DNA from: an uncultured Gammaproteobacteria bacterium
GTDB lineage: Bacteria > Patescibacteriota > Patescibacteriia > Magasanikbacterales > GWA2-37-8
Length of the DNA stretch: 64,000 nucleotides
Assembly: GCA_964355175.1 (NCBI GenBank)
Contig: CAYHBZ010000001.1
Location: 439,400-503,399 of the forward strand
Direction of reading: 5' to 3'
Shown here: positions 1 to 64,000 of the stretch, in pieces
Layout of the letters: each line of letters opens with the position of its first letter
Numbering within the stretch: position 1 is the stretch's first letter
Notes under the pieces: model-generated
The model's database searches: none
What the model was told of the DNA's origin: nothing
The model's input: only the letters and a program-made list of their open reading frames with translations
Made by a program: the position numbers and the translations under genes

Positions 1-679
1 TGACTTCTTTCACCATTTCTTTTTTGGCAAATTTGTCGCGGCGACTAAAGGCTTCACCTTTATAGATCCAAACTTTGACACCGATTTTACCATAAATAGT
101 CATTGCTTCATTCAAAGCATAATCTACATCACTGCGCAAAGTAATCAAAGACATTTTACCGGAAGCCATTTTTTCACGACGAGCAATTTCAGCACCGTTG
201 AGACGACCGGAGATACTGAATTTCACACCCTGAGCACCGGCGGACATTACTTTTTCAATAGCTTGTTTCATTACGCGTCTAAAAGGAATACGACGTTCGA
301 TTTCGGAAGCCATACTCTGACCAACAATCTGAGCGGACATCGCTGGGTTGACCACAGCCTGGATGTTCAATTTTACTTTAATTTTAAATTGCAAAATTTT
401 CTTTTCGATTTCCTTGCGGATTTCTTCCAGACCAGCGCCATTGCGACCGATGATTACACCAGGTTTAGCGGCCAAAATAGTAATACTTACTTCTTTTGGA
501 GTACGCTCAATACTGATGGCATCGATACCAGCTTCTTTTAATTTGGTATTTAAAAATTTACGAATTTTTACTTCTTGTTCTAAAACACCAGAAAATTTAT
601 CCTTGCTGGCATACCATTTGGAATCCCAAGCAAAGATGAAAGGGGTGCGATGAATTCGTGGATGTACTTTATGTCCCAT
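1..679 (-). CDS. rpsC: 30S ribosomal protein S3, 3' end cut by window edge
   Basis: Minus-strand translation from ATG at about 677-679 reads MGHKVHPRIHRTPFIFAWDSKWYASK, an S3 N-terminus. Sits after rplV in conserved S10-cluster order. Confidence 0.85.
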   Translation of the reverse strand, partial: MGHKVHPRIHRTPFIFAWDSKWYASKDKFSGVLEQEVKIRKFLNTKLKEAGIDAISIERTPKEVSITILAAKPGVIIGRNGAGLEEIRKEIEKKILQFKIKVKLNIQAVVNPAMSAQIVGQSMASEIERRIPFRRVMKQAIEKVMSAGAQGVKFSISGRLNGAEIARREKMASGKMSLITLRSDVDYALNEAMTIYGKIGVKVWIYKGEAFSRRDKFAKKEMVKEV

Positions 680-691
680 AGTATTTCAAAA

Positions 692-1060
692 TTATTTGGA
701 TAATTTCTTTTTAGGTTTTACTGTCAATTCGCCAAGTCCCAAAGTAATATGAGAAGTGCGTTCGCGAATTGGAGTAGCACGACCATGGGCTTTTGGCATC
801 CAGCGTTTCAACATCGGACCACCGTCTACCATTATGGTTTTCACACACAAATCAGCCGCCATCAAATTGTTATTGTGTTTGGCGTTGGCTACAGCGGAAT
901 TGAGTAATTTCAAAATCGGACGCGCAGCCGCTTTTTTGCTCAAAACCAAAATTTCTAAGGCTTTGGAAATCTTGCGACCACGAATCATATCGGCCACTAA
1001 ACGCACTTTGCGAGGGCCCATTCTTAGATAGCTAAGTTTTGCGGTTACTACCTGGCTCAT
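692..1060 (-). CDS. rplV: 50S ribosomal protein L22
   Basis: 122-aa ORF with an L22-like sequence (MSQVVTAKLSYLRMGPRKVRLVADMIRGRKISKALEIL). Conserved operon position. Confidence 0.9.
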   Translation of the reverse strand: MSQVVTAKLSYLRMGPRKVRLVADMIRGRKISKALEILVLSKKAAARPILKLLNSAVANAKHNNNLMAADLCVKTIMVDGGPMLKRWMPKAHGRATPIRERTSHITLGLGELTVKPKKKLSK

Positions 1061-1091
1061 ACTTAAAAGTTATTTGAAAAATTATTTAGGT

Positions 1092-1433
1092 TTATTTTTT
1101 GCCGGCTGGAGCTTTCGGCGCAGCAGCTTTTGGAGCGGCTGAAGCAGCCACTGCAGCTTCTTGTTCTTTGGCCATCTTACCACCATGGCGAATGAATTTG
1201 CGGGTTAGAGCAAATTCACCAAGACGGTGACCTACCATATTTTCATCCACATACACGGTGATAAAATCTTTACCGTTGTGTACTTGGAAAGTGACACCTA
1301 CCATTTCAGGAGAAATGACGCAGGCGCGTGACCAAGTTTTGATAGGAGTTTTTTTACCGCTGGCTTTGACTGCTTCTACTTTGCTCAATACGCGCGGATC
1401 AATGTAGAGGCCTTTTTTTAAACTTCTGGACAT
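1092..1433 (-). CDS. rpsS: 30S ribosomal protein S19 with Ala/Lys-rich C-terminal extension
   Basis: S19 core ([24 protein letters not shown]) plus a C-terminal tail [21 protein letters not shown]. Confidence 0.9.
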
Positions 1434-1438
1434 AATGT

Positions 1439-2284
1439 TTATGCGTTATTTTTCTTACGAGGAGTGACAATAAACTTGTTGCTCCATTTTTGTGGTTTGC
1501 GAGTCAATACACCGCGAGCAGCTTTACCGTAAACAGTGCGAGGACCACGTTTCTGACCAATCGGAGAGTGACCTTCACCACCACCATGCGGGTGATCTAC
1601 TGGGTTCATGTTCTTACCTTTCACGCGTGGGCGGATACCGCGCAAGCGCATACGGCCGGCTTTACCATAACGGATCAAACGATGATCGGCATTTCCAAGC
1701 ATACCAATACTGGCCATACAAGTCTTGCGGATCTTGCGAGTTTCACCGGATGGCAAACGTACCAAAGCGTATTCACCTTCGATACCGATAAACTGAGCGG
1801 ACAAACCAGCGCCGCGCACCAGCTGACCACCTTTACCAGGAGTCAATTCAAGATTGTAAACAAATAAACCAACTGGAATGTCTTGCAAAGGCATGCGATT
1901 GCCATTTTTGGCTTCGATTGCTTTGTTACTAGACATTACCATATCACCAACATTTATACCTTGAGGAGCCAAAATATAAGCTTTGGTTTTATCGGCATAT
2001 TCCACTAGGGCCAAGCGAGGACCGCGGCTTGGATCGTATTCAATAGCGGTAATTTTACCTGGAGCATCAAATTTAAACTGTTTGAAATCAACAATACGGT
2101 AATATTGTTTCACACCGCCGCCCTGATGACGAACAGTAATTTTACCTTGGTTGTTGCGACCGGCATTCTTTTTGAGAATGGTGATCAGCGCTTTCTCCGG
2201 TTCAAATTTGGTGATATCGGCAAAAGCGTCTACGCTGCTTTTGCGGCGACCCGGAGTCGTTGGTTTGTAAATTTTAATAGGCAT
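1439..2284 (-). CDS. rplB: 50S ribosomal protein L2
   Basis: 281 aa. Typical L2 motifs ([25 protein letters not shown]). Confidence 0.95.
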
Positions 2285-2304
2285 AATTTTAGGTGTTGTG
2301 AGTA

Positions 2305-2802
2305 TTAGACGCCTTCGTGAATCACGATAGTTTTGCCTTTTGGCAAGGTCACTACCGCTTTTTTGTAATCACTGCGTTTGCCGTAATGATTACCGAAACG
2401 AATTGGCTTGCCCTGAACATTGATCATATTCACGGATAGTGGCTTCACGCCATAAACTTCGAAAACAGCTTGGCGCACAGCACCTTTGTTAGCACCGTTG
2501 GCTACTACAAAAATATATTGGTTTTCACTTTGTTTTACAGCACTTTTTTCAGTTACCAAAGCGCGCACCAAAATGTTGTTTTTAATTTTAGCCGCTTTTT
2601 TATCAGCTGGCGCCACTACTTCACCAGTAGCTGTTTCAGCTTTAGCGGTTTTGGTAGTTTTTTTGGCCGCAGTTTTAGCGGAAGTCTTTTTGGCAGGAGC
2701 AGTCTTTTCATCTTTTACCGATTTTTCTTCGGCTTTAGGAGCAGACTGTTTTTCCAAAACTTCTTCTTGCTTCTTTTTGGACCATCTATCAAGTAAACCC
2801 AT
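2305..2802 (-). CDS. rplW: 50S ribosomal protein L23 with about 70-aa Lys/Ala-rich N-terminal extension
   Basis: C-terminal about 95 aa is L23-like (NNILVRALVTEKS...KAVVTLPKG). N-terminal low-complexity K/A/T-rich region. The ORF abuts the rplD stop, which supports the long start. Confidence 0.8.
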   Translation of the reverse strand: MGLLDRWSKKKQEEVLEKQSAPKAEEKSVKDEKTAPAKKTSAKTAAKKTTKTAKAETATGEVVAPADKKAAKIKNNILVRALVTEKSAVKQSENQYIFVVANGANKGAVRQAVFEVYGVKPLSVNMINVQGKPIRFGNHYGKRSDYKKAVVTLPKGKTIVIHEGV

Positions 2803-2827
2803 ATTATTAAAACTCTAAGTGATTAAA

Positions 2828-3457
2828 TTATTTTCCAAAAACTTCTTCCAGTTTTTTCACACCGTCTTTGGAAGTCAAAACTACGCCTTTTTTTAGCAAG
2901 TCCATCACATTGGCATCGCCAGCGCGTAAAGTTTTAACTGATTTCAAATTCTTGGTCATGCGCAAAACTGCTTCATCTTTGCCAGAGGTCAACACCAAAA
3001 AGTTTTTCAACTTGGTTGGCATCGCGGCGAGCACGCCCGCAAACATTTTTGTTTTTGGTTTATCAAAATTGAAATCTTCAAGCACCAAAAGATTGCCAGA
3101 TTGAGCTTTGTCGGAAAGACACATTTTGATCACGGACTGACGAGTTTTTTTGTTGATCTTGGTCTTGTAGTTGCGATCGGTCAAAGGACCAAAAGCGACA
3201 CCGCCGCCCTTCCAGATAGGAGAACGAATAGAACCGTGACGAGCACGACCAGTACCTTTTTGTTGCCATGGTTTTTTACCACCACCGCTTACTTCACCGC
3301 GATTCTTGGTATCAGCCCAAGGTTCACGTTGATTGTTGGTCTGCTGTACAAATACTTGGTGCACTACTTCCGGTTTAATTTTTACGCCGAAAACTTTGTC
3401 GGATAATTCCATTTCACCTGTTTCTTTGCCGGCTAAATTGTAAACTTTAATTTTCAT
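2828..3457 (-). CDS. rplD: 50S ribosomal protein L4
   Basis: 209-aa L4/L1e family sequence in the conserved position between rplC and rplW. Confidence 0.9.
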   Translation of the reverse strand: MKIKVYNLAGKETGEMELSDKVFGVKIKPEVVHQVFVQQTNNQREPWADTKNRGEVSGGGKKPWQQKGTGRARHGSIRSPIWKGGGVAFGPLTDRNYKTKINKKTRQSVIKMCLSDKAQSGNLLVLEDFNFDKPKTKMFAGVLAAMPTKLKNFLVLTSGKDEAVLRMTKNLKSVKTLRAGDANVMDLLKKGVVLTSKDGVKKLEEVFGK

Positions 3458-3480
3458 ATAATAAATTCTTCTGTTTCAAA

Positions 3481-4221
3481 TTAAGCGTTAGAAACTTCAG
3501 TGACTGGAGCTTCAACTACAGTAGATTCCTCTACTACAGGTGCTACAGGAGTTTGTTCCACTACAGGAGCGGATTTTTCTTCGGCCTTTGAATTTTTTGT
3601 AATTTTTAGTTCACCAGGTCCTTGGATAATAATCAAAGCATTGCGACCGCCTGGGACAGCGCCTTTGACATAAATTTCATTTGTTTCAGGATGCACTTCT
3701 ACTACTTCCAAATTCTTTACAGTTACCTGATCGCCACCCATACGACCAGCCATGCGCATACCTTTGAAAACGCGTTGTACACCACCGGCACCAATGGAAC
3801 CAGGAGCACGCAAGTTGTCTTTATGACCGTGAGATGCAGGACCACCACGGAAATGATGACGCTTCACAACACCGGCAAAACCTTTACCTTTACTAACACC
3901 AGTAACTTCAATTTCGTCACCAGCAGTAAACGTATCTACCAAAACCAAATCACCGCGGGTGAGACCCTCGGTTTTTTCTGTACTAAATTCTTTTAAAAAC
4001 TCACTGTTAGCCAAGTCTTTCAAATGACCAGCTTGAGGTTTGCTCAAACGCCATTCTTTCTTTTCACCAAAACCAAGTTGCACAGCGTCCTTCTTTACCA
4101 ATACCACGGTACAAGGTCCGGCCAAAACACGAGTTACTGGCACTACTTCACCGGTAGGTAAAAATACCTGTGTCATTGCGATTTTCTTTCCTAAAATGAA
4201 TTTCATAGTATTTTTTGTCAT
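3481..4221 (-). CDS. rplC: 50S ribosomal protein L3 with acidic/Val-rich C-terminal extension
   Basis: L3 core (MKFILGKKIAMTQVF...) plus a C-terminal tail of about 35 aa. An alternative start at the MKF codon near 4206. Confidence 0.9.
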   Translation of the reverse strand: MTKNTMKFILGKKIAMTQVFLPTGEVVPVTRVLAGPCTVVLVKKDAVQLGFGEKKEWRLSKPQAGHLKDLANSEFLKEFSTEKTEGLTRGDLVLVDTFTAGDEIEVTGVSKGKGFAGVVKRHHFRGGPASHGHKDNLRAPGSIGAGGVQRVFKGMRMAGRMGGDQVTVKNLEVVEVHPETNEIYVKGAVPGGRNALIIIQGPGELKITKNSKAEEKSAPVVEQTPVAPVVEESTVVEAPVTEVSNA

Positions 4222-4281
4222 TGCTTCCCAGACTAAAGGAAGGTAACTTAATTAAATTTCTAATCTTTTTTTAACAAAAAA

Positions 4282-4337
4282 CTAGAAGCAACAACACTGA
4301 TTAAAACCCCTTTGGTTTACAGTACTTTTGCTTCTAG
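4282..4337 (-). terminator. Attenuator-like intrinsic terminator in the rpsJ-rplC spacer
   Basis: Inverted repeat CTAGAAGCA...TGCTTCTAG (9-bp stem) with a nested AAACC/GGGTTT helix. On the minus strand it is followed by TTTTTTGTT. It lies about 60 nt upstream of the rplC start. Confidence 0.45.
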
Positions 4338-4548
4338 CCTTCTTTGCTTTCCAAAAAATTTGGTAGGCGGTATCTACTGTCACAAGACAGCAGATGAAAT
4401 AAGAATGGCTTTTAGTTTTTTATTGGTAAATATCTTTTTTTCTCCTGAGCTAAACCTGCCTGTGTAAATGTTTTTTGTTTTTTCTCCACGACTGAGTCGG
4501 GAGACAAATCTTATTTACTTAGACCTTTTAGCTAACTACTTGGTCCTT

Positions 4549-4577
4549 ATAATAGCACAATTCTTACGGTTTGTCAA
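4549..4577 (-). promoter_or_regulatory. Sigma70-like promoter immediately downstream of the rpsJ stop
   Basis: Minus strand reads TTGACA-17 nt-TATTAT. It would drive rplC and downstream genes through a leader of about 330 nt. Confidence 0.45.
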
Positions 4578-4591
4578 GGGTTTTACCCCTC

Positions 4592-4957
4592 TTACATTTT
4601 GATTTCTACATCTACACCAGCTGGCAAATTCAAACTCATCAAAGCATCTACACATTTTGGACCGGCATTGATGATATCGATCAAACGTTTGTGTACGCGC
4701 ATTTCGTACTGTTCGCGAGCGTCTTTGTGGACAAAGGTAGAGCGCAAAACAGTGAATTTGGTCTTTTCTGTAGGTAAAGGTACTGGGCCAATTACTTTGG
4801 CATCGTTGCGAGCAGCGGTGTCAATAATAGTCTTGGTGGCCTGGTCAATAATACGGTTGTCGTAAGCGCGGATTTTGATGCGGATACGAGTACCAACTTC
4901 TTCTTTTGCCTTTGGAGCTACTTTTTCAGCTTTAGTTGTAGGATTTGTAGTTGTCAT
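4592..4957 (-). CDS. rpsJ: 30S ribosomal protein S10 with about 20-aa N-terminal extension
   Basis: S10 core [17 protein letters not shown]... Confidence 0.9.
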
Positions 4958-4996
4958 GTTTTTAATTAAATAAAGGAACTAATTAAAGAACTATTT

Positions 4997-5036
4997 GAAA
5001 AAATCATAAGGGGGGGGTGTTTTTCAACACCTCCCC
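4997..5036 (-). terminator. tuf terminator
   Basis: GC hairpin GGGGGGGTGTT/AACACCTCCCC. A U-run follows on the minus strand. Confidence 0.45.
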
Positions 5037-5043
5037 AAATAAT

Positions 5044-6234
5044 TTATTTATTGATTTTTGTTACTACACCAGCGCCGACGGTACGACCACCTTCGCGGAT
5101 AGTGAATTTCATTTTGTCTTCCATAGCTACTGGAGTGATCAATTTGATTTTCAAATTGACGGTATCACCAGGCATAACCATTTCTACACCAGCTGGCAAT
5201 TCAAGTACATCACCAGTTACATCGGTAGTACGGATATAGAACTGTGGTTTATAGCCTTTGAAGAATGGCTTATGACGACCACCTTCTTCTTTGGACAAAA
5301 TATAAACTTCTGCATCAAATTCAGTATGAGGAGTGATAGAACCGATTTTGGCCAAAACCATACCGCGTTCTACTTCTTCTTTTTTGGTGCCGCGCAACAA
5401 GATACCAGCGTTATCACCGGCCTGACCTTCTTTCAAAGATTTGTTAAACATTTCAATACCAGTAACGATAGTCTTCATTGGTTCTTCACGTAGACCAACG
5501 ATAGCAATTTCATCACCGATTTTGATCATACCACTTTCAATACGGCCAGTTACTACTGTACCACGACCTTCGATGGAGAATACATCTTCAACAGGCATCA
5601 AGAATGGTTTGTCAGTAGCGCGCTGTGGCTCTGGGATATATTCATCCAAAGTCTTGATCAAGTCCATTACTGGCTTGGAAGCAACTTCGTCGGTTGGGCT
5701 TTCCAAAGCTTTCAAAGCGGAACCGCGGATAATAGGAGTGGTGTCGCCAGGGAAACCATATTTGTTCAAAAGATCGCGAACTTCAACTTCTACCAATTCA
5801 ACCAAATCTGGATCGGCCATGTCGATCTTGTTCAAAAATACTACGATGTAAGGCACACCTACCTGACGAGCAAGCAAGATATGTTCACGAGTCTGAGGCA
5901 TCGGACCATCAGCGGCAGATACTACCAAAATAGCACCATCCATCTGAGCAGCACCGGTGATCATATTTTTCACATAGTCAGCGTGACCTGGACAGTCAAC
6001 GTGAGCATAGTGACGTTTTTCGGATTCGTATTCAACGTGAGCGGTAGAAATGGTAATACCACGAGCTTTTGACTCAGGAGCTTTATCCAAATCGCCTACG
6101 CCCTTATTCTGGGCAATACCGCCATGAGCGGCCAACACCTGCAAAATAGCAGCTGTCAAAGTTGTCTTACCGTGGTCAACGTGACCAATTGTACCTACGT
6201 TCAAATGGGGCTTGGTTCTTGAAAACTCAGCCAT
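5044..6234 (-). CDS. tuf: Elongation factor Tu
   Basis: 396 aa. [22 protein letters not shown] motifs. Confidence 0.97.
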
Positions 6235-6355
6235 AGGATTAAATCTTCACGGCTCTACACCCGAGTGGTCGGGGCAGATTTTTGTCCAGCCGTTGTTTTT
6301 GTATATATATATTAATAAAAGAAACACGCTAACCAAATAGTTGATTAGCGTGGGC

Positions 6356-6384
6356 ATTATATCAGGGTTTATTGGTTTTGGCAA
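6356..6384 (-). promoter_or_regulatory. Putative tuf promoter
   Basis: Minus strand reads TTGCCA-17 nt-TATAAT. A stem-loop CACGCTAA/TTAGCGTG sits at the predicted transcript start. Confidence 0.4.
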
Positions 6385-6427
6385 GGGCCAAAGGGGTGTG
6401 GATAAATATTTGACATGAACACATTTT

Positions 6428-7000
6428 TTACTCAACAGGCTCAAGGTAGAATTTTTCCTCTTCTCCTTCGGGTAAATCAGACAAATCTTCCTCGGCAAAA
6501 TTGGTATTTGGGGTCGCTTCCGAAGCGGGCGATATTGGAGCAATATATTTGACTGGTTCAGCAGGTGGCTCTGGAATAGGCTCGGACATTGGGGCAAATT
6601 CAATCTCGTCTTCTAACTCTGAATCTTCTATTTCTTGGCTAAATTTAGCCAAATTTTCTGGTTCTTGGAGTTTTTCCGGTAAATCTTGCTCTTTTTCTTC
6701 TTCTTTGTCCATTTCCTCTTCTTCCAAATCCGGCTCTATTTCCGGCTCTTCATATTGAATTTGAGGCAAAGGGCTCTTTTTTTCATGTTGCTCCTGCCAG
6801 CGGTTGATGTCGTGATTCAGACGGCTGAGCATCTCTTCTTCGGCCAAATTTTCTACTTCGGTAGTAGTATTGAGCAAATCCTCGTACTCATCCAAATTCA
6901 TCACTACCATCGCTTCATCGGTATCTCTATCTAGTACCACAAATCTATCGCCAGTGCGTTTGACCAATCGGATTATTCTGTCCAGTTGTTTCTGTTTCAT
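6428..7000 (-). CDS. Phd/YefM-like N-terminal domain protein with long acidic C-terminal tail
   Basis: The start is placed at MKQKQLDRIIRLV because a TTGACT-17-TAGAAT promoter ends about 15 nt upstream. The N-terminal 45 aa (GDRFVVLDRDTDEAMVVMNLDEYEDLL) resemble the YefM antitoxin fold. The remaining about 140 aa are E/D/P-rich. Confidence 0.5.
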   Translation of the reverse strand: MKQKQLDRIIRLVKRTGDRFVVLDRDTDEAMVVMNLDEYEDLLNTTTEVENLAEEEMLSRLNHDINRWQEQHEKKSPLPQIQYEEPEIEPDLEEEEMDKEEEKEQDLPEKLQEPENLAKFSQEIEDSELEDEIEFAPMSEPIPEPPAEPVKYIAPISPASEATPNTNFAEEDLSDLPEGEEEKFYLEPVE

Positions 7001-7021
7001 AAAAACTAGGTTATATATTTT

Positions 7022-7050
7022 TATTCTATATAAGCAGGGACAAATAGTCA
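7022..7050 (-). promoter_or_regulatory. Promoter for the YefM-like gene
   Basis: Minus strand reads TTGACT-17 nt-TAGAAT. Confidence 0.45.
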
Positions 7051-7171
7051 ACTCAGAAAAATATTTTTCTTCGTACTCCTACATTCTATCTGGCTTTATC
7101 TTTTATGTCTAGATTTGTAAAACGAATTACGGCTCTTAATAAGACGAAAATAACTAAACCAAAGCCTCAGC

Positions 7172-7210
7172 AAATAAAAAATCCAAAGCTCTAGACTCTG
7201 GATTTTTTAT
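7172..7210. terminator. Bidirectional hairpin terminator
   Basis: AATCCAAAG...CTCTGGATT stem with a T-run on one side and an A-run on the other. It lies downstream of the minus-strand gene 7303-7644. Confidence 0.45.
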
Positions 7211-7302
7211 TGGCTCTGACTACAAAATTTATAATCAAAGTGTGGCGCGCCGGATCCTACTCCTTTTTAAGTTAGGGGGCGCGCGGGGTGGGAATGAAAT
7301 GC

Positions 7303-7644
7303 CTAGTGATGGGGCACCTCCTTCAGCTGCGGAGCGGCCAGTCGAGCCGTCTCGACTCGACGACGCCGGCTTGGATCGCGGACGTAGGCCGGAAGATGTT
7401 CTCCGGGACTGATCGAGCTGAACGCCGTCGGCAGTGGCTTGGGCTCGGTGTTGCGGCTGGTCGGCTGGCGCTGGCGCAAAGCAGCCCAGAACCAGGACAG
7501 CAGCTCCCCAGGTTCGGTGAACAACAGTCCGCCGACAATGGCTACCGTGCCGATCACAGGCAACAACGACTCAACGAAGTACGCCACGACGAGCAATGCC
7601 GCCGCGAGGTACTCCATGTAATCACGAAAGGTCCACTTTCGCAT
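7303..7644 (-). CDS. Small membrane protein in a GC-rich islet, two predicted TM helices plus Pro/Arg-rich tail
   Basis: 113-aa ORF with two hydrophobic helices (YLAAALLVVAYFVESLLPVI, GTVAIVGGLLF...SWFWAAL). GC is about 65% against a background of about 40%. The terminator lies downstream on the minus strand. Confidence 0.4.
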   Translation of the reverse strand: MRKWTFRDYMEYLAAALLVVAYFVESLLPVIGTVAIVGGLLFTEPGELLSWFWAALRQRQPTSRNTEPKPLPTAFSSISPGEHLPAYVRDPSRRRRVETARLAAPQLKEVPHH

Positions 7645-7750
7645 TTCTCCCCTTTGCCGGTAGGCAAGGCCGAATTTGGCCCTATACCGGACACAGCTTA
7701 ACTATCATAATTATAACAGAAAGTCAAGGGTAAAGATATAATTATTCAAT

Positions 7751-7790
7751 AAAAAAACCTCCCGAACAATCGAGAGGTTTTTTATTTTAT
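7751..7790. terminator. Terminator of the secreted-protein gene
   Basis: AACCTC...GAGGTT hairpin flanked by an A-run and a T-run. Confidence 0.5.
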
Positions 7791-7801
7791 TTACTTTATT
7801 T

Positions 7802-9550
7802 TTATGGTGTAACCAAATTTACTTTTACTTTTGCCCCACCCTTACCACTGTTACCTTGGTAAGTGAGCTCTACATACCCACCATTTTGTTTGAGCGCATA
7901 TTTTTTCTTGGCATTTACTTTGAGCACTACATTGGTGCTCTTGGCGCCATTTAATTTGAGCCAAACATAAGTGTTATTAAATTTCACTACTTGAAATTTG
8001 AAAACACTACCGTCAAATTTAAACCAGTTATTTTTACAAATAGTATAGATACCGTTGCCGCCCTGTTCATTGGTACAACTATCGCCGGTAGCATCCAGCA
8101 TAGTAGTATTGGAATCTACTTTGATCAGAGCGCGACCTTCGTCTCCTACACCCAAGTAAGTCAACATTACATATTTACCAGGTTTGTTGGTGACATAAAA
8201 AGTTTCTGGCTCATTGATCACCAGATCAGCATCATCTTCACTAAGATTGCTCAATAACACACTGGCGGTTTCACCATCATGATCCACTACTTTAACTTTT
8301 ACACCACTCCAGTAATGATCCACGGCATAGCCGGTACAAACAATGAAATTTACATTGCCGCCGGTGATATCCGAACAAGCTGGCAGAGATGAAGCGGAAT
8401 TGCCTGCGGTACTAGTAGCACTGCCGGCAGTATTAAATTTGAAGTAAGTATAATCAGACCACTGACCGGTAGAGCCGTTTGGAAAGACTGGCAACACACG
8501 AGTGCGGAATTGATTATCTCCGGCCAAAGGCGAAGTAGTGAAACTACTGGAATATGTTTTCCATTTAAAACTATCGGACCAATCGGCACCAACACCACAA
8601 TGATCACAAGCTACTTCCACCATGTAATTGTTGGCATTTTTTACTTCCAACCAATTGATAGTGGCAATACGAGGAAAATTGGTAAAAACAGAATTATTTA
8701 AAGGCGAAGTAATCGTAGTCTTGGATGACAAATCATAGCTTGAAATTGTTTCGGCTTTTTTGGCCTGACAAGCACCGGCTACACAGCCATTTTCACATTT
8801 ATACCACTGAGTATGTACATAATTTTTGCCATTGCCGGAGCTACAGTGAGTTTCGGCGATATAGTCACCGGAAGTTTTATTTTTATCGCCAATATAGGCA
8901 CCACAGCTATCACCATAAGTACCAGCAATACCGCTCACTTCATCATTACCGGTAGCAGTACCATAAACATAGTTATTGAAATTATCGCTTTCAGAACAAG
9001 TAGCGGCTGGAGCTACAGCCGGCTTGCCTTTACAAGCACCGGCCGAGCAACCATATTCACATTTATACCATTGAGTATGAACATATGGATTGGAGCTAGA
9101 ACCACTACAATATTTTTCAGCGATGAAATCGCCAGAAACTTGCCCTTGGTCACCCACATAATTTCCACAAGAATCTTGATAAGAACCAGCCACCTGACTG
9201 ACTTCATCTTTTCCGGTAGCGACACCAACAACATTATAATTCAAGCCACTTTCAGAATCACTGCAAGTAACTACCGGTGCGGCCGTACCAGTACAAGGTT
9301 TCCAATCTACGCGATATTGGGTAGCGGAAAGACAAGCCATAGTGTAATCTTTCAAACCATTACCGGCATCACGACATTCCGAAGTCAAAAAAGCGCTATA
9401 TGATCCATTCACTATCTGAATATCCTTGCCTACCTGAGTACATTTATCTACATTTACCGGATTCCAACCCACTTCCGGCAAAGCTGCTGACGCCATCTTT
9501 GGCGCCAAAGCTACCAGCAGTGCGGCCAGGAGCCAAACACTTTTTTTCAT
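7802..9550 (-). CDS. Secreted cysteine-rich protein with two tandem about 80-aa repeats
   Basis: Signal peptide MKKSVWLLAALLVALAPKMASA. Tandem repeats at aa 96-176 and 185-264 share CS(D/E)S...GDSCG...YVHTQWYKCE(N/Y)GC.AGAC. Native-like composition. Confidence 0.6.
   Translation of the reverse strand: MKKSVWLLAALLVALAPKMASAALPEVGWNPVNVDKCTQVGKDIQIVNGSYSAFLTSECRDAGNGLKDYTMACLSATQYRVDWKPCTGTAAPVVTCSDSESGLNYNVVGVATGKDEVSQVAGSYQDSCGNYVGDQGQVSGDFIAEKYCSGSSSNPYVHTQWYKCEYGCSAGACKGKPAVAPAATCSESDNFNNYVYGTATGNDEVSGIAGTYGDSCGAYIGDKNKTSGDYIAETHCSSGNGKNYVHTQWYKCENGCVAGACQAKKAETISSYDLSSKTTITSPLNNSVFTNFPRIATINWLEVKNANNYMVEVACDHCGVGADWSDSFKWKTYSSSFTTSPLAGDNQFRTRVLPVFPNGSTGQWSDYTYFKFNTAGSATSTAGNSASSLPACSDITGGNVNFIVCTGYAVDHYWSGVKVKVVDHDGETASVLLSNLSEDDADLVINEPETFYVTNKPGKYVMLTYLGVGDEGRALIKVDSNTTMLDATGDSCTNEQGGNGIYTICKNNWFKFDGSVFKFQVVKFNNTYVWLKLNGAKSTNVVLKVNAKKKYALKQNGGYVELTYQGNSGKGGAKVKVNLVTP
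8759..9265 (-). repeat. Tandem intragenic repeat, 2 x about 240 nt, encoding the Cys-rich modules
   Basis: Protein-level repeat mapped back to DNA coordinates. Confidence 0.5.
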
Positions 9551-9620
9551 ATTAATTTAAATTACTCTGCTAATGCAGATTAATAATATCTTTTATTATA
9601 GCAAAAATACAATAAACTTA

Positions 9621-9685
9621 CAAACAAAAACCGCCCGTCACTTAAAACTATAAATAAATTATAATCTTAAGTGAGTGCGGGCGGT
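9621..9685 (-). terminator. Imperfect hairpin terminator downstream of the cytidine deaminase gene
   Basis: CCGCCCGTCACTTAA ... TTAAGTGAGTGCGGGCGG, with a U-run on the minus strand. Confidence 0.35.
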
Positions 9686-9801
9686 CGAAGTGTTGGACCA
9701 TTTTTCCCTCCCCACTTGGCCTAATGACCAAGACATCCTTACGGACGGAGCGATTTGAAATTGCTCTACCCACCATATTTTGGAAGATGGGTTCATGCGG
9801 T

Positions 9802-10311
9802 TTACAACTCGAAACCACAAGGAAAGAAGTCGGCCATGGTACCGATGACGATCTGGCCGTTATCCTGAAGACAGAGAAAACGGATATTTCCGCCACCATA
9901 CTGGCTGAGCAGGCCGCGACAATGTCCACACGGCGTGTATCGAACGTCCGAGAGACTGACGATCGGCACCATGGTGTATTGAGGCGGACTGACAATACGC
10001 TTACTGCTCGGTCCAAGAGCGATAGCAACGGTATCGCAGAGCGCCCTGGGACCAAGAGCGCCGATCATCGCGGCCAGCGTGGCCGCTTCGGCGTGAATGG
10101 TGCTCGTCTGAGCATGATCTTCTACATTACAGCCATAGAACATGCGATCAACCCCGACAGGACGCAACGCCGCTCCCACCATGAACTGCGACACCGGCAC
10201 ACTCGCATGCTCACGCGCACGAATGGCTCGAGCCAGAAGCACACGATCAGCTTCGGACATTTCATCCCAGACACACACCCGCACACTACCTGTAATCTCA
10301 ATCGTCCGCAT
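9802..10311 (-). CDS. cdd: Cytidine deaminase (CDA-fold zinc deaminase), GC-rich
   Basis: HAE and PCGHCRGLL zinc-binding motifs. About 62% GC, but an AT-rich upstream region with TTGCAT-16-TAGTAT and a GGGAG Shine-Dalgarno. Confidence 0.7.
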   Translation of the reverse strand: MRTIEITGSVRVCVWDEMSEADRVLLARAIRAREHASVPVSQFMVGAALRPVGVDRMFYGCNVEDHAQTSTIHAEAATLAAMIGALGPRALCDTVAIALGPSSKRIVSPPQYTMVPIVSLSDVRYTPCGHCRGLLSQYGGGNIRFLCLQDNGQIVIGTMADFFPCGFEL

Positions 10312-10445
10312 TGCTATACTCCCAACCAGCCAGTTGATTGCTGATTTGCGGGCATACTAACATATATTTTAAAAAATGCAATGATTATACATTGGACAAT
10401 AAAAATCATAATTGATAGAATATGGCTATATAAATTCTAAAAAAT

Positions 10446-10775
10446 ATGGCTAAACAATATTTTGAATTAAAAAAAGATCAATATCGAAAAAATCGTGGAG
10501 GTTATTCACGCTTTCTAAATATTTTTTGTGACAGTTGTAGCGCGCATTTGGCTCTATATCAAAAAGATGGTCCAGGTGAACTAAAAAGAATGTACCTCGA
10601 CAGAATTTTGGCGCCAAAAATTAAAAAAAATAAAACTATGGACTTCAAATGCTCCGCTTGTCAAAAAGTTGTCGGAACTTTCTATAATTATAAAAAAGAA
10701 GATCGACCGGCAATCCGTTTGTACCAAGGATCGGTAATAAAAAAAGTCGGAATTGGAATTTATCCTTTAAAATAA
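10446..10775 (+). CDS. Zn-ribbon protein (CxxC...CxxC), AT-rich paralog
   Basis: 109 aa. RGGYSRFLNIFCDSCSAHLALYQKDGPGELKRMYLDRI...CSACQ. About 50% identical to the GC-rich ORF at 13157-13522. A TTGGAC-18-TAGAAT promoter lies upstream. Confidence 0.55.
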   Translation: MAKQYFELKKDQYRKNRGGYSRFLNIFCDSCSAHLALYQKDGPGELKRMYLDRILAPKIKKNKTMDFKCSACQKVVGTFYNYKKEDRPAIRLYQGSVIKKVGIGIYPLK

Positions 10776-10787
10776 ATAGCGTAAAAA

Positions 10788-10822
10788 AACAATGCCTACT
10801 GAATTGGCATTGTTTTTTATTT
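10788..10822. terminator. Bidirectional terminator
   Basis: AACAATGCC-tactgaatt-GGCATTGTT with an A-run on one side and a T-run on the other. It ends both the plus Zn-ribbon gene and the minus GC-rich operon. Confidence 0.6.
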
Positions 10823-10922
10823 TAAAGACACAATACAAATATTATGTTCTTAATACGGGGTCTGCAGATGCGGCTACAGATTATCCCCTCCCTTTTCCTT
10901 TTGTGAAATGACCGCATTCAAA

Positions 10923-11486
10923 TTAGAACGACTGGATGTAGTTGGTGAAAATCGCTTGCGCGATTCGACTGATCTGACCCTCTTGCGAGACGATCTCATA
11001 GTCGTAATCACCGACATACCCCAAAGCCCAGAAACGCTCCAGCTCCTTTTGCGCGCTAGCGAAACGCGCACCGTCGGCATCCCGACCGTCTTTTCCCAAA
11101 CGCTGACGAAGCACGTCGAGCGAAGGCGGAGAAACGTAGATCGAGAACAGTTGACCAGGGAATGCCTGCTTCATGATCGACAGTCGATCGATCGGCCAGT
11201 CCAGCACCGGGAATTTCTCGGCGGACAGAGCCGCTTCAATCGGCAACCTCGGCGTCCCGTAAAGGATTCCGCCGAAGAGTTCGTTGACCACGAGCAGTTC
11301 GCCACGTTGCGACATTGCATCCATCTGGCTACGGCTCACCGAAACCTTATTCCTCTCTCCTTCCCGAAGCGGACGAGTCATGTAGGGACAGATGTAGACG
11401 AAGCGGTCGTCGAGTTTCGACAACTCGTCGATGACAGCACTCTTGCCCACGCCCGACGGACCCAGCAACAGCATGAACCTGCTCAT
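10923..11486 (-). CDS. Guanylate kinase-like NMP kinase, GC-rich
   Basis: P-loop LLLGPSGVGKS, Gmk-like TRPLREGE, and PPSLDVLRQRL / DYDYEIV segments. The start ATG overlaps the upstream stop (TGATG). AGGAGG lies 6 nt upstream. Confidence 0.6.
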   Translation of the reverse strand: MSRFMLLLGPSGVGKSAVIDELSKLDDRFVYICPYMTRPLREGERNKVSVSRSQMDAMSQRGELLVVNELFGGILYGTPRLPIEAALSAEKFPVLDWPIDRLSIMKQAFPGQLFSIYVSPPSLDVLRQRLGKDGRDADGARFASAQKELERFWALGYVGDYDYEIVSQEGQISRIAQAIFTNYIQSF

Positions 11487-12322
11487 CACTTCCTCCTTTC
11501 CAGGTTGAGAGCTTCTTTCGTCGTGACCGTAGCCATTTGAACGGCTGTTTGCCACGACTCAGAAGCGCCTGGATAGAGCAGGCCGCGAGAAGAGTTCACG
11601 AAGACGCCGAGACCTTCCGAGTTGAGCAGTTTGCCCAGATCCTGGTAGCTTCCACCTTGAGCACCGACACCGGCGAGCAGGATCGGCATGTTGTTCGGGA
11701 TGAGCGGGCGGATATTGTTCATATCCAACCCTGCCGTCGAGGACAACACGGGGATCATGTTACCGTTGCGATTCCAACGATTCACCACCAGGTCCAGCAT
11801 GTACTGCCAGAGCATGCGACCGTCATGGAGACGGACATCCTGAACAACACCGCCGGAGATGTTGCTCGTCTTGACGAGTACAACGACAGACTTGTCTTTG
11901 AGCTCCATGAGCGGTTCGATGACATCGTCCCCCATGTAGGGGTTCACGACGACACCGTCCGCCTGGATCTCTCCAAACAGGTTGTCGATGTAGGCCGCCA
12001 TAGTGTTCTCGATATCGCCGATCTTGCAATCGACAATCACGGGAACTCCCGGCAAAGTGCGATGGACGTAGTGGACGATCTCCTTGAGTACATCATGTCC
12101 ACCGGACATGAGATCGAAGAACGCCTTCTGCGCCTTGAACGCACAGACATGTGGACCAGTAGCATCCACGGCTCCCTGCAGAAACGCCAGAACCTTTTCT
12201 TCCTTGCTCCCGGGCTGTTCCAGCACTGCGCGCGGCAGTTTGGAAAAATCCGGATCAAGGCCGGCGCACAATAGAGTGCCCTGCTCGCGCATACGCGCGA
12301 AGAGTTGCTGATTCGCAATCAT
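11486..12322 (-). CDS. Orotidine-5'-phosphate decarboxylase-like (type 2 ODCase family), GC-rich second copy
   Basis: AGLDPD and VIVDCKIGDIENT preserve the DxKxxD catalytic motif. Paralogous to native pyrF at 41352-42170. AGGAGG SD. Confidence 0.65.
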   Translation of the reverse strand: MIANQQLFARMREQGTLLCAGLDPDFSKLPRAVLEQPGSKEEKVLAFLQGAVDATGPHVCAFKAQKAFFDLMSGGHDVLKEIVHYVHRTLPGVPVIVDCKIGDIENTMAAYIDNLFGEIQADGVVVNPYMGDDVIEPLMELKDKSVVVLVKTSNISGGVVQDVRLHDGRMLWQYMLDLVVNRWNRNGNMIPVLSSTAGLDMNNIRPLIPNNMPILLAGVGAQGGSYQDLGKLLNSEGLGVFVNSSRGLLYPGASESWQTAVQMATVTTKEALNLERRK

Positions 12323-13132
12323 TTACCCCTCCTGGATGTGAAGGCCTTGATGGTTGAGGTGTTGGCCCTTGGCGGCCAAATGGCGAGCGGTATGCTCGGT
12401 GGCCGGCACGATCACCGGCACGAGCTGGTCGCTAACCTTGTAGCCGTTTTCGCCAAAGACTGTAGCCTTGTAGGGGTTGTTGGTCGCCAGATCAATAGCA
12501 CACGAAGACGGCACCTCGAAGAATTTGAGGATGCAGACGACGCCGGAGTAGGTCCGGACATCGATGACGCCACCAGGTGCCAAGAGGCTGGCCGACTCGA
12601 CCGTGTTCACCTTGAGCTGTTCTTGAAGCCAGAGGGTAGCGAGCTTGAAGGTCAAGCCCATCCCCCGGCCATCTTGACGCGGGATGTTCACGATCATACC
12701 TTCCCCGACCTCGGCGAGCGTCTGCATAGCCAGCTTGAGTTGCTGACAGCATTCGCACGTCCGATCGCCGAAGACCTGGCCGGTTTCGCATCCCGAATCG
12801 GTACGCAAAACCAACCGTTCCTTCCGCTTGAAGACGGGGTTGAGGGTATTGAGGTCGATCTCGCCCCGAAGCAGCACGGAGTATTTCTCCCACTGGTCGT
12901 CGATGGCGAAATTGTACTGCCAAAACGACCCGAACTCGGTGTTGAGAACGCCGAGACCACGACGCTCCACGAAGTAGAAACGCCTGTCTCCAGCCTCCAC
13001 GACATCGATGCGCTTCTGCACCGGCTGCATAGAGCTCTGGACGAGAGCGATGAACTTCTCAACTTCCTGAGGGGACATGCCCGACTTGGCAATGATCTTG
13101 ATCATGTCGGGCGGGGGAACGCTGATAGCCAT
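12323..13132 (-). CDS. GTP cyclohydrolase II-like protein, GC-rich, with a non-canonical residue at the ring-opening Tyr position
   Basis: LRTDSGCETGQVFGDRTCECCQQL matches RVHSECLTGD..CDCGxQL (zinc Cys). NIPRQDGRGMGL matches YHRQEGRNIGL with Tyr replaced by Ile/Pro. LATNNPYK matches LLTNNPKK. AGGAGG SD. Confidence 0.65.
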   Translation of the reverse strand: MAISVPPPDMIKIIAKSGMSPQEVEKFIALVQSSMQPVQKRIDVVEAGDRRFYFVERRGLGVLNTEFGSFWQYNFAIDDQWEKYSVLLRGEIDLNTLNPVFKRKERLVLRTDSGCETGQVFGDRTCECCQQLKLAMQTLAEVGEGMIVNIPRQDGRGMGLTFKLATLWLQEQLKVNTVESASLLAPGGVIDVRTYSGVVCILKFFEVPSSCAIDLATNNPYKATVFGENGYKVSDQLVPVIVPATEHTARHLAAKGQHLNHQGLHIQEG

Positions 13133-13156
13133 GGCTATCCTCCTGATGCTTGATGG

Positions 13157-13522
13157 TTACAGATTGGTCGGCGGGTACATCCCGTCGCTCTTCTTCTTGC
13201 CGAAGGAGCCGGGCACCATACGGAAAGCCAGACGATTTTCCGGTTCGTACACCATGGGGGTGGCGATGAGCACATTGCACTGAGGGCAGAGCAGGTTGGG
13301 CAGCGCCTTCTTGTCGAGGGCCTTGCCCTTCAACTCGGCCAAAGTCGGCGGAGCGAAGATGCGATCGACATACATGCGCAAGAGCGCGCCAGGGCCGTCC
13401 TTTTGGTAAAGGGCGACATGGGCGTGGCAAGCGCAGCAGACGATGTTGAGGAAGCGAGAATCGCCTCCACGAGCCCGCGAGTAGCTGTCCCGCTTGGCCT
13501 GAAACTTGATTGGTTCGGTCAT
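13157..13522 (-). CDS. Zn-ribbon protein, GC-rich paralog, first gene of the operon
   Basis: 121 aa. RGGDSRFLNIVCCACHAHVALYQKDGPGALLRMYVDRI...CPQC. 24 nt upstream of the GCHII-like gene. Confidence 0.5.
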   Translation of the reverse strand: MTEPIKFQAKRDSYSRARGGDSRFLNIVCCACHAHVALYQKDGPGALLRMYVDRIFAPPTLAELKGKALDKKALPNLLCPQCNVLIATPMVYEPENRLAFRMVPGSFGKKKSDGMYPPTNL

Positions 13523-13648
13523 GGTTCCTCTGTTAGGTGAGAGTGGATGGTTGTTTGAGCTTTTGGTTAATCATTCATTATCAAAGAACCGGCCCTAGAC
13601 TACCACAATTTTTTGTTTTAAGCAAGGGTACGAGCTATTAATAAATTT

Positions 13649-15406
13649 CTAAAATTTTTGTTTATTCCATAATTCAAAAAATCTACCTTTCTCTTCCATC
13701 AAACTTTTAAAATAACCAGTCTCAATTAATTCTCCATTTTCGAGCAATAAAATTTTATCCATTTCTTGGATAGTGGTGAGGCGATGCGCAATCACTATTG
13801 CCGTCACTTCTTGAAAAAATTTATGCAGTGAATCTTTTATTTTTTCTTCGGATTCCAGATCCAAATGAGAAGTAGCTTCATCCAAAAATAAAATATCCGG
13901 CTTTTTAAAAATCGCTCGGGCAATACCGACTCTCTGCTTTTCTCCACCAGACAACTTTACACCCTTTTCCCCTATCAAAGTATCTAGACCTTCTGGCAAT
14001 TTCGACATGAAATCCGTAATATGAGCCACACCCACAGCCATTTGCAAACGCTCTTTGGACTCTATATTACCGCCGGCCATAATAATATTTTCTTTAAGAG
14101 AAAAATTTAAAACTTCTGTATCCTGCAAAACCACGGCCGTATTTTGGTAAAACGAACTCTTTTTAATTTTGCGGATGGAAATATTGTCGAGCAAAATATC
14201 GCCGGTAAAATTTTCGTACTCCTTGAGCAATAATTTAAACAAGGTGGATTTGCCGGCTCCAGATAATCCCACTATTCCAACTCTTTGCCCGCGTTTGATC
14301 TCAAAGGAAATATTCTTTAACACCGCGCGATCACCGTAAGAAAAAGAAACATTTTTAAATTGAATAGTCTGCCAATTGATTGGAAAATTTATTTTGTTGG
14401 CATCGTTGTCGATCAAAACTTTTTCGTTTAAAACATCTTTTAGACGGCTGACATGATATCTGGCTACTACCAATTCCTGAGAAACGTGGGAGAGCTCCTC
14501 TGCCGAAGTGCGCAGGTTGATAAAATAAAGATTAAACAGCAACAAAAATCCCAAATCATAACGCCCCGCCGCAATACCAAAAGCTATTAAAACCATGGCG
14601 CCGACGCGAAAAAAATGTGACCAATTGCTTTGGATAAAAATTTTGACGGCAAAAATATTAATACGTCTGGCTGTGCTTTTATAAACCTTATCAGCGTAGT
14701 TTCCCAACTTAGGAAAAAGCTGACCAAACATACCCATTACTTTGATACTGCGAATATTGTTGAGAATTTCAAAAGACAGACCATGCAAATCTTCTTCTTG
14801 GCGACTTACTTCCTTAGCTGCGGCCACCACCCGTCTACTTATCGGCATTACCGCCGTGAGATAGGTGACTAAAAATACAAGCACAATCAAAGCCACGCGC
14901 CAATCGATAAAATACAAAATAATTATCATGCCGACAAAGTTGACCCCAATTTCAATCAAATTGTTTATCCAAATTCGCAAAGAGGTTTCTATGCCAAGCC
15001 CGCCACTCTCGATGCATTTGAGGCGATTGCCGGTATTTTCTTTTTCATGCCAAGCAATATCTAGCAGACTGATATGACGAAACGCGTTTACCTGAGTTTC
15101 CAAATTTACTTTTTTGCCAACCTTACTACAAAGAAATTTGCCGGCTTGACGAACATTGTTGGAATAGATATAGGCCAGAGTCCAGATAATAAGTATATAC
15201 CAAAAAGGCTTCAAAGAATCGCCGGGATTATAGTGATTGAAAAAAGAAATAACTTTGGCCAAAGCCAAAGAGGTGTATAGGTAAATGCCGTCGGCGCTCA
15301 AACGCAACAAAGTGGCTAACCAAAATTTACCCTTTTGATTACCCAGAGAGCTATAAACATCGGAAGCAAGAGAGAAATAGGAGTAGTCGGTTTTTGAATT
15401 CTTCAT
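13649..15406 (-). CDS. ABC exporter, fused permease + ATPase (MsbA/MdlB-like)
   Basis: Six predicted TM helices followed by Walker A GLSGAGKST, signature LSGGEKQR and Walker B ILFLDE. Start chosen at MKNSKTD. The ORF track extends to 15466, but the repeat/terminator abuts it. Confidence 0.75.
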   Translation of the reverse strand: MKNSKTDYSYFSLASDVYSSLGNQKGKFWLATLLRLSADGIYLYTSLALAKVISFFNHYNPGDSLKPFWYILIIWTLAYIYSNNVRQAGKFLCSKVGKKVNLETQVNAFRHISLLDIAWHEKENTGNRLKCIESGGLGIETSLRIWINNLIEIGVNFVGMIIILYFIDWRVALIVLVFLVTYLTAVMPISRRVVAAAKEVSRQEEDLHGLSFEILNNIRSIKVMGMFGQLFPKLGNYADKVYKSTARRINIFAVKIFIQSNWSHFFRVGAMVLIAFGIAAGRYDLGFLLLFNLYFINLRTSAEELSHVSQELVVARYHVSRLKDVLNEKVLIDNDANKINFPINWQTIQFKNVSFSYGDRAVLKNISFEIKRGQRVGIVGLSGAGKSTLFKLLLKEYENFTGDILLDNISIRKIKKSSFYQNTAVVLQDTEVLNFSLKENIIMAGGNIESKERLQMAVGVAHITDFMSKLPEGLDTLIGEKGVKLSGGEKQRVGIARAIFKKPDILFLDEATSHLDLESEEKIKDSLHKFFQEVTAIVIAHRLTTIQEMDKILLLENGELIETGYFKSLMEEKGRFFELWNKQKF

Positions 15407-15466
15407 ATATGCAAATATGCAAATTACTATAACATAATAAAATTCAAAAAACAAAGCTGAAAACAA

Positions 15467-15503
15467 AAGACGCCTTTTGATGAAGGCGTCTTACAATGTG
15501 CAG
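15467..15503. repeat. 37-bp direct repeat, left copy
   Basis: AAAGACGCCTTTTGATGAAGGCGTCTTACAATGTGCA matches 16607-16643 at 35 of 37 positions. Contains the hairpin GACGCCTT/AAGGCGTC. Confidence 0.6.
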
Positions 15504-15561
15504 AAGAACGGGTAAGGTGACAAATTATTTTAGATAATTTAAAATAAATTATTTTCTAAAT

Positions 15562-16491
15562 CTAGATATCTTTACGTTCCAGGATATTAAACCCATCCAA
15601 CACCGCATCACACAAAAAATTTTCTAATTGGCTATTATCTTTTTTAGTTTGGGCTTTATATAAAAAAGTATAATATAATCGTTTCTGTTGTTGGTGAATA
15701 ATGGCGGGGGCAAAATTATGTCGCAATAACATTGCCGTCATAAGCAAACGACCAACGCGCCCATTACCATCGGAAAAAGGATGCACCTGTTCAAACTGTC
15801 TGTGGATATCAGCCGATAATGAAATAATATCGCTATTTGATTTTGCGGCCAAAATAACTATCTCGTCAATCAATTTTGGCACACTCATAAAATTGGCAGT
15901 GGCTAAATTTACTCCCAAAATTCTCACGCCATGCCGACGATACAATCCGGCGTCAGATTGAATACCGTTCATCAAAATACTATGTAATTTTAAAATAAAA
16001 TTTTCGTCAATCTTTTTCTTTTTGAGGACATGCTCAAATAAATAATTCAAAGCAGTCTGGTGATTTTTTGCCTCCATTTGTTCGGCCAAACTTTTGTTGG
16101 GCAAGGCCACATTATCAAAAATAATAGCCGCGGTATCCGGCTCTGTCAAGGTACTCCCCTCGATACTATTACTATGGTAGGTCAACTTTAAAATAAACTG
16201 ATCACGGATATCCGGATTATCCAAAATTTCCTTCACAATATTTTTGTGTTCAGATGACTTTTTACTTAAAAATTGTTTTTTGGCAATTAATTGGGTGGCC
16301 GGAATAATTTTTTGACCGGTCATTTCTAAAAACAATTCATCTATGGCTATCTGCATTTTTACTCTTGGTACAGATTTTTCATTCCACCAATTATTGAAGG
16401 CCACAAAAGATACCCCCAGTTTATAGGCTATTTTAGTCTGAGTAAGACCAGACATTTTCTGAATTGTTTCAAGTTTTTGCTTGATTGTCAT
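15562..16491 (-). CDS. HTH-Fic fusion protein (Fic/Doc family, N-terminal XRE-like HTH)
   Basis: Fic motif HPFSDGNGRVGRLL. Inhibitory-helix-like SNSIEG. N-terminal HTH MSGLTQTKIAYKLGVS. Confidence 0.85.
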   Translation of the reverse strand: MTIKQKLETIQKMSGLTQTKIAYKLGVSFVAFNNWWNEKSVPRVKMQIAIDELFLEMTGQKIIPATQLIAKKQFLSKKSSEHKNIVKEILDNPDIRDQFILKLTYHSNSIEGSTLTEPDTAAIIFDNVALPNKSLAEQMEAKNHQTALNYLFEHVLKKKKIDENFILKLHSILMNGIQSDAGLYRRHGVRILGVNLATANFMSVPKLIDEIVILAAKSNSDIISLSADIHRQFEQVHPFSDGNGRVGRLLMTAMLLRHNFAPAIIHQQQKRLYYTFLYKAQTKKDNSQLENFLCDAVLDGFNILERKDI

Positions 16492-16500
16492 AATATAACC

Positions 16501-16529
16501 ATATTAGCAAACTTTATAAAGTTTGTCAA
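16501..16529 (-). promoter_or_regulatory. Fic promoter with palindromic operator in the spacer
   Basis: Minus strand reads TTGACA-17-TAATAT about 10 nt before the ATG. An 18-bp perfect palindrome CAAACTTTATAAAGTTTG fills the spacer. The half-site CTTTATAAAG recurs near 16548. Confidence 0.45.
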
Positions 16530-16606
16530 ATACTCTGATTCTTTATAAAGTTATAAATAGTACGCCTGGAGTGGCAAACTCCATTTCTTCAGTTAGTTGA
16601 GATAAA

Positions 16607-16643
16607 AAAGACGCCTTTTGATGAAGGCGTCCTACATTGTGCA
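16607..16643. repeat. 37-bp direct repeat, right copy, overlapping the tRNA-Arg 3' end and its terminator
   Basis: See the left copy. The last 4 nt overlap the tRNA 3' terminus. Confidence 0.6.
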
Positions 16644-16711
16644 CTCATTAGGAGTCGAACCTAAATTTTCGGCTTCGCAGGCCAATGTCCTATCCATTGA
16701 ACGATGAGTGC
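16640..16711 (-). tRNA. tRNA-Arg (anticodon GCG)
   Basis: Manual cloverleaf. Acceptor stem GCACTCA/TGAGTGC. D-loop AATGGATA. Anticodon stem TTGGC/GCCGA with loop CTGCGAA. T-arm TTAGG-TTCGACT-CCTAA. Discriminator A. 72 nt. Confidence 0.8.
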
Positions 16712-16770
16712 AAATTTAGCTTCAATACTGTACTAAAAAAAGTTGATTTTGTCAACTTTCTTAGTATTTT

Positions 16771-17274
16771 TTAAATTTTCATGATTCGGCCCATTCTGTC
16801 GCTGAGCGGCTCCTCCTCTTGTTCCAAATCCTCTTGCAAAAATTGATTCAAATAATCGCGAATCGGACGCGGATCAAAATCGTACAGAGGCACCTGAATG
16901 CGGTGATGCAACAGGCTATCCTGACTAAAATATAAATTTTTGGTAAAGGGCGGATTATAAATTATCCAAAAATTGTTTAATTCACTGTAGCGATAATACT
17001 TTTTGCCCACCACTATGCCGGTATTGGTAAGAGCGAAATACACTTCCATCGGCTCTACCATATCCTGCATAAATAAAATGATACCAAAAAGGACAGTGAT
17101 AAGCGCGAACAAATAATTGCCCGACACTACACCGTAGGCGACCATCGCGGCGCCAAGCAGTCCCATGGCTACGTACCAACCTTTTCCGCGTTCGTGCCGT
17201 TCGTATTCTTTCACACTCCATTCGTATTGCACGTTTCCGATATTGACGTCGGAATTTAAAATATTTTGCGACAT
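16771..17274 (-). CDS. Hypothetical membrane protein, 2 TM
   Basis: 167-aa ORF between two tRNAs. Hydrophobic segments with an acidic C-terminus. Confidence 0.45.
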   Translation of the reverse strand: MSQNILNSDVNIGNVQYEWSVKEYERHERGKGWYVAMGLLGAAMVAYGVVSGNYLFALITVLFGIILFMQDMVEPMEVYFALTNTGIVVGKKYYRYSELNNFWIIYNPPFTKNLYFSQDSLLHHRIQVPLYDFDPRPIRDYLNQFLQEDLEQEEEPLSDRMGRIMKI

Positions 17275-17291
17275 ATTGAAAATTTGACCAG

Positions 17292-17365
17292 TGGATGATA
17301 CTGGATTTGAACCAGTGACCTTTGCAATGTGAATGCAACGCTCTAACCAACTGAGCTAATCATCC
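17292..17365 (-). tRNA. tRNA-Val (anticodon CAC)
   Basis: Manual cloverleaf. Acceptor stem GGATGAT/ATCATCC. D-arm GCTC-AGTTGGTTA-GAGC. Anticodon stem TTGCA/TGCAA with loop TTCACAT. T-arm ACTGG-TTCAAAT-CCAGT. Discriminator A. Confidence 0.75.
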
Positions 17366-17432
17366 TAAAAAAGGATTACAAAGGGTTGTTTTCATATTAT
17401 CACATGGTAATAAAAAAATCAACTGAAAAAGG

Positions 17433-17461
17433 TTGCCAAATCACATTTTTTGTGCTATAAT
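17433..17461 (+). promoter_or_regulatory. Consensus promoter of the LCP gene
   Basis: TTGCCA-17 nt-TATAAT. The ATG at 17474 is about 5-6 nt after the predicted transcription start, so the mRNA is near-leaderless. Confidence 0.5.
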
Positions 17462-17473
17462 TTTTTTACTTCT

Positions 17474-18958
17474 ATGATTGAAAAAGAACCGATAAACTTA
17501 TTACAGCCCCAAACATTGGAGCAAGAAGAGCCAAAGCCAAAAAAGAAAAAATTCCTTTGGCTATTTTTAATTATTGCCGTTTTATTGGTCGTGGGCTGTA
17601 AAGTACAGCGCACTCTCACCCTTTCGGCCTGGCCCAACGACGCCACCAATTACGACTTGAAGACTTTGAAACCCAAAAATGTGGGTGTGCTTGAGACCGT
17701 AAAAAACTTTATTTTGCATTCTGATAATATCTTGGACGGCCAAAAAGATGACCGTATCAATATTTTATTGCTAGGAATTGGCGGTCCTGGACATGATGGC
17801 GCCTATTTATCCGATACCAACATTATTTTGAGCATTAAGCCAAGCACTCAGGAAGTCGCTTTGATTTCTATACCGCGTGATTTGGGTGTGCCTATTGCCG
17901 GACACGGTGTGCGCAAAATAAACTCGGCCGATGCTTTTGGCGAAGCTGAAAACCCAAGATTTGGTGGTGAATATGCGCGTCAAGTTTTTGAAAAAAACTT
18001 TGGCTTGGATATCCCCTACTATGTACGCGTAGATTTCAAAGCTTTCCAGGAAATAGTAGACGAAGTGGGTGGTGTGACTGTAAATGTGCCACGCACTTTT
18101 TCCGATTCGGAATTCCCGGGTGAAAATTTTTCTTATCGCACCATTAGTTTTACTGCCGGAATACAGACCCTGAACGGCGCCAAGGCGCTAGATTTTGCCC
18201 GCAGTCGCCATGGTAATAATGGCGAGGGCTCTGATTTTGCCCGCAGTCGCCGCCAACAAATTATTTTATCGGCCCTGAAAGAAAAACTTTTATCTTTTGG
18301 CACTTATACCAATCCGGTGCATGTGCAAAATATTCTCACTTCCCTTTCCAACCACATTACTACCAATTTAAATTTTGGTCAGATGATGTATTTGGCTAGC
18401 ATGGCCAAGGAGGCGAATAACGAAATTAAAAATTTAGTGATTGATAATGGCAATAATGGTTTTCTCAAATCCTATATCGCCGACAGTGGTGCTTTTATGC
18501 TGGGGCCGACTACCGGAAACTTTGATCAGATAAATTTGGCAATGAAAAATGTCTTTGAAGAAAACCTCGCCAAACCGGGCCAAAATCTGGTCGAACAAAA
18601 CAAAACCATCTTCCCAAGTGGCAGAGTGCAGGTACTCAATGGTACCTGGCGCGCCGGACTGGCGGCCAAATATCAGCATGATTTGGAAAATGTTGGGCTC
18701 TCTACTCTCTCCTCTGGTAATAGCCCACGCCGTCCGATAGATGTTACTTCCATATATGTAATTAATCCAAAAGTTTCACCAGATGTTATCAAGGCTGTTC
18801 AAGCCGCCGTCCCTGGCCAGCTCAAAGTGGGCGCACCGGACTGGCTATTGGCGTCGAGCACTACCGCTGTTTACGGTAGCGCCTCTTCTACCGCCAATTT
18901 GAATTTTAACCCGGAAGCCGATATACTGTTAATATTAGGAACTGATATAAAAAATTAA
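17474..18958 (+). CDS. LytR-CpsA-Psr (LCP) family cell-envelope phosphotransferase
   Basis: N-terminal TM. RINILLLGIG...DTNIILS...IPRD core. LytR_C-like C-terminus. Start moved from the track's 17450 to ATG 17474. Confidence 0.8.
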   Translation: MIEKEPINLLQPQTLEQEEPKPKKKKFLWLFLIIAVLLVVGCKVQRTLTLSAWPNDATNYDLKTLKPKNVGVLETVKNFILHSDNILDGQKDDRINILLLGIGGPGHDGAYLSDTNIILSIKPSTQEVALISIPRDLGVPIAGHGVRKINSADAFGEAENPRFGGEYARQVFEKNFGLDIPYYVRVDFKAFQEIVDEVGGVTVNVPRTFSDSEFPGENFSYRTISFTAGIQTLNGAKALDFARSRHGNNGEGSDFARSRRQQIILSALKEKLLSFGTYTNPVHVQNILTSLSNHITTNLNFGQMMYLASMAKEANNEIKNLVIDNGNNGFLKSYIADSGAFMLGPTTGNFDQINLAMKNVFEENLAKPGQNLVEQNKTIFPSGRVQVLNGTWRAGLAAKYQHDLENVGLSTLSSGNSPRRPIDVTSIYVINPKVSPDVIKAVQAAVPGQLKVGAPDWLLASSTTAVYGSASSTANLNFNPEADILLILGTDIKN

Positions 18959-18961
18959 AAT

Positions 18962-20335
18962 ATGTCTACACCCGCAAAAATAGTTGATTGGAATCTGCCG
19001 ACAGTCGCACTCGTAGGACGCGTGAACGTAGGCAAGTCTACTTTATTTAATCGTCTCACTGAAAGCACCCAAGCTTTAGTTTCCGATATTCCCGGCACCA
19101 CTCGTACTCGCAATTCCGCGCAGGCTATTTGGCGTGGTAAACAAATCCGCATCGTGGATACCGGTGGTCTTACTTTTTCCGATGAAGTATTGCTAGAAAA
19201 AGATATTATCAAACAAACCGAAGCTGCTCTCAAAGAAGCCAATGTCATAGTTTTTGTCACCGATATTCGCGATGGCTTATTGCCTCAAGAAAAAGAATTG
19301 GCCAAATTGTTATTGCAAAAGAAAAAGAATTGTCCGATTATTTTTGTGGCCAACAAAGCGGATAATCCTCTGGACCAATCCCTAAAATACGAACGCGCTT
19401 GGCTCAAACTTGGCTTTGGCGCGCCCATGGCCATATCCGCGCAAAATGGTTCAGGTCTCGGTGAACTGATGGAAGAAATTTTCAAACATTTGAAAAAAAA
19501 TCCAAAGAAACCAAAAGTTGTTCCAGATATAAATCCAATCAAAGTAGCCTTAATCGGCAAACCAAACGTCGGTAAATCCGCGCTATTTAATAAATTAATT
19601 GGCGAGGATAGAGTAATTGTCAGCGACATGGCCCATACTACTCGTGAACCACACGACACTCTAGTAGAAGTTGATGGTGATCATATTTTATTTATCGACA
19701 CCGCCGGTATTCGTCGCAAAGCCAAAGTTGGCGGCCACTTAGAGCGCCAGGGTATTGGCAAAAGTATTGAAGCGATGAAACGCGCCGACATTGTTTTGTT
19801 TTTACTCGACACCACTTCCCCGATTACGGATCAGGACCAACAGCTTGGCGGTTTGCTACGCGAGAGCACCAAGAGTGTAATCATCGTGGTAAATAAATGG
19901 GATCTCAGCGATGAAAATACCGATGATTTCCGCAACGAGGTCAAAAAAGATATCCTTAAACAATTCCCGCATATTAGTTACGCGCCGATTGTGTTTGTCA
20001 GCGCGGCTACAAACTACCGCATCCACCAAATCTTCCCACTGATCAAACGCGCCTACGCCGAACGCCAGACAGTGATTGATGAAGAAACTATCGAAGCCTT
20101 CATAAAAGGCATGGTCAAAAAACACCTCCCATCGCGCGGCAAAGGTGTGCGCCATCCGCAAATAAAAGGCTTTCACCAGATCAATGCCGGCCCACCAATT
20201 TTTGAATTGTTTATCAAATACAAAACTTCGCTCAATATCTCTTACGTCCACTTTTTGGAAAATCGTTTGCGTGAACAATTTAGTTTTTTTGCCGCGCCGA
20301 TTATTATCAAATTGACCAAAACTAAGAGAACTTAA
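18962..20335 (+). CDS. der: Ribosome biogenesis GTPase Der (EngA)
   Basis: Two G domains (GRVNVGKST and GKPNVGKSA) plus a KH-like C-terminus. Confidence 0.9.
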   Translation: MSTPAKIVDWNLPTVALVGRVNVGKSTLFNRLTESTQALVSDIPGTTRTRNSAQAIWRGKQIRIVDTGGLTFSDEVLLEKDIIKQTEAALKEANVIVFVTDIRDGLLPQEKELAKLLLQKKKNCPIIFVANKADNPLDQSLKYERAWLKLGFGAPMAISAQNGSGLGELMEEIFKHLKKNPKKPKVVPDINPIKVALIGKPNVGKSALFNKLIGEDRVIVSDMAHTTREPHDTLVEVDGDHILFIDTAGIRRKAKVGGHLERQGIGKSIEAMKRADIVLFLLDTTSPITDQDQQLGGLLRESTKSVIIVVNKWDLSDENTDDFRNEVKKDILKQFPHISYAPIVFVSAATNYRIHQIFPLIKRAYAERQTVIDEETIEAFIKGMVKKHLPSRGKGVRHPQIKGFHQINAGPPIFELFIKYKTSLNISYVHFLENRLREQFSFFAAPIIIKLTKTKRT

Positions 20336-20336
20336 A

Positions 20337-20882
20337 ATGAACATGAAATTAATTATTGCTTTGGGCAACCCTGGCCGAGAATATGAAATGACCCGACATA
20401 ATGCCGGTTGGTTGGCTTTGGATAAATTAATCAAAGAAGAAAATTTGATCGGCAAAAAATTACCAAAAGCTCACTCGGAAGTTTTTGATTTGAAGATTGA
20501 ACGCGAAAAAATATTATTGGCCAAACCGCAAACTTTCATGAATGATTCCGGCTTGGCGGTAATGGAACTGATGAAATTTTATAAATTGACCAACAAAGAT
20601 ATTATCGTGATTCACGATGATAAAGACATTCCTGCTGGTGATATTCGTGTCCAGACCGATCGCGGCGCCGCCGGACACAATGGCATCAAATCCGTGATAG
20701 AGCGTTTGGGCACCAAAGATTTTACCCGCATCCGCATCGGTGTTGGCCCAATCGGCGAAGAAAAAATTCAAGTTATTAGCAACTTTGTTTTAAATAAATT
20801 CACTAAGGAGGAATTTAAAGTATTACAAACCGGGCTTGATAGTACCATAAAGGAAATCAAGCGACTCTCCTTGGTGGCGTAA
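20337..20882 (+). CDS. pth: Peptidyl-tRNA hydrolase
   Basis: LIIALGNPGREYEMTRHNAGW motif. Confidence 0.9.
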   Translation: MNMKLIIALGNPGREYEMTRHNAGWLALDKLIKEENLIGKKLPKAHSEVFDLKIEREKILLAKPQTFMNDSGLAVMELMKFYKLTNKDIIVIHDDKDIPAGDIRVQTDRGAAGHNGIKSVIERLGTKDFTRIRIGVGPIGEEKIQVISNFVLNKFTKEEFKVLQTGLDSTIKEIKRLSLVA

Positions 20883-20891
20883 TTTTAAATT

Positions 20892-21992
20892 GTGAATTAT
20901 CAAGCTTGGTTGGCCCACTTCCCCAAGATCACTTATATTCGATACGCCCGACTCCGGGCGTATTTTGGCGATCTAAAAAATTTGTATGCCGCCGAGCTGG
21001 ATGAAGTAGTGAAAGCAGGTATCGAAGAAAATATCGCTGTGGAATTTTTGACTTGGCGTGATAAAAATCCAATAGAAAAAATTTTGGAGCGTATGGAAAA
21101 AGAAAACATCCGCGCGGTTTCTTTGGGCGAGCCTGATTATCCTCCCCTACTTTCTCAAATCAATGATCCGCCTCACACTTTATTTGTACGCGGCACTCTG
21201 CCCTCTTGCGACCAGCCAACTTTGGGCGTGGTAGGTACGCGTCGTTTTACTACTTACGGCAAAGTAGCTTGCGAAGATATGGTCACACCGCTAGCGGCAC
21301 AGGGCATAGTGATTGTGAGCGGCCTGGCTCTAGGTATCGACGGTATTGCTCACAGTGCCACCCTGGAAGCGGGCGGTACCACTATTGCCGTACTAGGATC
21401 GGGAATAAATAAATCTCATGTTTTCCCATCGACTCACAAACTCTTGGCCGAAAAAATTATTGCCACTGGCGGGGCCGTAATATCAGAATATCCGGTAGAT
21501 TTTTTACCAACTCAATATTCTTTTCCGGCGCGCAATCGAATTATTGCCGGGCTATCTTTGGGCACTTTAGTCATCGAAGCACCACTCAAATCCGGCGCAC
21601 TCATCACTGCCCGCTGTGCTCTAGATTACAATCGCGAAGTCATGTGTGTGCCCCACGCAATCACCTCGCCTACCGGAGCCGGACCAAACAACCTGATAAA
21701 ATTCGGCGCCAAAATGGTCACCGAACCAAATGATATTTTGGAAACGCTGAATCTGCAAGAAATAAAACAAATTATTCCGGTAAAAAAAGAAAAAATAGAT
21801 ATAAATACTCCTGAAGGAAAAATATTAAACTGCCTGACCAAAGAGCCTAAAAATATAAACGAGATAATTCTGAAAACAAAAATAGATAGTGCCACCATGA
21901 GTGCCACACTGACCATCATGGAAATAAAAGGGCAAATAAAAAATCTAGGTGGTAGGTGGAATGAATTATATAAAAAAATAATCCCGACTTAG
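20892..21992 (+). CDS. dprA: DNA processing protein DprA/Smf
   Basis: Rossmann core LGVVGTRR..GLALGIDGIAH..VLGSG plus a winged-helix C-terminus. GTG start. Confidence 0.85.
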   Translation: MNYQAWLAHFPKITYIRYARLRAYFGDLKNLYAAELDEVVKAGIEENIAVEFLTWRDKNPIEKILERMEKENIRAVSLGEPDYPPLLSQINDPPHTLFVRGTLPSCDQPTLGVVGTRRFTTYGKVACEDMVTPLAAQGIVIVSGLALGIDGIAHSATLEAGGTTIAVLGSGINKSHVFPSTHKLLAEKIIATGGAVISEYPVDFLPTQYSFPARNRIIAGLSLGTLVIEAPLKSGALITARCALDYNREVMCVPHAITSPTGAGPNNLIKFGAKMVTEPNDILETLNLQEIKQIIPVKKEKIDINTPEGKILNCLTKEPKNINEIILKTKIDSATMSATLTIMEIKGQIKNLGGRWNELYKKIIPT

Positions 21993-22003
21993 TCGGGATT
22001 ATT
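21977..22003. terminator. Bidirectional terminator, AATCCCGAC/GTCGGGATT family
   Basis: 12-bp stem AATAATCCCGAC-tta-GTCGGGATTATT followed by a T-run. Confidence 0.55.
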
Positions 22004-22009
22004 TTAATT

Positions 22010-22816
22010 TTATTTATTTTCAGGATTTTTTCTGGTCATCCGAAACCATCCTGTCGCTTTCTTCCATAAACCAGGATCGGCCTCTACCGCTCTCTCTTCA
22101 GCGACCAGATCAATCTTTGAACTTGGCGCCTGCATTCTAACTTCACCTACTTTAGTAATATTTTGACCTTTTCTCAGACCCTGGCCTTTCATATTTATTA
22201 AATCAACTTCTACTACTGGCCTACTTTCGCCAATTTGAGCTCTTAATTCCACAGTCAGCGTTGCCAACGGCGCAAGATCTTCCATTTTCCAAGCACCAAC
22301 CGGATCATTTTCTCCTCCAAATAATTCTTTTACAAATTCTTTAAATTCTTTAACATCCTCAAATTTTTTATTACCCATCCAACGCTTAATAAAACCCACC
22401 ACCTCAGCTTCACGGTTACTTTTTACATCATCAAATACATGACTTAATTCAACCGGATCAACCACAACTTCTTTTTGTTTACCTTTAGATGTATCTGATT
22501 TAGTTTGCACCAAACGGTCGCGCAAATCTCCTAAGTCAAATTCGGTAACAGTATCTACTTTAGGATTTATAGGCTTTGTGACTACACGAGACACAACCGG
22601 AGTTTTTTCATCATCGTCCAATGGTTCTATTGGTTCTATACTTGGATCTTGAGGAACATCAAAAAATTTAACTGGCCCAGACACTTGATCGTCGATTAAC
22701 TCTGCACCGGTATCAGAACGTTTGATTGCCGGAATACTTACACGAGCGTCTCCAGAACACTCACCTGTGCGATGCGCTCCTTGGCAAACTCTACAGATTG
22801 ATTTTCCTTCATTCAT
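22010..22816 (-). CDS. Hypothetical protein with N-terminal CxxC Zn-ribbon-like motif
   Basis: Likely start MNEGKSICRVCQGAHRTGEC. The track ORF extends to 22849. No recognisable family. Confidence 0.4.
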   Translation of the reverse strand: MNEGKSICRVCQGAHRTGECSGDARVSIPAIKRSDTGAELIDDQVSGPVKFFDVPQDPSIEPIEPLDDDEKTPVVSRVVTKPINPKVDTVTEFDLGDLRDRLVQTKSDTSKGKQKEVVVDPVELSHVFDDVKSNREAEVVGFIKRWMGNKKFEDVKEFKEFVKELFGGENDPVGAWKMEDLAPLATLTVELRAQIGESRPVVEVDLINMKGQGLRKGQNITKVGEVRMQAPSSKIDLVAEERAVEADPGLWKKATGWFRMTRKNPENK

Positions 22817-22850
22817 ATAATAATATTTATACCAAAATTCTACCACCAAA

Positions 22851-22879
22851 TTGACATTTCTGTCAAAATGGATTATTGT
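22851..22879 (+). promoter_or_regulatory. Putative topA promoter inside the palindrome TTGACATTTCTGTCAA
   Basis: TTGACA-17-TATTGT. The -35 element is part of a 16-bp palindrome. Confidence 0.3.
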
Positions 22880-22900
22880 TGAGTCAAATAATTTTGTCTT

Positions 22901-24955
22901 ATGTCCAAACTTGTTATCGTAGAGTCACCAGCTAAAGCTAGAACTATTTCCAAATTTTTGGGAAGAAAATTCGTGGTCAAATCTTCTTTTGGCCATGTTC
23001 GCGATCTTCCAAAAAGTAAAATGGGGGTAGATGTAAACAATAATTTTGAACCTCATTATATTGTCAGCCGCGACAAAAGCAAAGTAGCCAAAGAACTCAA
23101 AGCCGACGCCAAAGGCACCGACGAAATCCTATTCGCTACCGATGAAGACCGTGAAGGAGAAGCTATTTCTTGGCATTTGGCGCAAATTTTGGGAGTAGAT
23201 CCAGCCAAAGCCAAACGTATTGTTTTCCACGAAATTACCAAAACCGCGATTGAAGAAGCAATAAAAAATCCCCGTCCGCTAGATCTCAAAATGGTAGATG
23301 CCCAACAAGCTCGCCGCGTACTAGATAGACTGGTGGGTTATGAACTCTCCCCATTCCTCTGGCGCAAAGTAGCCAAAGGATTGTCCGCCGGTCGTGTACA
23401 AAGTGTAGCCATGCGTCTCACCGTGGAGCGTGAACGCGAAATTTTGGCTTTCAAACCAGAAGAATATTGGACAGTGGAAGGTGTTTTTGCCAATACTCAA
23501 AAAATAAATTTCAACGCTAAATTATCAGCCACTCCAGAAAAAAAACTGGAAAAATTGGATATTGCCAATCAAGAAATGGCTGACAAAATCATGGCCGATC
23601 TCAAGGGCGCTTCCTATATAGTAAACGAAGTCGAAAAAAAGACCACTCACCGCAACCCACCACCTCCATTTACCACTTCTACTATTCAGCAAGATGCCAA
23701 CAATCGTCTAGGCTTTTCTGCCAAGCAAACAATGCGCCTGGCCCAACAACTATACGAAGGTATGGAAGTTGGCTCCGAAGGCTCGGTCGGTCTTATTACC
23801 TATATGCGTACCGATTCGGTAAACATGGCCCAGAAATTTTTGACCGACGCTCACGGTGTAATCAAAGCCGATTTTGGTGATAAATATTTGGTAGACAAAC
23901 CTCGTATTTATACCAATAAAAGTAAAAACGCTCAGGAAGCCCATGAAGCTATCCGTCCTACTGAAGCCGGCCGCACCCCAGATATTGTAAAACCATTTTT
24001 GGATAAAAATCAATTCAAACTTTATGAATTGATTTGGAACCGCGCGATGGCCACTCAGATGAATGCTGCCGAAATTTCCTCTACTGGCGCTAATATCGTT
24101 TCTCAAAATAAATATACTTTCCGTGCTACCGGACAATTTGTAGTGTTCGATGGTTATCTCAAATTATACCCAGATAAAAACAAAGACAACTCTTTGCCAA
24201 ATTTGGAAAATGGTCAAAAGGTAGAATGCCAAGAATTAAAGCCCGAGCAACATTTCACCGAACCGCCAGCACGCTATAATGACGCCGCTTTGGTAAAAGC
24301 ACTGGAAGAACACGGCATTGGCCGCCCTTCTACTTATGCGCCGACTATCGCCACCATCGAAGACCGTGGCTACGTAGAGCGTGATGAAAAAAAACGCCTG
24401 AAACCACGCGACATTGCTTTTACCGTGAATGATCTTTTGGTACAACATTTCCCAAATATTGTAGATTTAGAATTCACCGCCAAAATGGAAGAAAGTTTTG
24501 ATGAAATTGCTCGCGGTGAAAAAGAATGGCAACCAGTGATTGGTGAATTTTATTTCCCTTTCAAAGAAAATCTCAAAGTAAAAGAAACGGAAATTGCCGA
24601 AAAAGTAAAAATACCAGACGAAACCACCGACGAAGTCTGTGAAAAATGCGGCAAACCAATGGTCATAAAAAATGGCCGCTTTGGAAAATTCATGGCTTGC
24701 TCCGGCTATCCTGATTGTAAGACTACCAAAAATATTGCCAATCTTACCGGCGTAAAGTGTCCAAAATGCAATCAAGGCGAATTAGCCGGTCGCAAAAGTA
24801 AACGCGGTAAAATGTTTTATGGCTGCAACCGTTATCCAAATTGCGACTTCGCGCTTTGGGACAAACCAACCGGTGACAAATGCGAAAAATGTGGATCGCT
24901 AATCACCCAAACTTTCAAAGGCGAAGTAAAATGTTCCAACAAGGAGTGTAAATAA
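22901..24955 (+). CDS. topA: DNA topoisomerase I
   Basis: TOPRIM domain (IVESPAKA), active-site Tyr region, and three C-terminal C4 zinc ribbons. Confidence 0.95.
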   Translation: MSKLVIVESPAKARTISKFLGRKFVVKSSFGHVRDLPKSKMGVDVNNNFEPHYIVSRDKSKVAKELKADAKGTDEILFATDEDREGEAISWHLAQILGVDPAKAKRIVFHEITKTAIEEAIKNPRPLDLKMVDAQQARRVLDRLVGYELSPFLWRKVAKGLSAGRVQSVAMRLTVEREREILAFKPEEYWTVEGVFANTQKINFNAKLSATPEKKLEKLDIANQEMADKIMADLKGASYIVNEVEKKTTHRNPPPPFTTSTIQQDANNRLGFSAKQTMRLAQQLYEGMEVGSEGSVGLITYMRTDSVNMAQKFLTDAHGVIKADFGDKYLVDKPRIYTNKSKNAQEAHEAIRPTEAGRTPDIVKPFLDKNQFKLYELIWNRAMATQMNAAEISSTGANIVSQNKYTFRATGQFVVFDGYLKLYPDKNKDNSLPNLENGQKVECQELKPEQHFTEPPARYNDAALVKALEEHGIGRPSTYAPTIATIEDRGYVERDEKKRLKPRDIAFTVNDLLVQHFPNIVDLEFTAKMEESFDEIARGEKEWQPVIGEFYFPFKENLKVKETEIAEKVKIPDETTDEVCEKCGKPMVIKNGRFGKFMACSGYPDCKTTKNIANLTGVKCPKCNQGELAGRKSKRGKMFYGCNRYPNCDFALWDKPTGDKCEKCGSLITQTFKGEVKCSNKECK

Positions 24956-24964
24956 TCGGCTAAT

Positions 24965-24993
24965 CTTGACAAAAACCCATATTTAGGCTAAGA
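24965..24993 (+). promoter_or_regulatory. rplA promoter
   Basis: TTGACA-17-TAAGAT. It precedes an about 70-nt leader holding a small hairpin TCCGATCTAATCGGGA. Confidence 0.45.
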
Positions 24994-25075
24994 TATAAAC
25001 AATTAATTAGGTGGGATCTCGACCACTCGAGAGTTTGTACCACTAAGTTCCGATCTAATCGGGATTAAAAAAATT

Positions 25076-25762
25076 ATGGCTAAATTAAATAAGCGCGCAG
25101 CCGCCAATGCTGCCAAGGTAGATAAAAACAAAGTCTACTCTATCGATGAAGCTATCAAGCTCATCAAAGAAACTTCCGGCGTTAAATTTGACGCTAGTGT
25201 AGAAGTGCACGCCAATTTGGGTATTGATCCAAAAAAAGGCGAACAGCAGATTCGCTCCACAGTAGTATTGCCTCACGGTATTGGCAAGACCAAGAAGATC
25301 GCTGTGTTCGTTTCTTCCGATAAAGAAAAAGAAGCCAAAGAATCCGGCGCTGACGTAATCTACATGGAAGAAGATATCAAAAAATTAAAAGATACCGGCA
25401 AAATCGACTTTGAAATTGCCGTGACTACTCCAGACATGATGCCAAAAATGGCCGCGGTGGCCAAAGTGCTTGGTCCAAAAGGTTTGATGCCAAACCCAAA
25501 GACTGAAACTGTCGGACCAAACTTGAAAAAAATGGTTGATGAATTAAAAAGAGGTAAAATCACTTTCAAAAATGATGACACTTCTAATATCCACCAATTA
25601 GTTGGCAAAGTAAGTTTTGATGAAGCGAAACTAAAAGAAAATATCACTATTTTCGTGGATGCTTTGAAAAAAGCCAAGCCAAGCTCTTCCAAAGGAACTT
25701 ACATAAAAAATCTCGTGCTCTGTTCCACTATGGGACCAGCAATACGATTGAGTGAGAACTAA
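25076..25762 (+). CDS. rplA: 50S ribosomal protein L1
   Basis: 228-aa L1 sequence (MAKLNKRAAANAAKVDKNKVYSIDEAIKLIKE). Confidence 0.9.
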   Translation: MAKLNKRAAANAAKVDKNKVYSIDEAIKLIKETSGVKFDASVEVHANLGIDPKKGEQQIRSTVVLPHGIGKTKKIAVFVSSDKEKEAKESGADVIYMEEDIKKLKDTGKIDFEIAVTTPDMMPKMAAVAKVLGPKGLMPNPKTETVGPNLKKMVDELKRGKITFKNDDTSNIHQLVGKVSFDEAKLKENITIFVDALKKAKPSSSKGTYIKNLVLCSTMGPAIRLSEN

Positions 25763-25770
25763 AATAATAC

Positions 25771-25799
25771 ACCCCTCAATTTTTGAGGGGTGTTTTTTC
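25771..25799 (+). terminator. rplA terminator
   Basis: CCCCTCAA-ttt-TTGAGGGG followed by TGTTTTTT. Confidence 0.6.
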
Positions 25800-25801
25800 G
25801 T

Positions 25802-26833
25802 ATGCTAATAATCGCCACTATTGTACCGAAGACCGAAGAGGCTATTATAAAAAAAATTATTCTCGCCGGAGCTGACGCTCTTAGGTTTAACTTTTTTTAC
25901 GATACAGTTGAAAAAAATATAGAACTAATACAAAGAGCAGACGGCATAATAGACGAACTCAATTCTAAAACCAGAATTTTTGTAGAACTACCATTAAATA
26001 AAATTGCTTTGGGAGATTTTGATCTAAAAATATTTGCTGTAAGAGAGCATGACGAGTTGATTTTTCAATCCGCCCCTTTTTCTCCAGATTGTCACGAATT
26101 TATTCCAGTGGATATTCCGTATTTAGGAGAACAGGTGAGAATTAATCAAACTATCAGTTTGGCCAATGGTAAAATTTCCATGCAGGTAATAGAGATAATT
26201 AATCGTAATACCATTAAAATCAAAATCCTAAACAACGGGGCTATCAAAGCTAAACAAACTTTCAACAACGGGGTCACTCTGCCGGATGAAGTAATGATCG
26301 AAAAATATAAAAAAATCATAAAAAGCATAGAAAATTTACCGATACGCTTTTTGGCTATCCCATATATCAACGAAAATTTCATCAACACCATCAAAAAAAC
26401 CGATTTACTAAGCAAATTGGATCCAAAAACAAAGATCGTCATAAACATAGAGAGGGAAATAAAGAACGCTGAAATAGAAGCATTATGCCAGGATGAAAGC
26501 TTCAACATTATTAATATTGATCGGGGCGAGCTTGGCGTAAATATGGCATTTGAAAGATACGGTATCTATCAGAAAAAAATAATCAACATAGCCAAAAAAT
26601 TTAATAAAAAACTATTTTTTTGTTCACACATTCTGCCGAGTATTATTGATAATTATATACCCGCCCGATCGGATATTGCCGATCTTACATATATAGCCTA
26701 TGAGGATGTCGCGGCTGGCATAATATTTAGTAAAGAGACTGGAGCCAGCAACCGACCGGCTTATGCCATCAGCGCCGCTCGTAAAATTATAAACGAAGTA
26801 GAAAAAGCAAAAAAAATTAATAGTGATTTTTAA
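25802..26833 (+). CDS. Pyruvate kinase-like TIM-barrel protein with no PK C-terminal domain
   Basis: IDRGELGVNM matches PK VARGDLGVE. IFSKETGAS matches PK MLSGETAKG. The N-terminal IATIVPKT..AGADALRFNFFYDT matches PK IVCTIGPAS..AGMNVARLNFSHG. Start moved past the rplA terminator. Confidence 0.5.
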   Translation: MLIIATIVPKTEEAIIKKIILAGADALRFNFFYDTVEKNIELIQRADGIIDELNSKTRIFVELPLNKIALGDFDLKIFAVREHDELIFQSAPFSPDCHEFIPVDIPYLGEQVRINQTISLANGKISMQVIEIINRNTIKIKILNNGAIKAKQTFNNGVTLPDEVMIEKYKKIIKSIENLPIRFLAIPYINENFINTIKKTDLLSKLDPKTKIVINIEREIKNAEIEALCQDESFNIINIDRGELGVNMAFERYGIYQKKIINIAKKFNKKLFFCSHILPSIIDNYIPARSDIADLTYIAYEDVAAGIIFSKETGASNRPAYAISAARKIINEVEKAKKINSDF

Positions 26834-26845
26834 AAATAGGCACCT

Positions 26846-27934
26846 ATGCCCAAAAAATCCGTTAAAAAAATCACTTATCCATCCATTACCGAATGGATCA
26901 AAAGAATTTCTTTACCAAATTCTGAACTTTTTATTAATGAAGACAGAACAAAATACGAACGTCTAAAAATTTTACACAAGGTTATCAATTTACCTTACTT
27001 ACCACCTACTGAATTTACTTCAAAAGAAATCTTGGAACAAAGCAAATCTTTTAAAAAATTTTTTAATAAAAAAAAGAATAATTTGTGCACTCTTCGGTTG
27101 ACCCCATTAATACCCGAACTTTCAAAAATTAGAAAAAGAGGCGGATCTCTGGCAGATAATATAAAATGGTATCTAAAACAAAAAATAGATCATAGCAGCT
27201 ATAAATTGGAGGTTGTCCCTAGAAGTAACAACGTACTCTGGTCAGGAATTTTTGTTGCTGATCACCATGGAATACTCGGAGAAATGAATAAGAGTGGGAT
27301 CACCCAAATGGTAAAAGGCGACCACACTCAAACACCGACTATATTTTCCTATAATTTTAAAGACTGGAAATTTTCAAAAAATAACAAGCGCATCCAAAAA
27401 ATAATTAAAAAAGTAATAAATAAAATACAAATAAAAAATCCAATAAAAAGAGAGAAAATAAAAAATGATCTACAGACTGAATTTACCAAAAATAATTTCA
27501 TGCGCGGTTACTTTGAGTTTACTATCTGGCCCAAATTAGGCCTGCGCTTTGTGGATTACAATCGCTTTCATATTAATATTCAAAAAGAAAAAGACGCTTG
27601 GGAAAAAAATAAAGAAAAGAAAATGATTGGTGTTTGCGCTGGCGTAGGCAAAGCAATTGGCAAAGCAAAAATAATTTTAAACCCAAACAAAAATAACAAA
27701 TTCAAAAAAGGAGACATCTTGGTCTGTAAAAATATTAATATCGATTACCTTCCAATCATCGGGCTAGCTTCCGGAATAATCACCGAAAAAGGCGCCTTAC
27801 TGTCTCACGCCGCTGTGATCTGTCGCGAATTAAAAAAACCTTATATCGTTTTGGTAAAAAACGCTACCACTAAAATTAAAAACAACGAGAAAATTAAAAT
27901 GGATGCCAATACCGGATCGATTCTGAAGATATAA
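26846..27934 (+). CDS. Protein with C-terminal PEP-utilising-enzyme mobile (phosphohistidine) domain, paralog 1
   Basis: C-terminus GIITEKGALLSHAAVICRELKKPYIVLV matches the GGxTSHAAIIARELGxP catalytic-His motif of PEP synthase / PPDK / Enzyme I. The N-terminal about 270 aa are unassigned. Confidence 0.5.
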   Translation: MPKKSVKKITYPSITEWIKRISLPNSELFINEDRTKYERLKILHKVINLPYLPPTEFTSKEILEQSKSFKKFFNKKKNNLCTLRLTPLIPELSKIRKRGGSLADNIKWYLKQKIDHSSYKLEVVPRSNNVLWSGIFVADHHGILGEMNKSGITQMVKGDHTQTPTIFSYNFKDWKFSKNNKRIQKIIKKVINKIQIKNPIKREKIKNDLQTEFTKNNFMRGYFEFTIWPKLGLRFVDYNRFHINIQKEKDAWEKNKEKKMIGVCAGVGKAIGKAKIILNPNKNNKFKKGDILVCKNINIDYLPIIGLASGIITEKGALLSHAAVICRELKKPYIVLVKNATTKIKNNEKIKMDANTGSILKI

Positions 27935-27953
27935 AAATACCTAACCGCTTGCT

Positions 27954-27980
27954 TAACAGGCGGTTTTTTAATACAATTAG
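27954..27980 (+). terminator. Hairpin between the two PEP-utiliser paralogs
   Basis: AACCGC-ttgcttaacag-GCGGTT followed by TTTTT. Confidence 0.45.
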
Positions 27981-27999
27981 TATTATAATTTATAAATTT

Positions 28000-29082
28000 A
28001 TGGCTATTTCTGAAATCATCGATAAACAGATGCCCTCCCTTACTGAGTGGCTAGAGCAGGCCGGATTTAAACAGTCTCAAGAATTCCGCCAAGAAGATAA
28101 TTCAAAGCGTGATCGTTTGGAAATTCTATTTCAAACTACCGGCTTGGCCTATGATCGACCAGCCAAATTTAGCGCACTGGAATTAAAGAATAGAGAACAA
28201 AAATTTACAGAGTTTTTTGATCAAGCCGGTGATAAATTGTGCGCATTAAGATTAATACCACTGACAGCAGAATTACCAAAACTACGCGTTCGTGGAAAAA
28301 CTTTAAAAGAAAATTTACACTGGTTTGACGAACAAAATATTGATGTGGAGAAATATAAAGTAGAGGTGGTTCCACACAGCGGCCATGACCAATTTTCTGC
28401 CACTTTTTTAATCAACGACCACGGCGTAGTAGGAGAAATTGTGCAAGGATTACACTGGCAACTCACCCAAGGCCTGCACGAAAACGAACCTACTTATTTC
28501 AATTTTGACTTTAATAACTGGAATTTTTCTAAAGAAGACAACGAAGCCATAAAATGGTTAAAACAGGCCGTGTCTTCTTTACAAATCACCAAGGATAAAC
28601 AAAATTTAATCCAACAGCAATTATCCGCCGAATTTACCTCTCAAAATTATTTAAAGGGATACTTTGAATTTGTTGTCTGGCCGGATAATAAAATTTATTT
28701 TATAGATTATAATCGAATAATCTATAAATCTTTAAAGGACTTAAAAAGTCATAATTTATCGCCACTCTCTTCTCTATCCGGGATATGCGCTAGCCCAGGA
28801 AAAGTTTCCGGTCTAGCAAAAATAATCTTGGATCCAAAAAATTCCAGCCTAAACGACGGGGATATTTTAATTTGTTCTATGACTATGATTGAATATGTGC
28901 CTCTCATGAAAAAATCCGGTGGGATCATCACAGCCCAAGGGAATATTTTATCCCATGCCGCGATTGTAGCGCGAGAATTAGGAAAGCCTTGTTTGGTAGG
29001 AGTTAAGGACATTTTAACAAAAATAAAAGATGGACAAAATATCACTTTGGATACCGACCAGGGACTGATAATTTTGAACTAA
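28000..29082 (+). CDS. Protein with C-terminal PEP-utilising-enzyme mobile domain, paralog 2
   Basis: GIITAQGNILSHAAIVARELGKPCLVGV. The N-terminal domain is homologous to paralog 1 (LRLIPL...KYKVEVVPHSG). Start moved to MAISEI after the hairpin. Confidence 0.5.
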   Translation: MAISEIIDKQMPSLTEWLEQAGFKQSQEFRQEDNSKRDRLEILFQTTGLAYDRPAKFSALELKNREQKFTEFFDQAGDKLCALRLIPLTAELPKLRVRGKTLKENLHWFDEQNIDVEKYKVEVVPHSGHDQFSATFLINDHGVVGEIVQGLHWQLTQGLHENEPTYFNFDFNNWNFSKEDNEAIKWLKQAVSSLQITKDKQNLIQQQLSAEFTSQNYLKGYFEFVVWPDNKIYFIDYNRIIYKSLKDLKSHNLSPLSSLSGICASPGKVSGLAKIILDPKNSSLNDGDILICSMTMIEYVPLMKKSGGIITAQGNILSHAAIVARELGKPCLVGVKDILTKIKDGQNITLDTDQGLIILN

Positions 29083-29106
29083 TTTTAGCCTAAAATCAAA
29101 GAAAAA

Positions 29107-29143
29107 ATAGCTATTGGCAATAATAGCTATTTTTGTTAAAATA
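29107..29143. terminator. Perfect 13-bp inverted repeat terminator
   Basis: AAAAATAGCTATT-ggcaat-AATAGCTATTTTT. Confidence 0.55.
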
Positions 29144-29168
29144 ACCACTATAATTAGCTATTAATTTT

Positions 29169-29660
29169 ATGACTGAAGCACAATACCGTCGTCCCACTTG
29201 GGATGAATATTTCATGGAGGTTTGCCGGGCTGTTGCCAAACGCGCCACTTGTGACCGCGGCCGTAGCGGATGTGTGATTGCCCGAAACAAACAAATCTTG
29301 GTCTCAGGCTACGTAGGCTCACCCAAAGGACTACCCCACTGTGACGAAGTCGGCCACCAGATGAAAACCATGACTCACGAAGACGGCCGCCAGACCCAAC
29401 ACTGCGTCCGCACGGCCCACGCCGAACAAAATGCCATTATCCAAGCCGCCAAAGTGGGTGTCGCGATTAGCGGCGCCACTCTTTATTGCAAAATGACCCC
29501 CTGTGCCGTCTGTGCCAAAATGATCATCAACTCCGGAGTAAAAAAAGTAATCTGCGAAAAACGCTATCATGCCGGCGAAGAAAGCGAAGAGATGTTCCGC
29601 AATGTAGATGTAGAATTGGTTTTTTTTGATGAGAGCGTAGAACAATATTCCAAACAATAA
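29169..29660 (+). CDS. Deoxycytidylate (dCMP) deaminase
   Basis: HAEQNAI and PCAVCAKMI zinc motifs. dCMP deaminase-like length with an N-terminal CDRGRSGCV. Confidence 0.8.
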   Translation: MTEAQYRRPTWDEYFMEVCRAVAKRATCDRGRSGCVIARNKQILVSGYVGSPKGLPHCDEVGHQMKTMTHEDGRQTQHCVRTAHAEQNAIIQAAKVGVAISGATLYCKMTPCAVCAKMIINSGVKKVICEKRYHAGEESEEMFRNVDVELVFFDESVEQYSKQ

Positions 29661-29661
29661 T

Positions 29662-30213
29662 ATGGCAAAATTGATTATCGGAATTATCGGCGAAAATGCT
29701 TCAGGCAAAACTACGGCTACCGAATATCTAAAAAATAAATTCAACGCCATTACTTTTCGTTTTTCCGATATGCTGGGCGATATTTTGAAAAGAATGTATA
29801 TCGAGCCGACCAGAGCCAACTTCCAACTATTATCTACGATATTACGTCAAAATTTTAGCGAAGACATAATGTCCACCGTCATTGCCCAGGATGCCAAAAA
29901 CGCCGCCGCCGATGTAATTATCACTGAAGGGGTGCGCCGTCCGAGCGATGTAATACACTTACGCGAGCTTTCCAATTTTATTTTGATCTATATTAAAACC
30001 GACGAACGCGTGCGCTTTGACCGCCTGGCTAATCGTGGCGAAAAACCCGATGATGCCACCAAAACCTGGGAAGAATTTCAGGCCGAAGGCCAACAAGAAT
30101 CCGAACAAAAAATATTGGAAATTGCCGCCGAAGCCAATTATATTGTCGATAATAACGCCAGTTTAAAGAACACCTATTCTCTACTGGATACTATCGTCGC
30201 CAAATATCTTTAA
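29662..30213 (+). CDS. P-loop nucleotide/nucleoside kinase family protein
   Basis: Walker A GENASGKTT. Small (183 aa) NMP-kinase-like fold. Specificity unknown. Confidence 0.5.
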   Translation: MAKLIIGIIGENASGKTTATEYLKNKFNAITFRFSDMLGDILKRMYIEPTRANFQLLSTILRQNFSEDIMSTVIAQDAKNAAADVIITEGVRRPSDVIHLRELSNFILIYIKTDERVRFDRLANRGEKPDDATKTWEEFQAEGQQESEQKILEIAAEANYIVDNNASLKNTYSLLDTIVAKYL

Positions 30214-30216
30214 ATT

Positions 30217-30648
30217 ATGCAAGTAAAAATCAAGCGCCTGGAAAAATCCCTTCCCCTACCAAAATACCACACCGATGGCTCGGCTGGTTTTGATTTTTAT
30301 GCCGCGCAAGATGTCACTATCACTCCCAAAGAAATCGCCCGCATCCCTACCGGCTTAATCATTGGCACGCCACCCGGATATTTTTTGGCAGTTATAAATC
30401 GCTCCAGTATGCCCCAAAAAAAGGGGCTATCTATGCCCAATGGTGTCGGCGTGATAGATAGCGATTATTGTGGAGAAACTGATGAAATAAAAGTACTAAT
30501 GTATAATTTTACCGAACAACCGGTAACTATTGAAAAAGGTGAACGCATCGCCCAAGGTTTATTTCTAAAGGTAGACCAAGGCGTATGGGAAGAAACGGAA
30601 ACAATGAACGAAGAATCGCGCGGCGGATTTGGGTCTACCGGTAACTAG
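30217..30648 (+). CDS. dut: dUTP diphosphatase
   Basis: GSAGFDFYA, RSSMPQKKGL, GVIDSDYCGE motifs. Confidence 0.9.
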   Translation: MQVKIKRLEKSLPLPKYHTDGSAGFDFYAAQDVTITPKEIARIPTGLIIGTPPGYFLAVINRSSMPQKKGLSMPNGVGVIDSDYCGETDEIKVLMYNFTEQPVTIEKGERIAQGLFLKVDQGVWEETETMNEESRGGFGSTGN

Positions 30649-30694
30649 CCATATATATAAGCTATCAAGGCTCATGCGGTAATTTTTTAAAAAT

Positions 30695-30865
30695 ATGAAA
30701 TTGGATTTTACAAAAAAGGCCAACGAACTAGCCTGGGCTTTGAAAAAATTTTTCAAAAAAGAAGAATCTATTCAAAAAGACAGTCGCGCACTAATAAAAG
30801 ATGCCTTGAATAAAAACAATACTAAAAAAATTGAAGATACAAAAAATAAAATAAAAGAATTATAA
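30695..30865 (+). CDS. Possible small Lys-rich ORF of 56 aa, below the track threshold
   Basis: MKLDFTKKANELAWALKKFFKKEESIQKDSRALIKDALNKNNTKKIEDTKNKIKEL, found in the 220-nt gap between dut and the His-rich gene. Confidence 0.2.
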   Translation: MKLDFTKKANELAWALKKFFKKEESIQKDSRALIKDALNKNNTKKIEDTKNKIKEL

Positions 30866-30869
30866 TAAT

Positions 30870-32558
30870 ATGTCTGAACACGGACACTCTCACGAACATC
30901 AGGCTCCCAAAAAACCCAAAACCGAATCATACTTGCCGATAAAAAAAGACACTCCCGTGCCTAGAAAAAAATTAGGGGACAAACTGCGCAATTTTTTTAG
31001 TTTTCACAAATCAGAAAATCCTCAGCTGGAAGAAATTAATTTTTTCAAACATGAATTATTGGACAACAAAGATGCTCTGCTATCCGAGATAAACAACACT
31101 ATTCATAATGAGGCGAGCGCGGTAGCCAATGATATAAAAAATCAAATAAAGATTGTTCATAAGATGTTGGAAAATGGAATGATAAACGGAAAACAAGCCC
31201 AGGAGCTGTCCGAGGCTCTTACCGTGAAACTTCAAGAGGCCAAGGAAGCCGAACAAGCCGTAATAAGCGAACTGACTAGAATAGATCCGGATTTTAACAG
31301 CCATACCGCTCCTCAAGTCAAAGAAAAAAAATCAGCTGAAAAAAGATACAAAAGAGCTTCTGAAATTTTTGCCGCTATCCAAAAAGGTGAAATTATGACC
31401 GCCGATATTTTGACCAAAGAAGAAAAACAGCTAATGATAAATACCCTCACCGAAAAATATAAGGATTTCTCAAATTCCTTTCGACCTCAAGGACAACAAC
31501 CTTACGATGCAGACAAAAGCTACAATAATATAAAAGACGATTCCGAACATGAATATGAATTTTATCTGGATTTGGCCAACCGTATTGGTTTTGATGGAAG
31601 ACTTGATATTTCCAAAAAAGAAAAACCGGCTACCTACACCATGATTATTACCGGACAAAAAAGAAAAAAGGTACCATCTGAAAACCAATCTGCTCCAGCA
31701 AAGCATGATAGCGATAGCCAACCTCACGGCCATGCCAAAGCGGCCGAAGCTCATACCACTCATCCAGCTCCTGTCCACGACAAACATAGCGCTCCAGCCA
31801 TTGTCACTGGTCCACATGAAAGCCATTCTGGCGGCGGTGTAGCTCATGACAAGCCCGATCATCCAGCCAAAGAAGAAAAACCAGAACACGCTCCTGCCCC
31901 AGCCGAAAAAACACCTGACCATACCCACACCGAACCTCCTAAACACGGTCATGGACATGAGACTGAACCGTCCAAACCGAAAACCGACCACCACGCTGAA
32001 AAAGTTGACCACAAACCCGAAACAAAAAAATCAGAACAACTACTTGCGGAAAAATTACGTACCGGTGATCATTTTGTAATCTTAAGAATCGTAAATGCCA
32101 TTTCAAATAAAGAGATTAACAAAGAAAATGTAAATTTTGTACTAAATGAATTGGTATTTAAAGATAAAGTTTTCCCTCAACCTGATAAAATTGTCAGATA
32201 CCTGGTATACAAATCTCTAAAATTAAAAGATTTTGAACTAGCCAAACAAATTGCCGAACTGGGCGACGATGAGGCTCAAAAAGAAATGAATAGAAGTTTG
32301 GTAAAAACAACCGAACTAATCAAAACCGGTCAACTCAATACACCTGAGCAAATCAGACAAAATATCGACGCTATTGCCGATGACAAATTGCGCGATGACA
32401 TTATCATCATAGCGCTCGACAGCATCGCCAAAGTTAATACTGATTTAGCCAAAGAATATTTTGGTAAAATTAGTAGCGAAAGTGCCAAAAATGAGGCTTT
32501 ACTGACATTGTCCGCCGAAAATTCCGATCTGGCAAAAGAATTACGAGCCAACAATTAA
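30870..32558 (+). CDS. Histidine-rich hypothetical protein
   Basis: N-terminus MSEHGHSHEHQ. Central region of about 110 aa carries repeated HxH/HGH motifs. Helical C-terminal domain. Confidence 0.5.
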   Translation: MSEHGHSHEHQAPKKPKTESYLPIKKDTPVPRKKLGDKLRNFFSFHKSENPQLEEINFFKHELLDNKDALLSEINNTIHNEASAVANDIKNQIKIVHKMLENGMINGKQAQELSEALTVKLQEAKEAEQAVISELTRIDPDFNSHTAPQVKEKKSAEKRYKRASEIFAAIQKGEIMTADILTKEEKQLMINTLTEKYKDFSNSFRPQGQQPYDADKSYNNIKDDSEHEYEFYLDLANRIGFDGRLDISKKEKPATYTMIITGQKRKKVPSENQSAPAKHDSDSQPHGHAKAAEAHTTHPAPVHDKHSAPAIVTGPHESHSGGGVAHDKPDHPAKEEKPEHAPAPAEKTPDHTHTEPPKHGHGHETEPSKPKTDHHAEKVDHKPETKKSEQLLAEKLRTGDHFVILRIVNAISNKEINKENVNFVLNELVFKDKVFPQPDKIVRYLVYKSLKLKDFELAKQIAELGDDEAQKEMNRSLVKTTELIKTGQLNTPEQIRQNIDAIADDKLRDDIIIIALDSIAKVNTDLAKEYFGKISSESAKNEALLTLSAENSDLAKELRANN

Positions 32559-32583
32559 AACTAAAAACGCGAATAATAACCAT

Positions 32584-33456
32584 ATGCAGAACTACCTAGA
32601 TATTGTACAAAAAGTTTTGGCTGAAGGAGTGCAAAAAAATAACCGCACCGGTACCGATGCCCTATCTATCGCCGGCGCTATCTTTGAACACGACATGAGT
32701 TTGGGCTTTCCCCTGCTCACTACCAAAAAAATGCCTCATAAAATAATCGCCTCCGAATTGGAATTTTTTATCAAAGGCATTACCGACAAAACTTGGCTCC
32801 AAGAAAGAAACAACCACATCTGGGATGAATGGGCCTATCCAAAAAAAGCACCCTACGGTCATGACGAAGCCGCCCAGAAAAAAATGAAAGAAGAAAGAGA
32901 CTTGGGCCCTATCTATGGCTTCCAATGGCGTCATTACAATGCTCCTTATTATAGTTTTAATGCCGACTACACCAACCAAGGCGTGGATCAATTCCAGCGT
33001 CTGGTAGACAAGCTCAAAAGCGACCCCAACGATCGCCGCATGATCGTAATGGCCTGGAATCCTTTGGCTTTGCAAGATATGGCCTTGCCTCCTTGCCATT
33101 ATGGCTTTCAGGTTACGGTAATAAAAAACAAATTAAATTTGCTTTGGAACCAACGCTCGGTGGACACTATGCTTGGTCTGCCTTTTAATATCGCCAGCTA
33201 CGCCACCTTACTACACCTCCTGGCCAAAGAAACTGGCTATGAAGAAGGAAAATTGGTAGGCTTTTTGGCCGATGTGCATATTTATATAAATCATCTCGAC
33301 GGCGCGCGCGAACAGCTCACTCGCGATCCAAACACCTATCCTTTGCCAAAAATTATTACTGAAAATTTCACTTCAATTTTTGATTGGCAATATACCGATA
33401 CCAAAATTGAAGGCTACCAAAGTTACCCTCGCATCGAATTACCAATTGCTGTCTAA
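32584..33456 (+). CDS. thyA: Thymidylate synthase
   Basis: PPCHYGFQV active-site Cys. DTMLGLPFNIASYATLLHL. Confidence 0.9.
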   Translation: MQNYLDIVQKVLAEGVQKNNRTGTDALSIAGAIFEHDMSLGFPLLTTKKMPHKIIASELEFFIKGITDKTWLQERNNHIWDEWAYPKKAPYGHDEAAQKKMKEERDLGPIYGFQWRHYNAPYYSFNADYTNQGVDQFQRLVDKLKSDPNDRRMIVMAWNPLALQDMALPPCHYGFQVTVIKNKLNLLWNQRSVDTMLGLPFNIASYATLLHLLAKETGYEEGKLVGFLADVHIYINHLDGAREQLTRDPNTYPLPKIITENFTSIFDWQYTDTKIEGYQSYPRIELPIAV

Positions 33457-33458
33457 AT

Positions 33459-33932
33459 ATGTTTTCTCTCATTGCCGCTATCGCCGAAAATAACTGTATC
33501 GGAAAAAATAATAAAATCCCCTGGAATATTCCGGAGGATTTTCAATATTTCAAAAGAATGACTCTGGGCAAAACCTGCGTCATGGGACAAGCGACTTTCG
33601 AATCCATCCTGGGCTACCTTGGTAAACCGTTGCCAGGACGCCAAAATGTAGTGGTAACTTCCAGAGCAGATTACTCCGCACCGGAAGGAGTATGGATTTT
33701 CCACTCTTTGGACGAAGTATTTGAAAAACTAAAAAACAAAGATGTTTTTATCTGCGGCGGGGCCAGTATTTATCACCAAACGATAGATAAAATGGATAAT
33801 TTATATATCACTCACATTCACCAGTCTTTTGACGGCGACACTTTTTTCCCGGAAATCAATAAAAATATTTGGAAAGAAACCAATCGTGATGACCGTGACG
33901 GTTTTTCTTTTGTCACTTACCAAAAAATTTAA
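33459..33932 (+). CDS. folA: Dihydrofolate reductase
   Basis: LIAAIAENNCIGKNNKIPW N-terminus. 157 aa. Confidence 0.85.
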   Translation: MFSLIAAIAENNCIGKNNKIPWNIPEDFQYFKRMTLGKTCVMGQATFESILGYLGKPLPGRQNVVVTSRADYSAPEGVWIFHSLDEVFEKLKNKDVFICGGASIYHQTIDKMDNLYITHIHQSFDGDTFFPEINKNIWKETNRDDRDGFSFVTYQKI

Positions 33933-33938
33933 ATCAAT

Positions 33939-34643
33939 ATGTTTATAATGATCGACGGTATAGATGGTGGCGGCAAAAGCACTATTATCGACGCTTGGAA
34001 AGAATATTTATCCAACCAAGGTAATGCTATTTTTGATTTAAAAAAATATTTTTTAGAAAATAACCGCTATCCGGAAATTTCCGAAATGGGTCATTATGAT
34101 TTTATTTTTTCAGCAGAGCCGACCCATACCGGAGTGGGCAAAATTTTACGCGACGAGTTGGCTAGCACCAAAAATAATTATCCGCCGGAAATTATTGCCG
34201 AAGCCCACTCGGTGGATCGCATGATTTTATACACCAAAGCAATTATTCCAGCCCTAAAAAATGACCGCATTGTGATTCAGGACCGTGGAATAAGCACTTC
34301 GCTAGCCTATCAACCTTGCCAGGATCCCGCTCTCACGGTGCAAAAAGTGTCTCAATATGCCGGCAATCGCCTGGCCACAGAATACCGACCGGATCATTTG
34401 GTAATCGTGGATATTGATCCACAAGTAGCCTATGACCGCCTCACCTCCCGACACGATAAACAGGATAATGCCGTTTTTGAAAAATTGGATTTCATGAAAA
34501 AATCTGTCGAAAAATTTAAAGACAATGAATTTAAAAACTTCTTTTTAGGATTAGGCACACAGCTTCATTATTTGTCGGGAGAGGAAAAAATTGATATAAT
34601 GAGAGGACAGGCTATAGACCTGCTAAAAACTATTTTAAAATGA
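33939..34643 (+). CDS. tmk: Thymidylate kinase-like P-loop kinase
   Basis: IDGIDGGGKST Walker A typical of dTMP kinase. The lid region is diverged. Confidence 0.6.
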   Translation: MFIMIDGIDGGGKSTIIDAWKEYLSNQGNAIFDLKKYFLENNRYPEISEMGHYDFIFSAEPTHTGVGKILRDELASTKNNYPPEIIAEAHSVDRMILYTKAIIPALKNDRIVIQDRGISTSLAYQPCQDPALTVQKVSQYAGNRLATEYRPDHLVIVDIDPQVAYDRLTSRHDKQDNAVFEKLDFMKKSVEKFKDNEFKNFFLGLGTQLHYLSGEEKIDIMRGQAIDLLKTILK

Positions 34644-34647
34644 CACT

Positions 34648-35397
34648 ATGTTAATCTCGCTCTCCGAATTATTCGTCCAGAGTCTGGAGAAATATTCCAA
34701 ACACTTTGGCAAGACTCTTCCGTATTTGGCCGTATTACTCACCGCCTTTTTATTGCGCTATGGCGCCGGATATTTTGGGGTCTACCTTACTTTCAATACC
34801 CGCTTATCCAACAACGCTTCCGACTTCGTCGTTTTAGTTCTGCTAATTGTATTATTTGTATTAGGTTTTTGGGGTACAGCCGCCTTTACTAAAGTTGCTC
34901 AAAATGTAGATCAAAATCAACCTCTATTACCTTTCAAACAACAATTTTTATCCGTAAAAAAATATTTAGCGCCAGTGTTCTTTATTATTTTGGTAAATGT
35001 ATTTCTCATTGCGCTGGGCGGAATTTTATTATTTATCCCGGCCGTAATATTTTTTGTCTGGTATTACTTTAGTAACTATATCGTAATTTTTGAAGACAAA
35101 AAAGGACTTGGCACCTTGGCTGAAAGTAAAAATCTGGTAGTGGGCCGCTGGTGGCCAATGGCTTGGAGAATTGCCGTACCAAAAGCGGTCTTTTCGCTTG
35201 TTTCAGGTTTTTTAGCCAAAGCCATAATTGCTCTGTTTGTAATAATTTTTAGTCCTTCGCCGATTGTCTATGATCTAGCTTTTGAATTCATCGTCGGCTT
35301 GGTGGCTTTACTAATGCTTCCTCTCTTTGTCTGGCAAGATATTACCCTGTACTACAGCGCCAAAAAAACACCGACAAACACTCCTATCACCCAGTAA
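34648..35397 (+). CDS. Hypothetical polytopic membrane protein
   Basis: Four or five hydrophobic helices. No family recognised. Confidence 0.45.
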   Translation: MLISLSELFVQSLEKYSKHFGKTLPYLAVLLTAFLLRYGAGYFGVYLTFNTRLSNNASDFVVLVLLIVLFVLGFWGTAAFTKVAQNVDQNQPLLPFKQQFLSVKKYLAPVFFIILVNVFLIALGGILLFIPAVIFFVWYYFSNYIVIFEDKKGLGTLAESKNLVVGRWWPMAWRIAVPKAVFSLVSGFLAKAIIALFVIIFSPSPIVYDLAFEFIVGLVALLMLPLFVWQDITLYYSAKKTPTNTPITQ

Positions 35398-35407
35398 ATA
35401 CTCACTA

Positions 35408-35436
35408 AATCCCGATCTTATCGGGATTTTTTTATT
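35408..35436 (+). terminator. Terminator, AATCCCGAT/ATCGGGATT family
   Basis: AATCCCGAT-ctt-ATCGGGATT followed by TTTTTT. Confidence 0.6.
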
Positions 35437-35437
35437 C

Positions 35438-35466
35438 TTGCTAAAAAGAAAAGAAAGTGATAATAT
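35438..35466 (+). promoter_or_regulatory. gatB promoter
   Basis: TTGCTA-17-TAATAT. The ATG at 35481 is about 8 nt after the predicted transcription start. Confidence 0.45.
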
Positions 35467-35480
35467 TGTCTAATAACAAT

Positions 35481-37031
35481 ATGCCTAAATATCTCCCTAT
35501 TATCGGTCTGGAAGTCCATGTAGAGCTCAAGACGAAGAGTAAAATGTTTTGTGCTTGCCCTAATTCTCCAGATTATGCCGCACCCAATACCAACATTTGT
35601 GAAATCTGCTTGGCTCATCCCGGGACTTTACCTTTACCCAACAAAGTGGCTATTGAAGCTACGGTAAAAATCGCCAAAGCTATCGGGTGCAGAGTAAATG
35701 AATTCTCCAAATTTGACCGTAAACATTATTTTTATCCGGACTTACCAAAAGCCTACCAGATCTCTCAGTATGACCTGCCTATTGGTGAGCACGGTGGCAT
35801 AAAACTAGAATTTTTACCTGGCAAAAATCACCGCGATACCGCTAAAGTCGGTATTACCCGTATCCATTTAGAAGAAGACACCGCCAAGCTCACTCACGGC
35901 AACGACGGCTCTACTTTGGTAGATTTCAACCGCGCCGGAGTACCGCTGGCTGAAATCGTATCCGACCCGGATGTGCAGAGCGCCTTGGAAGCCAAAACCT
36001 ACTGCCAAGAATTACAGACAATTTTGCGCTATTTGGAAGTGAGCGACGCCGACATGGAGCGCGGCCATATGCGCTGTGAAGTGAATATCTCTATCCAAGA
36101 AGAAGGTAAATTTGAAATCGTGGATGGCGTGATCAAACCAATCGGTAATTATCAACTAAATAATAAAATAGAAGTAAAAAATATCAATTCTTTTCGCGCG
36201 GTAGAAAAAGCGATTGACTACGAAACTATTCGCCAGACTGAAATGATCAAAAAAGGTGAAACCTGGGGACCAGAAACTCGTGGTTGGAACGACGAAAAAA
36301 GCCAAACCGTATTACAGCGCGTAAAAGAATCCGCCGCTGACTATCGTTATTTCCCCGAGCCAGATATTCCTCCTTTTCATCCTCTCAAAATTGCTTTGAG
36401 TACCAGCATGCCTGAATTACCTAGCGCCCGCCGTAGCCGTTTTCACAGTGAATATGGCTTTTCTTGGGCTGACGCTCAAATTCTGACTGCCGACAAAGAC
36501 TGGGCCAATTTTACCGAAGAAGTTTATAGCGAATTATTAAATTGGATAAATGATTTAAAGAATTCAAATTTAAAAAATACTCAAAACACGGTTGGCTCTT
36601 CTACCCAGCTGGCTAAACTAGCCGGCGGCTATCTAACCACCAAATTAGCCGGTGCCATGTCCGAAAGAAAAATTGATATTAAAATCCTAAAAATCAAACC
36701 AGAAAATTTTGCTGAATTAATCGCTTTGGTTTTCACCGATCGCCTCAATTCCACCAACGCCCAAAAGGTACTCGCTGATATGCTCGACAGCAATACGGAT
36801 ATTGACCCTACTCATATCATGGAAGAAAAAGGATATGGCCAGATTGCCGACGAAGGCCAACTCAGCGCAATAGTGGACGAAGTAATAAAAAATAATCCAG
36901 TCCAAGTAGAACAATTTAAAGCCGGCAAAGAGCCGCTAATGCAGTTCCTCAAAGGCATGGTAATGAAGGCCACCGAAGGCAGTGCCGATCCGGCGGTAGC
37001 GGAAAAATTACTCCGAGAAAAGCTCAAATAA
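35481..37031 (+). CDS. gatB: Asp/Glu-tRNA amidotransferase subunit B
   Basis: LPIIGLEVHVELKTKSKMFCAC N-terminus. C-terminal GatB/YqeY domain. Confidence 0.9.
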   Translation: MPKYLPIIGLEVHVELKTKSKMFCACPNSPDYAAPNTNICEICLAHPGTLPLPNKVAIEATVKIAKAIGCRVNEFSKFDRKHYFYPDLPKAYQISQYDLPIGEHGGIKLEFLPGKNHRDTAKVGITRIHLEEDTAKLTHGNDGSTLVDFNRAGVPLAEIVSDPDVQSALEAKTYCQELQTILRYLEVSDADMERGHMRCEVNISIQEEGKFEIVDGVIKPIGNYQLNNKIEVKNINSFRAVEKAIDYETIRQTEMIKKGETWGPETRGWNDEKSQTVLQRVKESAADYRYFPEPDIPPFHPLKIALSTSMPELPSARRSRFHSEYGFSWADAQILTADKDWANFTEEVYSELLNWINDLKNSNLKNTQNTVGSSTQLAKLAGGYLTTKLAGAMSERKIDIKILKIKPENFAELIALVFTDRLNSTNAQKVLADMLDSNTDIDPTHIMEEKGYGQIADEGQLSAIVDEVIKNNPVQVEQFKAGKEPLMQFLKGMVMKATEGSADPAVAEKLLREKLK

Positions 37032-37048
37032 TTATGCACAGCCGTCAG

Positions 37049-37077
37049 TTGTCAACCACTAGAAAGAATGTTAATAT
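37049..37077 (+). promoter_or_regulatory. pyr operon promoter
   Basis: TTGTCA-17-TAATAT. Confidence 0.45.
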
Positions 37078-37087
37078 GAGTGGAAAT

Positions 37088-37123
37088 ATGATCAAATTTT
37101 TTACCAAAATTTATTTTCATTAA
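37088..37123 (+). CDS. Putative pyr leader peptide of 11 aa
   Basis: MIKFFTKIYFH is encoded in a U-rich tract. Its stop codon lies 6 nt before the attenuator hairpin. Confidence 0.3.
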   Translation: MIKFFTKIYFH

Positions 37124-37128
37124 TAATC

Positions 37129-37157
37129 GGCCACCCGTAATTGGGTGGCTTTTTTTA
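37129..37157 (+). terminator. pyrBI attenuator (intrinsic terminator in the leader)
   Basis: GGCCACCC-gtaatt-GGGTGGC followed by TTTTTTT, about 15 nt before the pyrB ATG. Confidence 0.55.
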
Positions 37158-37171
37158 AACAATTTAAACCT

Positions 37172-38107
37172 ATGGCCACGAACCTCACAGGCAGAGACAT
37201 CATCTCGATAAAAGAAATAGGCAAAAACGAAATCTTGGCGGTTTTAAAAAATGCCAAACAATTAAAAAAGAACCCCCAACCACAACTCCTAAAAAATAAA
37301 GTAATGGCCAGTTGTTTTTTTGAGCCTTCTACTCGCACCCGCCTTTCCTTTGAGAGTGCCATGCAACATTTGGGCGGCTCCGTAATAGGATTTGCCGATC
37401 CGGGCGTCACCTCCACTAAAAAAGGTGAGACTTTGTACGACTCTATAAAAATCATCGGACAATACGCCGATGTCGTAGCTATGCGTCACCCAATGGAAGG
37501 TGCCGCCCGCCGCGCTTCCGATGCTACCGACAAACCAATCTTGAACGGCGGCGACGGTGCCAACCAACATCCAACCCAAACTCTGCTGGATTTATTTACT
37601 ATCCAAGAATGTCAAAAAAAATTAGAGGGGTTGGATATCGCCCTAGTCGGTGATCTAAAATATGGCCGTACTACTCACTCCCTAGCTCAAGCATTGATAC
37701 ATTTTGGCGCGCACTTATATTTTGTGGCGCCCGATTCATTACAAATGCCGGAATATATTTGTGAAGAATTAAAAGAAAATAAAGTGAAATTCTCCCTGCA
37801 TTCCAAAATTGAAGAAGTAATAAACAAAGTAGACATACTATATATGACACGCATTCAAGGCGAACGTTTTGCCGATCCAATGGAATATGAAAAAATAAAA
37901 AATGTCTTTGTGCTCAATGCTAAAATGCTAGAAAAATCTCGTTCTAATATGCGGGTCTTACACCCTCTACCAAGAGTAAACGAAATTACCACTGACGTAG
38001 ACAAAACCAAACATGCCTACTATTTTGAACAAGCGGAGAATGGCTTATATGTGCGCCAGGCCCTTTTAGCGATGGTGCTCGGCAAATTAACTAATACCCT
38101 TAGATAA
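37172..38107 (+). CDS. pyrB: Aspartate carbamoyltransferase catalytic subunit
   Basis: [13 protein letters not shown] and HPLPRVNEI motifs. Start placed at MATNL after the attenuator. The track start of 37145 lies inside the hairpin. Confidence 0.85.
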
Positions 38108-38113
38108 TTTTGT

Positions 38114-38590
38114 ATGAAAAATAAAGAACAAATTCGCGCTTTCAGAGTATTTGCCATCAAAGAAGGTACTGTCATTGATCATATCCCGGCCAAACAAGCT
38201 TTAAAAATTATTCAATTTTTAAAACTATATAACAACGAAAAAATAGTTACTGCTGGCTTTAATTTTCCAAGTAAAACCCTAAAATTAAAAGATATTATCA
38301 AAATAGAAGGACGAGAATTGACAGAAGAGGAGGCCAACCAGGTGGCAATTTTGGCACCTACCGCTACCATCAATATTATTAAAAACTTTGACCTGGTGAA
38401 AAAATTCCCCGTAATGATACCCGCTCAAGTGGAAAAAATAGTTATCTGTCCAAACCCAAAATGCATTACCAATAACGAAAATATGGAAACGATTTTTTAT
38501 ACCAAAGCTCGCGGAGCCAAGGTAGACCTACAGTGTCGTTACTGCGAAAAAACTTTTTCTCAAGATGACATCAAGCAATACCGAGTTTAA
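38114..38590 (+). CDS. pyrI: Aspartate carbamoyltransferase regulatory subunit
   Basis: C-terminal zinc domain CPNPKCITN...CRYCE. Confidence 0.85.
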   Translation: MKNKEQIRAFRVFAIKEGTVIDHIPAKQALKIIQFLKLYNNEKIVTAGFNFPSKTLKLKDIIKIEGRELTEEEANQVAILAPTATINIIKNFDLVKKFPVMIPAQVEKIVICPNPKCITNNENMETIFYTKARGAKVDLQCRYCEKTFSQDDIKQYRV

Positions 38591-38599
38591 TTTCCTGAC

Positions 38600-39787
38600 A
38601 TGAAAATAAAAACTTATAACAATTTAGAAATTGAATTGGATTTGCCTCCCAACTCGGACACTACCAATCTAATAGCTTTACCTGCCCTGATTGATACCCA
38701 CGTGCATTTTCGCACGCCTGGCGCGGAATACAAAGAAAATTGGGAAAGTGGTGCCAAAGCGGCCATTGCCGGCGGCGTGACCAGCGTACTGGATATGCCC
38801 AATAATACTCCGTCTATTACTACCGAGGCAATTTTGGATGAAAAAATAAAAATAGTAGAAGCACAATTAAAAAAGGTTGGCATTCCCCTGCATCCTTATT
38901 TTTATCTTGGCGCCACCTTGGATAATTTGGAAGAAATAGAAAAATGTAAAAATAAAATAATCGGAGTAAAAATATTTATGGGCGCCAGTACCGGTAATTT
39001 ATTGGTATCAGATTACGAAACGCAAAGAAATATTTTTAAAAAATGTGCCGAGCTAAATATAGTAGTGGCTGTACATGCTGAGGATGACGATATCATCAAC
39101 GCTCAAAAAAATAAATTTCCTAGCGCCACCGTAAACGACCACGGAAAAATTCGCCCCAATATTGCGGCCCTGACTGCCGTAAAAAAAGCGATAAATTTGG
39201 CACGCGAAACTGGCGCTATTTTGTATATTCTCCATAGTAGCACTACTGAGGAAATAGCGCTGATTCGCCAAGCCAAAAAAGAAGGACTCCGGGTATTTGC
39301 CGAGGTCACTCCTCACCACCTATTTCTCACTGAGGAGGCCTATGGCACACTTGGCGCCAAAGCGCAGATGAACCCGCCTTTACGCTCCAAAGATGACCAC
39401 AAAGCCCTCTGGGAGGCCATAAAAGACGGCACCGTGGACACCGTAGGTACCGATCATGCTCCCCATACTTTACAGGAAAAAACCTTACCTTATCCACAGT
39501 CACCATCAGGTGTGCCGGGCATTGAAACCTACTTACCACTATTGCTTGACGCCTATAATGCGGGTAAAATTACTTTGGAGAAAATTGTGGAATTAACCCA
39601 TACTAATCCCCAAAAAATCTTTGATATAAAAGAAACCGGTGACCTGGTTTTGGTGGATTTAAACCAAGTGAAAAAAATAAAAAATGAAGATCTAAAAACT
39701 AAATGTGGTTGGAGTCCTTTTGCCGGCAAGGAATTAAAAGGTACGCCAAAATTTACAATTTTAAATAATATAATTTATAAAATTTAA
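38600..39787 (+). CDS. pyrC: Dihydroorotase
   Basis: LIDTHVHFRTPG metal-binding motif. Amidohydrolase fold. Confidence 0.8.
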   Translation: MKIKTYNNLEIELDLPPNSDTTNLIALPALIDTHVHFRTPGAEYKENWESGAKAAIAGGVTSVLDMPNNTPSITTEAILDEKIKIVEAQLKKVGIPLHPYFYLGATLDNLEEIEKCKNKIIGVKIFMGASTGNLLVSDYETQRNIFKKCAELNIVVAVHAEDDDIINAQKNKFPSATVNDHGKIRPNIAALTAVKKAINLARETGAILYILHSSTTEEIALIRQAKKEGLRVFAEVTPHHLFLTEEAYGTLGAKAQMNPPLRSKDDHKALWEAIKDGTVDTVGTDHAPHTLQEKTLPYPQSPSGVPGIETYLPLLLDAYNAGKITLEKIVELTHTNPQKIFDIKETGDLVLVDLNQVKKIKNEDLKTKCGWSPFAGKELKGTPKFTILNNIIYKI

Positions 39788-39790
39788 TCT

Positions 39791-40738
39791 ATGCGTCATC
39801 TCATCTCACTCAAGGAGCAAAGCAAGGAAGATATTTTGAAAATGCTCGATATGGCAATCAAATTAAAAGCTAAACGCCAAGCCAGAGAGTTGACAAATAT
39901 TTTACCAAACCAGACATTGGTAATGCTATTTCAAAAAACTTCTACTCGCACTCGCCTATCATTTGAAGCCGGCATGACAGAGCTTGGCGGTCATGGTATA
40001 TTTTTGGACAGCCGCACCTCACAGCTTTCACTCACTGATTTTGGCGATGAAATTCAAGCTATCATGCGCTTTGGACAAGTGCTAATGTTCCGCGCGCTTA
40101 AAGCCGATGATGTAATCAAAGCCGCGTCATATAATCGCGTACCGGTAATCGATGCTTGTAGCGAAAAATATCATCCAGCTCAAGCCCTGAGTGATTTGCT
40201 CACTATGGCCGAAAAATCAAACGGCATTGAAAATGTAAAAAAAATAACTTGGCTTGGTGTAGAAAATAATGTATCCAACACTCTCATGCTCGCCTGCGCC
40301 AAACTTGGTATCCAAATAGCCATCTGCGCTCCGGAAGCCAACACCCAGAGTATTGATCCGGAATTAAACGCCGTGGCCGAAGCTACCGGCATGGTGACAC
40401 GCACTACCAACCTACAGGAAGCTCTCAAAGACACCAACTATGTACATACCGACACTTGGATGGATATGGAATTTTTTGAAAATGGCCAAGTGAAACCTAG
40501 TTTCCAGGCGGAATATGATCGCCGCAAAACTACGTTTATGCCTTTTCAACTCAACGCCAATTTAATAAATATTTACTCTCCTCAAGCAAAAATAATGCAC
40601 TGTATGCCATGTCACATCGGCTATGAAATTACTCGCGACGCTATTGATCATCCAAATTCCGTAATTTATGATCAGGCCGAAAATCGTATGCATATGCAAA
40701 AGGCGATGATTCTTTGGTTACTGAACAAAGAAGTTTAA
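39791..40738 (+). CDS. Ornithine carbamoyltransferase-like enzyme with non-canonical substrate loop
   Basis: STRTRLSFE carbamoyl-phosphate site. HCMPCH matches OTC HCLP. The OTC DxxxSMG loop is replaced by TDTWMDMEF. Confidence 0.55.
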   Translation: MRHLISLKEQSKEDILKMLDMAIKLKAKRQARELTNILPNQTLVMLFQKTSTRTRLSFEAGMTELGGHGIFLDSRTSQLSLTDFGDEIQAIMRFGQVLMFRALKADDVIKAASYNRVPVIDACSEKYHPAQALSDLLTMAEKSNGIENVKKITWLGVENNVSNTLMLACAKLGIQIAICAPEANTQSIDPELNAVAEATGMVTRTTNLQEALKDTNYVHTDTWMDMEFFENGQVKPSFQAEYDRRKTTFMPFQLNANLINIYSPQAKIMHCMPCHIGYEITRDAIDHPNSVIYDQAENRMHMQKAMILWLLNKEV

Positions 40739-40750
40739 AAAAATAAATTT

Positions 40751-41350
40751 ATGATCAGAGAAGAATTGGTAAATAAACTATTTGAAATCAACGCTGTAAA
40801 ATTTGGCGAGTTCAAACTCAAAAGCGGTATCATGTCGCCAGTATATATCGACCTACGCGTAATTGTTTCCTATCCGGAAGTACTCAAAGCGGTCGGCGAA
40901 GCCATGTGGGAAAAAGTAAAAAATCTAAAATTTGATCTACTCTGTGGCGTACCATATACGGCTCTGCCAATCGCCACGGCTATCTCTCTAAAGCATAATA
41001 TTCCGATGATTATGCGCCGTAAGGAAGTAAAAGATTATGGCACTAGAAAAGCCATTGAAGGCGCTTTCACTGCCGGTCAGCAAGTATTGGTGGTGGAAGA
41101 TTTAGTCACCAGCGGCAGCAGTGTTTTTGAAACCATCGAGCCACTTGAACTCGAAGGATTAAAAATCAACGATGTCATAGTAATGCTTGATCGCGAGCAA
41201 GGCGGCAAAAAACATATCTCTGAAAAAGGAAAGAATTTGCACTCGGTAATTACTATGAGCGAGCTGGTAGATACTCTAGAAAAAAATAATAAATTGGACA
41301 CGCAAACCGTACAAAAAGTGAAAGAATTTATCCAAAACAATCAGGTCTAA
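40751..41350 (+). CDS. pyrE: Orotate phosphoribosyltransferase
   Basis: PRPP-binding VLVVEDLVTSGSS. Confidence 0.85.
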   Translation: MIREELVNKLFEINAVKFGEFKLKSGIMSPVYIDLRVIVSYPEVLKAVGEAMWEKVKNLKFDLLCGVPYTALPIATAISLKHNIPMIMRRKEVKDYGTRKAIEGAFTAGQQVLVVEDLVTSGSSVFETIEPLELEGLKINDVIVMLDREQGGKKHISEKGKNLHSVITMSELVDTLEKNNKLDTQTVQKVKEFIQNNQV

Positions 41351-41351
41351 T

Positions 41352-42170
41352 ATGATAATGGAAAAAGTAAAAAATATTATCGCCAAAAATAATTCGCTGG
41401 TCTGTGTGGGATTAGATACGGAAATTTCCAAAATTCCCGCTCATTTAAAAAATGTAGAATTTCCTCAATTTGAATTCAACAAAGCCATTATTGACGCCAT
41501 TGCCGATTTAGTATGCGCCTTTAAACCCAACACTGCCTTTTACGAAGCTCAAGGCGAGCAAGGAATACACGAACTAAAAATGACCTGCAATTATTTGAAA
41601 GAAAAATATCCAGCAGTACTTTTAATCCTCGATGCCAAACGCGCCGACATTGGGAATACCAACAACGGCTATGTAAAATTTGCTTTTGATTATTTGCAGG
41701 CCGACATGATTACTCTTCACCCCTACTTGGGACAAGAAGCACTCGCGCCATTTCTAGACCGCGCCGATAAAGGCAGTGCCATTCTGTGTCGCACTTCCAA
41801 TATTGGCGCCGGAGAATTTCAAGATCTGAGAATAAACAACAAGAGTCTATTTGAAATAGTAGCCGAAAAAGTGGTAAAACTTTGGAATACAAATAATAAT
41901 TGTTTATTGGTAATAGGAGCCACTTATCCTGAAGAAATGGAACTGATCAGATCCAAAACCGACACTATGTTTTTCTTGGTTCCAGGCATTGGCGCTCAAG
42001 GCGGCGATCTGGAAAAAACTTTATTATCCGGATTAAATTCAGAAAAAAGTGGTTTGATAATTAGTTCTTCCCGTGGCATAATTTTTGCCGACAACACCGA
42101 AAATTTTGCCATCAAAGCGCGCGAGGAAGCGCTGAAATTAAAGGATGAAATTAATAAATACAGAATCTAA
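41352..42170 (+). CDS. pyrF: Orotidine-5'-phosphate decarboxylase, type 2
   Basis: VGLD and LILDAKRADIGNT motifs. Last gene of the pyr operon. Confidence 0.85.
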   Translation: MIMEKVKNIIAKNNSLVCVGLDTEISKIPAHLKNVEFPQFEFNKAIIDAIADLVCAFKPNTAFYEAQGEQGIHELKMTCNYLKEKYPAVLLILDAKRADIGNTNNGYVKFAFDYLQADMITLHPYLGQEALAPFLDRADKGSAILCRTSNIGAGEFQDLRINNKSLFEIVAEKVVKLWNTNNNCLLVIGATYPEEMELIRSKTDTMFFLVPGIGAQGGDLEKTLLSGLNSEKSGLIISSSRGIIFADNTENFAIKAREEALKLKDEINKYRI

Positions 42171-42182
42171 AAAAAATAAAAA

Positions 42183-42212
42183 AACTCCCGACACGCGAGA
42201 GTTTTTTTATTT
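42183..42212. terminator. Terminator between pyrF and ruvA
   Basis: AAACTC-ccgacacgcga-GAGTTT flanked by A and T runs. Confidence 0.4.
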
Positions 42213-42220
42213 TAAAATAT

Positions 42221-42808
42221 TTATTTTATAATCCTCAATGCTTCGCGCAATAATTGTTCGCTTGTCTTTCCATCCGTTTCAATCTTCTTGAGTGTTTCGC
42301 GCGCCTGTAATACAGTATACCCCAAAGTAATTAGACCTTCGAGCGCATCATTTACACTTCCACTTTCGTGTTCAGACAAAGTTACCTTACCATATTCAGT
42401 TTGCTGTTTCTGCATTTTTTCACGCAATTCTACCACTATTCTCTCCGCCGTCTTTTTTCCAATACCACTTACCTTAGTCAAAAAATCCATGTCCCCTCTG
42501 CCCACTGCCAAAGCAATTTCTTCTACACTGCCCAGTGAAAAAAGATGCATCGCGGTTTTTGGTCCAACCCCCGAAACCGATACAAAATTTTTAAATAATT
42601 TCTTTTCCGAAACATTAGCAAAACCGTACAAATCCAGAGCGTCTTCTTTTACCACCAAATGTGTTTCCAAATTTACTTCATTTCCTATCACACAAATCTG
42701 CGCGGCGCTTGGTGAAACCAAAAGACTATATCCAATTCCGCTATTGGTCATAATCACTGCCTCGGACCCTACACAACTGACTACTTTTCCTTGAATTAGA
42801 GCGATCAT
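42221..42808 (-). CDS. ruvA: Holliday junction branch migration protein RuvA
   Basis: 195 aa. OB domain plus HhH pairs (VSGVGPKTA, VSGIGKKTAERI). Confidence 0.9.
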   Translation of the reverse strand: MIALIQGKVVSCVGSEAVIMTNSGIGYSLLVSPSAAQICVIGNEVNLETHLVVKEDALDLYGFANVSEKKLFKNFVSVSGVGPKTAMHLFSLGSVEEIALAVGRGDMDFLTKVSGIGKKTAERIVVELREKMQKQQTEYGKVTLSEHESGSVNDALEGLITLGYTVLQARETLKKIETDGKTSEQLLREALRIIK

Positions 42809-42851
42809 ATTTTATTTATTACCCCCATATTTTAGCATAGTTTAAAAAATA

Positions 42852-42879
42852 AAAAAACCCCGATTTCTCAGGGTTTTAA
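42852..42879 (-). terminator. Terminator downstream of the Nif3-like gene
   Basis: AAACCCTGAGAAATCGGGGTTT hairpin with a U-run, read on the minus strand. Confidence 0.45.
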
Positions 42880-42883
42880 TAGC

Positions 42884-43852
42884 TTATTTTTTACCTTTCT
42901 TCACACGACTCACACGGATCAGACCACCGCAAACCAATACTTCAATTCCACGTTTTTCTAATTCATCAAGCCATAGATTCATTCCTAAAGAATCTGATGA
43001 CATGTGGCCAGCAATAATAATATTCATATGACCTTCATTGGAATTACGAATAGCGTCTTCTCTCATATGCATTCCCACTATAGTACTTATACCATATTGT
43101 GAAAAACGCTCATATACTTTAGGAGAAGGATTTGTGCCGCCCGTCATCTCTAACATCCATTTACCCACTCTATGATTGGGCCCGCCCGCAACAATCCTCG
43201 GACCAGCTCCCTGTTTTTGAGCGATTTGATATTCCGGCAACTCAAGTAAAACTTTTACTATTTCTCCTACTGTTTCCGGACCTTTTTTTATTAAGTATTC
43301 ACGAACAAATTTATCTACTAAATTATCAGTAATAGTATGAGTATTAATGAAATTAATATTTAGATGTTTAGCAATATCTATTGCTTGAAAATGATTAAGC
43401 GGATGGAACCCCCGCCCCACTTCCCTAATACGATCTTCGGTTAATTTTTCGGCCATATGTACTGGAATACCATACATAGGATAAACATCCGTATACATTT
43501 CCATCACTTCGTGTAAATTGGCCAAAGCTTTTCCCTCTGGATGGTGGGCAATTACCAGATCAATTTTTTTACCACGCTCATTTAGTTGACTAGCTAATAA
43601 AATTTCAGGACCATTTATATCAATTCCAGCCAATACTCTCTTTACTTTTGTTTTACCATCATCAACGTGTATAAAGCTGTCCGGAAAAGGAACGACTAAT
43701 TTTTCAGTATCAAACAATTTTTTATCTTCCAAATTTAAACTTTCATACTGTTTTTTAACCCTTTCCAAATATTTTTTTATTCCTTTTGGCCCTCTTGGAT
43801 CAGCCTCCACACCAATTTTATTAGCCAGATCAAAGACTTCTTTTACATTCAT
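42884..43852 (-). CDS. Nif3-like dinuclear metal centre protein (tentative)
   Basis: 322 aa. His-rich metal-site candidates (IAHHPEG, IIAGHMSSD). Family assignment is by overall pattern only. Confidence 0.4.
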   Translation of the reverse strand: MNVKEVFDLANKIGVEADPRGPKGIKKYLERVKKQYESLNLEDKKLFDTEKLVVPFPDSFIHVDDGKTKVKRVLAGIDINGPEILLASQLNERGKKIDLVIAHHPEGKALANLHEVMEMYTDVYPMYGIPVHMAEKLTEDRIREVGRGFHPLNHFQAIDIAKHLNINFINTHTITDNLVDKFVREYLIKKGPETVGEIVKVLLELPEYQIAQKQGAGPRIVAGGPNHRVGKWMLEMTGGTNPSPKVYERFSQYGISTIVGMHMREDAIRNSNEGHMNIIIAGHMSSDSLGMNLWLDELEKRGIEVLVCGGLIRVSRVKKGKK

Positions 43853-43892
43853 ATAGTTCTAAAATAATAATTACTAAATTTAGTTTAACTCA

Positions 43893-43921
43893 AAAAAATA
43901 GCATTGTCAATCGCTATTTTT
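43893..43921 (-). terminator. Terminator downstream of the FemAB-like gene
   Basis: AAAAATAGC-attgtcaatc-GCTATTTTT. Confidence 0.45.
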
Positions 43922-43939
43922 GTCCAGAATTACATTAAA

Positions 43940-44830
43940 TTATTGATAAAAAGTATACTGCGGAGACTTGTCTAAATGCCACAATTCTTTCCATCCACAG
44001 TCTCCACAAAAAGCATCAAAAGACTTGGCACCATTTACAATAGCCTGATCAATATTATAAATGGTTAAAAAAGTAGTAAAATTTTTAAATGCCTCTTCGC
44101 TAATCCCAAAATTTACAAACGCATAATCCTCTTGATACAGAATTGATAAAGAAACACCTTGCAAAGCATCATTTAAATAAAAAGAATTTAAAAATATTTT
44201 TAACGGTAGTTTTAAAATATCTCTAAAAATTTCTTTACGGTACGGCCAATTAAAGGTTGAAGACTCGCCAAATCTACCAATTTTAAATTGCATTAATTCT
44301 TCTATATTCAACAAATTATTACTTACAACTTCAACTTTTTCTTGTTGAATTTTTTTAAGCTTACGTTTCAATTTTCCTCTTGATTCAGAATCAAAATAAT
44401 TCTGTAAGTAATCCTCGCTACTTTTTAAAGTATCCAATTTTAAAAAATATTTTTGATCCAATACTTTTAAATTTTTAGTAAAATCATCCTCGCCAATGAC
44501 ATATTCCAACTTTGCTGGTCCTGGCAAATTTTCGTAAAAATTGGAAACATACTGTCGGGCTTCAAATTTTATTGAAACCCTATTATTTTCCATAAAATTA
44601 CCTCCAAAAAACTCTAAATAGCCGGCATCCGTATTTTTCTGTAGGGGCAACAATCCTACTGCAATATCATTAATAAAACCTACCTTAAAATAGATAGGGT
44701 AATTAAAATACTTATAAAAACAATACCTAAAATCCCAATTATCAAAAACTGATTTTTGTTCTACGAATAAATCCCAATAAAATTTAGCCTCAATTAAATT
44801 TTCGACTATTTTAAAATCAATTTTGCTCAT
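43940..44830 (-). CDS. Hypothetical protein, possibly a FemAB/CelD-like GNAT-fold acyltransferase
   Basis: 296 aa. Weak resemblance only. Confidence 0.3.
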   Translation of the reverse strand: MSKIDFKIVENLIEAKFYWDLFVEQKSVFDNWDFRYCFYKYFNYPIYFKVGFINDIAVGLLPLQKNTDAGYLEFFGGNFMENNRVSIKFEARQYVSNFYENLPGPAKLEYVIGEDDFTKNLKVLDQKYFLKLDTLKSSEDYLQNYFDSESRGKLKRKLKKIQQEKVEVVSNNLLNIEELMQFKIGRFGESSTFNWPYRKEIFRDILKLPLKIFLNSFYLNDALQGVSLSILYQEDYAFVNFGISEEAFKNFTTFLTIYNIDQAIVNGAKSFDAFCGDCGWKELWHLDKSPQYTFYQ

Positions 44831-44906
44831 ATTATGGTCTACTTAGCCAATAATATAGAATAAAACGACCTGTGTCAAATATAGATTAAATATAATTTAT
44901 AAAATA

Positions 44907-44935
44907 TTGACAAAAATAATAAAAAATGCTAATAT
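44907..44935 (+). promoter_or_regulatory. Promoter of the 44960 gene
   Basis: TTGACA-17-TAATAT. Confidence 0.45.
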
Positions 44936-44959
44936 TCTTAAGTTATTTTAACTTCTCGT

Positions 44960-46498
44960 ATGGAAGAGTATAATCAATTATTGGAGAATTTTCAGCTACT
45001 AAAACAAAAGGTTTTAGAAAAAAGACCGGTATTAAAACAACTTCTCAAAAAGAAGGGCACCAAGAACATCCTGGAATACGCCAACCAATACGTGGATGTA
45101 AACTTAAACCCAACCATACCTAAAAGACAGATAGAATTTTTAGACATAATCAACCAAACCGTTGAGGAAAGATTTGGCAAAAAAATTGCCGATTCAGTTG
45201 TAAGACAATTAAAGAAATACTACTTTGTCTCTACTTCCGACCATACCGGACCAATCACCCACCCTTTCTTTGTAAATTCAAATTTACTAATAGCCGCTTC
45301 AATCTTACAGCACGAGGATCCTGACTTACAAAACATTGTTGTTTTAAGCTGTTCTCGCGTATCCGTAGACAACTCTTCCTTCCCGAGGGGTCTTTTTTTT
45401 CATAATTATTTAGATGGTAAATTAGAAACTCACCGTTTTGCTTTCTTTTCTAGCAATACTAGACCTCCTCTTATTTATACCATGCGCCCATATGGCCGAG
45501 AAGAATTGGATCAAATTTATGGCACTTTAGATAAAAAACTAAAGAAAAAAGAGATCTCTCAAGAACAATACGAAAAAATTCTAAACGTTTTTAAAGAAGT
45601 ATACGATAGCCCCGAGATGCTTAATTTATCAACCTATACCGAACAAATAAGCAAAACTAATTTTTTGCTATGGCAAAAATTCTTTTCGGAAAGTAATATT
45701 AAAATGCCAAATTTAATATACTTAGAAATTGAAGATATCGTTACTAAGCTTATTATCAAATATCATTTAAACCAGGACACTATCATCAATCATGTTTTAT
45801 TTGATCCAGAATATGAGCCTTATATAAACAACTATTTTGAAAATATTTTTGGATCTTTCTCTAGACAAGATGACGCGGGTACATATCTATTTTGGGCTCT
45901 ACCAGAAGGAGCCAGATACAACCTTCAATTATGGAGAGAGGGCAATTATTTAGTATCCAAAGATGGTAGTTATAAAATCGAGCTAACACCAGAAGCAATA
46001 AAGGAGGCCTTGCTTAAAAAGGAACTAATTCCTGGCTTATTGCTGGATTTCATGGTAGTTTCTTTTTATTATGGCTTAAAATGTTTAGGTGGATTTAACC
46101 AGATCAACTACCTAACACTAATGAAAAATAGCTATATTAAAATGAATGTTGATCTAGAAAACTATCGCAGTATTGAAATCTGCGCTCGCGCCCAAACTAA
46201 AGAAATCTGTGACGGCTTAACGGTAGCTTATGTTGGATATAATGGCGATAAACAAATGATACTTGCCAGCGGCTTGGATCTAATCCTATATCAAAATAAA
46301 GATAGTTGGAAAACTTTGATGAACCTGATCAATAATATTACTATTGAAAAAGCTCTCGAACCTTTATTGCCGGAAATTTATAAAATTACCTACGACCAAA
46401 AAGAGTGGGATGAAAAACTAACCAACATCACCGATAAAGACATCACCAATCTAAATGGTCTAAATCAAAAAATAGAACCATGTATTTTTATAAAATAA
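44960..46498 (+). CDS. Hypothetical protein of 512 aa
   Basis: Long ORF with native composition and no recognisable motifs. Confidence 0.4.
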   Translation: MEEYNQLLENFQLLKQKVLEKRPVLKQLLKKKGTKNILEYANQYVDVNLNPTIPKRQIEFLDIINQTVEERFGKKIADSVVRQLKKYYFVSTSDHTGPITHPFFVNSNLLIAASILQHEDPDLQNIVVLSCSRVSVDNSSFPRGLFFHNYLDGKLETHRFAFFSSNTRPPLIYTMRPYGREELDQIYGTLDKKLKKKEISQEQYEKILNVFKEVYDSPEMLNLSTYTEQISKTNFLLWQKFFSESNIKMPNLIYLEIEDIVTKLIIKYHLNQDTIINHVLFDPEYEPYINNYFENIFGSFSRQDDAGTYLFWALPEGARYNLQLWREGNYLVSKDGSYKIELTPEAIKEALLKKELIPGLLLDFMVVSFYYGLKCLGGFNQINYLTLMKNSYIKMNVDLENYRSIEICARAQTKEICDGLTVAYVGYNGDKQMILASGLDLILYQNKDSWKTLMNLINNITIEKALEPLLPEIYKITYDQKEWDEKLTNITDKDITNLNGLNQKIEPCIFIK

Positions 46499-46505
46499 TA
46501 ATCTT

Positions 46506-47834
46506 GTGAAAAAAGTTCTATTAATTGGAAGTAGCGCTTGTACGGTGGCCATTGGCCAAGTATACAAAAATAGTGGGGCTAAAATTTTTGTTTACGCCGA
46601 AATTTTGAATCCTGGCTTGGCAGATATTGCCCAAGACTACCAACTAGGAGCTTTTAAAGATTCTGAGAAATTAAAAAGATTCGCCAACAAAATAAAACCG
46701 GATTTTGCTTTTATAGGCCCACCAAAGGCACTTTTTTGTGGTGTGGTGGATGCTTTAAAAAAAATAAATATACCCTCAATCGGACCAACTCAAAAAAATT
46801 CTAAACTGGAATCATCCAAATCTTTTACTCGCAAACTTTTAAATAAGTATAAAGTGCCGGGTAGTATAAAATATAAAATTTTTACTTCTCCTAAAGGAAT
46901 TGAGAAATTTGTCGATAGACTCGGAGGAAACTTTGTGGTCAAGGCCGACGGACCAATGTCAGTAATGGGTGTTCAGGTTTCAGGTGACCATTTTAAAAAA
47001 AATTTTCAAGGTATAGCTTTCGCCAAAAAATGTATTAAATTGCACGGACGAGTTGTTATTGAAGAAAAATTGATTGGCGAAGAATTTAGCTTGATGAGTT
47101 TTTGTGATGGCAAATCCTTATCTCATATGCCGGCCGTCCAAGATTTTAAACGCGCTCTAATAAACGACAAGGGTCAAAATACCGGCGGAATGGGAGCTTA
47201 TACAGACAGAAATCATCTTTTGCCTTTTATAAGCAAAGAGGATTATCTACGGGCTGGCGAAATAAATAATTTAGCTATTCAAGCTCTACAAAAAGAAACT
47301 GGCATAAAATATAAAGGTGTTATATTTGGTGGTTTTATGATAACTGCAAAAGGCTTAAAGGTTTTAGAATTTAATGTACGCACAGGGGATCCAGAGGGCA
47401 TCGTAGCTTTCTCACTTTTAAAAACAAATTTAGTAGATATTTCCAACGCCATAATTGCTGGCAGACTCGGTCAATTGAATATAAAATTTGAAAATAAGGC
47501 TGGAGTTTGTAAATATGTTGTACCAAAAGGTTACCCTGAAAAAGGGCAAAAAAATAAAAAGATAAAAATCATGTCTCTGCCCAAAGGCGCTACACCATTT
47601 ACTGCTTGGGTCAAAAAAACCGACTCTGGTTTAGTTATAAATGGAGACACTGATATCGGCAGATCTATAGCCATCTTTGCCAAAGGTAAAACTTTAAAAG
47701 AGGCAGAAAATATATCTGAAGCTGGATGTAGACAAATCAAAGGCCCACTTTATCATCGTAGCGATATTGCAAAAACCGATATAATAAATAAAAAAATTAT
47801 TAGAATGAAAAAAATAAAAAATAAAGCCTTGTAA
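46506..47834 (+). CDS. purD: Phosphoribosylamine--glycine ligase-like ATP-grasp enzyme
   Basis: ATP-grasp core VVKADGPMSVMGVQV...NTGGMGAYT matches PurD NTGGMGAYSP. GTG start. Confidence 0.7.
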   Translation: MKKVLLIGSSACTVAIGQVYKNSGAKIFVYAEILNPGLADIAQDYQLGAFKDSEKLKRFANKIKPDFAFIGPPKALFCGVVDALKKINIPSIGPTQKNSKLESSKSFTRKLLNKYKVPGSIKYKIFTSPKGIEKFVDRLGGNFVVKADGPMSVMGVQVSGDHFKKNFQGIAFAKKCIKLHGRVVIEEKLIGEEFSLMSFCDGKSLSHMPAVQDFKRALINDKGQNTGGMGAYTDRNHLLPFISKEDYLRAGEINNLAIQALQKETGIKYKGVIFGGFMITAKGLKVLEFNVRTGDPEGIVAFSLLKTNLVDISNAIIAGRLGQLNIKFENKAGVCKYVVPKGYPEKGQKNKKIKIMSLPKGATPFTAWVKKTDSGLVINGDTDIGRSIAIFAKGKTLKEAENISEAGCRQIKGPLYHRSDIAKTDIINKKIIRMKKIKNKAL

Positions 47835-47850
47835 GGCTTTATTTTTTATT
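47822..47850. terminator. Bidirectional terminator between purD and ileS
   Basis: AAAGCCTT-gta-AGGCTTT followed by TTTTTT. Confidence 0.5.
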
Positions 47851-47853
47851 AAT

Positions 47854-50754
47854 CTATTTTTTTACTAACCAGACATTAAATATTTGTTCATCAACTAATT
47901 TACTTTCTTCAAAAATTAAAGCCGTGGCTAAAACTGACTTTTGAATTTCATCAGCACAATCTCTGAAAGCGGAAAGCACTGAAATGTCTGAAGAAAAATA
48001 CTTAACTTCCACCTCATCATTGATAGTCAACCCCTGTTCCTTGCGCATCTGATTGATAGTACGAATAATTTCACGCGCCAAACCTTCTTTTTTCAGCTGT
48101 TCGTCCACCACAGTATTGAGCCATACCTTATTTTTACCATCTTCTTTGGCCACCCATCCCCCATCTACTACCGCTTCGGCATAGCCTACTTTTTTTACAT
48201 TGAGTTCATCAGCCATCATTTCCAGAAGCTGAGCAGAAAAATGTTCATAGTTCATTCTCAGCTCGGCAAGCGGCTGGCGCACTTTTAATTTGTTTTCATT
48301 GCGCAAAGCTAGACCCATTTCTACAAATTGTCGGGCTTTGTCCATATGCTCAAGCACGGTGCTGTGATATTTTTCTTCTTTATAGTCTGGCCATATTTCC
48401 AAATGCACACTTTCCAATTTTCCACCCAATTGCAAATAGATTTTCTCCGCAATAAAAGGAGTAAATGGCGCCATCACTTTACTCAAAGTCAATAAAACCA
48501 TTTTCAAAGTAGCCGAAGCTTTGGCTTTATCTTCCGCGTCACTACCTTTGAAACGATCGCGACTGCGACGCACATACCATTGAGATAATTCAGTAATAAA
48601 TTCTACTATCGGTCGGCTGGCGCTAGCTAGATGATATTCTTCCATCCCCACAGTCACCGCTTTCACCAGTTCATTTAGCTTGGCCAAAACCCATTGATCA
48701 AGCACGTGGTCAGAAACCAAATTTTCCGTATTAGCCACCGGATACATTTGATAAAATTCCACTACATTCCAGAGAGTGTTTACCACTTTATTGTACATTT
48801 CACGCACACCGGTTTCAGAGAAATTCAATGCTTCTGATTCCATTACCGGTGAAGTGATCAGATAATAACGCATCGCATCCGCGCCGTATTTTTCGAGTAA
48901 TATATCCGGCTCTGGATAATTTTTCAGACGCTTACTCATTTTTTTACCATCTTCAGCTAGCACGATACCATTTACAATTACATTACGAAAAGCCGGCACA
49001 CTGGCTTCTTTTGGTATGGACGGTTTATCACCCAGAGTAAGGGCGGCGGCCAAAATATGCAAAGTATAAAACCAACCGCGAGTTTGATCTTGGCCTTCAG
49101 CAATAAATTCCGCTGGGAATCCAGCTTCAAATTTATTTTTATTTTCAAAAGGATAATGCATCTGACCGTAAGGCATCGAGCCGGATTCAAACCAACAATC
49201 CAAAACTTCCGGCACACGGTGATAAACCTTGCCATCTTTTTTTATTTCTATTTTATCGATAACATGTTTGTGCAGATCGCTTACTTTTACACCTGATAAT
49301 TCTTCAAGCTCCGCCACACTGCCTACACAGATAGTGTTTTCACCATCCTCGCTCTCCCATACCGGCAAAGGGTCGCCCCAATAGCGATTGCGTGATACCG
49401 CCCAATCGCGCGCGCCTTCAAGCCACAGACCAAAACGACCGTCTTTAATATGTTCTGGCACCCAATTTATCTGCTGATTATTTTTTAGTAACTGTTCTTT
49501 TATTTCCGTTACTTTTACAAACCAACTATTGGTGGCAAAACTCAAAAGCGGAGTATCACAACGCCAACAATGCGGATAACTATGTTCTACTTTCAATTTA
49601 GAAAACAAACTACCGTTGGCTGCCAGCCATTTGATAATCTCCACATCCGTAGCCGTTGGTTCGGTAGCTGGTTTCACTTCGTGGCCAGCAAAATCTTCCA
49701 CTTCTTCTATAAAGCGACCGTCCATAGTAATATGTTGAACCAATGGTACGCCTTCACGTTTAGCCACCTGATAATCTTCATCACCAAAGGCGGGAGCAAT
49801 ATGCACAACACCAGTACCTTCGGTAATAGTAACAAAATCCGCTTCTACTACCCGGAAAGAATTTGGATTGTTTTTGAAATATGAAAATAGCGGTGCATAA
49901 GTTAGGGCAACCAAATCTCCGCCTTTTAATTCTTTAATAATACTAAAATTTTTATCTTTCAAAACTGTTTCCACTCTGTCTTTGGCTAATATAAAATTTT
50001 CATTTTCTATTCTAGCCACCACATAATCCAATTCTTTATTTACAGCCAGCAAAACATTACCCGGCAAAGTCCAAGGTGTAGTGGTCCAAGCCAACACAAA
50101 CACATCACTATCTAGACCTAATTTTTCTTTAGCATTGGTTAATTTAAATTTAGCAGTCACTGTAAGATCCTTCACATCCTTATATCCCTGGGTCACTTCA
50201 AAGTTTGAAAGCGGAGTCACACAACGAGTACAGACATGCATTACTTTATGACCTTTGTAGAGCAAATCTTTTTTATATAATTCCTTGAACACCCACCACA
50301 CACTCTCCATGTATGACAAATCCATGGTTTTGTAATCATTTTCCATGTCCACCCAGCGACCCATGCGACGCACGGTCTTTTTCCACTCCTGCGCATATTT
50401 CAATACGGTAGCGCGACAGGCTTCATTAAATTTATCCACCCCAAACGCCTCAATATCTTTTTTACTATTGAGATTTAATTCTTTTTCAATAATATTTTCT
50501 ACTGGCAGACCATGACAGTCCCAACCCCATTTTCTATCTACGCGAAAACCGCGCATCGTCCAGTATCGCGGCACCGTATCTTTCATAAGCGAGGCCACGA
50601 TATGGCCATAATGTGGCAAGCCGGTAGCAAAAGGAGGGCCATCATAAAAAACATACGGCTTTTTCTCGTCACGCTGTGATATCGATTTTTCAAAAACTTT
50701 TTTATCGTCCCAATACTTGAGAATTTCTTGTTCGTTTTGTTCTGAATTATACAT
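47854..50754 (-). CDS. ileS: Isoleucyl-tRNA synthetase
   Basis: PPFATGLPHYGH (HIGH) and KMSKRLKNYP (KMSKS) motifs. 966 aa. Confidence 0.95.
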   Translation of the reverse strand: MYNSEQNEQEILKYWDDKKVFEKSISQRDEKKPYVFYDGPPFATGLPHYGHIVASLMKDTVPRYWTMRGFRVDRKWGWDCHGLPVENIIEKELNLNSKKDIEAFGVDKFNEACRATVLKYAQEWKKTVRRMGRWVDMENDYKTMDLSYMESVWWVFKELYKKDLLYKGHKVMHVCTRCVTPLSNFEVTQGYKDVKDLTVTAKFKLTNAKEKLGLDSDVFVLAWTTTPWTLPGNVLLAVNKELDYVVARIENENFILAKDRVETVLKDKNFSIIKELKGGDLVALTYAPLFSYFKNNPNSFRVVEADFVTITEGTGVVHIAPAFGDEDYQVAKREGVPLVQHITMDGRFIEEVEDFAGHEVKPATEPTATDVEIIKWLAANGSLFSKLKVEHSYPHCWRCDTPLLSFATNSWFVKVTEIKEQLLKNNQQINWVPEHIKDGRFGLWLEGARDWAVSRNRYWGDPLPVWESEDGENTICVGSVAELEELSGVKVSDLHKHVIDKIEIKKDGKVYHRVPEVLDCWFESGSMPYGQMHYPFENKNKFEAGFPAEFIAEGQDQTRGWFYTLHILAAALTLGDKPSIPKEASVPAFRNVIVNGIVLAEDGKKMSKRLKNYPEPDILLEKYGADAMRYYLITSPVMESEALNFSETGVREMYNKVVNTLWNVVEFYQMYPVANTENLVSDHVLDQWVLAKLNELVKAVTVGMEEYHLASASRPIVEFITELSQWYVRRSRDRFKGSDAEDKAKASATLKMVLLTLSKVMAPFTPFIAEKIYLQLGGKLESVHLEIWPDYKEEKYHSTVLEHMDKARQFVEMGLALRNENKLKVRQPLAELRMNYEHFSAQLLEMMADELNVKKVGYAEAVVDGGWVAKEDGKNKVWLNTVVDEQLKKEGLAREIIRTINQMRKEQGLTINDEVEVKYFSSDISVLSAFRDCADEIQKSVLATALIFEESKLVDEQIFNVWLVKK

Positions 50755-50940
50755 AACAAAGATTTAATAAAAAAAACACGAAAAATATTCGTGCCAAGAG
50801 CCCCGACGAAGTCGAGACGGTACCATCTTGAGCTTTTACTTAATTAAGGCGATAACGGGCCTGCCCGGAAAGGTCTACTTTTCTCTAAATTAGCGAATTT
50901 CTACTTTCAGCTCCCCGCTGATGACGGGTAAAATGCTTTA
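50755..50940 (-). promoter_or_regulatory. T-box-like leader of ileS with terminator
   Basis: Minus-strand leader contains AGAGA, then CAAGAUGGUACCGUCUCG (T-box core UGGUACCG), then terminator CACGAA-uauuuu-UUCGUG plus U7 ending about 12 nt before the ATG. Candidate promoter TTGACA-17-TAAGGT at about 50948-50976. Confidence 0.4.
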
Positions 50941-50985
50941 TGCCTTAACCTTAACAAAACCTAGCCTTTTTGTCAATTTTAATGT

Positions 50986-51015
50986 TTGCCAAGGCTAGCA
51001 AAAAAATGCTATAAT
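50986..51015 (+). promoter_or_regulatory. rpiB promoter
   Basis: TTGCCA-18-TATAAT. Confidence 0.45.
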
Positions 51016-51038
51016 TAAAGCACTAAAACCCATAAAAT

Positions 51039-51482
51039 ATGCTATACATCGGCTCGGACCACCGTGGCTATCAACTCAAAAAAAAGCTATCTACTTATAT
51101 CCAAACTCAACTTCGAAAGAAATTGGTAGATGTTGGCCCAAAAAAATACGACAAGGAAGATGATTTTACCAAATATTCTATCGCTCTTACCAAAAAGGTG
51201 GTCGCTAATAAATCCAACAAAGGAATTTTGCTCTGCGGCACCGCGCACGGTGTCTGCATGGTTGCTAACAAAATAAAAGGCGGGCGGGCGGTCGTAGGCT
51301 ACAGTATTGAAGGCGCTGAATTCGGACGCAAACATGAAGACGCGAATATTCTATGTTTGGCAGCTGACTATTTATCCTTTGAACATGCCAAAGCAATAGT
51401 AAAAAAATTCTTAGGAACTGATTTTGAAGCGCTCGACAGAAGAGTCCGCCGTATGGAAGTGATTTCCGATTTAGAAAAATAA
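51039..51482 (+). CDS. rpiB: Ribose-5-phosphate isomerase B
   Basis: RpiB/LacAB family (LLCGTAHGVCMVANK). Confidence 0.85.
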   Translation: MLYIGSDHRGYQLKKKLSTYIQTQLRKKLVDVGPKKYDKEDDFTKYSIALTKKVVANKSNKGILLCGTAHGVCMVANKIKGGRAVVGYSIEGAEFGRKHEDANILCLAADYLSFEHAKAIVKKFLGTDFEALDRRVRRMEVISDLEK

Positions 51483-51488
51483 AATAAT

Positions 51489-52127
51489 ATGATCATTCCC
51501 GCCATCTTGGTCAAAACTTTTGCCGAGTTTGAAGAACAGGCCAAAAAACTGTCCTTTTCTCCGATTATTCAGATTGATGTCATGGATGGAAAATTCGTTG
51601 CCAATAAATCTTTTGAAGATGCTGAAAAAATAAACGGCCTTAATCTCAAAAATGAATGGGAGCTACACCTAATGGTAGAACATCCTATCGCCGAATTGGA
51701 AAAATGGAAAAATGTAAAAAATATTTTACGCGTGATCTTTCATCTGGAATGCGCGGACAACACCGAACAAACAATTGAAACTATTAAAAAATACGGTTTT
51801 GAGGCGGGTATCGCCATCAATCCCGAAACCGACGTACAAAAAATTCATCCTTTTTTAAAAGATATTGAAATCGTGCTTTTCATGACTGTCCATCCTGGCA
51901 TGCAAGGGGCGCCGTTTGTGCCAACTGTAGAAAAACATGTTAAAAAATTAAATAAAATTTTGGCGGAAAGAAATTTCAGACCACAAATCGCGGTGGACGG
52001 GGCAATAAAACTAGAGAATATTGAAAGAGTGAAAAAATGGGGCGTAAATAATTTTTGCGTCGGTAGCGCTATCATCGGCTCGCCAGATCCGAAAGAAGCA
52101 TTTAATCAGTTAAACAACTTAATCTAG
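51489..52127 (+). CDS. rpe: Ribulose-phosphate 3-epimerase
   Basis: IQIDVMDGKFV and TVHPG motifs. Confidence 0.85.
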   Translation: MIIPAILVKTFAEFEEQAKKLSFSPIIQIDVMDGKFVANKSFEDAEKINGLNLKNEWELHLMVEHPIAELEKWKNVKNILRVIFHLECADNTEQTIETIKKYGFEAGIAINPETDVQKIHPFLKDIEIVLFMTVHPGMQGAPFVPTVEKHVKKLNKILAERNFRPQIAVDGAIKLENIERVKKWGVNNFCVGSAIIGSPDPKEAFNQLNNLI

Positions 52128-52129
52128 GT

Positions 52130-53068
52130 ATGTTCGATCTAATCATCATCGGGGGATCAGCGGCGGGAAGCAGTGCGGCCATCTATGCCGCCAGACGTAA
52201 TCTAAAATTTAAAATTGTTACCGTGGATGTCGGCGGTGAAGTAGCGTTATCAGGCGTGGTAAATAATTGGCCTGGTATTATTGAAATTCAAGGATATGAA
52301 TTGGCCAAAAAATTTAACGAGCATGTAAAATCCTACGGTGTGGAAATTGATATGGGATATAAAGTAGAAAAAATTACCTCCGAAAAAAATTATCATACCG
52401 TGGTGGCCAAAGACGGCTCCGGCATGGAAAAAGAATACCAGACCAAGACCATAATTATTGCCACCGGCATTCATCCGCGCCAATTGGGAGTACCGGGAGA
52501 AAAAGAATTCTCTCAAAAAGGCGTCACCTACTGCACGGTCTGCGACGGGCCATTGTTTAAAAATAAAATTACCACTACGGTCGGATCCGGCAACTCCGCC
52601 TTGGAGTCCGCTATTATGATGGCCGGCATTGCCAAAAAAGTTTACTTACTTAGCAAATTTTCCAACACTCAAGAAAATAATTTTGGTTTTCCTAAAGGGG
52701 AAAATATATTAATTGATAAACTTAAAACTTTCCCTAATGTAGAAATAATTTATAATGCGGCGACCACTGAAATTTTGGGTGAAAAATCCGTGACTGGCCT
52801 AAAATATATCACTGAGGGCGTAGAAAAAACTACCGAAACTCAAGGCATAATGATACACATCGGCCAAATTCCAAATTCTCAATTTATCGACAGTGTGAAA
52901 AAAAATAAAGTGAATGAAATTATGGTAGATTCCAAATGCCAAACCAACATACCGGGTATTTTCGCCGCCGGCGATGTCACAGATGTTGCTTACAAACAAA
53001 TTGGTATATCTGCCGGACAGGGTATTACCGCTGCTTTGGCGGCCATTGAATATATTAACAGAAATTAA
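52130..53068 (+). CDS. trxB: Thioredoxin-disulfide reductase
   Basis: FAD site IIGGSAAGSSAAIYAARR. Redox CTVCDG. Confidence 0.85.
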   Translation: MFDLIIIGGSAAGSSAAIYAARRNLKFKIVTVDVGGEVALSGVVNNWPGIIEIQGYELAKKFNEHVKSYGVEIDMGYKVEKITSEKNYHTVVAKDGSGMEKEYQTKTIIIATGIHPRQLGVPGEKEFSQKGVTYCTVCDGPLFKNKITTTVGSGNSALESAIMMAGIAKKVYLLSKFSNTQENNFGFPKGENILIDKLKTFPNVEIIYNAATTEILGEKSVTGLKYITEGVEKTTETQGIMIHIGQIPNSQFIDSVKKNKVNEIMVDSKCQTNIPGIFAAGDVTDVAYKQIGISAGQGITAALAAIEYINRN

Positions 53069-53076
53069 TAAAAAAT

Positions 53077-53688
53077 ATGAACCCAGACAAAAGAGGTGAA
53101 ATGCCTAGCGGTAAACAAAACTGTGAAAATCTAAAATTAGCCTTAAAGGGCGAGGAAATGGATTCTGACCATATCAATCATATCAAAGTAAATTTGGATT
53201 TACTAAATAAAGAAATTACTAGAGTAAAAGGTGATATTGCTAAGTTGGGTATCAGCCTGGATGATTTAAAATATATTGACCGAAAACTCACGACTAAAGC
53301 TACAAATTTGGGGGCTGATTTCCCAGCTGAACAGGTGGGAGCTTTTCAGGAAATCCTCAAACAGGCTGAGCAAGCGCCGGCTCCGGAAAAACTAGCCGAA
53401 GTAATCGATTTGGATGCGGTCAGGACAAGAAAAGAATTACAGAAAAAAGAAGCCACAAGTAAAGAACAAAGTTTGGTGAAATTAGTGGCAATCAAATTAA
53501 AAAATGATCTGGATTTTAATACCATGGATGCTAAATTTATCGAAACAAAAAAACAGGAACGCGGCTATCCACAAAATATATCTGAAAAACCATTAAACAC
53601 CGACGAATCCAATCGTTTATTTGACGAAGTAGAAGCGAAATTAAGAAAGTTTAAAGCGGAACAAAAACAGACAGGACAGGCCGCATAA
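53077..53688 (+). CDS. Hypothetical coiled-coil protein
   Basis: 203-aa ORF with native composition. Confidence 0.35.
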   Translation: MNPDKRGEMPSGKQNCENLKLALKGEEMDSDHINHIKVNLDLLNKEITRVKGDIAKLGISLDDLKYIDRKLTTKATNLGADFPAEQVGAFQEILKQAEQAPAPEKLAEVIDLDAVRTRKELQKKEATSKEQSLVKLVAIKLKNDLDFNTMDAKFIETKKQERGYPQNISEKPLNTDESNRLFDEVEAKLRKFKAEQKQTGQAA

Positions 53689-53723
53689 ATTTATCAACTT
53701 AATATTTTTTATTAATTAATTAT

Positions 53724-54035
53724 ATGAACTTTCTTTTCAAAATGTTCCCTGGCCTGCCTATGGACCCCACGGTAATTGTGATGAACATTATCGCTATGGC
53801 CGGTGCCACTTTGCATATTTATGGAGTTTTTTTGGAAACAGAAAAGCGTCGCGACTTGGTATTTATTTTAGGCGGTGTTTGTCTATTTATTTACGCGCTC
53901 TGGATTAACAATAAAATTTTTATGCTGGCCATGGCTGGTTTTACCATCGGTAGCTTAATTGAATTTATTGAAATTATGGCTGGCTACCACAAACATAGCC
54001 AATCTCAAGTAGAAGATTACGAAAAAAATAAATAA
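53724..54035 (+). CDS. Hypothetical small membrane protein
   Basis: 103 aa with 3 hydrophobic helices. Confidence 0.3.
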   Translation: MNFLFKMFPGLPMDPTVIVMNIIAMAGATLHIYGVFLETEKRRDLVFILGGVCLFIYALWINNKIFMLAMAGFTIGSLIEFIEIMAGYHKHSQSQVEDYEKNK

Positions 54036-54036
54036 T

Positions 54037-55014
54037 ATGAATCACATTGTCGCTATTGGTGATTTGGTTATAGATACTCATGTCAAAATTGATGATGCCT
54101 CGATAGAGTGTAATTTAGATGGTCATAATTGTAAACTTTGTCTGGACTACGCCGCCAAAGTACCAGTCACAGACAGCTTTCAAACTGTCGGTGGCAACGC
54201 CGCCAATCTAGCACTTGGTACCAACAAACTTGGTATCAACACCGCCATCATCAGCACTATCGGCGATGATTCCAACGGAAAAATCATCAATGCCGAATTG
54301 AAAAAAAATAAAATAAATACTGCGGCAATTATTAAAGATAAAAAAGAAAAAACTCGCTATTCAATTGTTTTGAATTTCAAAGGCGAACGCACCATTTTAT
54401 CTTATCACAACAAAAAGAAATACCACTGGCCAAAAAAGATGCCAAAATCTGACTGGATATACTACACCAGTATGAGCGATGGATTTGCTCCCCTGCAAAA
54501 AAATCTAATCAAATTTTTAAAACAAAATAAAAATATAAAATTGGCTTTTAATCCCGGCAGTTTCCAATTGAATCACAGCCTCAATCTATGCAAAGAAATA
54601 CTGCCTTTGACAGATTTATTAATTGTAAATTTGGAAGAGGCAAAAATAATTAGTGGGGTGAACCTGAACCAGTCTGCCAAGACTTTGGTTGGAGCGCTAC
54701 TAGGAATGGGTGTGAAAGAAGTAGTAATCACCGACGGTGCTCGCGGCGCCTTTGCCGGCAATGCCGACGGTATCTGGGAAATGACCCCCTACAATGTACC
54801 AATAGTATCCAAAACCGGTGCTGGAGATTCCTTCTCCGCCGGATTTATCTCTGCCAAAATATTTGGCCATGACCTACCCACCTGCTTAATCTGGGGCACA
54901 GCCAACAGCTGCTCAGTCCTAGGCCACTTCGGCGTAGAGCAAGGACAGCTAAACCAAAAAGGAATTAAAAAAATGATAGAAAAATATAAAGCAGTTCAAC
55001 CCGTCAGATTATAA
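54037..55014 (+). CDS. PfkB-family carbohydrate/nucleoside kinase
   Basis: Ribokinase-like signature TGAGDSFSAGFI near the C-terminus. Confidence 0.7.
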   Translation: MNHIVAIGDLVIDTHVKIDDASIECNLDGHNCKLCLDYAAKVPVTDSFQTVGGNAANLALGTNKLGINTAIISTIGDDSNGKIINAELKKNKINTAAIIKDKKEKTRYSIVLNFKGERTILSYHNKKKYHWPKKMPKSDWIYYTSMSDGFAPLQKNLIKFLKQNKNIKLAFNPGSFQLNHSLNLCKEILPLTDLLIVNLEEAKIISGVNLNQSAKTLVGALLGMGVKEVVITDGARGAFAGNADGIWEMTPYNVPIVSKTGAGDSFSAGFISAKIFGHDLPTCLIWGTANSCSVLGHFGVEQGQLNQKGIKKMIEKYKAVQPVRL

Positions 55015-55036
55015 ATTTAAATAAAATAAAAAAATT

Positions 55037-55066
55037 TACCGCTATCAGGTAAATTTTTTTGTTTTA
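55037..55066. terminator. Bidirectional terminator
   Basis: AAATTTACC-gctatca-GGTAAATTT flanked by A and T runs. Confidence 0.55.
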
Positions 55067-55073
55067 TTTAAAT

Positions 55074-55697
55074 TTATAATCCCGCTGTCTTAATCTTCAC
55101 CCATTTATTAATACTCAAATGCCAATCCGCCGCATCACAGGTCTGCAATAAATCCCATAGTTCTTTTGCGGAATTAGTATAGAGTTTTTCCTCACGAATC
55201 ATCTGTCTAAATTTAGCCCATTTTTTTGGCAACTGCGATCCCCTTTCTTCAAATTCTTTTAATTCTAAATCTACATCCAAATTATCTGCGTCTTTGACAA
55301 TCTTGGCTTCAATAGAATCACGATCTTCATAATTACAAAAAGTTTTATAAAAATCGTCGACTACAGTTCCTTCAAATATTTCTTTACACGCCACCTCTTC
55401 ATCGCCTTGGGCATACACCTTTTGGACATAGCTCAAATCGGACACCCTAGTTTCTGGTAGATCATGAACCAACGCCATCTTCATCACCTTTTCTTCATCC
55501 TTTACACCCTCGGCCCTGGCCAAAATAAGGGAAATCCAAATCACGCGATACGAATGTTCTAGCACCGTAAAACAATCCATGCCCAAATGTTGTCTCCAGC
55601 CGCGCTGGATATTGTGCATCGATCCCATTTCAAACAATAATTCCACATCTTTTTTGGAAATAGCCATATTATTCTTCGGTATAAAAATCAATTTCAA
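55074..55697 (-). CDS. HD-domain phosphohydrolase
   Basis: HD motif (VHDLPETRVSD). 207 aa. Confidence 0.65.
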   Translation of the reverse strand: MKLIFIPKNNMAISKKDVELLFEMGSMHNIQRGWRQHLGMDCFTVLEHSYRVIWISLILARAEGVKDEEKVMKMALVHDLPETRVSDLSYVQKVYAQGDEEVACKEIFEGTVVDDFYKTFCNYEDRDSIEAKIVKDADNLDVDLELKEFEERGSQLPKKWAKFRQMIREEKLYTNSAKELWDLLQTCDAADWHLSINKWVKIKTAGL

Positions 55698-56391
55698 TAG
55701 TCTCGTGAATTCCGCGCAAGCGATTTAACTCCTGTTTGCGCCCCACAAAAAATTCATGGGCCTGCACCACTTCCTCATGCTCAAACTCCGGAGCCAACAA
55801 GCATAAACCGTGTTCAAACGACTTTACTCTTTGAGCAATTTCATTGGCCAACATTGGATGATCCCCTTCGTTTCTGGCCAAATCACGCAATTTCTCCAAC
55901 CCGTCTTTAATTTTTAATAAAATCTTTTTAAATTCCTCAACTTTTTTTAAATAATTTTCTTTTCTTAGTCCCACTACTTCGCGCGTGGTAAAATCTTTTA
56001 CCGCTCTATGTGTGGCTACCAATGCTTCGGCCACGCTGACACGATCCTCGTCATTGAAATAATGAGCCGTACGACCGGTATGGATATCTTCCCAAGTCAT
56101 ACCTAGCTGACGATATTCATAATATTTTTTTTGCAAGTAAACATTTAAATGACCGGAAAAAAAATCATCACCCATCTTTTCTTCGGTTACACTCATAAAT
56201 TCACGAAAGGCTTGATTCCATGGCCAGATTTCATAACCAATTTGGATCATTTTTTCTTCCAACTTTTCCAAACTTATCGGCTCACTTTGAATATTCTTCA
56301 ATTCTTTTCTTATACGATACGACAAGTCATCCGACAAAAGCGGAGGCAAATTATCTACCAGCTGAGCAAAGAGTTGAATAGTGGATTCCAT
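55669..56391 (-). CDS. Hypothetical protein
   Basis: 240-aa ORF overlapping the downstream HD gene by 29 nt. Confidence 0.4.
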   Translation of the reverse strand: MESTIQLFAQLVDNLPPLLSDDLSYRIRKELKNIQSEPISLEKLEEKMIQIGYEIWPWNQAFREFMSVTEEKMGDDFFSGHLNVYLQKKYYEYRQLGMTWEDIHTGRTAHYFNDEDRVSVAEALVATHRAVKDFTTREVVGLRKENYLKKVEEFKKILLKIKDGLEKLRDLARNEGDHPMLANEIAQRVKSFEHGLCLLAPEFEHEEVVQAHEFFVGRKQELNRLRGIHETIEIDFYTEE

Positions 56392-56393
56392 AT

Positions 56394-56861
56394 TTAAAAT
56401 TTTGAAGAAATATAATACATCGTGATGCCGGCTGCCACACTGACATTGAGGCTTTTCTTTTTACCTTTCATATTCAGTTCAATCTCAGTATCGCAATATT
56501 TAAGCAAGCTTTTGGAAACTCCATCCACTTCATTTCCCACTACCAGGGCCAAAGGAAATTCCGGTTTCCATTGATATATATTAACACTTTTTGGCGTCTG
56601 CTCCAAGGCGACAATTTTATAGCCATTTTCCTTTAGTTTTTTAAGCAGGCGTCCGGTCTGTTTGGCATATTCCCAGGGTACCCATTTTTCCGCTCCCAAA
56701 GACACTTTATCCAGGCGTGGATGCGGCGGACAAGGCGTGTAACCAGTAAGATAAATTTTATCTACCCCAGCCCCATCAGCGGTACGAAACATCGCGCCGA
56801 CATTGTGGGCGCTACGAATATTGGGCAATATTAAAACAAATTTTTCTTTATTTTCCAACAT
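56394..56861 (-). CDS. trmL: SpoU/TrmL-family tRNA 2'-O-methyltransferase
   Basis: SPOUT motifs (ILPNIRSAHNVGAMFRTADGAG). Confidence 0.75.
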   Translation of the reverse strand: MLENKEKFVLILPNIRSAHNVGAMFRTADGAGVDKIYLTGYTPCPPHPRLDKVSLGAEKWVPWEYAKQTGRLLKKLKENGYKIVALEQTPKSVNIYQWKPEFPLALVVGNEVDGVSKSLLKYCDTEIELNMKGKKKSLNVSVAAGITMYYISSKF

Positions 56862-57573
56862 AAGTTATTTCATCTTCACTAAGACGGCGCAAACCAGCGT
56901 CATTTATTGTTTCTTCATAAATATGAGCTACTAATCCTGGCACGCGACCGGCAATGAATACACCTTTCATAATTTTTGGATCAAAACCCATATCAGCCAA
57001 AATAGCTCCCATTGCGCCATCAATATTTAATGGTAATGGTTTACTAGAAATTTTATTTAATTCTTTTTCTACCACTTCAGCCACTTTACAGCACTCTTTA
57101 TAAAATCCTAATTTTTTAGCCATTTTTAAAAGTTCGGTACTGCGCTCATCTTTGACCAAAACCGCATGACCAAAACCAGCCAAACGCACTTTTTTATCTT
57201 TTAATTCTTTTATTGTCTGTGCCAAATTTTTATTATCTTTATTTTCCACAAAAAATTTTGCTGCTGATTCAATAGCACTACCGTGACGCTCTCCCATTGC
57301 CAATATACCGGCCGCTAGCGAGGTGTGCAGACTATTTTTGGCGGAAGATACGATTCGAGCCGTCATTGCCGAGGCTGTGCCCGTGCCGTGGTCTATAGCC
57401 GATACCAACAAAGCATCCAACATTTTTATTTCTGCCGGTTTTGGCATTCTGCCCTGCCAAATTAAAAATATAGTTTCGGTAAAAGTATTGGCTTTAATTA
57501 AACCAGCTAATTTTTTACCTCGAATAATTTCTTGTCCATCATTTATATTTGTAATTGCGGTTTCCCATTTCAT
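56848..57573 (-). CDS. Citryl-CoA lyase-like protein (citrate synthase-fold small domain)
   Basis: GFGHAVLVKDERS matches citrate synthase GFGHRVYK. MGERHGSA matches the CS HGGANE loop. 241 aa. Overlaps trmL by 14 nt. Confidence 0.5.
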   Translation of the reverse strand: MKWETAITNINDGQEIIRGKKLAGLIKANTFTETIFLIWQGRMPKPAEIKMLDALLVSAIDHGTGTASAMTARIVSSAKNSLHTSLAAGILAMGERHGSAIESAAKFFVENKDNKNLAQTIKELKDKKVRLAGFGHAVLVKDERSTELLKMAKKLGFYKECCKVAEVVEKELNKISSKPLPLNIDGAMGAILADMGFDPKIMKGVFIAGRVPGLVAHIYEETINDAGLRRLSEDEITYVGK

Positions 57574-57721
57574 ATTTTTTATATTAAGTATTAAAGCCGA
57601 TTAGATATTAATTTTCGCCGCGAGAACTGTTTGAAGTAGCGAGAAACAATCTAACCATTTGCAGGAAGATCGATTCGCTACAAGTTTTCGAGCAAGAAAA
57701 TTCATATCTATGAGGCGTCCG

Positions 57722-58618
57722 CTATGCAAACGGCTGAATTTTAGAAACTAAATCTTCATAAGTATCCGCAATTAGCACACCCACAGATTTCAAAGCCGCT
57801 TCTTTTTCCGCCGCACTCTGTCCTCTACCAACAATTGCACCAGCGTGGCCAATATTCATACCCTCGGGAAATAGATTGGCAAATTTCCCACCAATATATA
57901 CAGCGAGCGGCTTAGTAAATTCTTTTTTATTTATCAAATCCACTATTTCAAATTCATATCCTCCACCATGTTCACCAAAAATTACTACGGCTTTGGTCTG
58001 TTCATCTTTTTCAAATAATTTTAATAGATCGGTATAGGTAGTACCCATAAGTAGGTCACCTCCCACATGTACCGCACTACTCTGACCAAGTCCGGCGCGA
58101 CGAATTTGCCAAGACAGCTCATTGGTCATACCACCCGAACGAGAAATTACACCAATACTGCCGGGCTGAAACACTTGGTCAGCCAAAGCTTTTGGACCAC
58201 CCACCACACCCACACGCGCTTGTCCTGGGCTAATATACCCCAGAGAGCTCGGACCAATAATGCGAATATTTTTTTCTTTGGCAGCAGCCAAACAATAGGC
58301 AGTGTCCTGAATTGGAATACGCTCTACAATGGTATTAATTATCGCTATATCATTTTGAATTGCTTCGAGAATTGCTTCTTTGGCCGCAAACGGCGGGACA
58401 TAGATTGTGGTGGTAGAAATATCCGGAAATGCGACCTTAGCTTCGGCCACCGAATTAAAAACCGGTACACCTTCCACCACTTCTCCACCTTTGCCTGGGC
58501 GCACACCGGCTACCACTTGGGTACCATATTCGCGCATCGCCGTGGCCGCTTTCTGACCTTCTTTGCCAGTGATGCCCTGCACCAACACTTTGGTATTTTT
58601 ATCTATTAGGATACTCAT
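57722..58618 (-). CDS. Succinyl-CoA synthetase alpha-like subunit (CoA-binding, phospho-His)
   Basis: VLVQGITGKEG and NIGHAGAIV phosphohistidine loop. Confidence 0.8.
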   Translation of the reverse strand: MSILIDKNTKVLVQGITGKEGQKAATAMREYGTQVVAGVRPGKGGEVVEGVPVFNSVAEAKVAFPDISTTTIYVPPFAAKEAILEAIQNDIAIINTIVERIPIQDTAYCLAAAKEKNIRIIGPSSLGYISPGQARVGVVGGPKALADQVFQPGSIGVISRSGGMTNELSWQIRRAGLGQSSAVHVGGDLLMGTTYTDLLKLFEKDEQTKAVVIFGEHGGGYEFEIVDLINKKEFTKPLAVYIGGKFANLFPEGMNIGHAGAIVGRGQSAAEKEAALKSVGVLIADTYEDLVSKIQPFA

Positions 58619-58619
58619 A

Positions 58620-59762
58620 TTATTTTAAAATCATTTCTGCCAAAACTTTGGCAGTTTCACCCATGGCGATTTCTTTACCAAAAATTTTCATATTCAAATT
58701 ATTGCGCTCTGCACATTCTTGCATCAATCTTTTCCCTTCAGCTTCATTTGGTCCGGCGCGGCGGATTACTATTGGATAAGACGGCTTTACTTCATCGAGC
58801 GCGTCAATAATTCCCTGAAAAGTAGCGGCGATATCCGTAAAATTGGCTACCCCACCGGCAATCCACAAACCTTTTAAACCTGGCTTGGATAAAACAATTT
58901 TAGCAAGCTGGGCCACTTTTTCGCGCGGTGGATTACCAGAGTATTCGGTATAGTTTGCTGGTTTCAAACCAGCTTTAATTAACTCATCCATATTGGCGAT
59001 ACTAGCCCCACCACCCGAAAACAATACCGCCACATCACCTTCCATCTCAATATATTTTCCAGCCGTACCACGATAATAGTTTTCACCTTCATCAATTTTT
59101 TTTACCTGCAATTCTCTATCGGTAGGCAAACGACCAAGCATGGTGCGTGGTTCAAATTCCCAATCTTTGTGACGATAAAAAGCATCTTCATCGATCGCGA
59201 TCTTAGAATCAGCCGCCACCCAACGACCGTCGTCAGTTTTTACCAACGGATTTATTTCCACTACACGCGCGTCGGTCTGCAAAAAACACCGCCACAGCTC
59301 ATCGGCATAAGGCACCGACAAACCGGTTTTTTCTTGGCGGATATCCAAATAATGTTTATTGATTTCGTTGTGCTCTACTTCTTCGATATCCATACCACCA
59401 CTTTCACTATAGATCAAAAGCGGTTGTTTTCTGTTTGTATCATAAGTGATAGACAAATAATGTTCTTCGGCAATGTTCAATTTTTCTTCCATAAAAACCG
59501 CGGCCACATATTGGCCGTTTAGATTGGAAGAAAAAATCTTCTCTGCTGCCGCTTTTGCTTCGTCAGCTGTAGAAGCAAATAAAATACCATTATTTTTGCC
59601 GCGTTTACCGGATAACACTTGGGCTTTGAGCACGACATCTTTTAGGCCAAATTGTTCATAGGCACTCACAACACCATCTTCGCGACGCAGCAAAACCGAC
59701 TTCGGTGTTTCGACACCAAATTTTGTAAAAATATTTTTTCCTTCAAATTCGTAGAGATTCAT
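58620..59762 (-). CDS. Succinyl-CoA synthetase beta-like ATP-grasp subunit
   Basis: MNLYEFEGKNIFTKFGV N-terminus. ATP-grasp plus ligase-CoA domains. Confidence 0.8.
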   Translation of the reverse strand: MNLYEFEGKNIFTKFGVETPKSVLLRREDGVVSAYEQFGLKDVVLKAQVLSGKRGKNNGILFASTADEAKAAAEKIFSSNLNGQYVAAVFMEEKLNIAEEHYLSITYDTNRKQPLLIYSESGGMDIEEVEHNEINKHYLDIRQEKTGLSVPYADELWRCFLQTDARVVEINPLVKTDDGRWVAADSKIAIDEDAFYRHKDWEFEPRTMLGRLPTDRELQVKKIDEGENYYRGTAGKYIEMEGDVAVLFSGGGASIANMDELIKAGLKPANYTEYSGNPPREKVAQLAKIVLSKPGLKGLWIAGGVANFTDIAATFQGIIDALDEVKPSYPIVIRRAGPNEAEGKRLMQECAERNNLNMKIFGKEIAMGETAKVLAEMILK

Positions 59763-59780
59763 ATCAAAAATTGATTCAAA

Positions 59781-60689
59781 TTATTTACTACTCCATCTAG
59801 CAAAAATACCACATGGCAACAAACGACCACTTTTACTTTCTTGCAAGGTTAATTCCCCTTTTTCTGTCTGACCGCCGTATTTTTTTAATAACATCTGCAA
59901 ATTATTTTCATAGGCGATTGCGGAGTATCCGGCAGCATAACCATTGATAAGAAAAAACAATGGAGTGTCAGATAAAATCTCACTGCACATATCCACCAGT
60001 CCCACAAAATCTTTTTCTACTTTCCACATTTCACCGTTTGGCCCATGTCCAAAAGCCGGTGGATCCATCAGAATACCATCGTATTTTTTACCGCGCTTTA
60101 CTTCGCGTTTTACAAATTCGACAGCGTCATCCAAAATCCAACGAATTGGTTTTTCTTTTAATCCAGACAATTCCGCATTGTCGCGTGCCCAACCAATTGC
60201 CACTTTGGATCCATCTACATGACACACCTGCGCTCCCGCTTGCGCGCAAGCCAGACTAGCACCACCAGTATATCCAAACAAATTCAAAACATGAATTTCT
60301 GGTTGTTTCGGCAAACGCTTTTTAATTACTTCGCGCATCCAATTCCAATTGCCTTCTTGCTCTGGAAAAAGCCCAGTGTGCTTGAAAGCCGTTGGACGAA
60401 TATTAAATTTCAATCCGCCAAAATTTATGGTCCATTTTTCTGGAGTACCAGGACGGATATCCCAATCCGCAGCGCGGCCATCACGAATAAACACAGCGTG
60501 GGCATTTCCCCAATCTTTATTAAGTGACAAATTTTTCTTCCAGAGCGCTTGAGGATCTGGGCGACGAAAAACCACTTTTCCATAGCGTTCCAATTTTTCC
60601 CCATCACCGCTATCGAGCAATTCGTAGTCGGCGCTAGGCAAAGTAGATAATATTGATAAAGTTTGCATGGACATAGAGTAGATTGACAT
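59781..60689 (-). CDS. Class I SAM-dependent RNA methyltransferase, RlmI-like
   Basis: LNLFGYTGGASL SAM motif. DPPAFGHG catalytic motif. Confidence 0.65.
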   Translation of the reverse strand: MSIYSMSMQTLSILSTLPSADYELLDSGDGEKLERYGKVVFRRPDPQALWKKNLSLNKDWGNAHAVFIRDGRAADWDIRPGTPEKWTINFGGLKFNIRPTAFKHTGLFPEQEGNWNWMREVIKKRLPKQPEIHVLNLFGYTGGASLACAQAGAQVCHVDGSKVAIGWARDNAELSGLKEKPIRWILDDAVEFVKREVKRGKKYDGILMDPPAFGHGPNGEMWKVEKDFVGLVDMCSEILSDTPLFFLINGYAAGYSAIAYENNLQMLLKKYGGQTEKGELTLQESKSGRLLPCGIFARWSSK

Positions 60690-60712
60690 TTTTAAATGAT
60701 TTATGATAGTAT
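60683..60712 (+). promoter_or_regulatory. Promoter of the candidate ncRNA
   Basis: TTGACA-18-TAGTAT. Confidence 0.4.
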
Positions 60713-60718
60713 AATATT

Positions 60719-60892
60719 AGTTGGAAAATTTATCTAGAGCGGTGCGAGGGATTCGGCCCGATGACCACCCAGCAACCCCCTAAACCGGGGTGCTAATTCC
60801 GACCCTATTTAGGGAAAGATTTGTCCGTTTTAAACGGAAACAGTTTGCTTGTAGTCTGTTATCTTTCTTTATTTAGATAACGGATTTTTTTG
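60719..60892 (+). ncRNA. Candidate structured ncRNA or riboswitch-like leader of about 170 nt, family not recognised
   Basis: Bounded by its own promoter and an intrinsic terminator (CTGTTATCT-ttctttattt-AGATAACGG plus T7). Internal hairpins CCCTA/TAGGG and TCCGTTT/AAACGGA. G/C-rich paired segments GGCCCGATGACCACCC...CCGGGGTGC. No ORF. Confidence 0.35.
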
Positions 60893-60990
60893 TTCTTTTC
60901 ATTGTGTTGAGTTATAGGACACACCTTTGCTTTCTTAAAAAATCAGAGGAGTGTTCTGTAGCTTCAACCGCTTATCCCGTGAGGTGCCCC

Positions 60991-61266
60991 ATGTCCCAGC
61001 CCATCTCCTTCTCCGACAGCCAAGTCACCGAGCTGGCCCGGCTGATCGTTCGCTTCATCAGCCAGAGCGAGCTCTCCACCTTCCAACGCGTGGTCAGCCG
61101 CGTCGAGTACGAGGCTCCCTGGTTTGTCTGGGTCGCTCTGGCCAATGACGGTACCGAACTGGGCCGCTCAGACGAGTTCCGCTTCGTGGCTGCCAACGTC
61201 CGGCCGGTCGTGACCGCCCAGACCGCCCGCGACATCATGAAAGGAATCGCTGATCACACGTCGTGA
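60991..61266 (+). CDS. GC-rich hypothetical protein of 91 aa
   Basis: ATG preceded by GAGGTG. About 62% GC in an AT-rich context. No family recognised. Confidence 0.4.
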   Translation: MSQPISFSDSQVTELARLIVRFISQSELSTFQRVVSRVEYEAPWFVWVALANDGTELGRSDEFRFVAANVRPVVTAQTARDIMKGIADHTS

Positions 61267-61289
61267 TCGCAAGTGGCCTCCGGGAACCG

Positions 61290-61328
61290 GCCGGCGTCGC
61301 ATTCATTGCGCGCCGGCCGGACACTCCC
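61290..61328 (+). repeat. GC-rich 14-bp inverted repeat
   Basis: CCGGCCGGCGTCGCA-ttcat-TGCGCGCCGGCCGG directly after the 91-aa ORF. Confidence 0.5.
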
Positions 61329-61338
61329 ACCTATCGCC

Positions 61339-61366
61339 CCCTCGCATAATTGAGGGTTTTTTATTT
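61339..61366 (+). terminator. Terminator
   Basis: CCCTC-gcataatt-GAGGG followed by TTTTTT. Confidence 0.55.
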
Positions 61367-61696
61367 TTAAAGATCCATTCTAAATTCCAATCCATAATCT
61401 TCAAACCCTAATTTTTTATACCACACATGCACATTTTCTCTGCTTTTCCGACTAGTACCAATTAATTTATAACACCCTCTTTTTTTTGCTTCTTCTATAG
61501 CGGATTTTAAAAGATCATTTCCAAATCCTTGTCCGCGTGCCGTTTCATTCACAAATACATCTTCGAGCAATCCGTACGGCTCTTGATGCAGGTCGTTATA
61601 TACCAAATACAGCCAAGCTCGTCCAAGCTCCACACCGTTTTCCTCTACTGATATTTTTATTCCCAAAGTTTGTTTTTCAGTTTTTTTAATATTCAT
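61367..61696 (-). CDS. GNAT family N-acetyltransferase
   Basis: Acetyl-CoA motif RGQGFGNDLLKSAIEEAKKRG. Confidence 0.7.
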   Translation of the reverse strand: MNIKKTEKQTLGIKISVEENGVELGRAWLYLVYNDLHQEPYGLLEDVFVNETARGQGFGNDLLKSAIEEAKKRGCYKLIGTSRKSRENVHVWYKKLGFEDYGLEFRMDL

Positions 61697-61742
61697 ATTA
61701 TCGTGATAAGATCCCTCGCTACGCTCGGGATGACAATCTCTA

Positions 61743-62696
61743 TTACTTTAAAACTTCTTTTAATTTCTTTCCTAATTTTATTGAGCACAATCCTCCACCA
61801 TCACGCTCATAATCAAAACTTATTACCTTATAATCTTTCAATTCTTTGGTATTGTCTAGTAACAAACCCCATTTTTTTTCTTTATATCTTTTATTTTCTG
61901 CCGCAGTTAACTTATGATTATTATACAACACTGTATCAATCTTGCGTGGCAAATACCGCTGAAGCTCCCTCACCGCGCCGGCCACATCTTCCGGACCAGT
62001 TTCACTATCGGTGCGATAAGCATTACCCGTAACAAAAATTATTTTAGCTTTGTTATTTTTTATAGCAACTTGTATGCCTACTGGCAATAAAGTTGCCACC
62101 ACGCTGGTATAGAGACTGCCGGGACTAAGAATAATATAATCCGCTGATTTGATAACTTTCAAGGATTCACTATAGGCCGAAACTTCCGGCTCTAAAAATA
62201 CTTTTTTTATTCTCAAACTACGATCGTACTCAGGACTATCAATTTTTGCTTCACTAAAAACTTTTTGTCCATTGCTCAGCTCTGCTACTAAATCACTACT
62301 ATGTAGGGTAGCTGGAAATACCTTACCTTGCACTTCCACACTCTGTCCAAGGGCTCGCACCGCCGACATCAATTCTCCGCTATATCGCGTAGCCAGGGTA
62401 AAAAATATATTACCTAGATTATGTTTATCTAGCTTATCCTTACTTTCAAAACGATTGGAATAAAAAATTTTCTTCAGCAATGGATAATCATATTTGGATA
62501 AGGCTAAAACCGCGCGCATAATATCTCCGGGTGGTAAGACTCCCAATTCTTTTCGTAGTCGGCCGGAAGATCCACCGGAATCGCTCATCGCCACAATACC
62601 GACAATATCAAATTTATCGACATTTTGTTTCAATGCCACCAGTGATACCGCACTACCATTTCCCCCTCCCAAAACTACAACTTTCTTTTTATTCAT
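61743..62696 (-). CDS. YvcK/CofD-family protein (gluconeogenesis factor-like, UPF0052)
   Basis: VVLGGGNGSAVSLVAL...AMSDSGGSSGRLR...GDIMRAVLAL pattern. Confidence 0.7.
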   Translation of the reverse strand: MNKKKVVVLGGGNGSAVSLVALKQNVDKFDIVGIVAMSDSGGSSGRLRKELGVLPPGDIMRAVLALSKYDYPLLKKIFYSNRFESKDKLDKHNLGNIFFTLATRYSGELMSAVRALGQSVEVQGKVFPATLHSSDLVAELSNGQKVFSEAKIDSPEYDRSLRIKKVFLEPEVSAYSESLKVIKSADYIILSPGSLYTSVVATLLPVGIQVAIKNNKAKIIFVTGNAYRTDSETGPEDVAGAVRELQRYLPRKIDTVLYNNHKLTAAENKRYKEKKWGLLLDNTKELKDYKVISFDYERDGGGLCSIKLGKKLKEVLK

Positions 62697-62697
62697 A

Positions 62698-63348
62698 TTA
62701 AAATAAAAATTTATTTATTCTCTCATCCCCGAAAGAATCAATTTGTAGATCAGCCAATGAATAATCGCCGCGTGTCCACTGTTGGTTCACCAAAGCAATA
62801 CAGCTCATACCGGCTTTCTTGGCCGACACCACACCATTTTGAGCATCTTCAAATACCAAACAATCTTCCGGACTAACACCGAGCGTTTTGGCGGCATGCA
62901 AATAAATAAATGGATCGGGCTTACCAATATGACCCACATCGTCGCTGGATATTAATTGTTTAAAATAGTTTCTCCAATTAAATTTATCCACCACTTCATT
63001 TATTAATTCATGGCGTGCACCCGACGCAATTGCCTGTGGATAGATCACACTAATTTTGGATAATAAATTTTCTACCAGCGGCAGTGGTTTGATACTGTCC
63101 TTATAAATTTTATCCGTAAAACTTCGTCTTTCTATTATCAACTCTTCCACTGTTCCCGGCAAATTAAATTTTTCTTTTAACCAAGAAACATTTTGAATTT
63201 CACTCCTGCCCGTAAATAATATGGTCATTTCTGGAGTGGTCGCCATATTATATTTTTTTAAAAATCCTTCTTCAGCAGCGCCCCAATATTGCTCACTGTC
63301 AATGAGCACTCCATCCATATCAAAAATTACCGCTTTGAATCTTTTCAT
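62698..63348 (-). CDS. HAD-superfamily hydrolase (subfamily IA, beta-phosphoglucomutase-like)
   Basis: Motif I FDMDGVLIDSE. C-terminal VFEDAQNGV. Confidence 0.75.
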   Translation of the reverse strand: MKRFKAVIFDMDGVLIDSEQYWGAAEEGFLKKYNMATTPEMTILFTGRSEIQNVSWLKEKFNLPGTVEELIIERRSFTDKIYKDSIKPLPLVENLLSKISVIYPQAIASGARHELINEVVDKFNWRNYFKQLISSDDVGHIGKPDPFIYLHAAKTLGVSPEDCLVFEDAQNGVVSAKKAGMSCIALVNQQWTRGDYSLADLQIDSFGDERINKFLF

Positions 63349-63350
63349 AA

Positions 63351-64000
63351 TCATTCTACTGTTACACTCTTGGCCAAATTTCTTGGTCTATCCACATCTT
63401 TGCCGAGCAACACTGCGGTGTGGTACGAAAAAAGTTGCAGAGCCAAAGTATTCACGAGCGGCTCGAGTAGCTCCATAGTTTGTGGTACATATATCACATC
63501 GTCAGCTATTTCCTTGGCTTCCACATCACCCTCAGTGGCAATCAAAATTACCGGTGCTTTGCGAGCCTTGGCTTCTTGGATATTGCTAATCATTTTTTCG
63601 TATAGTTGATTTTTGGTAGCAATCGCGATGATTGGAAAATTGTCCGCCAAAAGCGCGATTGGACCATGCTTCATCTCACCGCCCGGATAACCTTCGGCAT
63701 GAATATAGGAAATCTCTTTGAGCTTGAGAGCGCCTTCCAAAGCCACCGGATAATTTATACCGCGTCCCAAAAAGATACAATCCGTATAATCTTTATATTT
63801 TTGTGCGATCGCTTTTATCTTATTACTTTGGGCCAAAACCAATTTCATCTTTTCCGGAATCTCCAAAAGTGCGTGTAATAATCTTTCACCAGTGGCCACA
63901 CTCACACGATTCAGGCGACCAAACTGCAAAGCATATAAAATTAAAACCGCCACCATATTCGTATAAGCTTTGGTAGAGGCGACCGCCAACTCTGGTCCAG
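63351..64000 (-). CDS. glmS: Glutamine--fructose-6-phosphate aminotransferase, C-terminal SIS part; N-terminus lies beyond the window
   Basis: Ends with the canonical PRNLAKSVTVE. SIS-domain GYPGGEMKHGP. Confidence 0.85.
   Translation of the reverse strand, partial: GPELAVASTKAYTNMVAVLILYALQFGRLNRVSVATGERLLHALLEIPEKMKLVLAQSNKIKAIAQKYKDYTDCIFLGRGINYPVALEGALKLKEISYIHAEGYPGGEMKHGPIALLADNFPIIAIATKNQLYEKMISNIQEAKARKAPVILIATEGDVEAKEIADDVIYVPQTMELLEPLVNTLALQLFSYHTAVLLGKDVDRPRNLAKSVTVE

Follow-up and report, generated by a model that had tools for sequence, protein, structure and literature searches.

A conserved structured leader between rpsJ and rplC of Patescibacteria and its probable role in attenuation of the rplC ribosomal protein operon

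The rpsJ-rplC spacer and its flanking genes

The window, by which is meant the whole 64,000-nucleotide stretch of DNA analysed, carries on its minus strand the gene order tuf, rpsJ, spacer, rplC, rplD, rplW, rplB, rpsS and rplV, the last towards the window edge; Pfam assigns EF-Tu, S10, L3, L4, L23, L2, S19 and L22 within this cluster. rplC is the first gene of the regulated operon, with rplD, rplW, rplB, rpsS and rplV behind it. The spacer is seen on the minus strand where it had been placed, downstream of rpsJ and ahead of rplC-rplD, and the genes upstream and downstream of it are the following.

tuf (EF-Tu), 5044-6234, minus strand, open reading frame with Pfam match
rpsJ (S10), 4592-4957, minus strand, open reading frame with a match to Pfam Ribosomal_S10 (E = 2.6e-34), last gene of the tuf-rpsJ unit
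rplC (L3), open reading frame 3481-4221 with Pfam match, minus strand; start placed at ATG 4203, giving 3481-4203

The 370-nt non-coding spacer of the original prediction is real, but its length comes to about 388 nt because the start codon of rplC is most likely ATG 4203 (MKFILGKK) and not ATG 4221, where the public annotation of L3 (P0001, 246 aa) begins. ATG 4203 is favored because ATG 4221 belongs to a conserved stretch of the RNA, GCAAUGAC, and in the relative L112 does not share the reading frame of rplC; the annotated start thus appears to lie 18 nt upstream of the true one, within this stretch. The claim that the spacer holds no open reading frame of 60 aa or more is borne out: the longest within it has 51 aa, and two of 68 aa merely clip its edges from the flanking genes. 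No leader peptide or small conserved reading frame was found in the spacer, where 1-nt indels in conserved stretches disrupt any common frame. The accompanying statement that rpsJ and rplC are normally adjacent holds for E. coli, whose gap is 32 nt, but is overstated, since gaps in Bacteroidota range from ~30 nt to >1 kb. Long rpsJ-rplC gaps occur there in L009, L058, L069, L073, L076 and others, with ~410 nt in Flavobacterium and ~1.5 kb in Kaistella. In the str-operon arrangement of cyanobacteria, Thermotoga and archaea rpsJ is found with tuf, and rplC opens a new transcription unit; with such tuf-rpsJ linkage elsewhere the present locus shares the gene order, and the conserved leader RNA is the new element.

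Several other features of the cluster may be recorded here. Three of its ribosomal proteins are extended: L23 (gene 2305-2802, minus strand) by ~75 N-terminal residues, S10 by ~25 N-terminal residues, and L3 by a C-terminal tail of ~45 residues rich in Ala, Val, Glu and Pro. Upstream of tuf lie two minus-strand open reading frames without Pfam match, 6428-7051 (207 aa) and 7802-9550 (582 aa), and fusA was not found upstream of tuf in the window. Between tuf and rpsJ, at ~5008-5033 on the minus strand, a GC-rich hairpin, GGGGAGGUGUUGAAAAACACCCCCCC, is followed by a U-rich stretch and may cause partial termination or processing inside the tuf-rpsJ unit.

Promoter, leader fold and terminator

The elements of the spacer, all on the minus strand and listed in the direction of transcription, are given below.

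Short hairpin GGGGUAAAACCC, after the rpsJ stop and overlapping the -35 box, seen in the sequence
Sigma-70-type promoter of the rplC operon, 4549-4577: -35 TTGACA 4577-4572, 17-nt spacer with TG, -10 TATTAT 4554-4549
5' domain, 4448-4533, from folds and covariation
Outer stem P0 of the 5' domain, AGCUAAA 4533-4527 with UUUAGCU 4454-4448 and GUCU 4524-4521 with AGGC 4461-4458, from the fold
Helix P1, GUAAAU 4518-4513 with AUUUAC 4469-4464, from fold and covariation
Invariant internal loop, AAGAU 4512-4508 opposite AAAAC 4474-4470, from conservation
Variable hairpin P2, 4507-4475, from the fold
Purine linker AGGAGAAA, 4439-4446, GGAGA(A) in most relatives, from alignments
Central domain, 4336-4411: AAGCCAU 4411-4405 and variable hairpins 4404-4340 enclosed by P3
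Helix P3, AGCC of AAGCCAU with GGCU 4339-4336 at the terminator foot, from folds
Intrinsic terminator (attenuator), 4276-4339: lower stem CUAGAAGCA/UGCUUCUAG, then UUUUUU, then GUUAA
Optional pre-start hairpin GUUACCUUCC...GGGAAGCAAUGAC, 4217-4247, from the consensus fold; contains the spurious ATG 4221

The promoter begins 14 nt past the rpsJ stop codon, and the TTGACA-17-TATTAT that had been pointed out just after this stop is indeed there at 4577-4549, scoring 11/12 and having an extended -10 TG. Weak promoter-like matches are no commoner in the spacer than in shuffled sequence (5 found vs 5.9 expected), and the real evidence for the predicted promoter is its conservation. The pattern TTGAC[AT]-N16-18-T[AG]NNNT, in the form cTTGACA-17-TAnnAT, is found in 61 of 79 distinct relatives and again in 4/4 further loci retrieved by L3 protein (L202-L205); the exceptions that lack it belong mainly to a GC-richer subgroup (L004, L006, L087 and others). 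From the position of the -10 box the transcription start would fall at ~4544-4541. A promoter-like site is also found ahead of tuf, TTGCCA-17-TGnTATAAT (11/12; 6325-6384, minus strand), directly followed, ~90 nt ahead of the tuf ATG, by a hairpin of 12 bp that has a U-rich tail, and this constitutes a second promoter-into-hairpin leader in the cluster.

The inferred transcription start and the U-run bound a stretch of 273 nt whose fold has z = -6.2, a stability that none of 200 shuffled sequences attains. Within the 5' domain, helix P1, the internal loop AAGAU/AAAAC and hairpin P2 make up what is here called module A, the candidate protein-binding site. Among relatives P1 has 5-8 bp and P2 varies freely in sequence and in length (7 to >60 nt). 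Pairing at P1 and the base of P2 is maintained through compensating changes, e.g. GUAAAU/AUUUAC, CAGAU/AUCUG, CUUAAU/AUUAAG, CACAU/AUGUG and GAGAAG/CUUCUC. Covariation, put forward with the original prediction as a check on the leader, is thus evident in the 5' stem: in a 57-sequence MAFFT alignment of module A 86.7% of cells are paired as against 66.4% in shuffles and at most 45% in slid registers, there are 130 double-change cells, and the observed values are reached by 0/500 shuffles, these controls not being probabilities and the aligned sequences being related to each other. A model-based alignment agrees. The whole-spacer MAFFT alignment is poor for distant relatives, and motif-anchored extraction was used instead.

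No conserved reading frame comes after the purine linker that follows the 5' domain, a 1-nt indel (CUAAAAGCC vs CUAAAGCC) disrupting any common frame in the alignment of relatives. P3, which encloses the central domain, is predicted in 77/83 folds of truncated transcripts; its core AGCC/GGCU carries covarying extensions such as AGCCUU/AAGGCU, CCCU/AGGG and CCUUUAAG/CUUAAAGG. In all, the near-invariant nucleotides of the leader number ~40 and are those of AAGAU, AAAAC, GGAGA, AAGCC and GGCUAGAAGCA.

The stem with nested helix that had been noticed before rplC was recovered as GGCUAGAAGCA...UGCUUCUAG followed by UUUUUU; its upper helix is nested and its dG is ~-26 kcal/mol. A stable hairpin with an immediate U-run stands on the sense strand between the promoter and the first codon, as in an intrinsic terminator. 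Its end is 73 nt from the rplC start in the window. The lower stem, CUAGAAGC/GCUUCUAG, is kept in sequence among relatives and the upper stem covaries, a combination that suggests recognition beyond simple pairing. The motif CUAGAAG is present in 8/9 relatives retrieved by L3 protein, and only these nine protein-retrieved loci count for this purpose, since the metagenome set was gathered with a terminator pattern and terminator invariance there is circular. Only 7-20 nt separate the end of the U-run from the rplC ATG in L178, L100, L189, L003 and L145, so that no downstream promoter fits and rplC can be reached only by read-through.

A conserved antiterminator sequestering AGAAGCA was not found in folds of truncated transcripts. 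The only competitor of the terminator is P3, which in the promoter-bearing group shares with it the C and U of two basal pairs by the U-run; P3 of the GC-rich subgroup pairs through the GGG before them and does not compete with the terminator. The inverted repeat CTAGAAGC/GCTTCTAG was also considered as a DNA operator and was rejected, the spacing of its arms varying from ~29 to >130 nt and its inner stem covarying as RNA.

Beyond the terminator, the 3' strand of the optional pre-start hairpin ends 13 nt before the rplC ATG. This hairpin takes the forms GUUAU-CUUCC...GGAAG-CA-AUGAC or GUUAA-GACC...GGUC-CGC-UAAC and covaries (UA/CG/AU at alignment columns 358-401, CG/AU/GC at 360-399); other relatives have variants, GUUAAGACC..GGUCCGCUAAC, and it is missing where the spacer is short.

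Conservation and distribution among relatives

Related loci were retrieved by two routes, (a) by L3 protein alone and (b) by a metagenome scan for GGCTAGAAG-N20-50-CTTCTRGTTTTT. A genome scan by route (a) yielded five Patescibacteria loci (L001, L002, L003, L004 and L006, L003 being from Candidatus Magasanikbacteria) and 75 loci of other phyla. The five have rpsJ-rplC gaps of 280-460 nt and motifs recognisably in common with the window. Four more loci (L202-L205), found through L3 homologues of 63-98% identity, have the same promoter, motifs and terminator; the closest is L205, its L3 being 98% identical to that of the window. These nine relatives (53-98% identity; Magasanikbacteria and other Patescibacteria) share one layout, consisting of the promoter, a covarying stem with AAGAU/AAAAC, GGAGA, the AGCC/GGCU helix and the terminator, with L004 and L006 lacking the promoter. 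In L203 the leader stands ahead of rplC though rpsJ is not upstream, and the leader thus belongs to rplC.

Route (b) gave at least 120 metagenome contigs that match the terminator pattern. Among the 120 matches listed, ~90 are correctly oriented between rpsJ and rplC, at a distance of 8-175 nt from the latter, and show the layout of the nine relatives as well; the rest are in unrelated contexts. The L3 proteins of the rpsJ-rplC metagenome loci are 41-88% identical to that of the window. Those homologues that carry a name are Candidatus Magasanikbacteria. With R1, a covariance model built for module A, the 64-kb window yields a single match (4460-4522; 46.2 bits, E = 4.6e-7), as does each rpsJ-rplC metagenome locus. 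R1 also matches all nine L3-retrieved loci at E <= 0.45, eight of them at E <= 0.002, L004 being marginal at 20.5 bits. No module A was found by R1 in the pattern matches outside the rpsJ/rplC context, nor in the 75 non-Patescibacteria loci save for one marginal match (E = 0.19); the Bacteroidota loci with long rpsJ-rplC gaps lack it by the same model. Comparison with related genomes, which had been proposed as the means of judging the spacer, therefore shows promoter, leader fold and terminator to be kept across Patescibacteria over L3 identities of 41-98%. In being a structured RNA that is kept in the 5' UTR of a ribosomal protein operon, and in this context throughout, the element agrees with what is generally expected of a ribosomal protein leader.

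The GC-richer subgroup (L004, L006, L087, L089, L098, L104, L106, L122, L163, L195 and others) is distinguished by a variant loop, GAAGAAAGAUC...GAAAACCUUC, with AAAGAU in place of AAGAU, by having no spacer promoter, and by a long perfect hairpin right after rpsJ. Its leader is presumably transcribed from upstream, which would make the attenuator internal to an rpsJ-rplC transcript and give a second architecture. A separate observation concerns about ten related contigs (L003, at 1-624; L100, L132, L134, L162, L168, L178, L189, L192 and L200) that have a 16S gene within a few kb of the S10 cluster. A 23S gene was found in none of the fetched loci, these contigs included, and 16S without 23S in the same stretch suggests unlinked rRNA genes.

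Relation to known leaders and the control of the rplC operon

What is understood of feedback control of ribosomal protein synthesis comes for the most part from E. coli and Bacillus, and most of the RNAs that take part in it are lineage-specific. In E. coli the S10 leader responds to L4, which together with NusA promotes termination without a classical antiterminator, by way of portions of the terminator and of a hairpin that immediately precedes it (PMC3616713). The likeness to this attenuator that was originally drawn stands as a functional analogy and fails as homology of sequence or structure. Shared are the several hairpins ahead of L3-L4-L23-L2..., the terminator with a U-run close to the first regulated gene and the conserved hairpin region just upstream of the terminator (PMC3616713); a classical antiterminator, which the E. 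coli leader does without, did not show in the truncated-transcript folds of the present one either. The positions differ, the E. coli leader preceding rpsJ and extending with its last hairpin over the S10 start codon, whereas the element described here follows rpsJ, has its own promoter and precedes rplC; its conserved elements are the AAGAU/AAAAC loop, AGCC/GGCU and CUAGAAGC. The E. coli family is moreover restricted to Gammaproteobacteria and the present element is found in Patescibacteria. Neither the nhmmer profile of the leader (A4) nor R1 finds anything in the E. coli S10 leader region (hairpins HD-HG), a direct comparison made because no model of Rfam 15 matches the E. coli S10 leader itself.

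An Rfam scan, likewise proposed at the outset, did not place the leader in a known family: with Rfam 15 no match reached the gathering threshold in the spacer or in 12 homologous loci, and a scan of the spacer at E <= 10 gave weak chance matches. The leader resembles the Firmicutes L10, L13, L19, L20 and L21 leaders in its succession of promoter, protein-binding fold (a candidate one here), intrinsic terminator and ribosomal protein operon, but folds and operons differ, and the sole Rfam signal for such a leader, L20_leader, reaches 18.5 bits against a gathering threshold of 58.7 and is on the wrong strand. A candidate L4 leader of Archaeoglobi lies directly upstream of rplC-rplD-rplW-rplB, with L4 assigned by precedent (Eckert & Weinberg 2020, PMC7247131). 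It is similar in being a structured leader directly before the rplC operon, and different in being archaeal and in having another motif. Archaea are not known to use bacterial intrinsic terminators. On these comparisons the best reading of the element would be as a new ribosomal protein leader family, analogous but unrelated to the E. coli L4/S10 leader.

The architecture first suggested, that of an own promoter leading through a structured leader into a terminator ahead of rplC-rplD, is supported by conservation, by covariation and by the read-through geometry. The spacer can accordingly be read as the promoter and attenuation leader of the rplC operon in a Magasanikbacteria-like member of the Patescibacteria, most likely serving autogenous control by a ribosomal protein that the operon encodes, a reading to which a probability of roughly 0.6 is given. 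Transcription would start at ~4542, just past the tuf-rpsJ unit, and a folded leader of ~270 nt would be made that ends at the intrinsic terminator. Expression of the operon (L3-L4-L23-L2-S19-L22...) would then be set by read-through of RNA polymerase, i.e. by transcription attenuation. A ribosomal protein encoded downstream, when in excess over rRNA, would bind module A at AAGAU/AAAAC and may also bind the sequence-conserved terminator foot and P3. Its binding would favor termination, as does that of L4 with NusA at the E. coli S10 leader.

Partial or conditional termination, the latter proposed by analogy, is favored because a strong conserved promoter firing straight into a strong conserved terminator would otherwise be senseless, and control by a ribosomal protein because a helix-loop-helix such as module A, with its invariant loop, and a conserved terminator foot are typical of protein sites. 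L4 is the prior guess for the regulator, because the same reasoning applies as for the Archaeoglobi rplC leader candidate (PMC7247131). A mimic of rRNA was not apparent: the E. coli rRNA operon (16S, 23S and 5S) is matched neither by R1 nor by the leader nhmmer profile, R1 has no match in 16S genes on related contigs, and no persuasive candidate emerged when E. coli 16S/23S were scanned for a helix-flanked AAGAU...AAAAC pattern. Obvious mimicry of rRNA is missing from many accepted leaders (PMC7247131).

Other explanations of the same features have to be weighed against autogenous control. The spacer might be a constitutive structured 5' UTR acting in stability, processing or translation initiation without feedback, its leaky terminator fixing the ratio of rpsJ to the downstream genes. 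That no antiterminator was found is in keeping with this, as is the apparent disuse of a Shine-Dalgarno sequence at tuf, rpsJ and rplC, so that 5' UTR structure could matter for initiation, and to keep the transcription units apart no more than a fixed attenuator would be needed. Yet the loop and the lower terminator stem are invariant down to an L3 identity of ~45-55%, beyond what a passive stem needs, and a dedicated strong promoter into a fixed terminator would be wasteful; the idea is judged unlikely, if still deserving of some weight. Slightly less credence is given to a riboswitch-like sensor of a small molecule or ion (alarmone, polyamine or Mg2+) that sets read-through of the same terminator. 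The multi-domain conserved fold with its ~40 near-invariant nucleotides, a terminator that could act as expression platform, and the negative searches of E. coli rRNA for a mimic would agree with such a sensor. However, the context is exclusively that of a ribosomal protein operon, module A, a simple helix-loop-helix whose hairpin varies freely, is of a type usual for protein sites, the truncated folds give no sign of a terminator/antiterminator switch, and no Rfam riboswitch matches in the spacer. Improbable to a marginally greater degree is the broader proposal of a new regulatory RNA class, either riboswitch-like or bound by a CPR-specific factor, that gates the L3-to-L22 and downstream operon on a physiological signal; if true, it would represent a control of ribosome synthesis particular to the reduced-genome, episymbiotic Patescibacteria.

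The strong promoter, strong terminator and stable fold (z = -6.2) could also describe an independent small RNA gene of ~267 nt between rpsJ and rplC, with rplC transcribed separately. This seems decidedly improbable: the closeness of U-run and rplC ATG in several relatives (7-20 nt) leaves no promoter space, in the subgroup without a promoter the same element presumably forms part of the rpsJ-rplC transcript, the element is always ahead of rplC in the same orientation even without rpsJ, and neither 6S, SRP, tmRNA, RNase P nor any other Rfam gene family matches. A terminated leader could nonetheless accumulate as RNA. Finally, GGCUAGAAGCA (4329-4339) paired to AGCCAU (4405-4411) resembles E. 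coli 23S 1062-1078, GGCUUAGAAGCAGCCAU, the L11/thiostrepton loop, and the terminator foot and P3 might therefore mimic helix 43 of the GTPase-associated centre and be bound by L11 or L10 encoded elsewhere. But with an estimated ~0.1 near-matches per 11-mer expected by chance in 4.5 kb of rRNA the likeness is probably fortuitous; a counterpart of helix 44 is missing, the profile and covariance-model searches of E. coli rRNA were negative, and the regulatory sign is wrong, since binding of the unpaired loop would oppose termination. Very little weight is attached to it.

In full-text literature searches no account of a ribosomal leader from CPR/Patescibacteria came up. This radiation accounts for a large share of bacterial diversity, is for the most part uncultured, and has small genomes and unusual ribosomes. 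While the principle of autogenous attenuation is familiar, the element is a widely conserved and apparently undescribed regulatory RNA of a poorly studied group. It could become a new Rfam family, its AAGAU/AAAAC loop offers a candidate RNA-protein recognition motif that can be tested, and its sequence features are evidence for the use of sigma-70-type promoters and intrinsic terminators in attenuation in Patescibacteria. Elsewhere in the window, tRNA-Arg(GCG) and tRNA-Val(CAC) genes are present at 16639-16711 and 17291-17365, both on the minus strand, and a SAM riboswitch (RF00162, 57.2 bits) is found at 60727-60825 on the plus strand, with a TTGACA...TGnTAnnnT promoter-like site ahead of it (60683, plus strand).

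Follow-up and report, generated by a model that had tools for sequence, protein, structure and literature searches.

Architecture and base composition of the locus

The window analysed here is a 64-kb stretch of DNA with an overall GC content of 40.6%, which carries the S10 ribosomal-protein operon, tuf, two tRNAs and a SAM riboswitch. Its host is a Magasanikbacteria-like member of the CPR (Patescibacteria), an AT-rich and ultra-small organism. On the minus strand of the window lies a cdd-like gene (9802-10311; 169 aa, 56.3% GC; Pfam PF00383, E=7e-11) with GC fractions of.62,.49 and.58 at the first, second and third codon positions, and divergently from it, on the plus strand, a gene for a 109-aa zinc protein of the beta-tent fold (Zn109, 10446-10775) of only 32% GC. 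Beyond the latter, again on the minus strand, is a four-gene operon, which in the order of transcription codes for a further zinc protein (Zn121, 13157-13522; 60% GC, GC3.78), a GTP-cyclohydrolase-II-like protein (12323-13132; 269 aa, 58% GC; PF00925, E=7e-20), a second type-2 orotidine-5'-phosphate decarboxylase (PyrF; 11486-12322; 278 aa, 56% GC; TIGR02127) and a guanylate-kinase-like P-loop kinase (10923-11486; 187 aa, 56% GC; PF00625, E=4e-17). Two AT-rich minus-strand genes recognized with Pfam, those for an ABC transporter (13649-15466) and a Fic protein (15562-16491), occupy a region with GC fractions of.36-.38 (13649-16491), and a tRNA-Arg(GCG) gene (16639-16711, minus strand) anchors this variable locus. 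The roughly 6.2 kb between the terminator of the tRNA and the promoter of cdd are taken up by Fic, the ABC transporter, the four-gene operon and Zn109. On the other side of cdd lies a GC-rich unit on the minus strand, region X (7150-7765), which includes an ORF of 63% GC (7303-7644).

The 3' end of the tRNA-Arg and its terminator hairpin together constitute one copy of a 38-nt att-like repeat (16606-16643, minus strand). A second copy (15465-15502, minus strand), identical to the first at 36 of its 38 positions, defines with it a pair that brackets the Fic cassette only, and no att repeats were found around cdd or the operon in the window. Related att-like repeats are present in two relatives, at 9492-9529 of L003, where the repeat follows the Fic gene of that genome, and at 35-72 of L079. 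Neither the ORFs nor Pfam revealed an integrase or recombinase gene at 7000-16700 of the window; in L003 a serine recombinase adjoins the same tRNA-Arg. The possibility of a defence system was also considered and dropped, since PADLOC gave no meaningful match and no anti-phage model.

The initial annotation had described GC-rich coding bodies set in AT-rich DNA, and we find this mosaic to be real. Against a native reference comprising the 61 other genes of the window (mean GC.401, sd.038, maximum.504), six island genes, namely cdd, the operon genes and ORF 7303-7644, lie at z=+4.1 to +5.9 in GC; with the native genes as the reference of a codon-adaptation index, they lie at z=-5.2 to -8.4. They stand out in both GC and codon index, and their proteins are atypical in amino-acid make-up, with an enrichment in Gly, Ala, Arg and Pro (GARP). 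The extension of the pattern to the operon at 10923-13522 (genes of 56-60% GC, GC3.68-.78) and to the ORF of region X is likewise borne out. Two of the original figures need adjustment: the roughly 62% GC quoted for cdd exceeds the value for its coding sequence, in which 150-nt windows reach 61% at most, and the less than 25% quoted for the upstream 135 nt applies to the 150-nt window at 10325-10474 (24.7%), the intergenic region itself (10312-10445) having 28%. The AT-richness upstream of cdd is in any case ordinary for this genome, since the 26 intergenic regions of the window have a mean GC fraction of.31 (sd.08). We also tried the use of G-ending four-fold codons as a foreign signature and abandoned it, because the island values of.28-.43 overlap the native range (maximum.34). 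An assembly chimera can be ruled out: an identical cdd protein is present on five contigs from different sources, and one contig from another sample (L002) shows 100% identity to the window over the 750 bases compared (7052-7801), which span the GC-rich ORF region of X together with its AT-rich edges.

The deaminase, the operon and region X

The cdd protein passes the PF00383 domain cut-off (42.3 versus 25) and misses the NCBIfam equivalog cut-offs for cytidine deaminase (TIGR01354, 66.6 versus 113.65 bits; NF004064, 55.3 versus 74). Its zinc motifs HAE and PCGHC are well preserved: H73-A74-E75, C128 and C131 are invariant across 14 homologues, and P127 is conserved in at least 90% of them. 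Equally invariant in this set are N62 and E64 of an FxGCNVE motif, which align with the B. subtilis cytidine deaminase and which we take to be ribose contacts, as they are in that enzyme. The nearest solved structures are those of the homotetrameric B. subtilis Cdd (1JTK and 1UX1), both halves of whose domain are matched; the best of them is 1UX1 (E=2e-21), presumably the engineered Cys53-to-His variant, and its rank fits the His zinc ligand of our protein. The window protein thus shares with B. subtilis Cdd the catalytic Glu of the (H/C)AE motif, the PCxxC zinc ligands and the Asn and Glu of CN(V/I)E. It differs in that its first zinc ligand is His rather than Cys, as in the dimeric E. coli enzyme and the C53H mutant, in an N-terminal extension of about 20 residues, and in an insertion of about 30 residues between the zinc motifs, around which the alignment splits. 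When 1.8 billion representative proteins were searched with a profile, dozens of full-length relatives of 165-200 residues came up, which indicates a distinct long-form deaminase family, separate from B. subtilis Cdd and, for the window protein, below the TIGR01354 equivalog cut-off. The composition of its members ranges from AT-type to GC-type proteins. On the strength of these motifs and matches, we identify the product as a predicted divergent, long-form His-Cys-Cys homologue of the cytidine/deoxycytidine deaminases, for which cytidine or deoxycytidine would be the likely substrate. A separate gene of the dCMP-deaminase type is confirmed at 29169-29660, where it matches a ComEB-type model with 114.7 bits.

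Upstream of cdd we recovered the promoter and Shine-Dalgarno elements that had been annotated there. The predicted promoter (10354-10381, minus strand) is of the extended -10 type, with TTGCAT (10381-10376), a 16-nt spacer ending in TG, and TAGTAT (10359-10354), and the Shine-Dalgarno sequence GGGAG (10319-10323, minus strand) is followed by the ATG 7 nt further downstream. Between the -10 box and the Shine-Dalgarno sequence is a hairpin with a 6-bp stem and a 9-nt loop (10325-10345, minus strand), and the transcription unit would end at an intrinsic terminator, a long GC-rich hairpin followed by a T run (about 9626-9684, minus strand).

Among the products of the operon, the second PyrF passes its equivalog cut-off (TIGR02127, 182.7 versus 110.6 bits; the native pyrF scores 231.4), and it is 33% identical to the product of the native gene at 41352-42170. 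The kinase-like protein reaches 77 bits with TIGR03263 against a cut-off of 160, and the cyclohydrolase-like protein remains under both RibA cut-offs (94.7 versus 148 and 73.4 versus 205.85), although its Cys115, Cys126 and Cys128 are invariant; its RibA match is also preceded by some 60-100 additional N-terminal residues. This protein has 433 homologues (E<=0.001), and among the 120 listed every source name that bears a taxon points to the CPR/Patescibacteria. The order zinc protein, cyclohydrolase-like, PyrF-like and kinase-like is kept in every CPR context examined, and the operon is a cassette widespread in CPR bacteria. A literature search combining its three enzyme names with Patescibacteria found no paper, and one on URC1 found nothing relevant. 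The two zinc proteins are paralogues (49% identity), and the fold of Zn109 matches those of the beta-tent zinc proteins, including Yippee/Mis18, CULT, MsrB and the C-terminal domain of RIG-I. Their compositions differ: in 18 of the 19 loci with both, the 109-type is AT-richer than the 121-type (mean GC.36 versus.53), even in L028, a 242-kb contig from a 52% GC host.

That same contig bears on the provenance of the cassette. Across contexts, the operon differs from its flanks in GC by -0.05 to +0.17, being in most cases the richer, and its GC3 spans.16 to.94 across hosts; a high GC content is hence no inherent property of the cassette. At four-fold sites, the operon is above its host in the window (.64-.77 versus a native.45) and in L016 (.73 versus.32), and equals it in L028 (.62 versus.62), where the best segment shares 77% identity with the enzyme of the window, and in L018 (.77 versus.77). 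These higher-GC CPR genomes, L028 and L018, are donor-like lineages for the operon.

Region X retains several conserved parts across genomes, namely a promoter, a 5' stem-loop, the Shine-Dalgarno-ATG segment, a 3' hairpin and a terminator, and a compensatory change occurs in the 3' hairpin (GTGCGC/GCGCAC in L081, L079 and L003 versus GCGCGC/GCGCGC in the window). Its core, by contrast, is hypervariable: 354 nt long in the window (354-426 nt across genomes), it is barely more similar between genomes than shuffled sequence, and yet has 56-64% GC in four of them. ORF 7303-7644 is only 16-35% identical to its orthologues at the amino-acid level, with dN/dS of about.55-1, as against 75-88% identity for neighbouring genes, and is not a conserved protein. 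The sense RNA of the region folds at z=-5.5 in the window and -4.8 in L003, versus -2.5 for the antisense strand. Region X would accordingly be either the gene of a fast-evolving small membrane protein or a structured RNA.

Conservation and variation among relatives

Contexts for cdd were recovered from L003/L008 (77% identity), L079 (86%), L081 (78%), L009 (62%), L007 (54%), L004 (44%) and L082 (39%). It is found in synteny in each of the six relatives, L004 and L082 being contexts of another kind. In L007, L009 and L079 the tRNA-Arg(GCG) found in the window is directly upstream of cdd, with the order tRNA, its terminator, cdd promoter and cdd, and in L079 cdd comes straight after the tRNA end, the operon and Zn109 both being absent between them. 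Additional genes lie between tRNA and cdd in the window and in L003, where the tRNA is farther upstream. The operon and Zn109 occur in the window and L081, and the operon is missing from L003/L008. Downstream of cdd, wherever the contig extends far enough, are a GC-rich region, a phd-like gene and tuf. Divergence tells the same story as gene order: between the window and L003 the dS of cdd is 1.11, within the 0.98-1.58 of four flanking genes, and between the window and L009 the cdd proteins are 62% identical and those of the adjacent phd-like gene 60%. Being fixed in every syntenic relative sampled and co-diverging with core genes, cdd represents a layer that was domesticated long ago, not a mobile island. 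Nor is the operon new in this lineage, as it is shared with L081 at a dS of.63 for the kinase gene (neighbours,.81-1.33). In the two most divergent contexts, cdd is a GC-rich insert in unrelated surroundings, in L004 beside a GC-rich nucleoside phosphorylase gene and a toxin-antitoxin-like pair and in L082 between aspS and an HD-domain gene, which points to mobility. No donor of cdd was found.

The regulatory DNA of cdd follows the gene. The element TTGCAT-16-TGtTAGTAT is near-invariant in the six syntenic genomes, even where cdd protein identity falls to 54-62%, and the beginning of the leader is almost invariant as well, although identity at third coding positions is down to 37-44% in the deeper pairs. 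What lies upstream of the promoter varies among the six, being the tRNA, a NUDIX gene or Zn109; as promoter and leader are kept regardless, the promoter belongs to cdd. We regard it as a predicted sigma-70-type promoter of the gene's own, and the gene as one that looks expressed. By eye, and unscored statistically, the leader hairpin too persists as a stem, with ACCAGC/GCTGGT in L003, ACCGGC/GTCGGT in L009 and CCGAC/GTCGG in L007, the latter two being altered on both sides.

Origin of the mosaic and parallels in known systems

The initial annotation had offered a foreign capture of these genes, placed behind resident promoters, as one explanation of the mosaic. Its first part remains the best reading: composition, codon usage, the tRNA-Arg site, the att-like repeats, the patchiness of the operon and its donor-like hosts all point to a foreign origin. 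Its second part, read as a recent insertion of GC-rich coding bodies behind pre-existing promoters, we consider very improbable, and for cdd the data contradict it. Such an event would explain the sharp GC boundaries at the ends of the coding regions, and the locus is indeed an insertion hot spot. Nevertheless, the near-invariant promoter and leader travel with the syntenic cdd in six genomes, cdd has diverged from its relatives to a dS of about 1 or more, equal to that of its flanking genes, and the window and L081 have the operon in common at an appreciable dS. Congruence with the host lineage had been named as evidence against a foreign cdd phylogeny; within the clade, cdd does diverge in step with its neighbours, which speaks against recent capture. 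We give even less credence to the GC-rich bodies being an antisense gene, a structured RNA or auxiliary genes derived from a prophage. Full-length antisense ORFs do run over every GC-rich gene, but the 206-aa one over cdd is a codon-aligned shadow, whose frame has 1-3 stop codons in L081, L009, L007, L004 and L082, and it is hence a by-product of codon usage. The cdd mRNA folds at z=-3.0, but no Rfam family reached threshold within 6900-13700; the lowest E-value there (0.0044) belongs to rli40 with 24.9 bits against a gathering threshold of 100, at 10756-10819, an AT-rich segment outside the GC-rich bodies. Genes of nucleotide metabolism are typical phage cargo, which would favour a prophage, but no relatives of the operon enzyme were found in IMG/VR, and matches to cdd in IMG/VR and GenBank phages are weak, with at most 31% identity over most of the length and a single partial match of 41% over half the protein. 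Phage origin was rejected on these grounds.

A more serious contender, which takes up the other explanation offered in the initial annotation (selection that resists AT drift), holds that the GC content of cdd and region X is no foreign leftover and is instead a stable set-point, maintained in place by selection on mRNA or DNA or by GC-biased gene conversion at a locus prone to recombination. In all eight hosts cdd has 54-58% GC and a GC3 of.58-.68, showing no relation to a host GC3 of about.3-.5, and deep pairs are saturated (random identity) at four-fold sites. In L009, GC at these sites is.75 in cdd and.19 in neighbouring genes, the latter a baseline of only 348 sites to which tuf contributes roughly half or more; such a contrast is hard to reconcile with a gene that has merely decayed passively after the lineages of L009 and the window separated. 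Region X likewise has a core that evolves almost neutrally (dN/dS of about 1) and is near saturation between genomes, yet remains GC-rich in four of them, and its RNA is strongly folded in both genomes assessed. Against this, AT-rich genes of the same locus (those for a 582-aa protein, Zn109, Fic and the ABC transporter) have no GC enrichment, so that conversion is not biased across the locus as a whole. About two thirds of the GC excess of cdd sits in codon positions 1 and 2, and hence in protein composition; at four-fold sites the gene is only about 1.5 sd above the native genes of the window and in L007 it matches its host. Further, the long-form family includes proteins of both AT-type and GC-type, the operon family follows host GC down to a GC3 of.16, and cdd is also a GC-rich insert in the two unrelated contexts of L004 and L082. 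We accordingly judge in-place maintenance unlikely. Polarised third-position changes in cdd (36 GC-to-AT versus 18 AT-to-GC) might suggest decay toward AT, but we discarded them, since the native phd-like control gave the mirror image, the mark of a common-to-rare parsimony bias; the ratio is also close to the native mutation-bias expectation for a gene with a GC3 of.6.

We therefore favour, with some reserve, old lateral acquisitions that were layered at a tRNA-Arg hot spot and have since been passed down by vertical descent, along with promoters of their own; when and in which direction these transfers took place we infer from the comparisons above. The ancestor of the clade would have received cdd, along with its GC-rich neighbour region X, from a lineage richer in GC, and cdd would then have been inherited vertically along with its promoter as the oldest layer of the locus at the 3' end of tRNA-Arg(GCG). 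Purifying selection may keep the GC-type composition of its protein, with codon usage staying moderately GC-biased. Later insertions, amounting to about 6 kb in the window, probably landed between the tRNA and cdd: one would be the CPR-wide cassette of zinc protein, cyclohydrolase-like protein, PyrF and kinase, with a higher-GC lineage of Patescibacteria as its source, and others the ABC transporter and the Fic cassette. The AT-rich promoters simply have the usual intergenic composition of this genome. On this reading, the locus is an ordinary kind of genomic island with poorly characterized nucleoside-metabolism genes.

This has several implications. A compositional mosaic in the CPR can be old and vertically inherited, and so a GC anomaly does not by itself date a transfer. 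The analysis also locates an insertion hot spot at tRNA-Arg in Magasanikbacteria-like genomes, and flags two uncharacterized sets linked to nucleoside metabolism, the long-form cytidine deaminase family and the CPR-wide cassette of beta-tent zinc protein, cyclohydrolase-II-like protein, second PyrF and kinase, in organisms that are thought to live by nucleotide scavenging. In the most novel form of the set-point idea, which we likewise judge unlikely, a particular subfamily of nucleoside-metabolism genes of the CPR, made up of cdd, region X and the cassette in its GC-rich form, would hold a GC set-point independent of the host in genomes under strong AT pressure, through selection on the mRNA or DNA or through localized GC-biased conversion; the opposite compositions kept by the paired paralogues Zn109 and Zn121 would belong here as well. 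If that were true, the locus would offer a compact natural test case for the forces that oppose AT drift in reduced genomes.

Finally, the locus can be set beside previously described systems. The amelioration of horizontally transferred genes has reportedly been modelled by Lawrence and Ochman, and as in that model a GC-rich gene resides here in a genome that is AT-rich, as is the non-coding DNA on either side; across eight lineages, however, cdd shows no visible approach to the composition of its host, as the model would lead one to expect. Lateral transfer is reported to be common among Patescibacteria, with most transfers coming from other Patescibacteria (PMC12455944), and the gene exchange described for groundwater members of the phylum resembles what we see in its islands, its within-phylum transfers and its nucleotide-metabolism genes, although the main text of that study has no mention of deaminases or Magasanikbacteria (PMC12455944). 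There are also parallels with tRNA-linked genomic islands: in common with these, the locus has atypical GC and codon usage, a site abutting the 3' end of a tRNA, layered insertions with a duplicated tRNA-end repeat around one cassette, and cargo that differs from relative to relative, including the serine recombinase of L003. It departs from them in being without an integrase in the window and without repeats around cdd or the operon. In its distribution it combines both conditions, with the operon being patchy among relatives as in such islands, whereas cdd is fixed in every syntenic relative sampled.

Region X and its neighbor

Downstream of cdd, the GC-rich cytidine-deaminase-like gene, lies region X (window 7150-7765, minus strand), a GC-rich unit that combines conserved ends with a hypervariable core and has counterparts in three relatives (L003 10700-11340; L081 3686-4400; L079 3362-4100). 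Across the window and these three loci the 5' end retains its promoter, a stem-loop and the SD-ATG, and the 3' end retains a hairpin and the terminator; comparison between the genomes revealed a compensatory change in this 3' hairpin. The core of 354-426 nt has diverged between genomes to near saturation, but its GC content nonetheless stays at 56-64%. RNA folding gave z values of -5.5 and -4.8, and a search against Rfam recovered zero matches at threshold. Region X could be either a structured RNA or a small membrane protein that evolves fast.

In the window, L079 and L081, a gene for a 582-aa signal-peptide protein (window 7802-9550, minus strand) is placed between cdd and region X, while it is absent from this position in L003 and L009. 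This gene is of native, AT-rich composition, contains an internal 62-nt repeat (copies at 8760-8821 and 9024-9085), and its product has no Pfam match.

The cdd leader and a distant homologue

In the 5' UTR of cdd, the segment separating the SD from the -10 box contains a small hairpin (window 10325-10345, minus strand). The two strands of its stem have changed jointly in L009 and L007, and this pairing of changes makes a regulatory role for the element possible. In the distant CPR genome L004, a cdd homologue lies in a 2.6-kb GC-rich block (1095-3672; GC.54-.61 versus about.31-.40 for the host) that also holds an unannotated gene of 362 aa and one for a nucleoside phosphorylase (PNP_UDP_1). 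Adjoining the block is a toxin-antitoxin-like pair of Gp49/HTH type. This association suggests a role in pyrimidine nucleoside salvage.

An att-like repeat and a further GC-rich body

A 1.1-kb Fic gene cassette is flanked by a 38-nt direct repeat (window 15465-15502 and 16606-16643; 36/38 identical), which comprises the 3' end of tRNA-Arg and its terminator hairpin and has kin at L003 9492-9529 and L079 35-72. The pair looks like an att-site duplication.

Beyond the bodies at the tRNA-Arg locus, the only strongly GC-rich DNA in the window is the stretch of an ORF at 60904-61266 (within 60690-61366), 3' of a SAM riboswitch (60727-60825, plus strand; RF00162, 57 bits). This ORF, which has no Pfam match, shows 59% GC and a GC3 of.74, with four-fold-site GC reaching.84 when counted from an internal Met (60991).

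Zinc-protein paralogues and contigs of the CPR cassette

The CPR-wide cassette frequently contains two paralogous beta-tent zinc proteins of opposite composition, as in the window (10446-10775, 13157-13522) and at L012, L016, L018, L020, L022-L025, L028, L043, L047, L048, L064 and L075-L078. The 109-type gene has lower GC than the 121-type at 18 of 19 loci (means.36 versus.53), and is the AT-richer of the two even in a host of 52% GC. Among the matches listed and loci L019 and L026-L032, many cassette-bearing contigs are just 1-5 kb long and end near the cassette boundaries, which fits possible assembly breaks at a segment common to several co-occurring genomes.

Follow-up and report, generated by a model that had tools for sequence, protein, structure and literature searches.

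A laterally exchanged operon of diverged nucleotide enzymes and predicted beta-tent zinc proteins in Patescibacteria

The Patescibacteria are a huge and mostly uncultured lineage with a minimal metabolism, and they are believed to subsist on the nucleotides of a host. What does such a cell do with an operon encoding diverged relatives of three textbook nucleotide enzymes next to a zinc protein? The question arises from a 64,000-nt stretch of a Magasanikbacterales contig (CAYHBZ010000001.1), called the window here, in which a preliminary description drawn from the DNA letters had picked out four minus-strand genes and proposed for them a candidate new nucleotide-derived pathway. We find the observation to be real with corrections, partly confirmed, and the interpretation placed on it to be supported in part. 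The explanation that we favor, tentatively, is an accessory operon, laterally exchanged among Patescibacteria, that constitutes a dedicated multi-enzyme nucleotide module making a non-canonical nucleotide along the lines of the working model given below.

The operon extends from 13522 to 10923 in the order ZnR-GCH-OMPDC-GK (Table 1), and the translational coupling first described is evident at its junctions: ZnR and GCH are separated by 24 nt, GCH and OMPDC by 0 nt (TAAATG), and OMPDC and GK overlap by 1 nt (TGATG). The kinase start is the conserved ATG at 11486, for which the ORF finder gives a GTG at 11555. The Shine-Dalgarno sequences are AGGAGG 5′ of both GCH and OMPDC, AAGGAGGAA 5′ of GK and GAGGA 5′ of ZnR; with these four sites in the cassette and GGAGG or AGGAG upstream of none of the 66 other window genes (each native gene counted from the start of its longest ORF), the canonical motif is indeed unusual in this genome. 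The contrast in composition also stands, although the figure for the cassette is 57.1% GC rather than about 62%, against 39.9% in the remaining window; individual cassette genes range from 55.8% to 59.6%, with a GC3 of 0.69 to 0.78. All four genes are present as described, but a fifth, ZnR2, had been overlooked; it has a native-like GC of 32%, and a promoter-like site at 10393-10421 belongs to it. The hairpin sits where the GK-like gene and ZnR2 converge, and in all probability it ends the operon as a bidirectional terminator.

Table 1 Coordinates of the operon and of other features of the window.
Feature	Position	Strand	Description
ZnR1 (ZnR)	13157..13522	-	121-aa zinc protein, operon gene 1
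GCHII-like (GCH)	12323..13132	-	269 aa, RibA branch (apparent), PF00925
OMPDC-like	11486..12322	-	278 aa, type 2 OMP-decarboxylase paralogue, PF00215
GK-like	10923..11486	-	187 aa, guanylate-kinase-fold P-loop NMP kinase, PF00625
ZnR2	10446..10775	+	109-aa ZnR1 paralogue, frequent fifth cassette member
Hairpin	10784..10818		Perfect 13-bp inverted repeat, A and T runs at its sides
CDA-fold gene	9802-10311		PF00383
ABC exporter	13649-15466		
Native pyrF	41352-42170		In pyr row 37145-42170

The gene order is not confined to this genome. A neighborhood comparison recovered it in about 28 of 35 species-representative GTDB loci, nearly all of them in Patescibacteria and spread over many CPR classes, and it recurs in hundreds of metagenome contigs, the Patescibacteria (CPR) genomes that carry the cassette likewise numbering in the hundreds; searches found over 430 clusters of GCH and over 1200 of OMPDC, most of them from Patescibacteria where the source is named. 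Gaps and overlaps within the cassette are at most about 50 nt in other genomes too. The flanking genes are unrelated between loci and the GC content of the cassette minus that of its flanks varies from −0.10 to +0.15, a mismatch in both directions which indicates that the cassette moves as a unit. Because the cassette is GC-poorer than its flanks in some genomes, its high GC here speaks of lateral origin from another Patescibacterium and not of function. The GC-rich allele predates the split from a Magasanikiibacteriota relative: at the closest, syntenic locus (L005), divergence is comparable within the cassette and around it, with amino-acid identities of 69-85% inside and 71-88% outside. The cassette occupies the same conserved locus in three Magasanikbacteria genomes, from which we conclude that it is a long-standing resident.

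Among the genes around the cassette, a thymidylate-synthase-like gene (6 loci) is the only recurrent neighbor; PRTases, NUDIX, HIT, MazG and Maf occur in some genomes, and a riboswitch link to the cassette was looked for and not found. These comparisons bear on the preliminary proposal that cyclohydrolase, decarboxylase and kinase act with the CDA-fold deaminase to make a purine-derived metabolite exported by the ABC transporter. All of these genes lie within 6 kb, and the deaminase gene is GC-rich as well (56%), yet no homologue of it stands beside the cassette in any other locus. The exporter gene is native low-GC DNA, has no counterpart at the syntenic L005 locus and is not a repeated neighbor of the cassette elsewhere, and so lends no support to an exported metabolite. 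The comparative data already contradict this pathway, which we find barely credible.

Profile searches placed the three enzymes in the families expected of them (PF00925, PF00215 and PF00625) and not in unrelated ones. The cyclohydrolase matches PF00925 at 7e-20, has the RibA fold and carries an N-terminal extension of about 50 aa. Its zinc cysteines (C115, C126 and C128) and the loop R152-Q-D-G-R-G157 are kept, as the preliminary description had noted, and the cysteines conform exactly to the CX2GX7CXC motif described for RibA (PMC10366380). It also retains R110, Q153/R156, K163, Q170, D191/R193 and N218-N219-P-x-K222, where R193 and R110 are the equivalents of RibA Arg128 and Arg49; every residue common to RibA and the cassette GCH family is preserved, including the zinc site and Arg128. 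The ring-opening Tyr is replaced by a hydrophobic residue, as had been claimed, but alignment to RibA shows this to be Leu167, opposite E. coli RibA Tyr105, and not Ile150/Pro151, which align with Tyr88/His89; Leu is found here in at least 90% of the GCH family. Spoonamore and Bandarian (2006, 2008) are said to have obtained the formyl product when a hydrophobic residue stands in for this RibA Tyr.

The cyclohydrolase scores below both curated RibA models (NF001591, 94.7 versus a cut-off of 148; TIGR00505, 73.4 versus 205.85). In profile and structural searches the family nevertheless aligned with RibA at E=1e-20 and with UTP cyclohydrolase at E=1.6, and by sequence it appears to belong to the RibA branch rather than the UTP-cyclohydrolase branch. 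Its closest non-cassette relatives, at 40-44% identity, likewise have Leu and lie in tandem beside DHBP synthase RibB in an archaeon (L038). Riboflavin genes (ribB/ribD/ribH/ribE) were found near none of the bacterial cassettes with annotated neighbors, and RibB only at this archaeal outgroup.

The decarboxylase matches PF00215 at 1.5e-14, passes the type 2 PyrF model TIGR02127 (pyrF_sub2) with 182.7 bits against a cut-off of 110.6, and aligns with Leishmania OMPDC (PDB 3qw3) at 8e-32. The preliminary description had it retaining DxKxxD and duplicating the native pyrF, and both hold: the motif is D98-C-K100-I-G-D103, and all others are kept (GLDPD21-25, K63, NPYMG, KTSN151-154, GAQGG220-224 and SSRG), with D23, K63, D98, K100, D103, TSN, Q222 and R246 shared by at least 90% of the cassette copies. 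Identity to the native PyrF is 33%, against 50-87% among cassette copies. Public pipelines label the cassette protein pyrF. We rejected it as the cell's own step in pyrimidine synthesis, since the native pyrF sits in a row of its own (pyrB-pyrI-pyrC-(OTCase-like)-pyrE-pyrF). At one locus (L034) a GCH-like gene lies directly 3′ of pyrE-pyrF.

The kinase matches PF00625 at 4e-17 and keeps the P-loop GPSGVGKS and TRxxRxGE, but scores 77 bits against the cut-off of 160.45 of the Gmk equivalog TIGR03263, with weak similarity to PhnN. When 24 cassette kinases were aligned with yeast and E. coli Gmk, yeast S34 was replaced by P, Y50 deleted, E69 replaced by V/I and D100 by P (in an 'LDWPI' motif) in 24 of 24. 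We take these four residues to be the guanine contacts of the yeast Guk1 structure. The label 'guanylate kinase-like' is therefore apt for the P-loop NMP-kinase fold, but the guanine-contact residues are all gone, and the alignment suggests an enzyme that is not guanine-specific. In Peribacteria cassettes, AAA_28 kinases take the place of the GK-like kinase. A purine-derived product is accordingly one option, against which stand the lost guanine contacts and the recurring pyrimidine partners (OMPDC, pyrE and thymidylate synthase).

ZnR1 has two CxxC pairs (C29/C32 and C79/C82) and the invariant motifs RGG, YQKDGPG, RMYxDRI (RMYLDRI for the family) and RLAFR. A beta-tent fold of the Yippee/CULT/RIG-I-CTD type is predicted, with fold matches that include CULT and the RIG-I/LGP2 CTD, while Pfam thresholds are reached by none of the family. 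At 50% identity its sequences form 629 clusters, the majority from CPR, and a few archaea have stand-alone versions. ZnR2 is 49% identical to ZnR1 (E=1e-33), and a copy of its type adjoins the cassette in about 14 loci, that at L005 being 80% identical. In other genomes the zinc domain is fused to cassette enzymes: four separate GK-ZnR clusters, one ZnR-GCH and one NTPase_1-ZnR were found, a set that could in principle include gene-calling artefacts, and the kinase and cyclohydrolase fusions retain the cassette-specific motifs.

A RIG-I/LGP2 CTD among the fold matches would suit a sensor, and with it an anti-phage or antagonistic module resembling viperin-plus-kinase modules, which would act by GTP depletion or by a chain-terminating or mutagenic analogue such as a FAPy-type triphosphate. 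The pairing of a kinase with an NTP-modifying enzyme fits this logic, as do the patchy distribution, frequent transfer and, in some genomes, a position in variable regions beside restriction-modification, Fic/SoFic-like and recombinase genes. However, no effector is recognizable, the decarboxylase has no place in the scheme, and long residence at one locus in the three Magasanikbacteria genomes speaks against it. PADLOC gave no convincing match (the best being a 31-residue stretch of the kinase P-loop to HEC-01A, E=0.0056), PHROGs returned generic guanylate kinase only, and IMG/VR held no viral contig with the cassette. We regard this role as very unlikely.

In a second alternative, the genes are co-regulated but do not act in sequence. 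The operon would then supply nucleotides through a real second PyrF (for example, salvaging host-derived orotate via PyrE), together with a kinase of broad NMP range and a RibA-like enzyme serving flavin precursor supply or GTP/8-oxo-GTP pyrophosphohydrolysis, with the zinc proteins as regulators. The decarboxylase, above the PyrF equivalog cut-off with its catalytic residues complete and annotated as pyrF, is consistent with this, the RibB-linked archaeal relatives agree with it, and the PRTase, NUDIX, HIT, MazG, Maf and thymidylate-synthase neighbors suggest a general nucleotide-metabolism neighborhood. But the strict order, coupling and co-transfer over distant lineages, and the fusions that join ZnR to kinase and cyclohydrolase, argue for a functional unit. 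Nor is a housekeeping role in riboflavin, pyrimidine or GMP metabolism indicated, as the window genome already has pyrE-pyrF in a separate operon, the kinase is devoid of guanine contacts, and the cyclohydrolase falls below the RibA cut-offs, is without Tyr105 and has no other rib genes near any bacterial copy with annotated neighbors. We consider co-regulated supply rather improbable.

A third alternative, unlike every other scheme, links the three enzymes into a single sequence without a chemical gap. The decarboxylase would form UMP, the kinase and the housekeeping Ndk would raise it to UDP and UTP, and the cyclohydrolase would be a UTP cyclohydrolase that opens the pyrimidine ring and releases pyrophosphate, as URC1 does in fungal and bacterial uracil catabolism, with the beta-tent proteins binding the uracil moiety like cereblon CULT. 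Linkage of the cyclohydrolase to a UMP-forming decarboxylase in every cassette, and to pyrE-pyrF at L034, points this way; bacterial URC1 is reportedly linked genetically to a UMP-forming UPRT (Andersen et al., 2008). The missing guanine contacts of the kinase, a thymidylate-synthase-like gene as the only recurrent neighbor, and CULT domains, which bind uridine and deoxyuridine, among the ZnR fold matches are all in keeping with it, as is Zhang et al. (ACS Catal 2021) as cited in PMC12507026. Against it, the cyclohydrolase groups with RibA and not with UTP cyclohydrolase, its cysteine spacing is of the RibA type, and its nearest non-cassette relatives have a riboflavin context in the archaeon. 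No URC4/DUF1688 or urea-handling gene was seen near the cassette; the 25 Pfam families that occurred most often in the 127 neighbor proteins scanned include neither URC4 nor UPRT. Furthermore, UMP is present in any cell, making a private decarboxylase unnecessary, and degrading pyrimidines is of unclear benefit to a nucleotide-scavenging CPR cell. This route seems to us unlikely.

We return to the module that makes a non-canonical nucleotide. Its parts are observed (enzyme families, catalytic residues, coupled order, transfer as a unit, and zinc-domain fusions to kinase and cyclohydrolase), and to them we infer the following steps. The cyclohydrolase would take in GTP, release pyrophosphate and open the imidazole ring, stopping at the formamidopyrimidine nucleotide (AFRPP/FAPy 5′-phosphate). 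Deformylation, the second step of the AFRPP to DARPP scheme (PMC9478397), would be left out because of the Leu at the Tyr105 position. The kinase, its base pocket rebuilt away from guanine, may phosphorylate a non-guanine nucleoside monophosphate made in the module, either the monophosphate product of the cyclohydrolase or a UMP-type product of the decarboxylase, which itself would act on OMP or a close 6-carboxy analogue. The beta-tent proteins may bind the nucleotide and tether the kinase to the cyclohydrolase, allowing labile intermediates to be handed on directly, the net output being a non-canonical nucleoside di-/triphosphate or a ring-opened pyrimidine nucleotide. Two points fit this model poorly: AFRPP and DARPP carry no carboxylate, so a GTP-derived route leaves the decarboxylase unexplained, and ring-opened guanine keeps its N1/N2/O6 face, so the loss of guanine contacts is not specifically predicted. 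The recurring pyrimidine partners (pyrE-pyrF at L034, thymidylate-synthase-like genes at 6 loci) are no less compatible with a uridine-nucleotide route.

The cassette's self-contained, traded and conserved set of diverged textbook enzymes, joined to an uncharacterized zinc family, points to undescribed nucleotide chemistry. What it might bring to light is a new fate of GTP or OMP, a class of substrates new to GK-fold kinases, or what bacterial beta-tent domains do biochemically, and with four small soluble proteins it is directly testable. In its boldest form, which we think possible but doubtful, a physically coupled four- or five-protein complex would run a new pathway from GTP or an OMP-derived nucleotide to a new ring-opened or non-canonical nucleoside di-/triphosphate, such as a phosphorylated formamidopyrimidine nucleotide, used by Patescibacteria as cofactor precursor, signal or weapon against hosts or phages, and the beta-tent family would represent a novel type of subunit or enzyme that handles nucleotides. 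The automated labels 'RibA', 'pyrF' and 'guanylate kinase' are probably misleading in CPR metabolic reconstructions.

As the preliminary description held, the unit is unlike known riboflavin, toxoflavin, folate or queuosine pathways, and neither its three enzymes together nor their product was found in the searchable literature. The closest known systems to the cyclohydrolase are RibA and those RibA variants that yield the formyl product, of which S. coelicolor (Streptomyces) SCO6655 is the type; in function these resemble ArfA, the archaeal GTP cyclohydrolase III. It is about 26-30% identical to RibA and below all NCBIfam RibA cut-offs, has D, G and Q in place of RibA H51, E53 and D58, and has neither rib genes nor an ArfB/BrbF-type formamidase nearby and is always coupled to OMPDC, kinase and beta-tent protein. 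Similarity to URC1 (PDB 7EEV) is marginal (E=1.6, 14% identity), and relative to the URC pathway UMP would come from OMPDC instead of UPRT, URC4/DUF1688 is not among the most frequent neighbor families, and the kinase and zinc proteins are extra. The decarboxylase shares with the type-2 enzymes of pyrE-pyrF its TIGR02127 score and a full set of catalytic motifs, but forms a separate subfamily with its own signatures (KxQKA, NTM and AGxGxQGG) and travels with the cassette, not with pyr genes. The kinase has the P-loop NMP-kinase fold, PF00625 and phosphate-binding Arg residues in common with Gmk and PhnN; it differs from Gmk in its replaced or deleted guanine contacts, with a loop short as in PhnN, and from both in being fused, in certain lineages, with a beta-tent domain. 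Compared with known beta-tent domains (MsrB, Yippee/Mis18, cereblon CULT, RIG-I/LGP2 CTD and GFA), the ZnR family has invariant motifs of its own.

The cassette consists of four ORFs on the minus strand of the window, running from 13522 down to 10923 and encoding a zinc protein (ZnR1), a GTP-cyclohydrolase-II-like protein (GCH), an OMP-decarboxylase-like protein (OMPDC) and a guanylate-kinase-fold protein (GK). The short or overlapping junctions attributed to these genes in the preliminary description are present: ZnR1 and GCH are separated by 24 nt, GCH and OMPDC abut with 0 nt between them (TAAATG), and OMPDC and GK overlap by one base (TGATG). For GK the ORF finder picks a GTG at 11555; its homologues all start where the window has the ATG at 11486 (MSRFMLLLGPSG...), and the protein is then 187 aa long. 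The GC content of the cassette was computed as 57.1% (GC3 0.69-0.78), below the roughly 62% previously proposed, against 39.9% for the remaining window. Shine-Dalgarno sites precede all four genes (GAGGA before ZnR1, AGGAGG before GCH and OMPDC, and AAGGAGGAA before GK), whereas GGAGG or AGGAG lies upstream of 0 of the 66 other window genes and any four-base core upstream of 2 of 66, with native starts taken as those of the longest ORF. This near absence of the motif suggests Shine-Dalgarno-independent initiation in the window genome, in contrast with the strong sites of the imported cassette.

Coordinates of features in the window and, where stated, in loci from other genomes
Feature	Coordinates	Strand	Remarks
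ZnR1	13522-13157	-	121 aa, two CxxC pairs
GCH	13132-12323	-	269 aa, PF00925
OMPDC	12322-11486	-	278 aa, PF00215
GK	11486-10923	-	PF00625
Hairpin	10784-10818		perfect 13 bp, flanking A and T runs; closes the operon
ZnR2	10446-10775	+	109 aa, 49% identity to ZnR1, GC 32%
Antisense ORF opposite GK	10908-11540	+	210 aa
Antisense ORF opposite GCH	12305-13153	+	282 aa
GC-rich patch	7242-7701		61% GC; only overlapping ORFs of about 113-137 aa
Secreted protein gene	7802-9550	-	582 aa, internally repeated Cys-rich modules, no Pfam match
GC-rich patch	9650-10360		56% GC; CDA-fold gene
CDA-fold gene	9802-10311		169 aa, HAE and PCGHC zinc motifs retained
Fic-domain protein gene	15562-16491	-	matches PADLOC candidates PDC-S04 (3e-45) and SoFic
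tRNA-Arg	16639-16711
tRNA-Val	17291-17365
Native pyr row	37145-42170		pyrB-pyrI-pyrC-like amidohydrolase-(second OTCase/ATCase-fold)-pyrE-pyrF
SAM (S-box) riboswitch	60727-60825	+	57 bits, above the gathering score
TS-like gene, locus L002	12306-12932		beside cassette
TS-like gene, locus L017	10328-10957		beside cassette
TS-like gene, locus L018	10286-10924		beside cassette
TS-like gene, locus L044	9163-9798		beside cassette
ZnR gene, archaeal contig L046	6001-6354		stand-alone
ZnR gene, archaeal contig L047	2371-2724		stand-alone
Terminal inverted repeat, contig L040	1-30 and 2791-2820		perfect, 30 nt

Downstream of the operon and convergent with it lies the zinc-protein gene ZnR2, a fifth cassette member with a promoter-like site of its own that had been missed earlier. 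No Rfam riboswitch or leader family was found over 10700-13750 at gathering or relaxed thresholds, one weak and irrelevant sRNA match aside; a SAM riboswitch is found elsewhere in the window. The two antisense ORFs are "conserved" in L005, the Magasanikiibacteriota MAG that is the closest species representative, and are most simply explained not as genes but as a by-product of conserved coding sequence whose high GC leaves few stop codons.

When one genome per GTDB species was surveyed, 35 loci were recovered, and the gene order reported for the window recurs on one strand in about 28 of them, in Magasanik-, Uhr-, Yanofsky-, Andersen-, Moran-, Nomura-, Azam- and Peribacteria, Saccharimonadia and a few bins otherwise labelled. 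Short gaps or overlaps between the genes likewise appear in the gene calls of other assemblies, and about 14 loci have a second zinc protein, of the ZnR2 type, adjoining the cassette on one side or the other and on either strand. GCH has more than 430 relatives (about 270 aa, 56-92% identity), those with a named source being almost all Parcubacteria/Patescibacteria MAGs, and OMPDC has more than 1200. Subtracting flank GC from cassette GC gives values between -0.10 and +0.15 in the different genomes, which indicates that the cassette has been exchanged laterally, and repeatedly, among CPR lineages of differing base composition. Many matches lie on contigs of 2.7-2.9 kb, of which the two inspected contain exactly the four genes, so that breaks in assemblies tend to fall at the edges of the cassette. 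One such contig (L040, a 2820-nt Logan contig) ends in a perfect inverted repeat that is absent from contig L041 and from the window, where no inverted or direct repeats flank the cassette; it may be genuine and bound a segment that can invert or move, or it may be a k-1 effect of de Bruijn-graph assembly. No viral contig with the cassette was found in IMG/VR.

At the window locus itself the cassette did not arrive recently, because L005 is syntenic on both sides of it, carries the same GC-rich cassette (55% versus 44%) with a low-GC convergent ZnR2, and differs from the window to a comparable degree in cassette proteins (69-85% amino acid identity) and flanking proteins (71-88%). Recent transfer as the source of the high GC was rejected on the same grounds. 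In L013, a third Magasanikbacteria genome, a composition-matched cassette lies close to the same conserved block of genes. This fits a history in which a GC-rich allele replaced the cassette in situ in the ancestor shared by the window genome and L005.

The surroundings of the cassette were compared by clustering all flanking ORFs and by a Pfam scan of 127 neighbors. The preliminary description had included a CDA-fold deaminase and an ABC exporter in the pathway; the former has no counterpart at any other cassette locus, and the latter is not recurrent beside the cassette and is absent from the syntenic L005 locus. Comparison of loci rules both out as members, and a pathway of that composition, with its product exported, is highly improbable. 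The deaminase scores under the cytidine-deaminase cut-offs and forms one of two GC-rich patches in the low-GC region adjoining the cassette; L005 has similar patches at the corresponding place, with no homology to the deaminase gene, and the region resembles a mosaic put together by acquisitions at separate times. On the side of the cassette where two tRNA genes lie, a Fic-domain protein gene and the ABC exporter come in between; the syntenic L005 locus lacks both the Fic gene and the exporter, so a small insertion beside the tRNA genes is possible. The secreted Cys-rich protein has a longer L005 orthologue (671 aa, 82% identical). Among the matches listed, the sole recurrent neighbor, at five loci, is a gene for a short thymidylate-synthase-like (TS-like) protein of about 210 aa. 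In the more divergent variant at L044 and L045 the order is TS-like, GCH, OMPDC, GK, with the TS-like gene first in the operon and ZnR convergent. The TS-like genes retain the catalytic Cys and the R-S-D...N dUMP-binding residues, and their closest model is the methanogen-type thyA TIGR03283, with a score under its cut-off. At L034 the neighbors are pyrE-pyrF.

OMPDC exceeds the type-2 PyrF equivalog cut-off (182.7 versus 110.6 bits) and retains the Asp/Lys tetrad and the TSN, GAQGG and SRG motifs. It is indeed a second copy in addition to native pyrF, as had been noticed, though only 33% identical to it; the cassette copies form a subfamily of their own with private signatures. The native pyr row lacks pyrD (dihydroorotate dehydrogenase).

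GK has the guanylate kinase fold, P-loop and TRxxRxGE phosphate-binding motif, scores 77 bits on the Gmk model (cut-off 160) and is weakly similar to the sugar-phosphate kinase PhnN. Four positions of yeast Guk1, which we take to be its guanine contacts, are altered in all 24 of the 24 cassette kinases: S34 is Pro, Y50 is deleted, E69 is Val or Ile, and D100 is Pro within an invariant LDWPI motif. To judge from these residues, the kinase cannot recognize guanine in the usual manner. Peribacteria have AAA_28-type kinases in place of GK, and at one of their loci (L031) an NTPase_1 gene stands in for OMPDC, accompanied by an extra HAD-like gene. A defense or antagonism module is an improbable reading, the only cassette matches in PADLOC, PHROGs and IMG/VR being two for the kinase (PADLOC HEC-01A over a 31-residue P-loop, and a generic PHROGs guanylate-kinase family).

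No Pfam family scored above threshold in the zinc proteins, for which weak structural scores predict a beta-tent fold; an exhaustive profile search returned 629 clusters at 50% identity. Distant, stand-alone members in archaeal contigs, flanked by prolyl-tRNA synthetase/LSM and malic enzyme/fumarase genes and in one source mis-annotated as ribosomal protein S27E, make the family wider than the cassette. Longer matches include fusion proteins: four separate GK-ZnR clusters with the cassette kinase motifs retained, one ZnR-GCH cluster (P0349) in which the Leu of the GCH family (see below) is kept, and one NTPase_1-ZnR cluster. Fusions in metagenomic predictions are occasionally artefacts, which is unlikely for GK-ZnR because its four clusters are independent and divergent. 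The 403-aa GCH of L044 was rejected as a further fusion, its N-terminal 230 aa having no CxxC. Conserved order, coupling, co-transfer and domain fusions argue that the cassette proteins act as one unit, probably as a complex; a merely co-regulated supply operon is a rather unlikely alternative.

GCH matches PF00925 (7e-20), yet falls under every curated RibA cut-off. When GCH is aligned with E. coli RibA (2bz0) and with M. tuberculosis RibBA, the zinc site (CX2GX7CXC) falls on C115/C126/C128 and the NNPxK motif on 218-222, while R49 corresponds to R110, Q91/R94 to Q153/R156, K101 to K163, Q108 to Q170 and D126/R128 to D191/R193. The ring-opening Tyr of RibA, Tyr105, is replaced as the preliminary description held, by a Leu (Leu167) conserved across the GCH family; the Ile/Pro named there aligns instead with RibA Y88/H89. 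Tyr105 reportedly helps the zinc-bound water, and a RibA paralogue with Met in its place is said to halt at the formylamino-pyrimidine nucleotide. A two-step scheme by way of the formamidopyrimidine nucleotide AFRPP to its deformylated product DARPP, and the separate formamidases ArfB and BrbF, are set out in PMC9478397; neither formamidase is near the cassette. The nearest non-cassette relatives (40-44% identity, also Leu) are two tandem genes adjoining DHBP synthase (RibB) in a Marsarchaeota MAG. The family profile scores 1e-20 against RibA and 1.6 against UTP cyclohydrolase (compared via PDB 7eev), which on profile evidence places GCH in the RibA branch.

The cassette does not belong to ordinary riboflavin, pyrimidine or GMP metabolism: no rib genes lie beside it in bacterial loci with annotated neighbors, GCH has neither Tyr105 nor a score reaching the RibA cut-offs, a separate pyrE-pyrF is present in the window genome, and the kinase is without the usual guanine recognition. 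The earlier view that this is no known riboflavin pathway stands. Taking each family's chemistry at face value, GCH would open GTP to a formamidopyrimidine nucleotide, the remodelled kinase would phosphorylate a module-specific NMP, the beta-tent subunits would bridge kinase and cyclohydrolase, and the OMPDC paralogue would decarboxylate OMP or a close analogue. We regard this model as tentative, its weak point being that the decarboxylase is left unexplained. The main rival, a uridine-nucleotide route from OMP to UMP and UDP/UTP followed by ring opening as in the URC pathway of uracil catabolism, accounts for all three enzymes and for the pyrimidine-flavored neighbors (pyrE-pyrF and the TS-like genes), but is unlikely given the clear RibA-branch affinity of GCH and its RibB-linked outgroup. 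None of the four plasmid-record contexts inspected for bacterial URC1, the UTP cyclohydrolase, held a URC cluster.

The face-value model is the preferred reading. That the cassette constitutes a genuinely new pathway is less likely than not, but a realistic prospect. A literature search found no paper in which GTP cyclohydrolase II, orotidine and guanylate kinase all occur and only one, unrelated, naming GTP cyclohydrolase II and Patescibacteria. In public annotation the genes appear as RibA, pyrF, guanylate kinase or "hypothetical". The enzyme folds are all known ones; in the papers searched, no description was found of the way they are combined, of the remodelled pocket of the kinase or of the beta-tent family that partners the enzymes.
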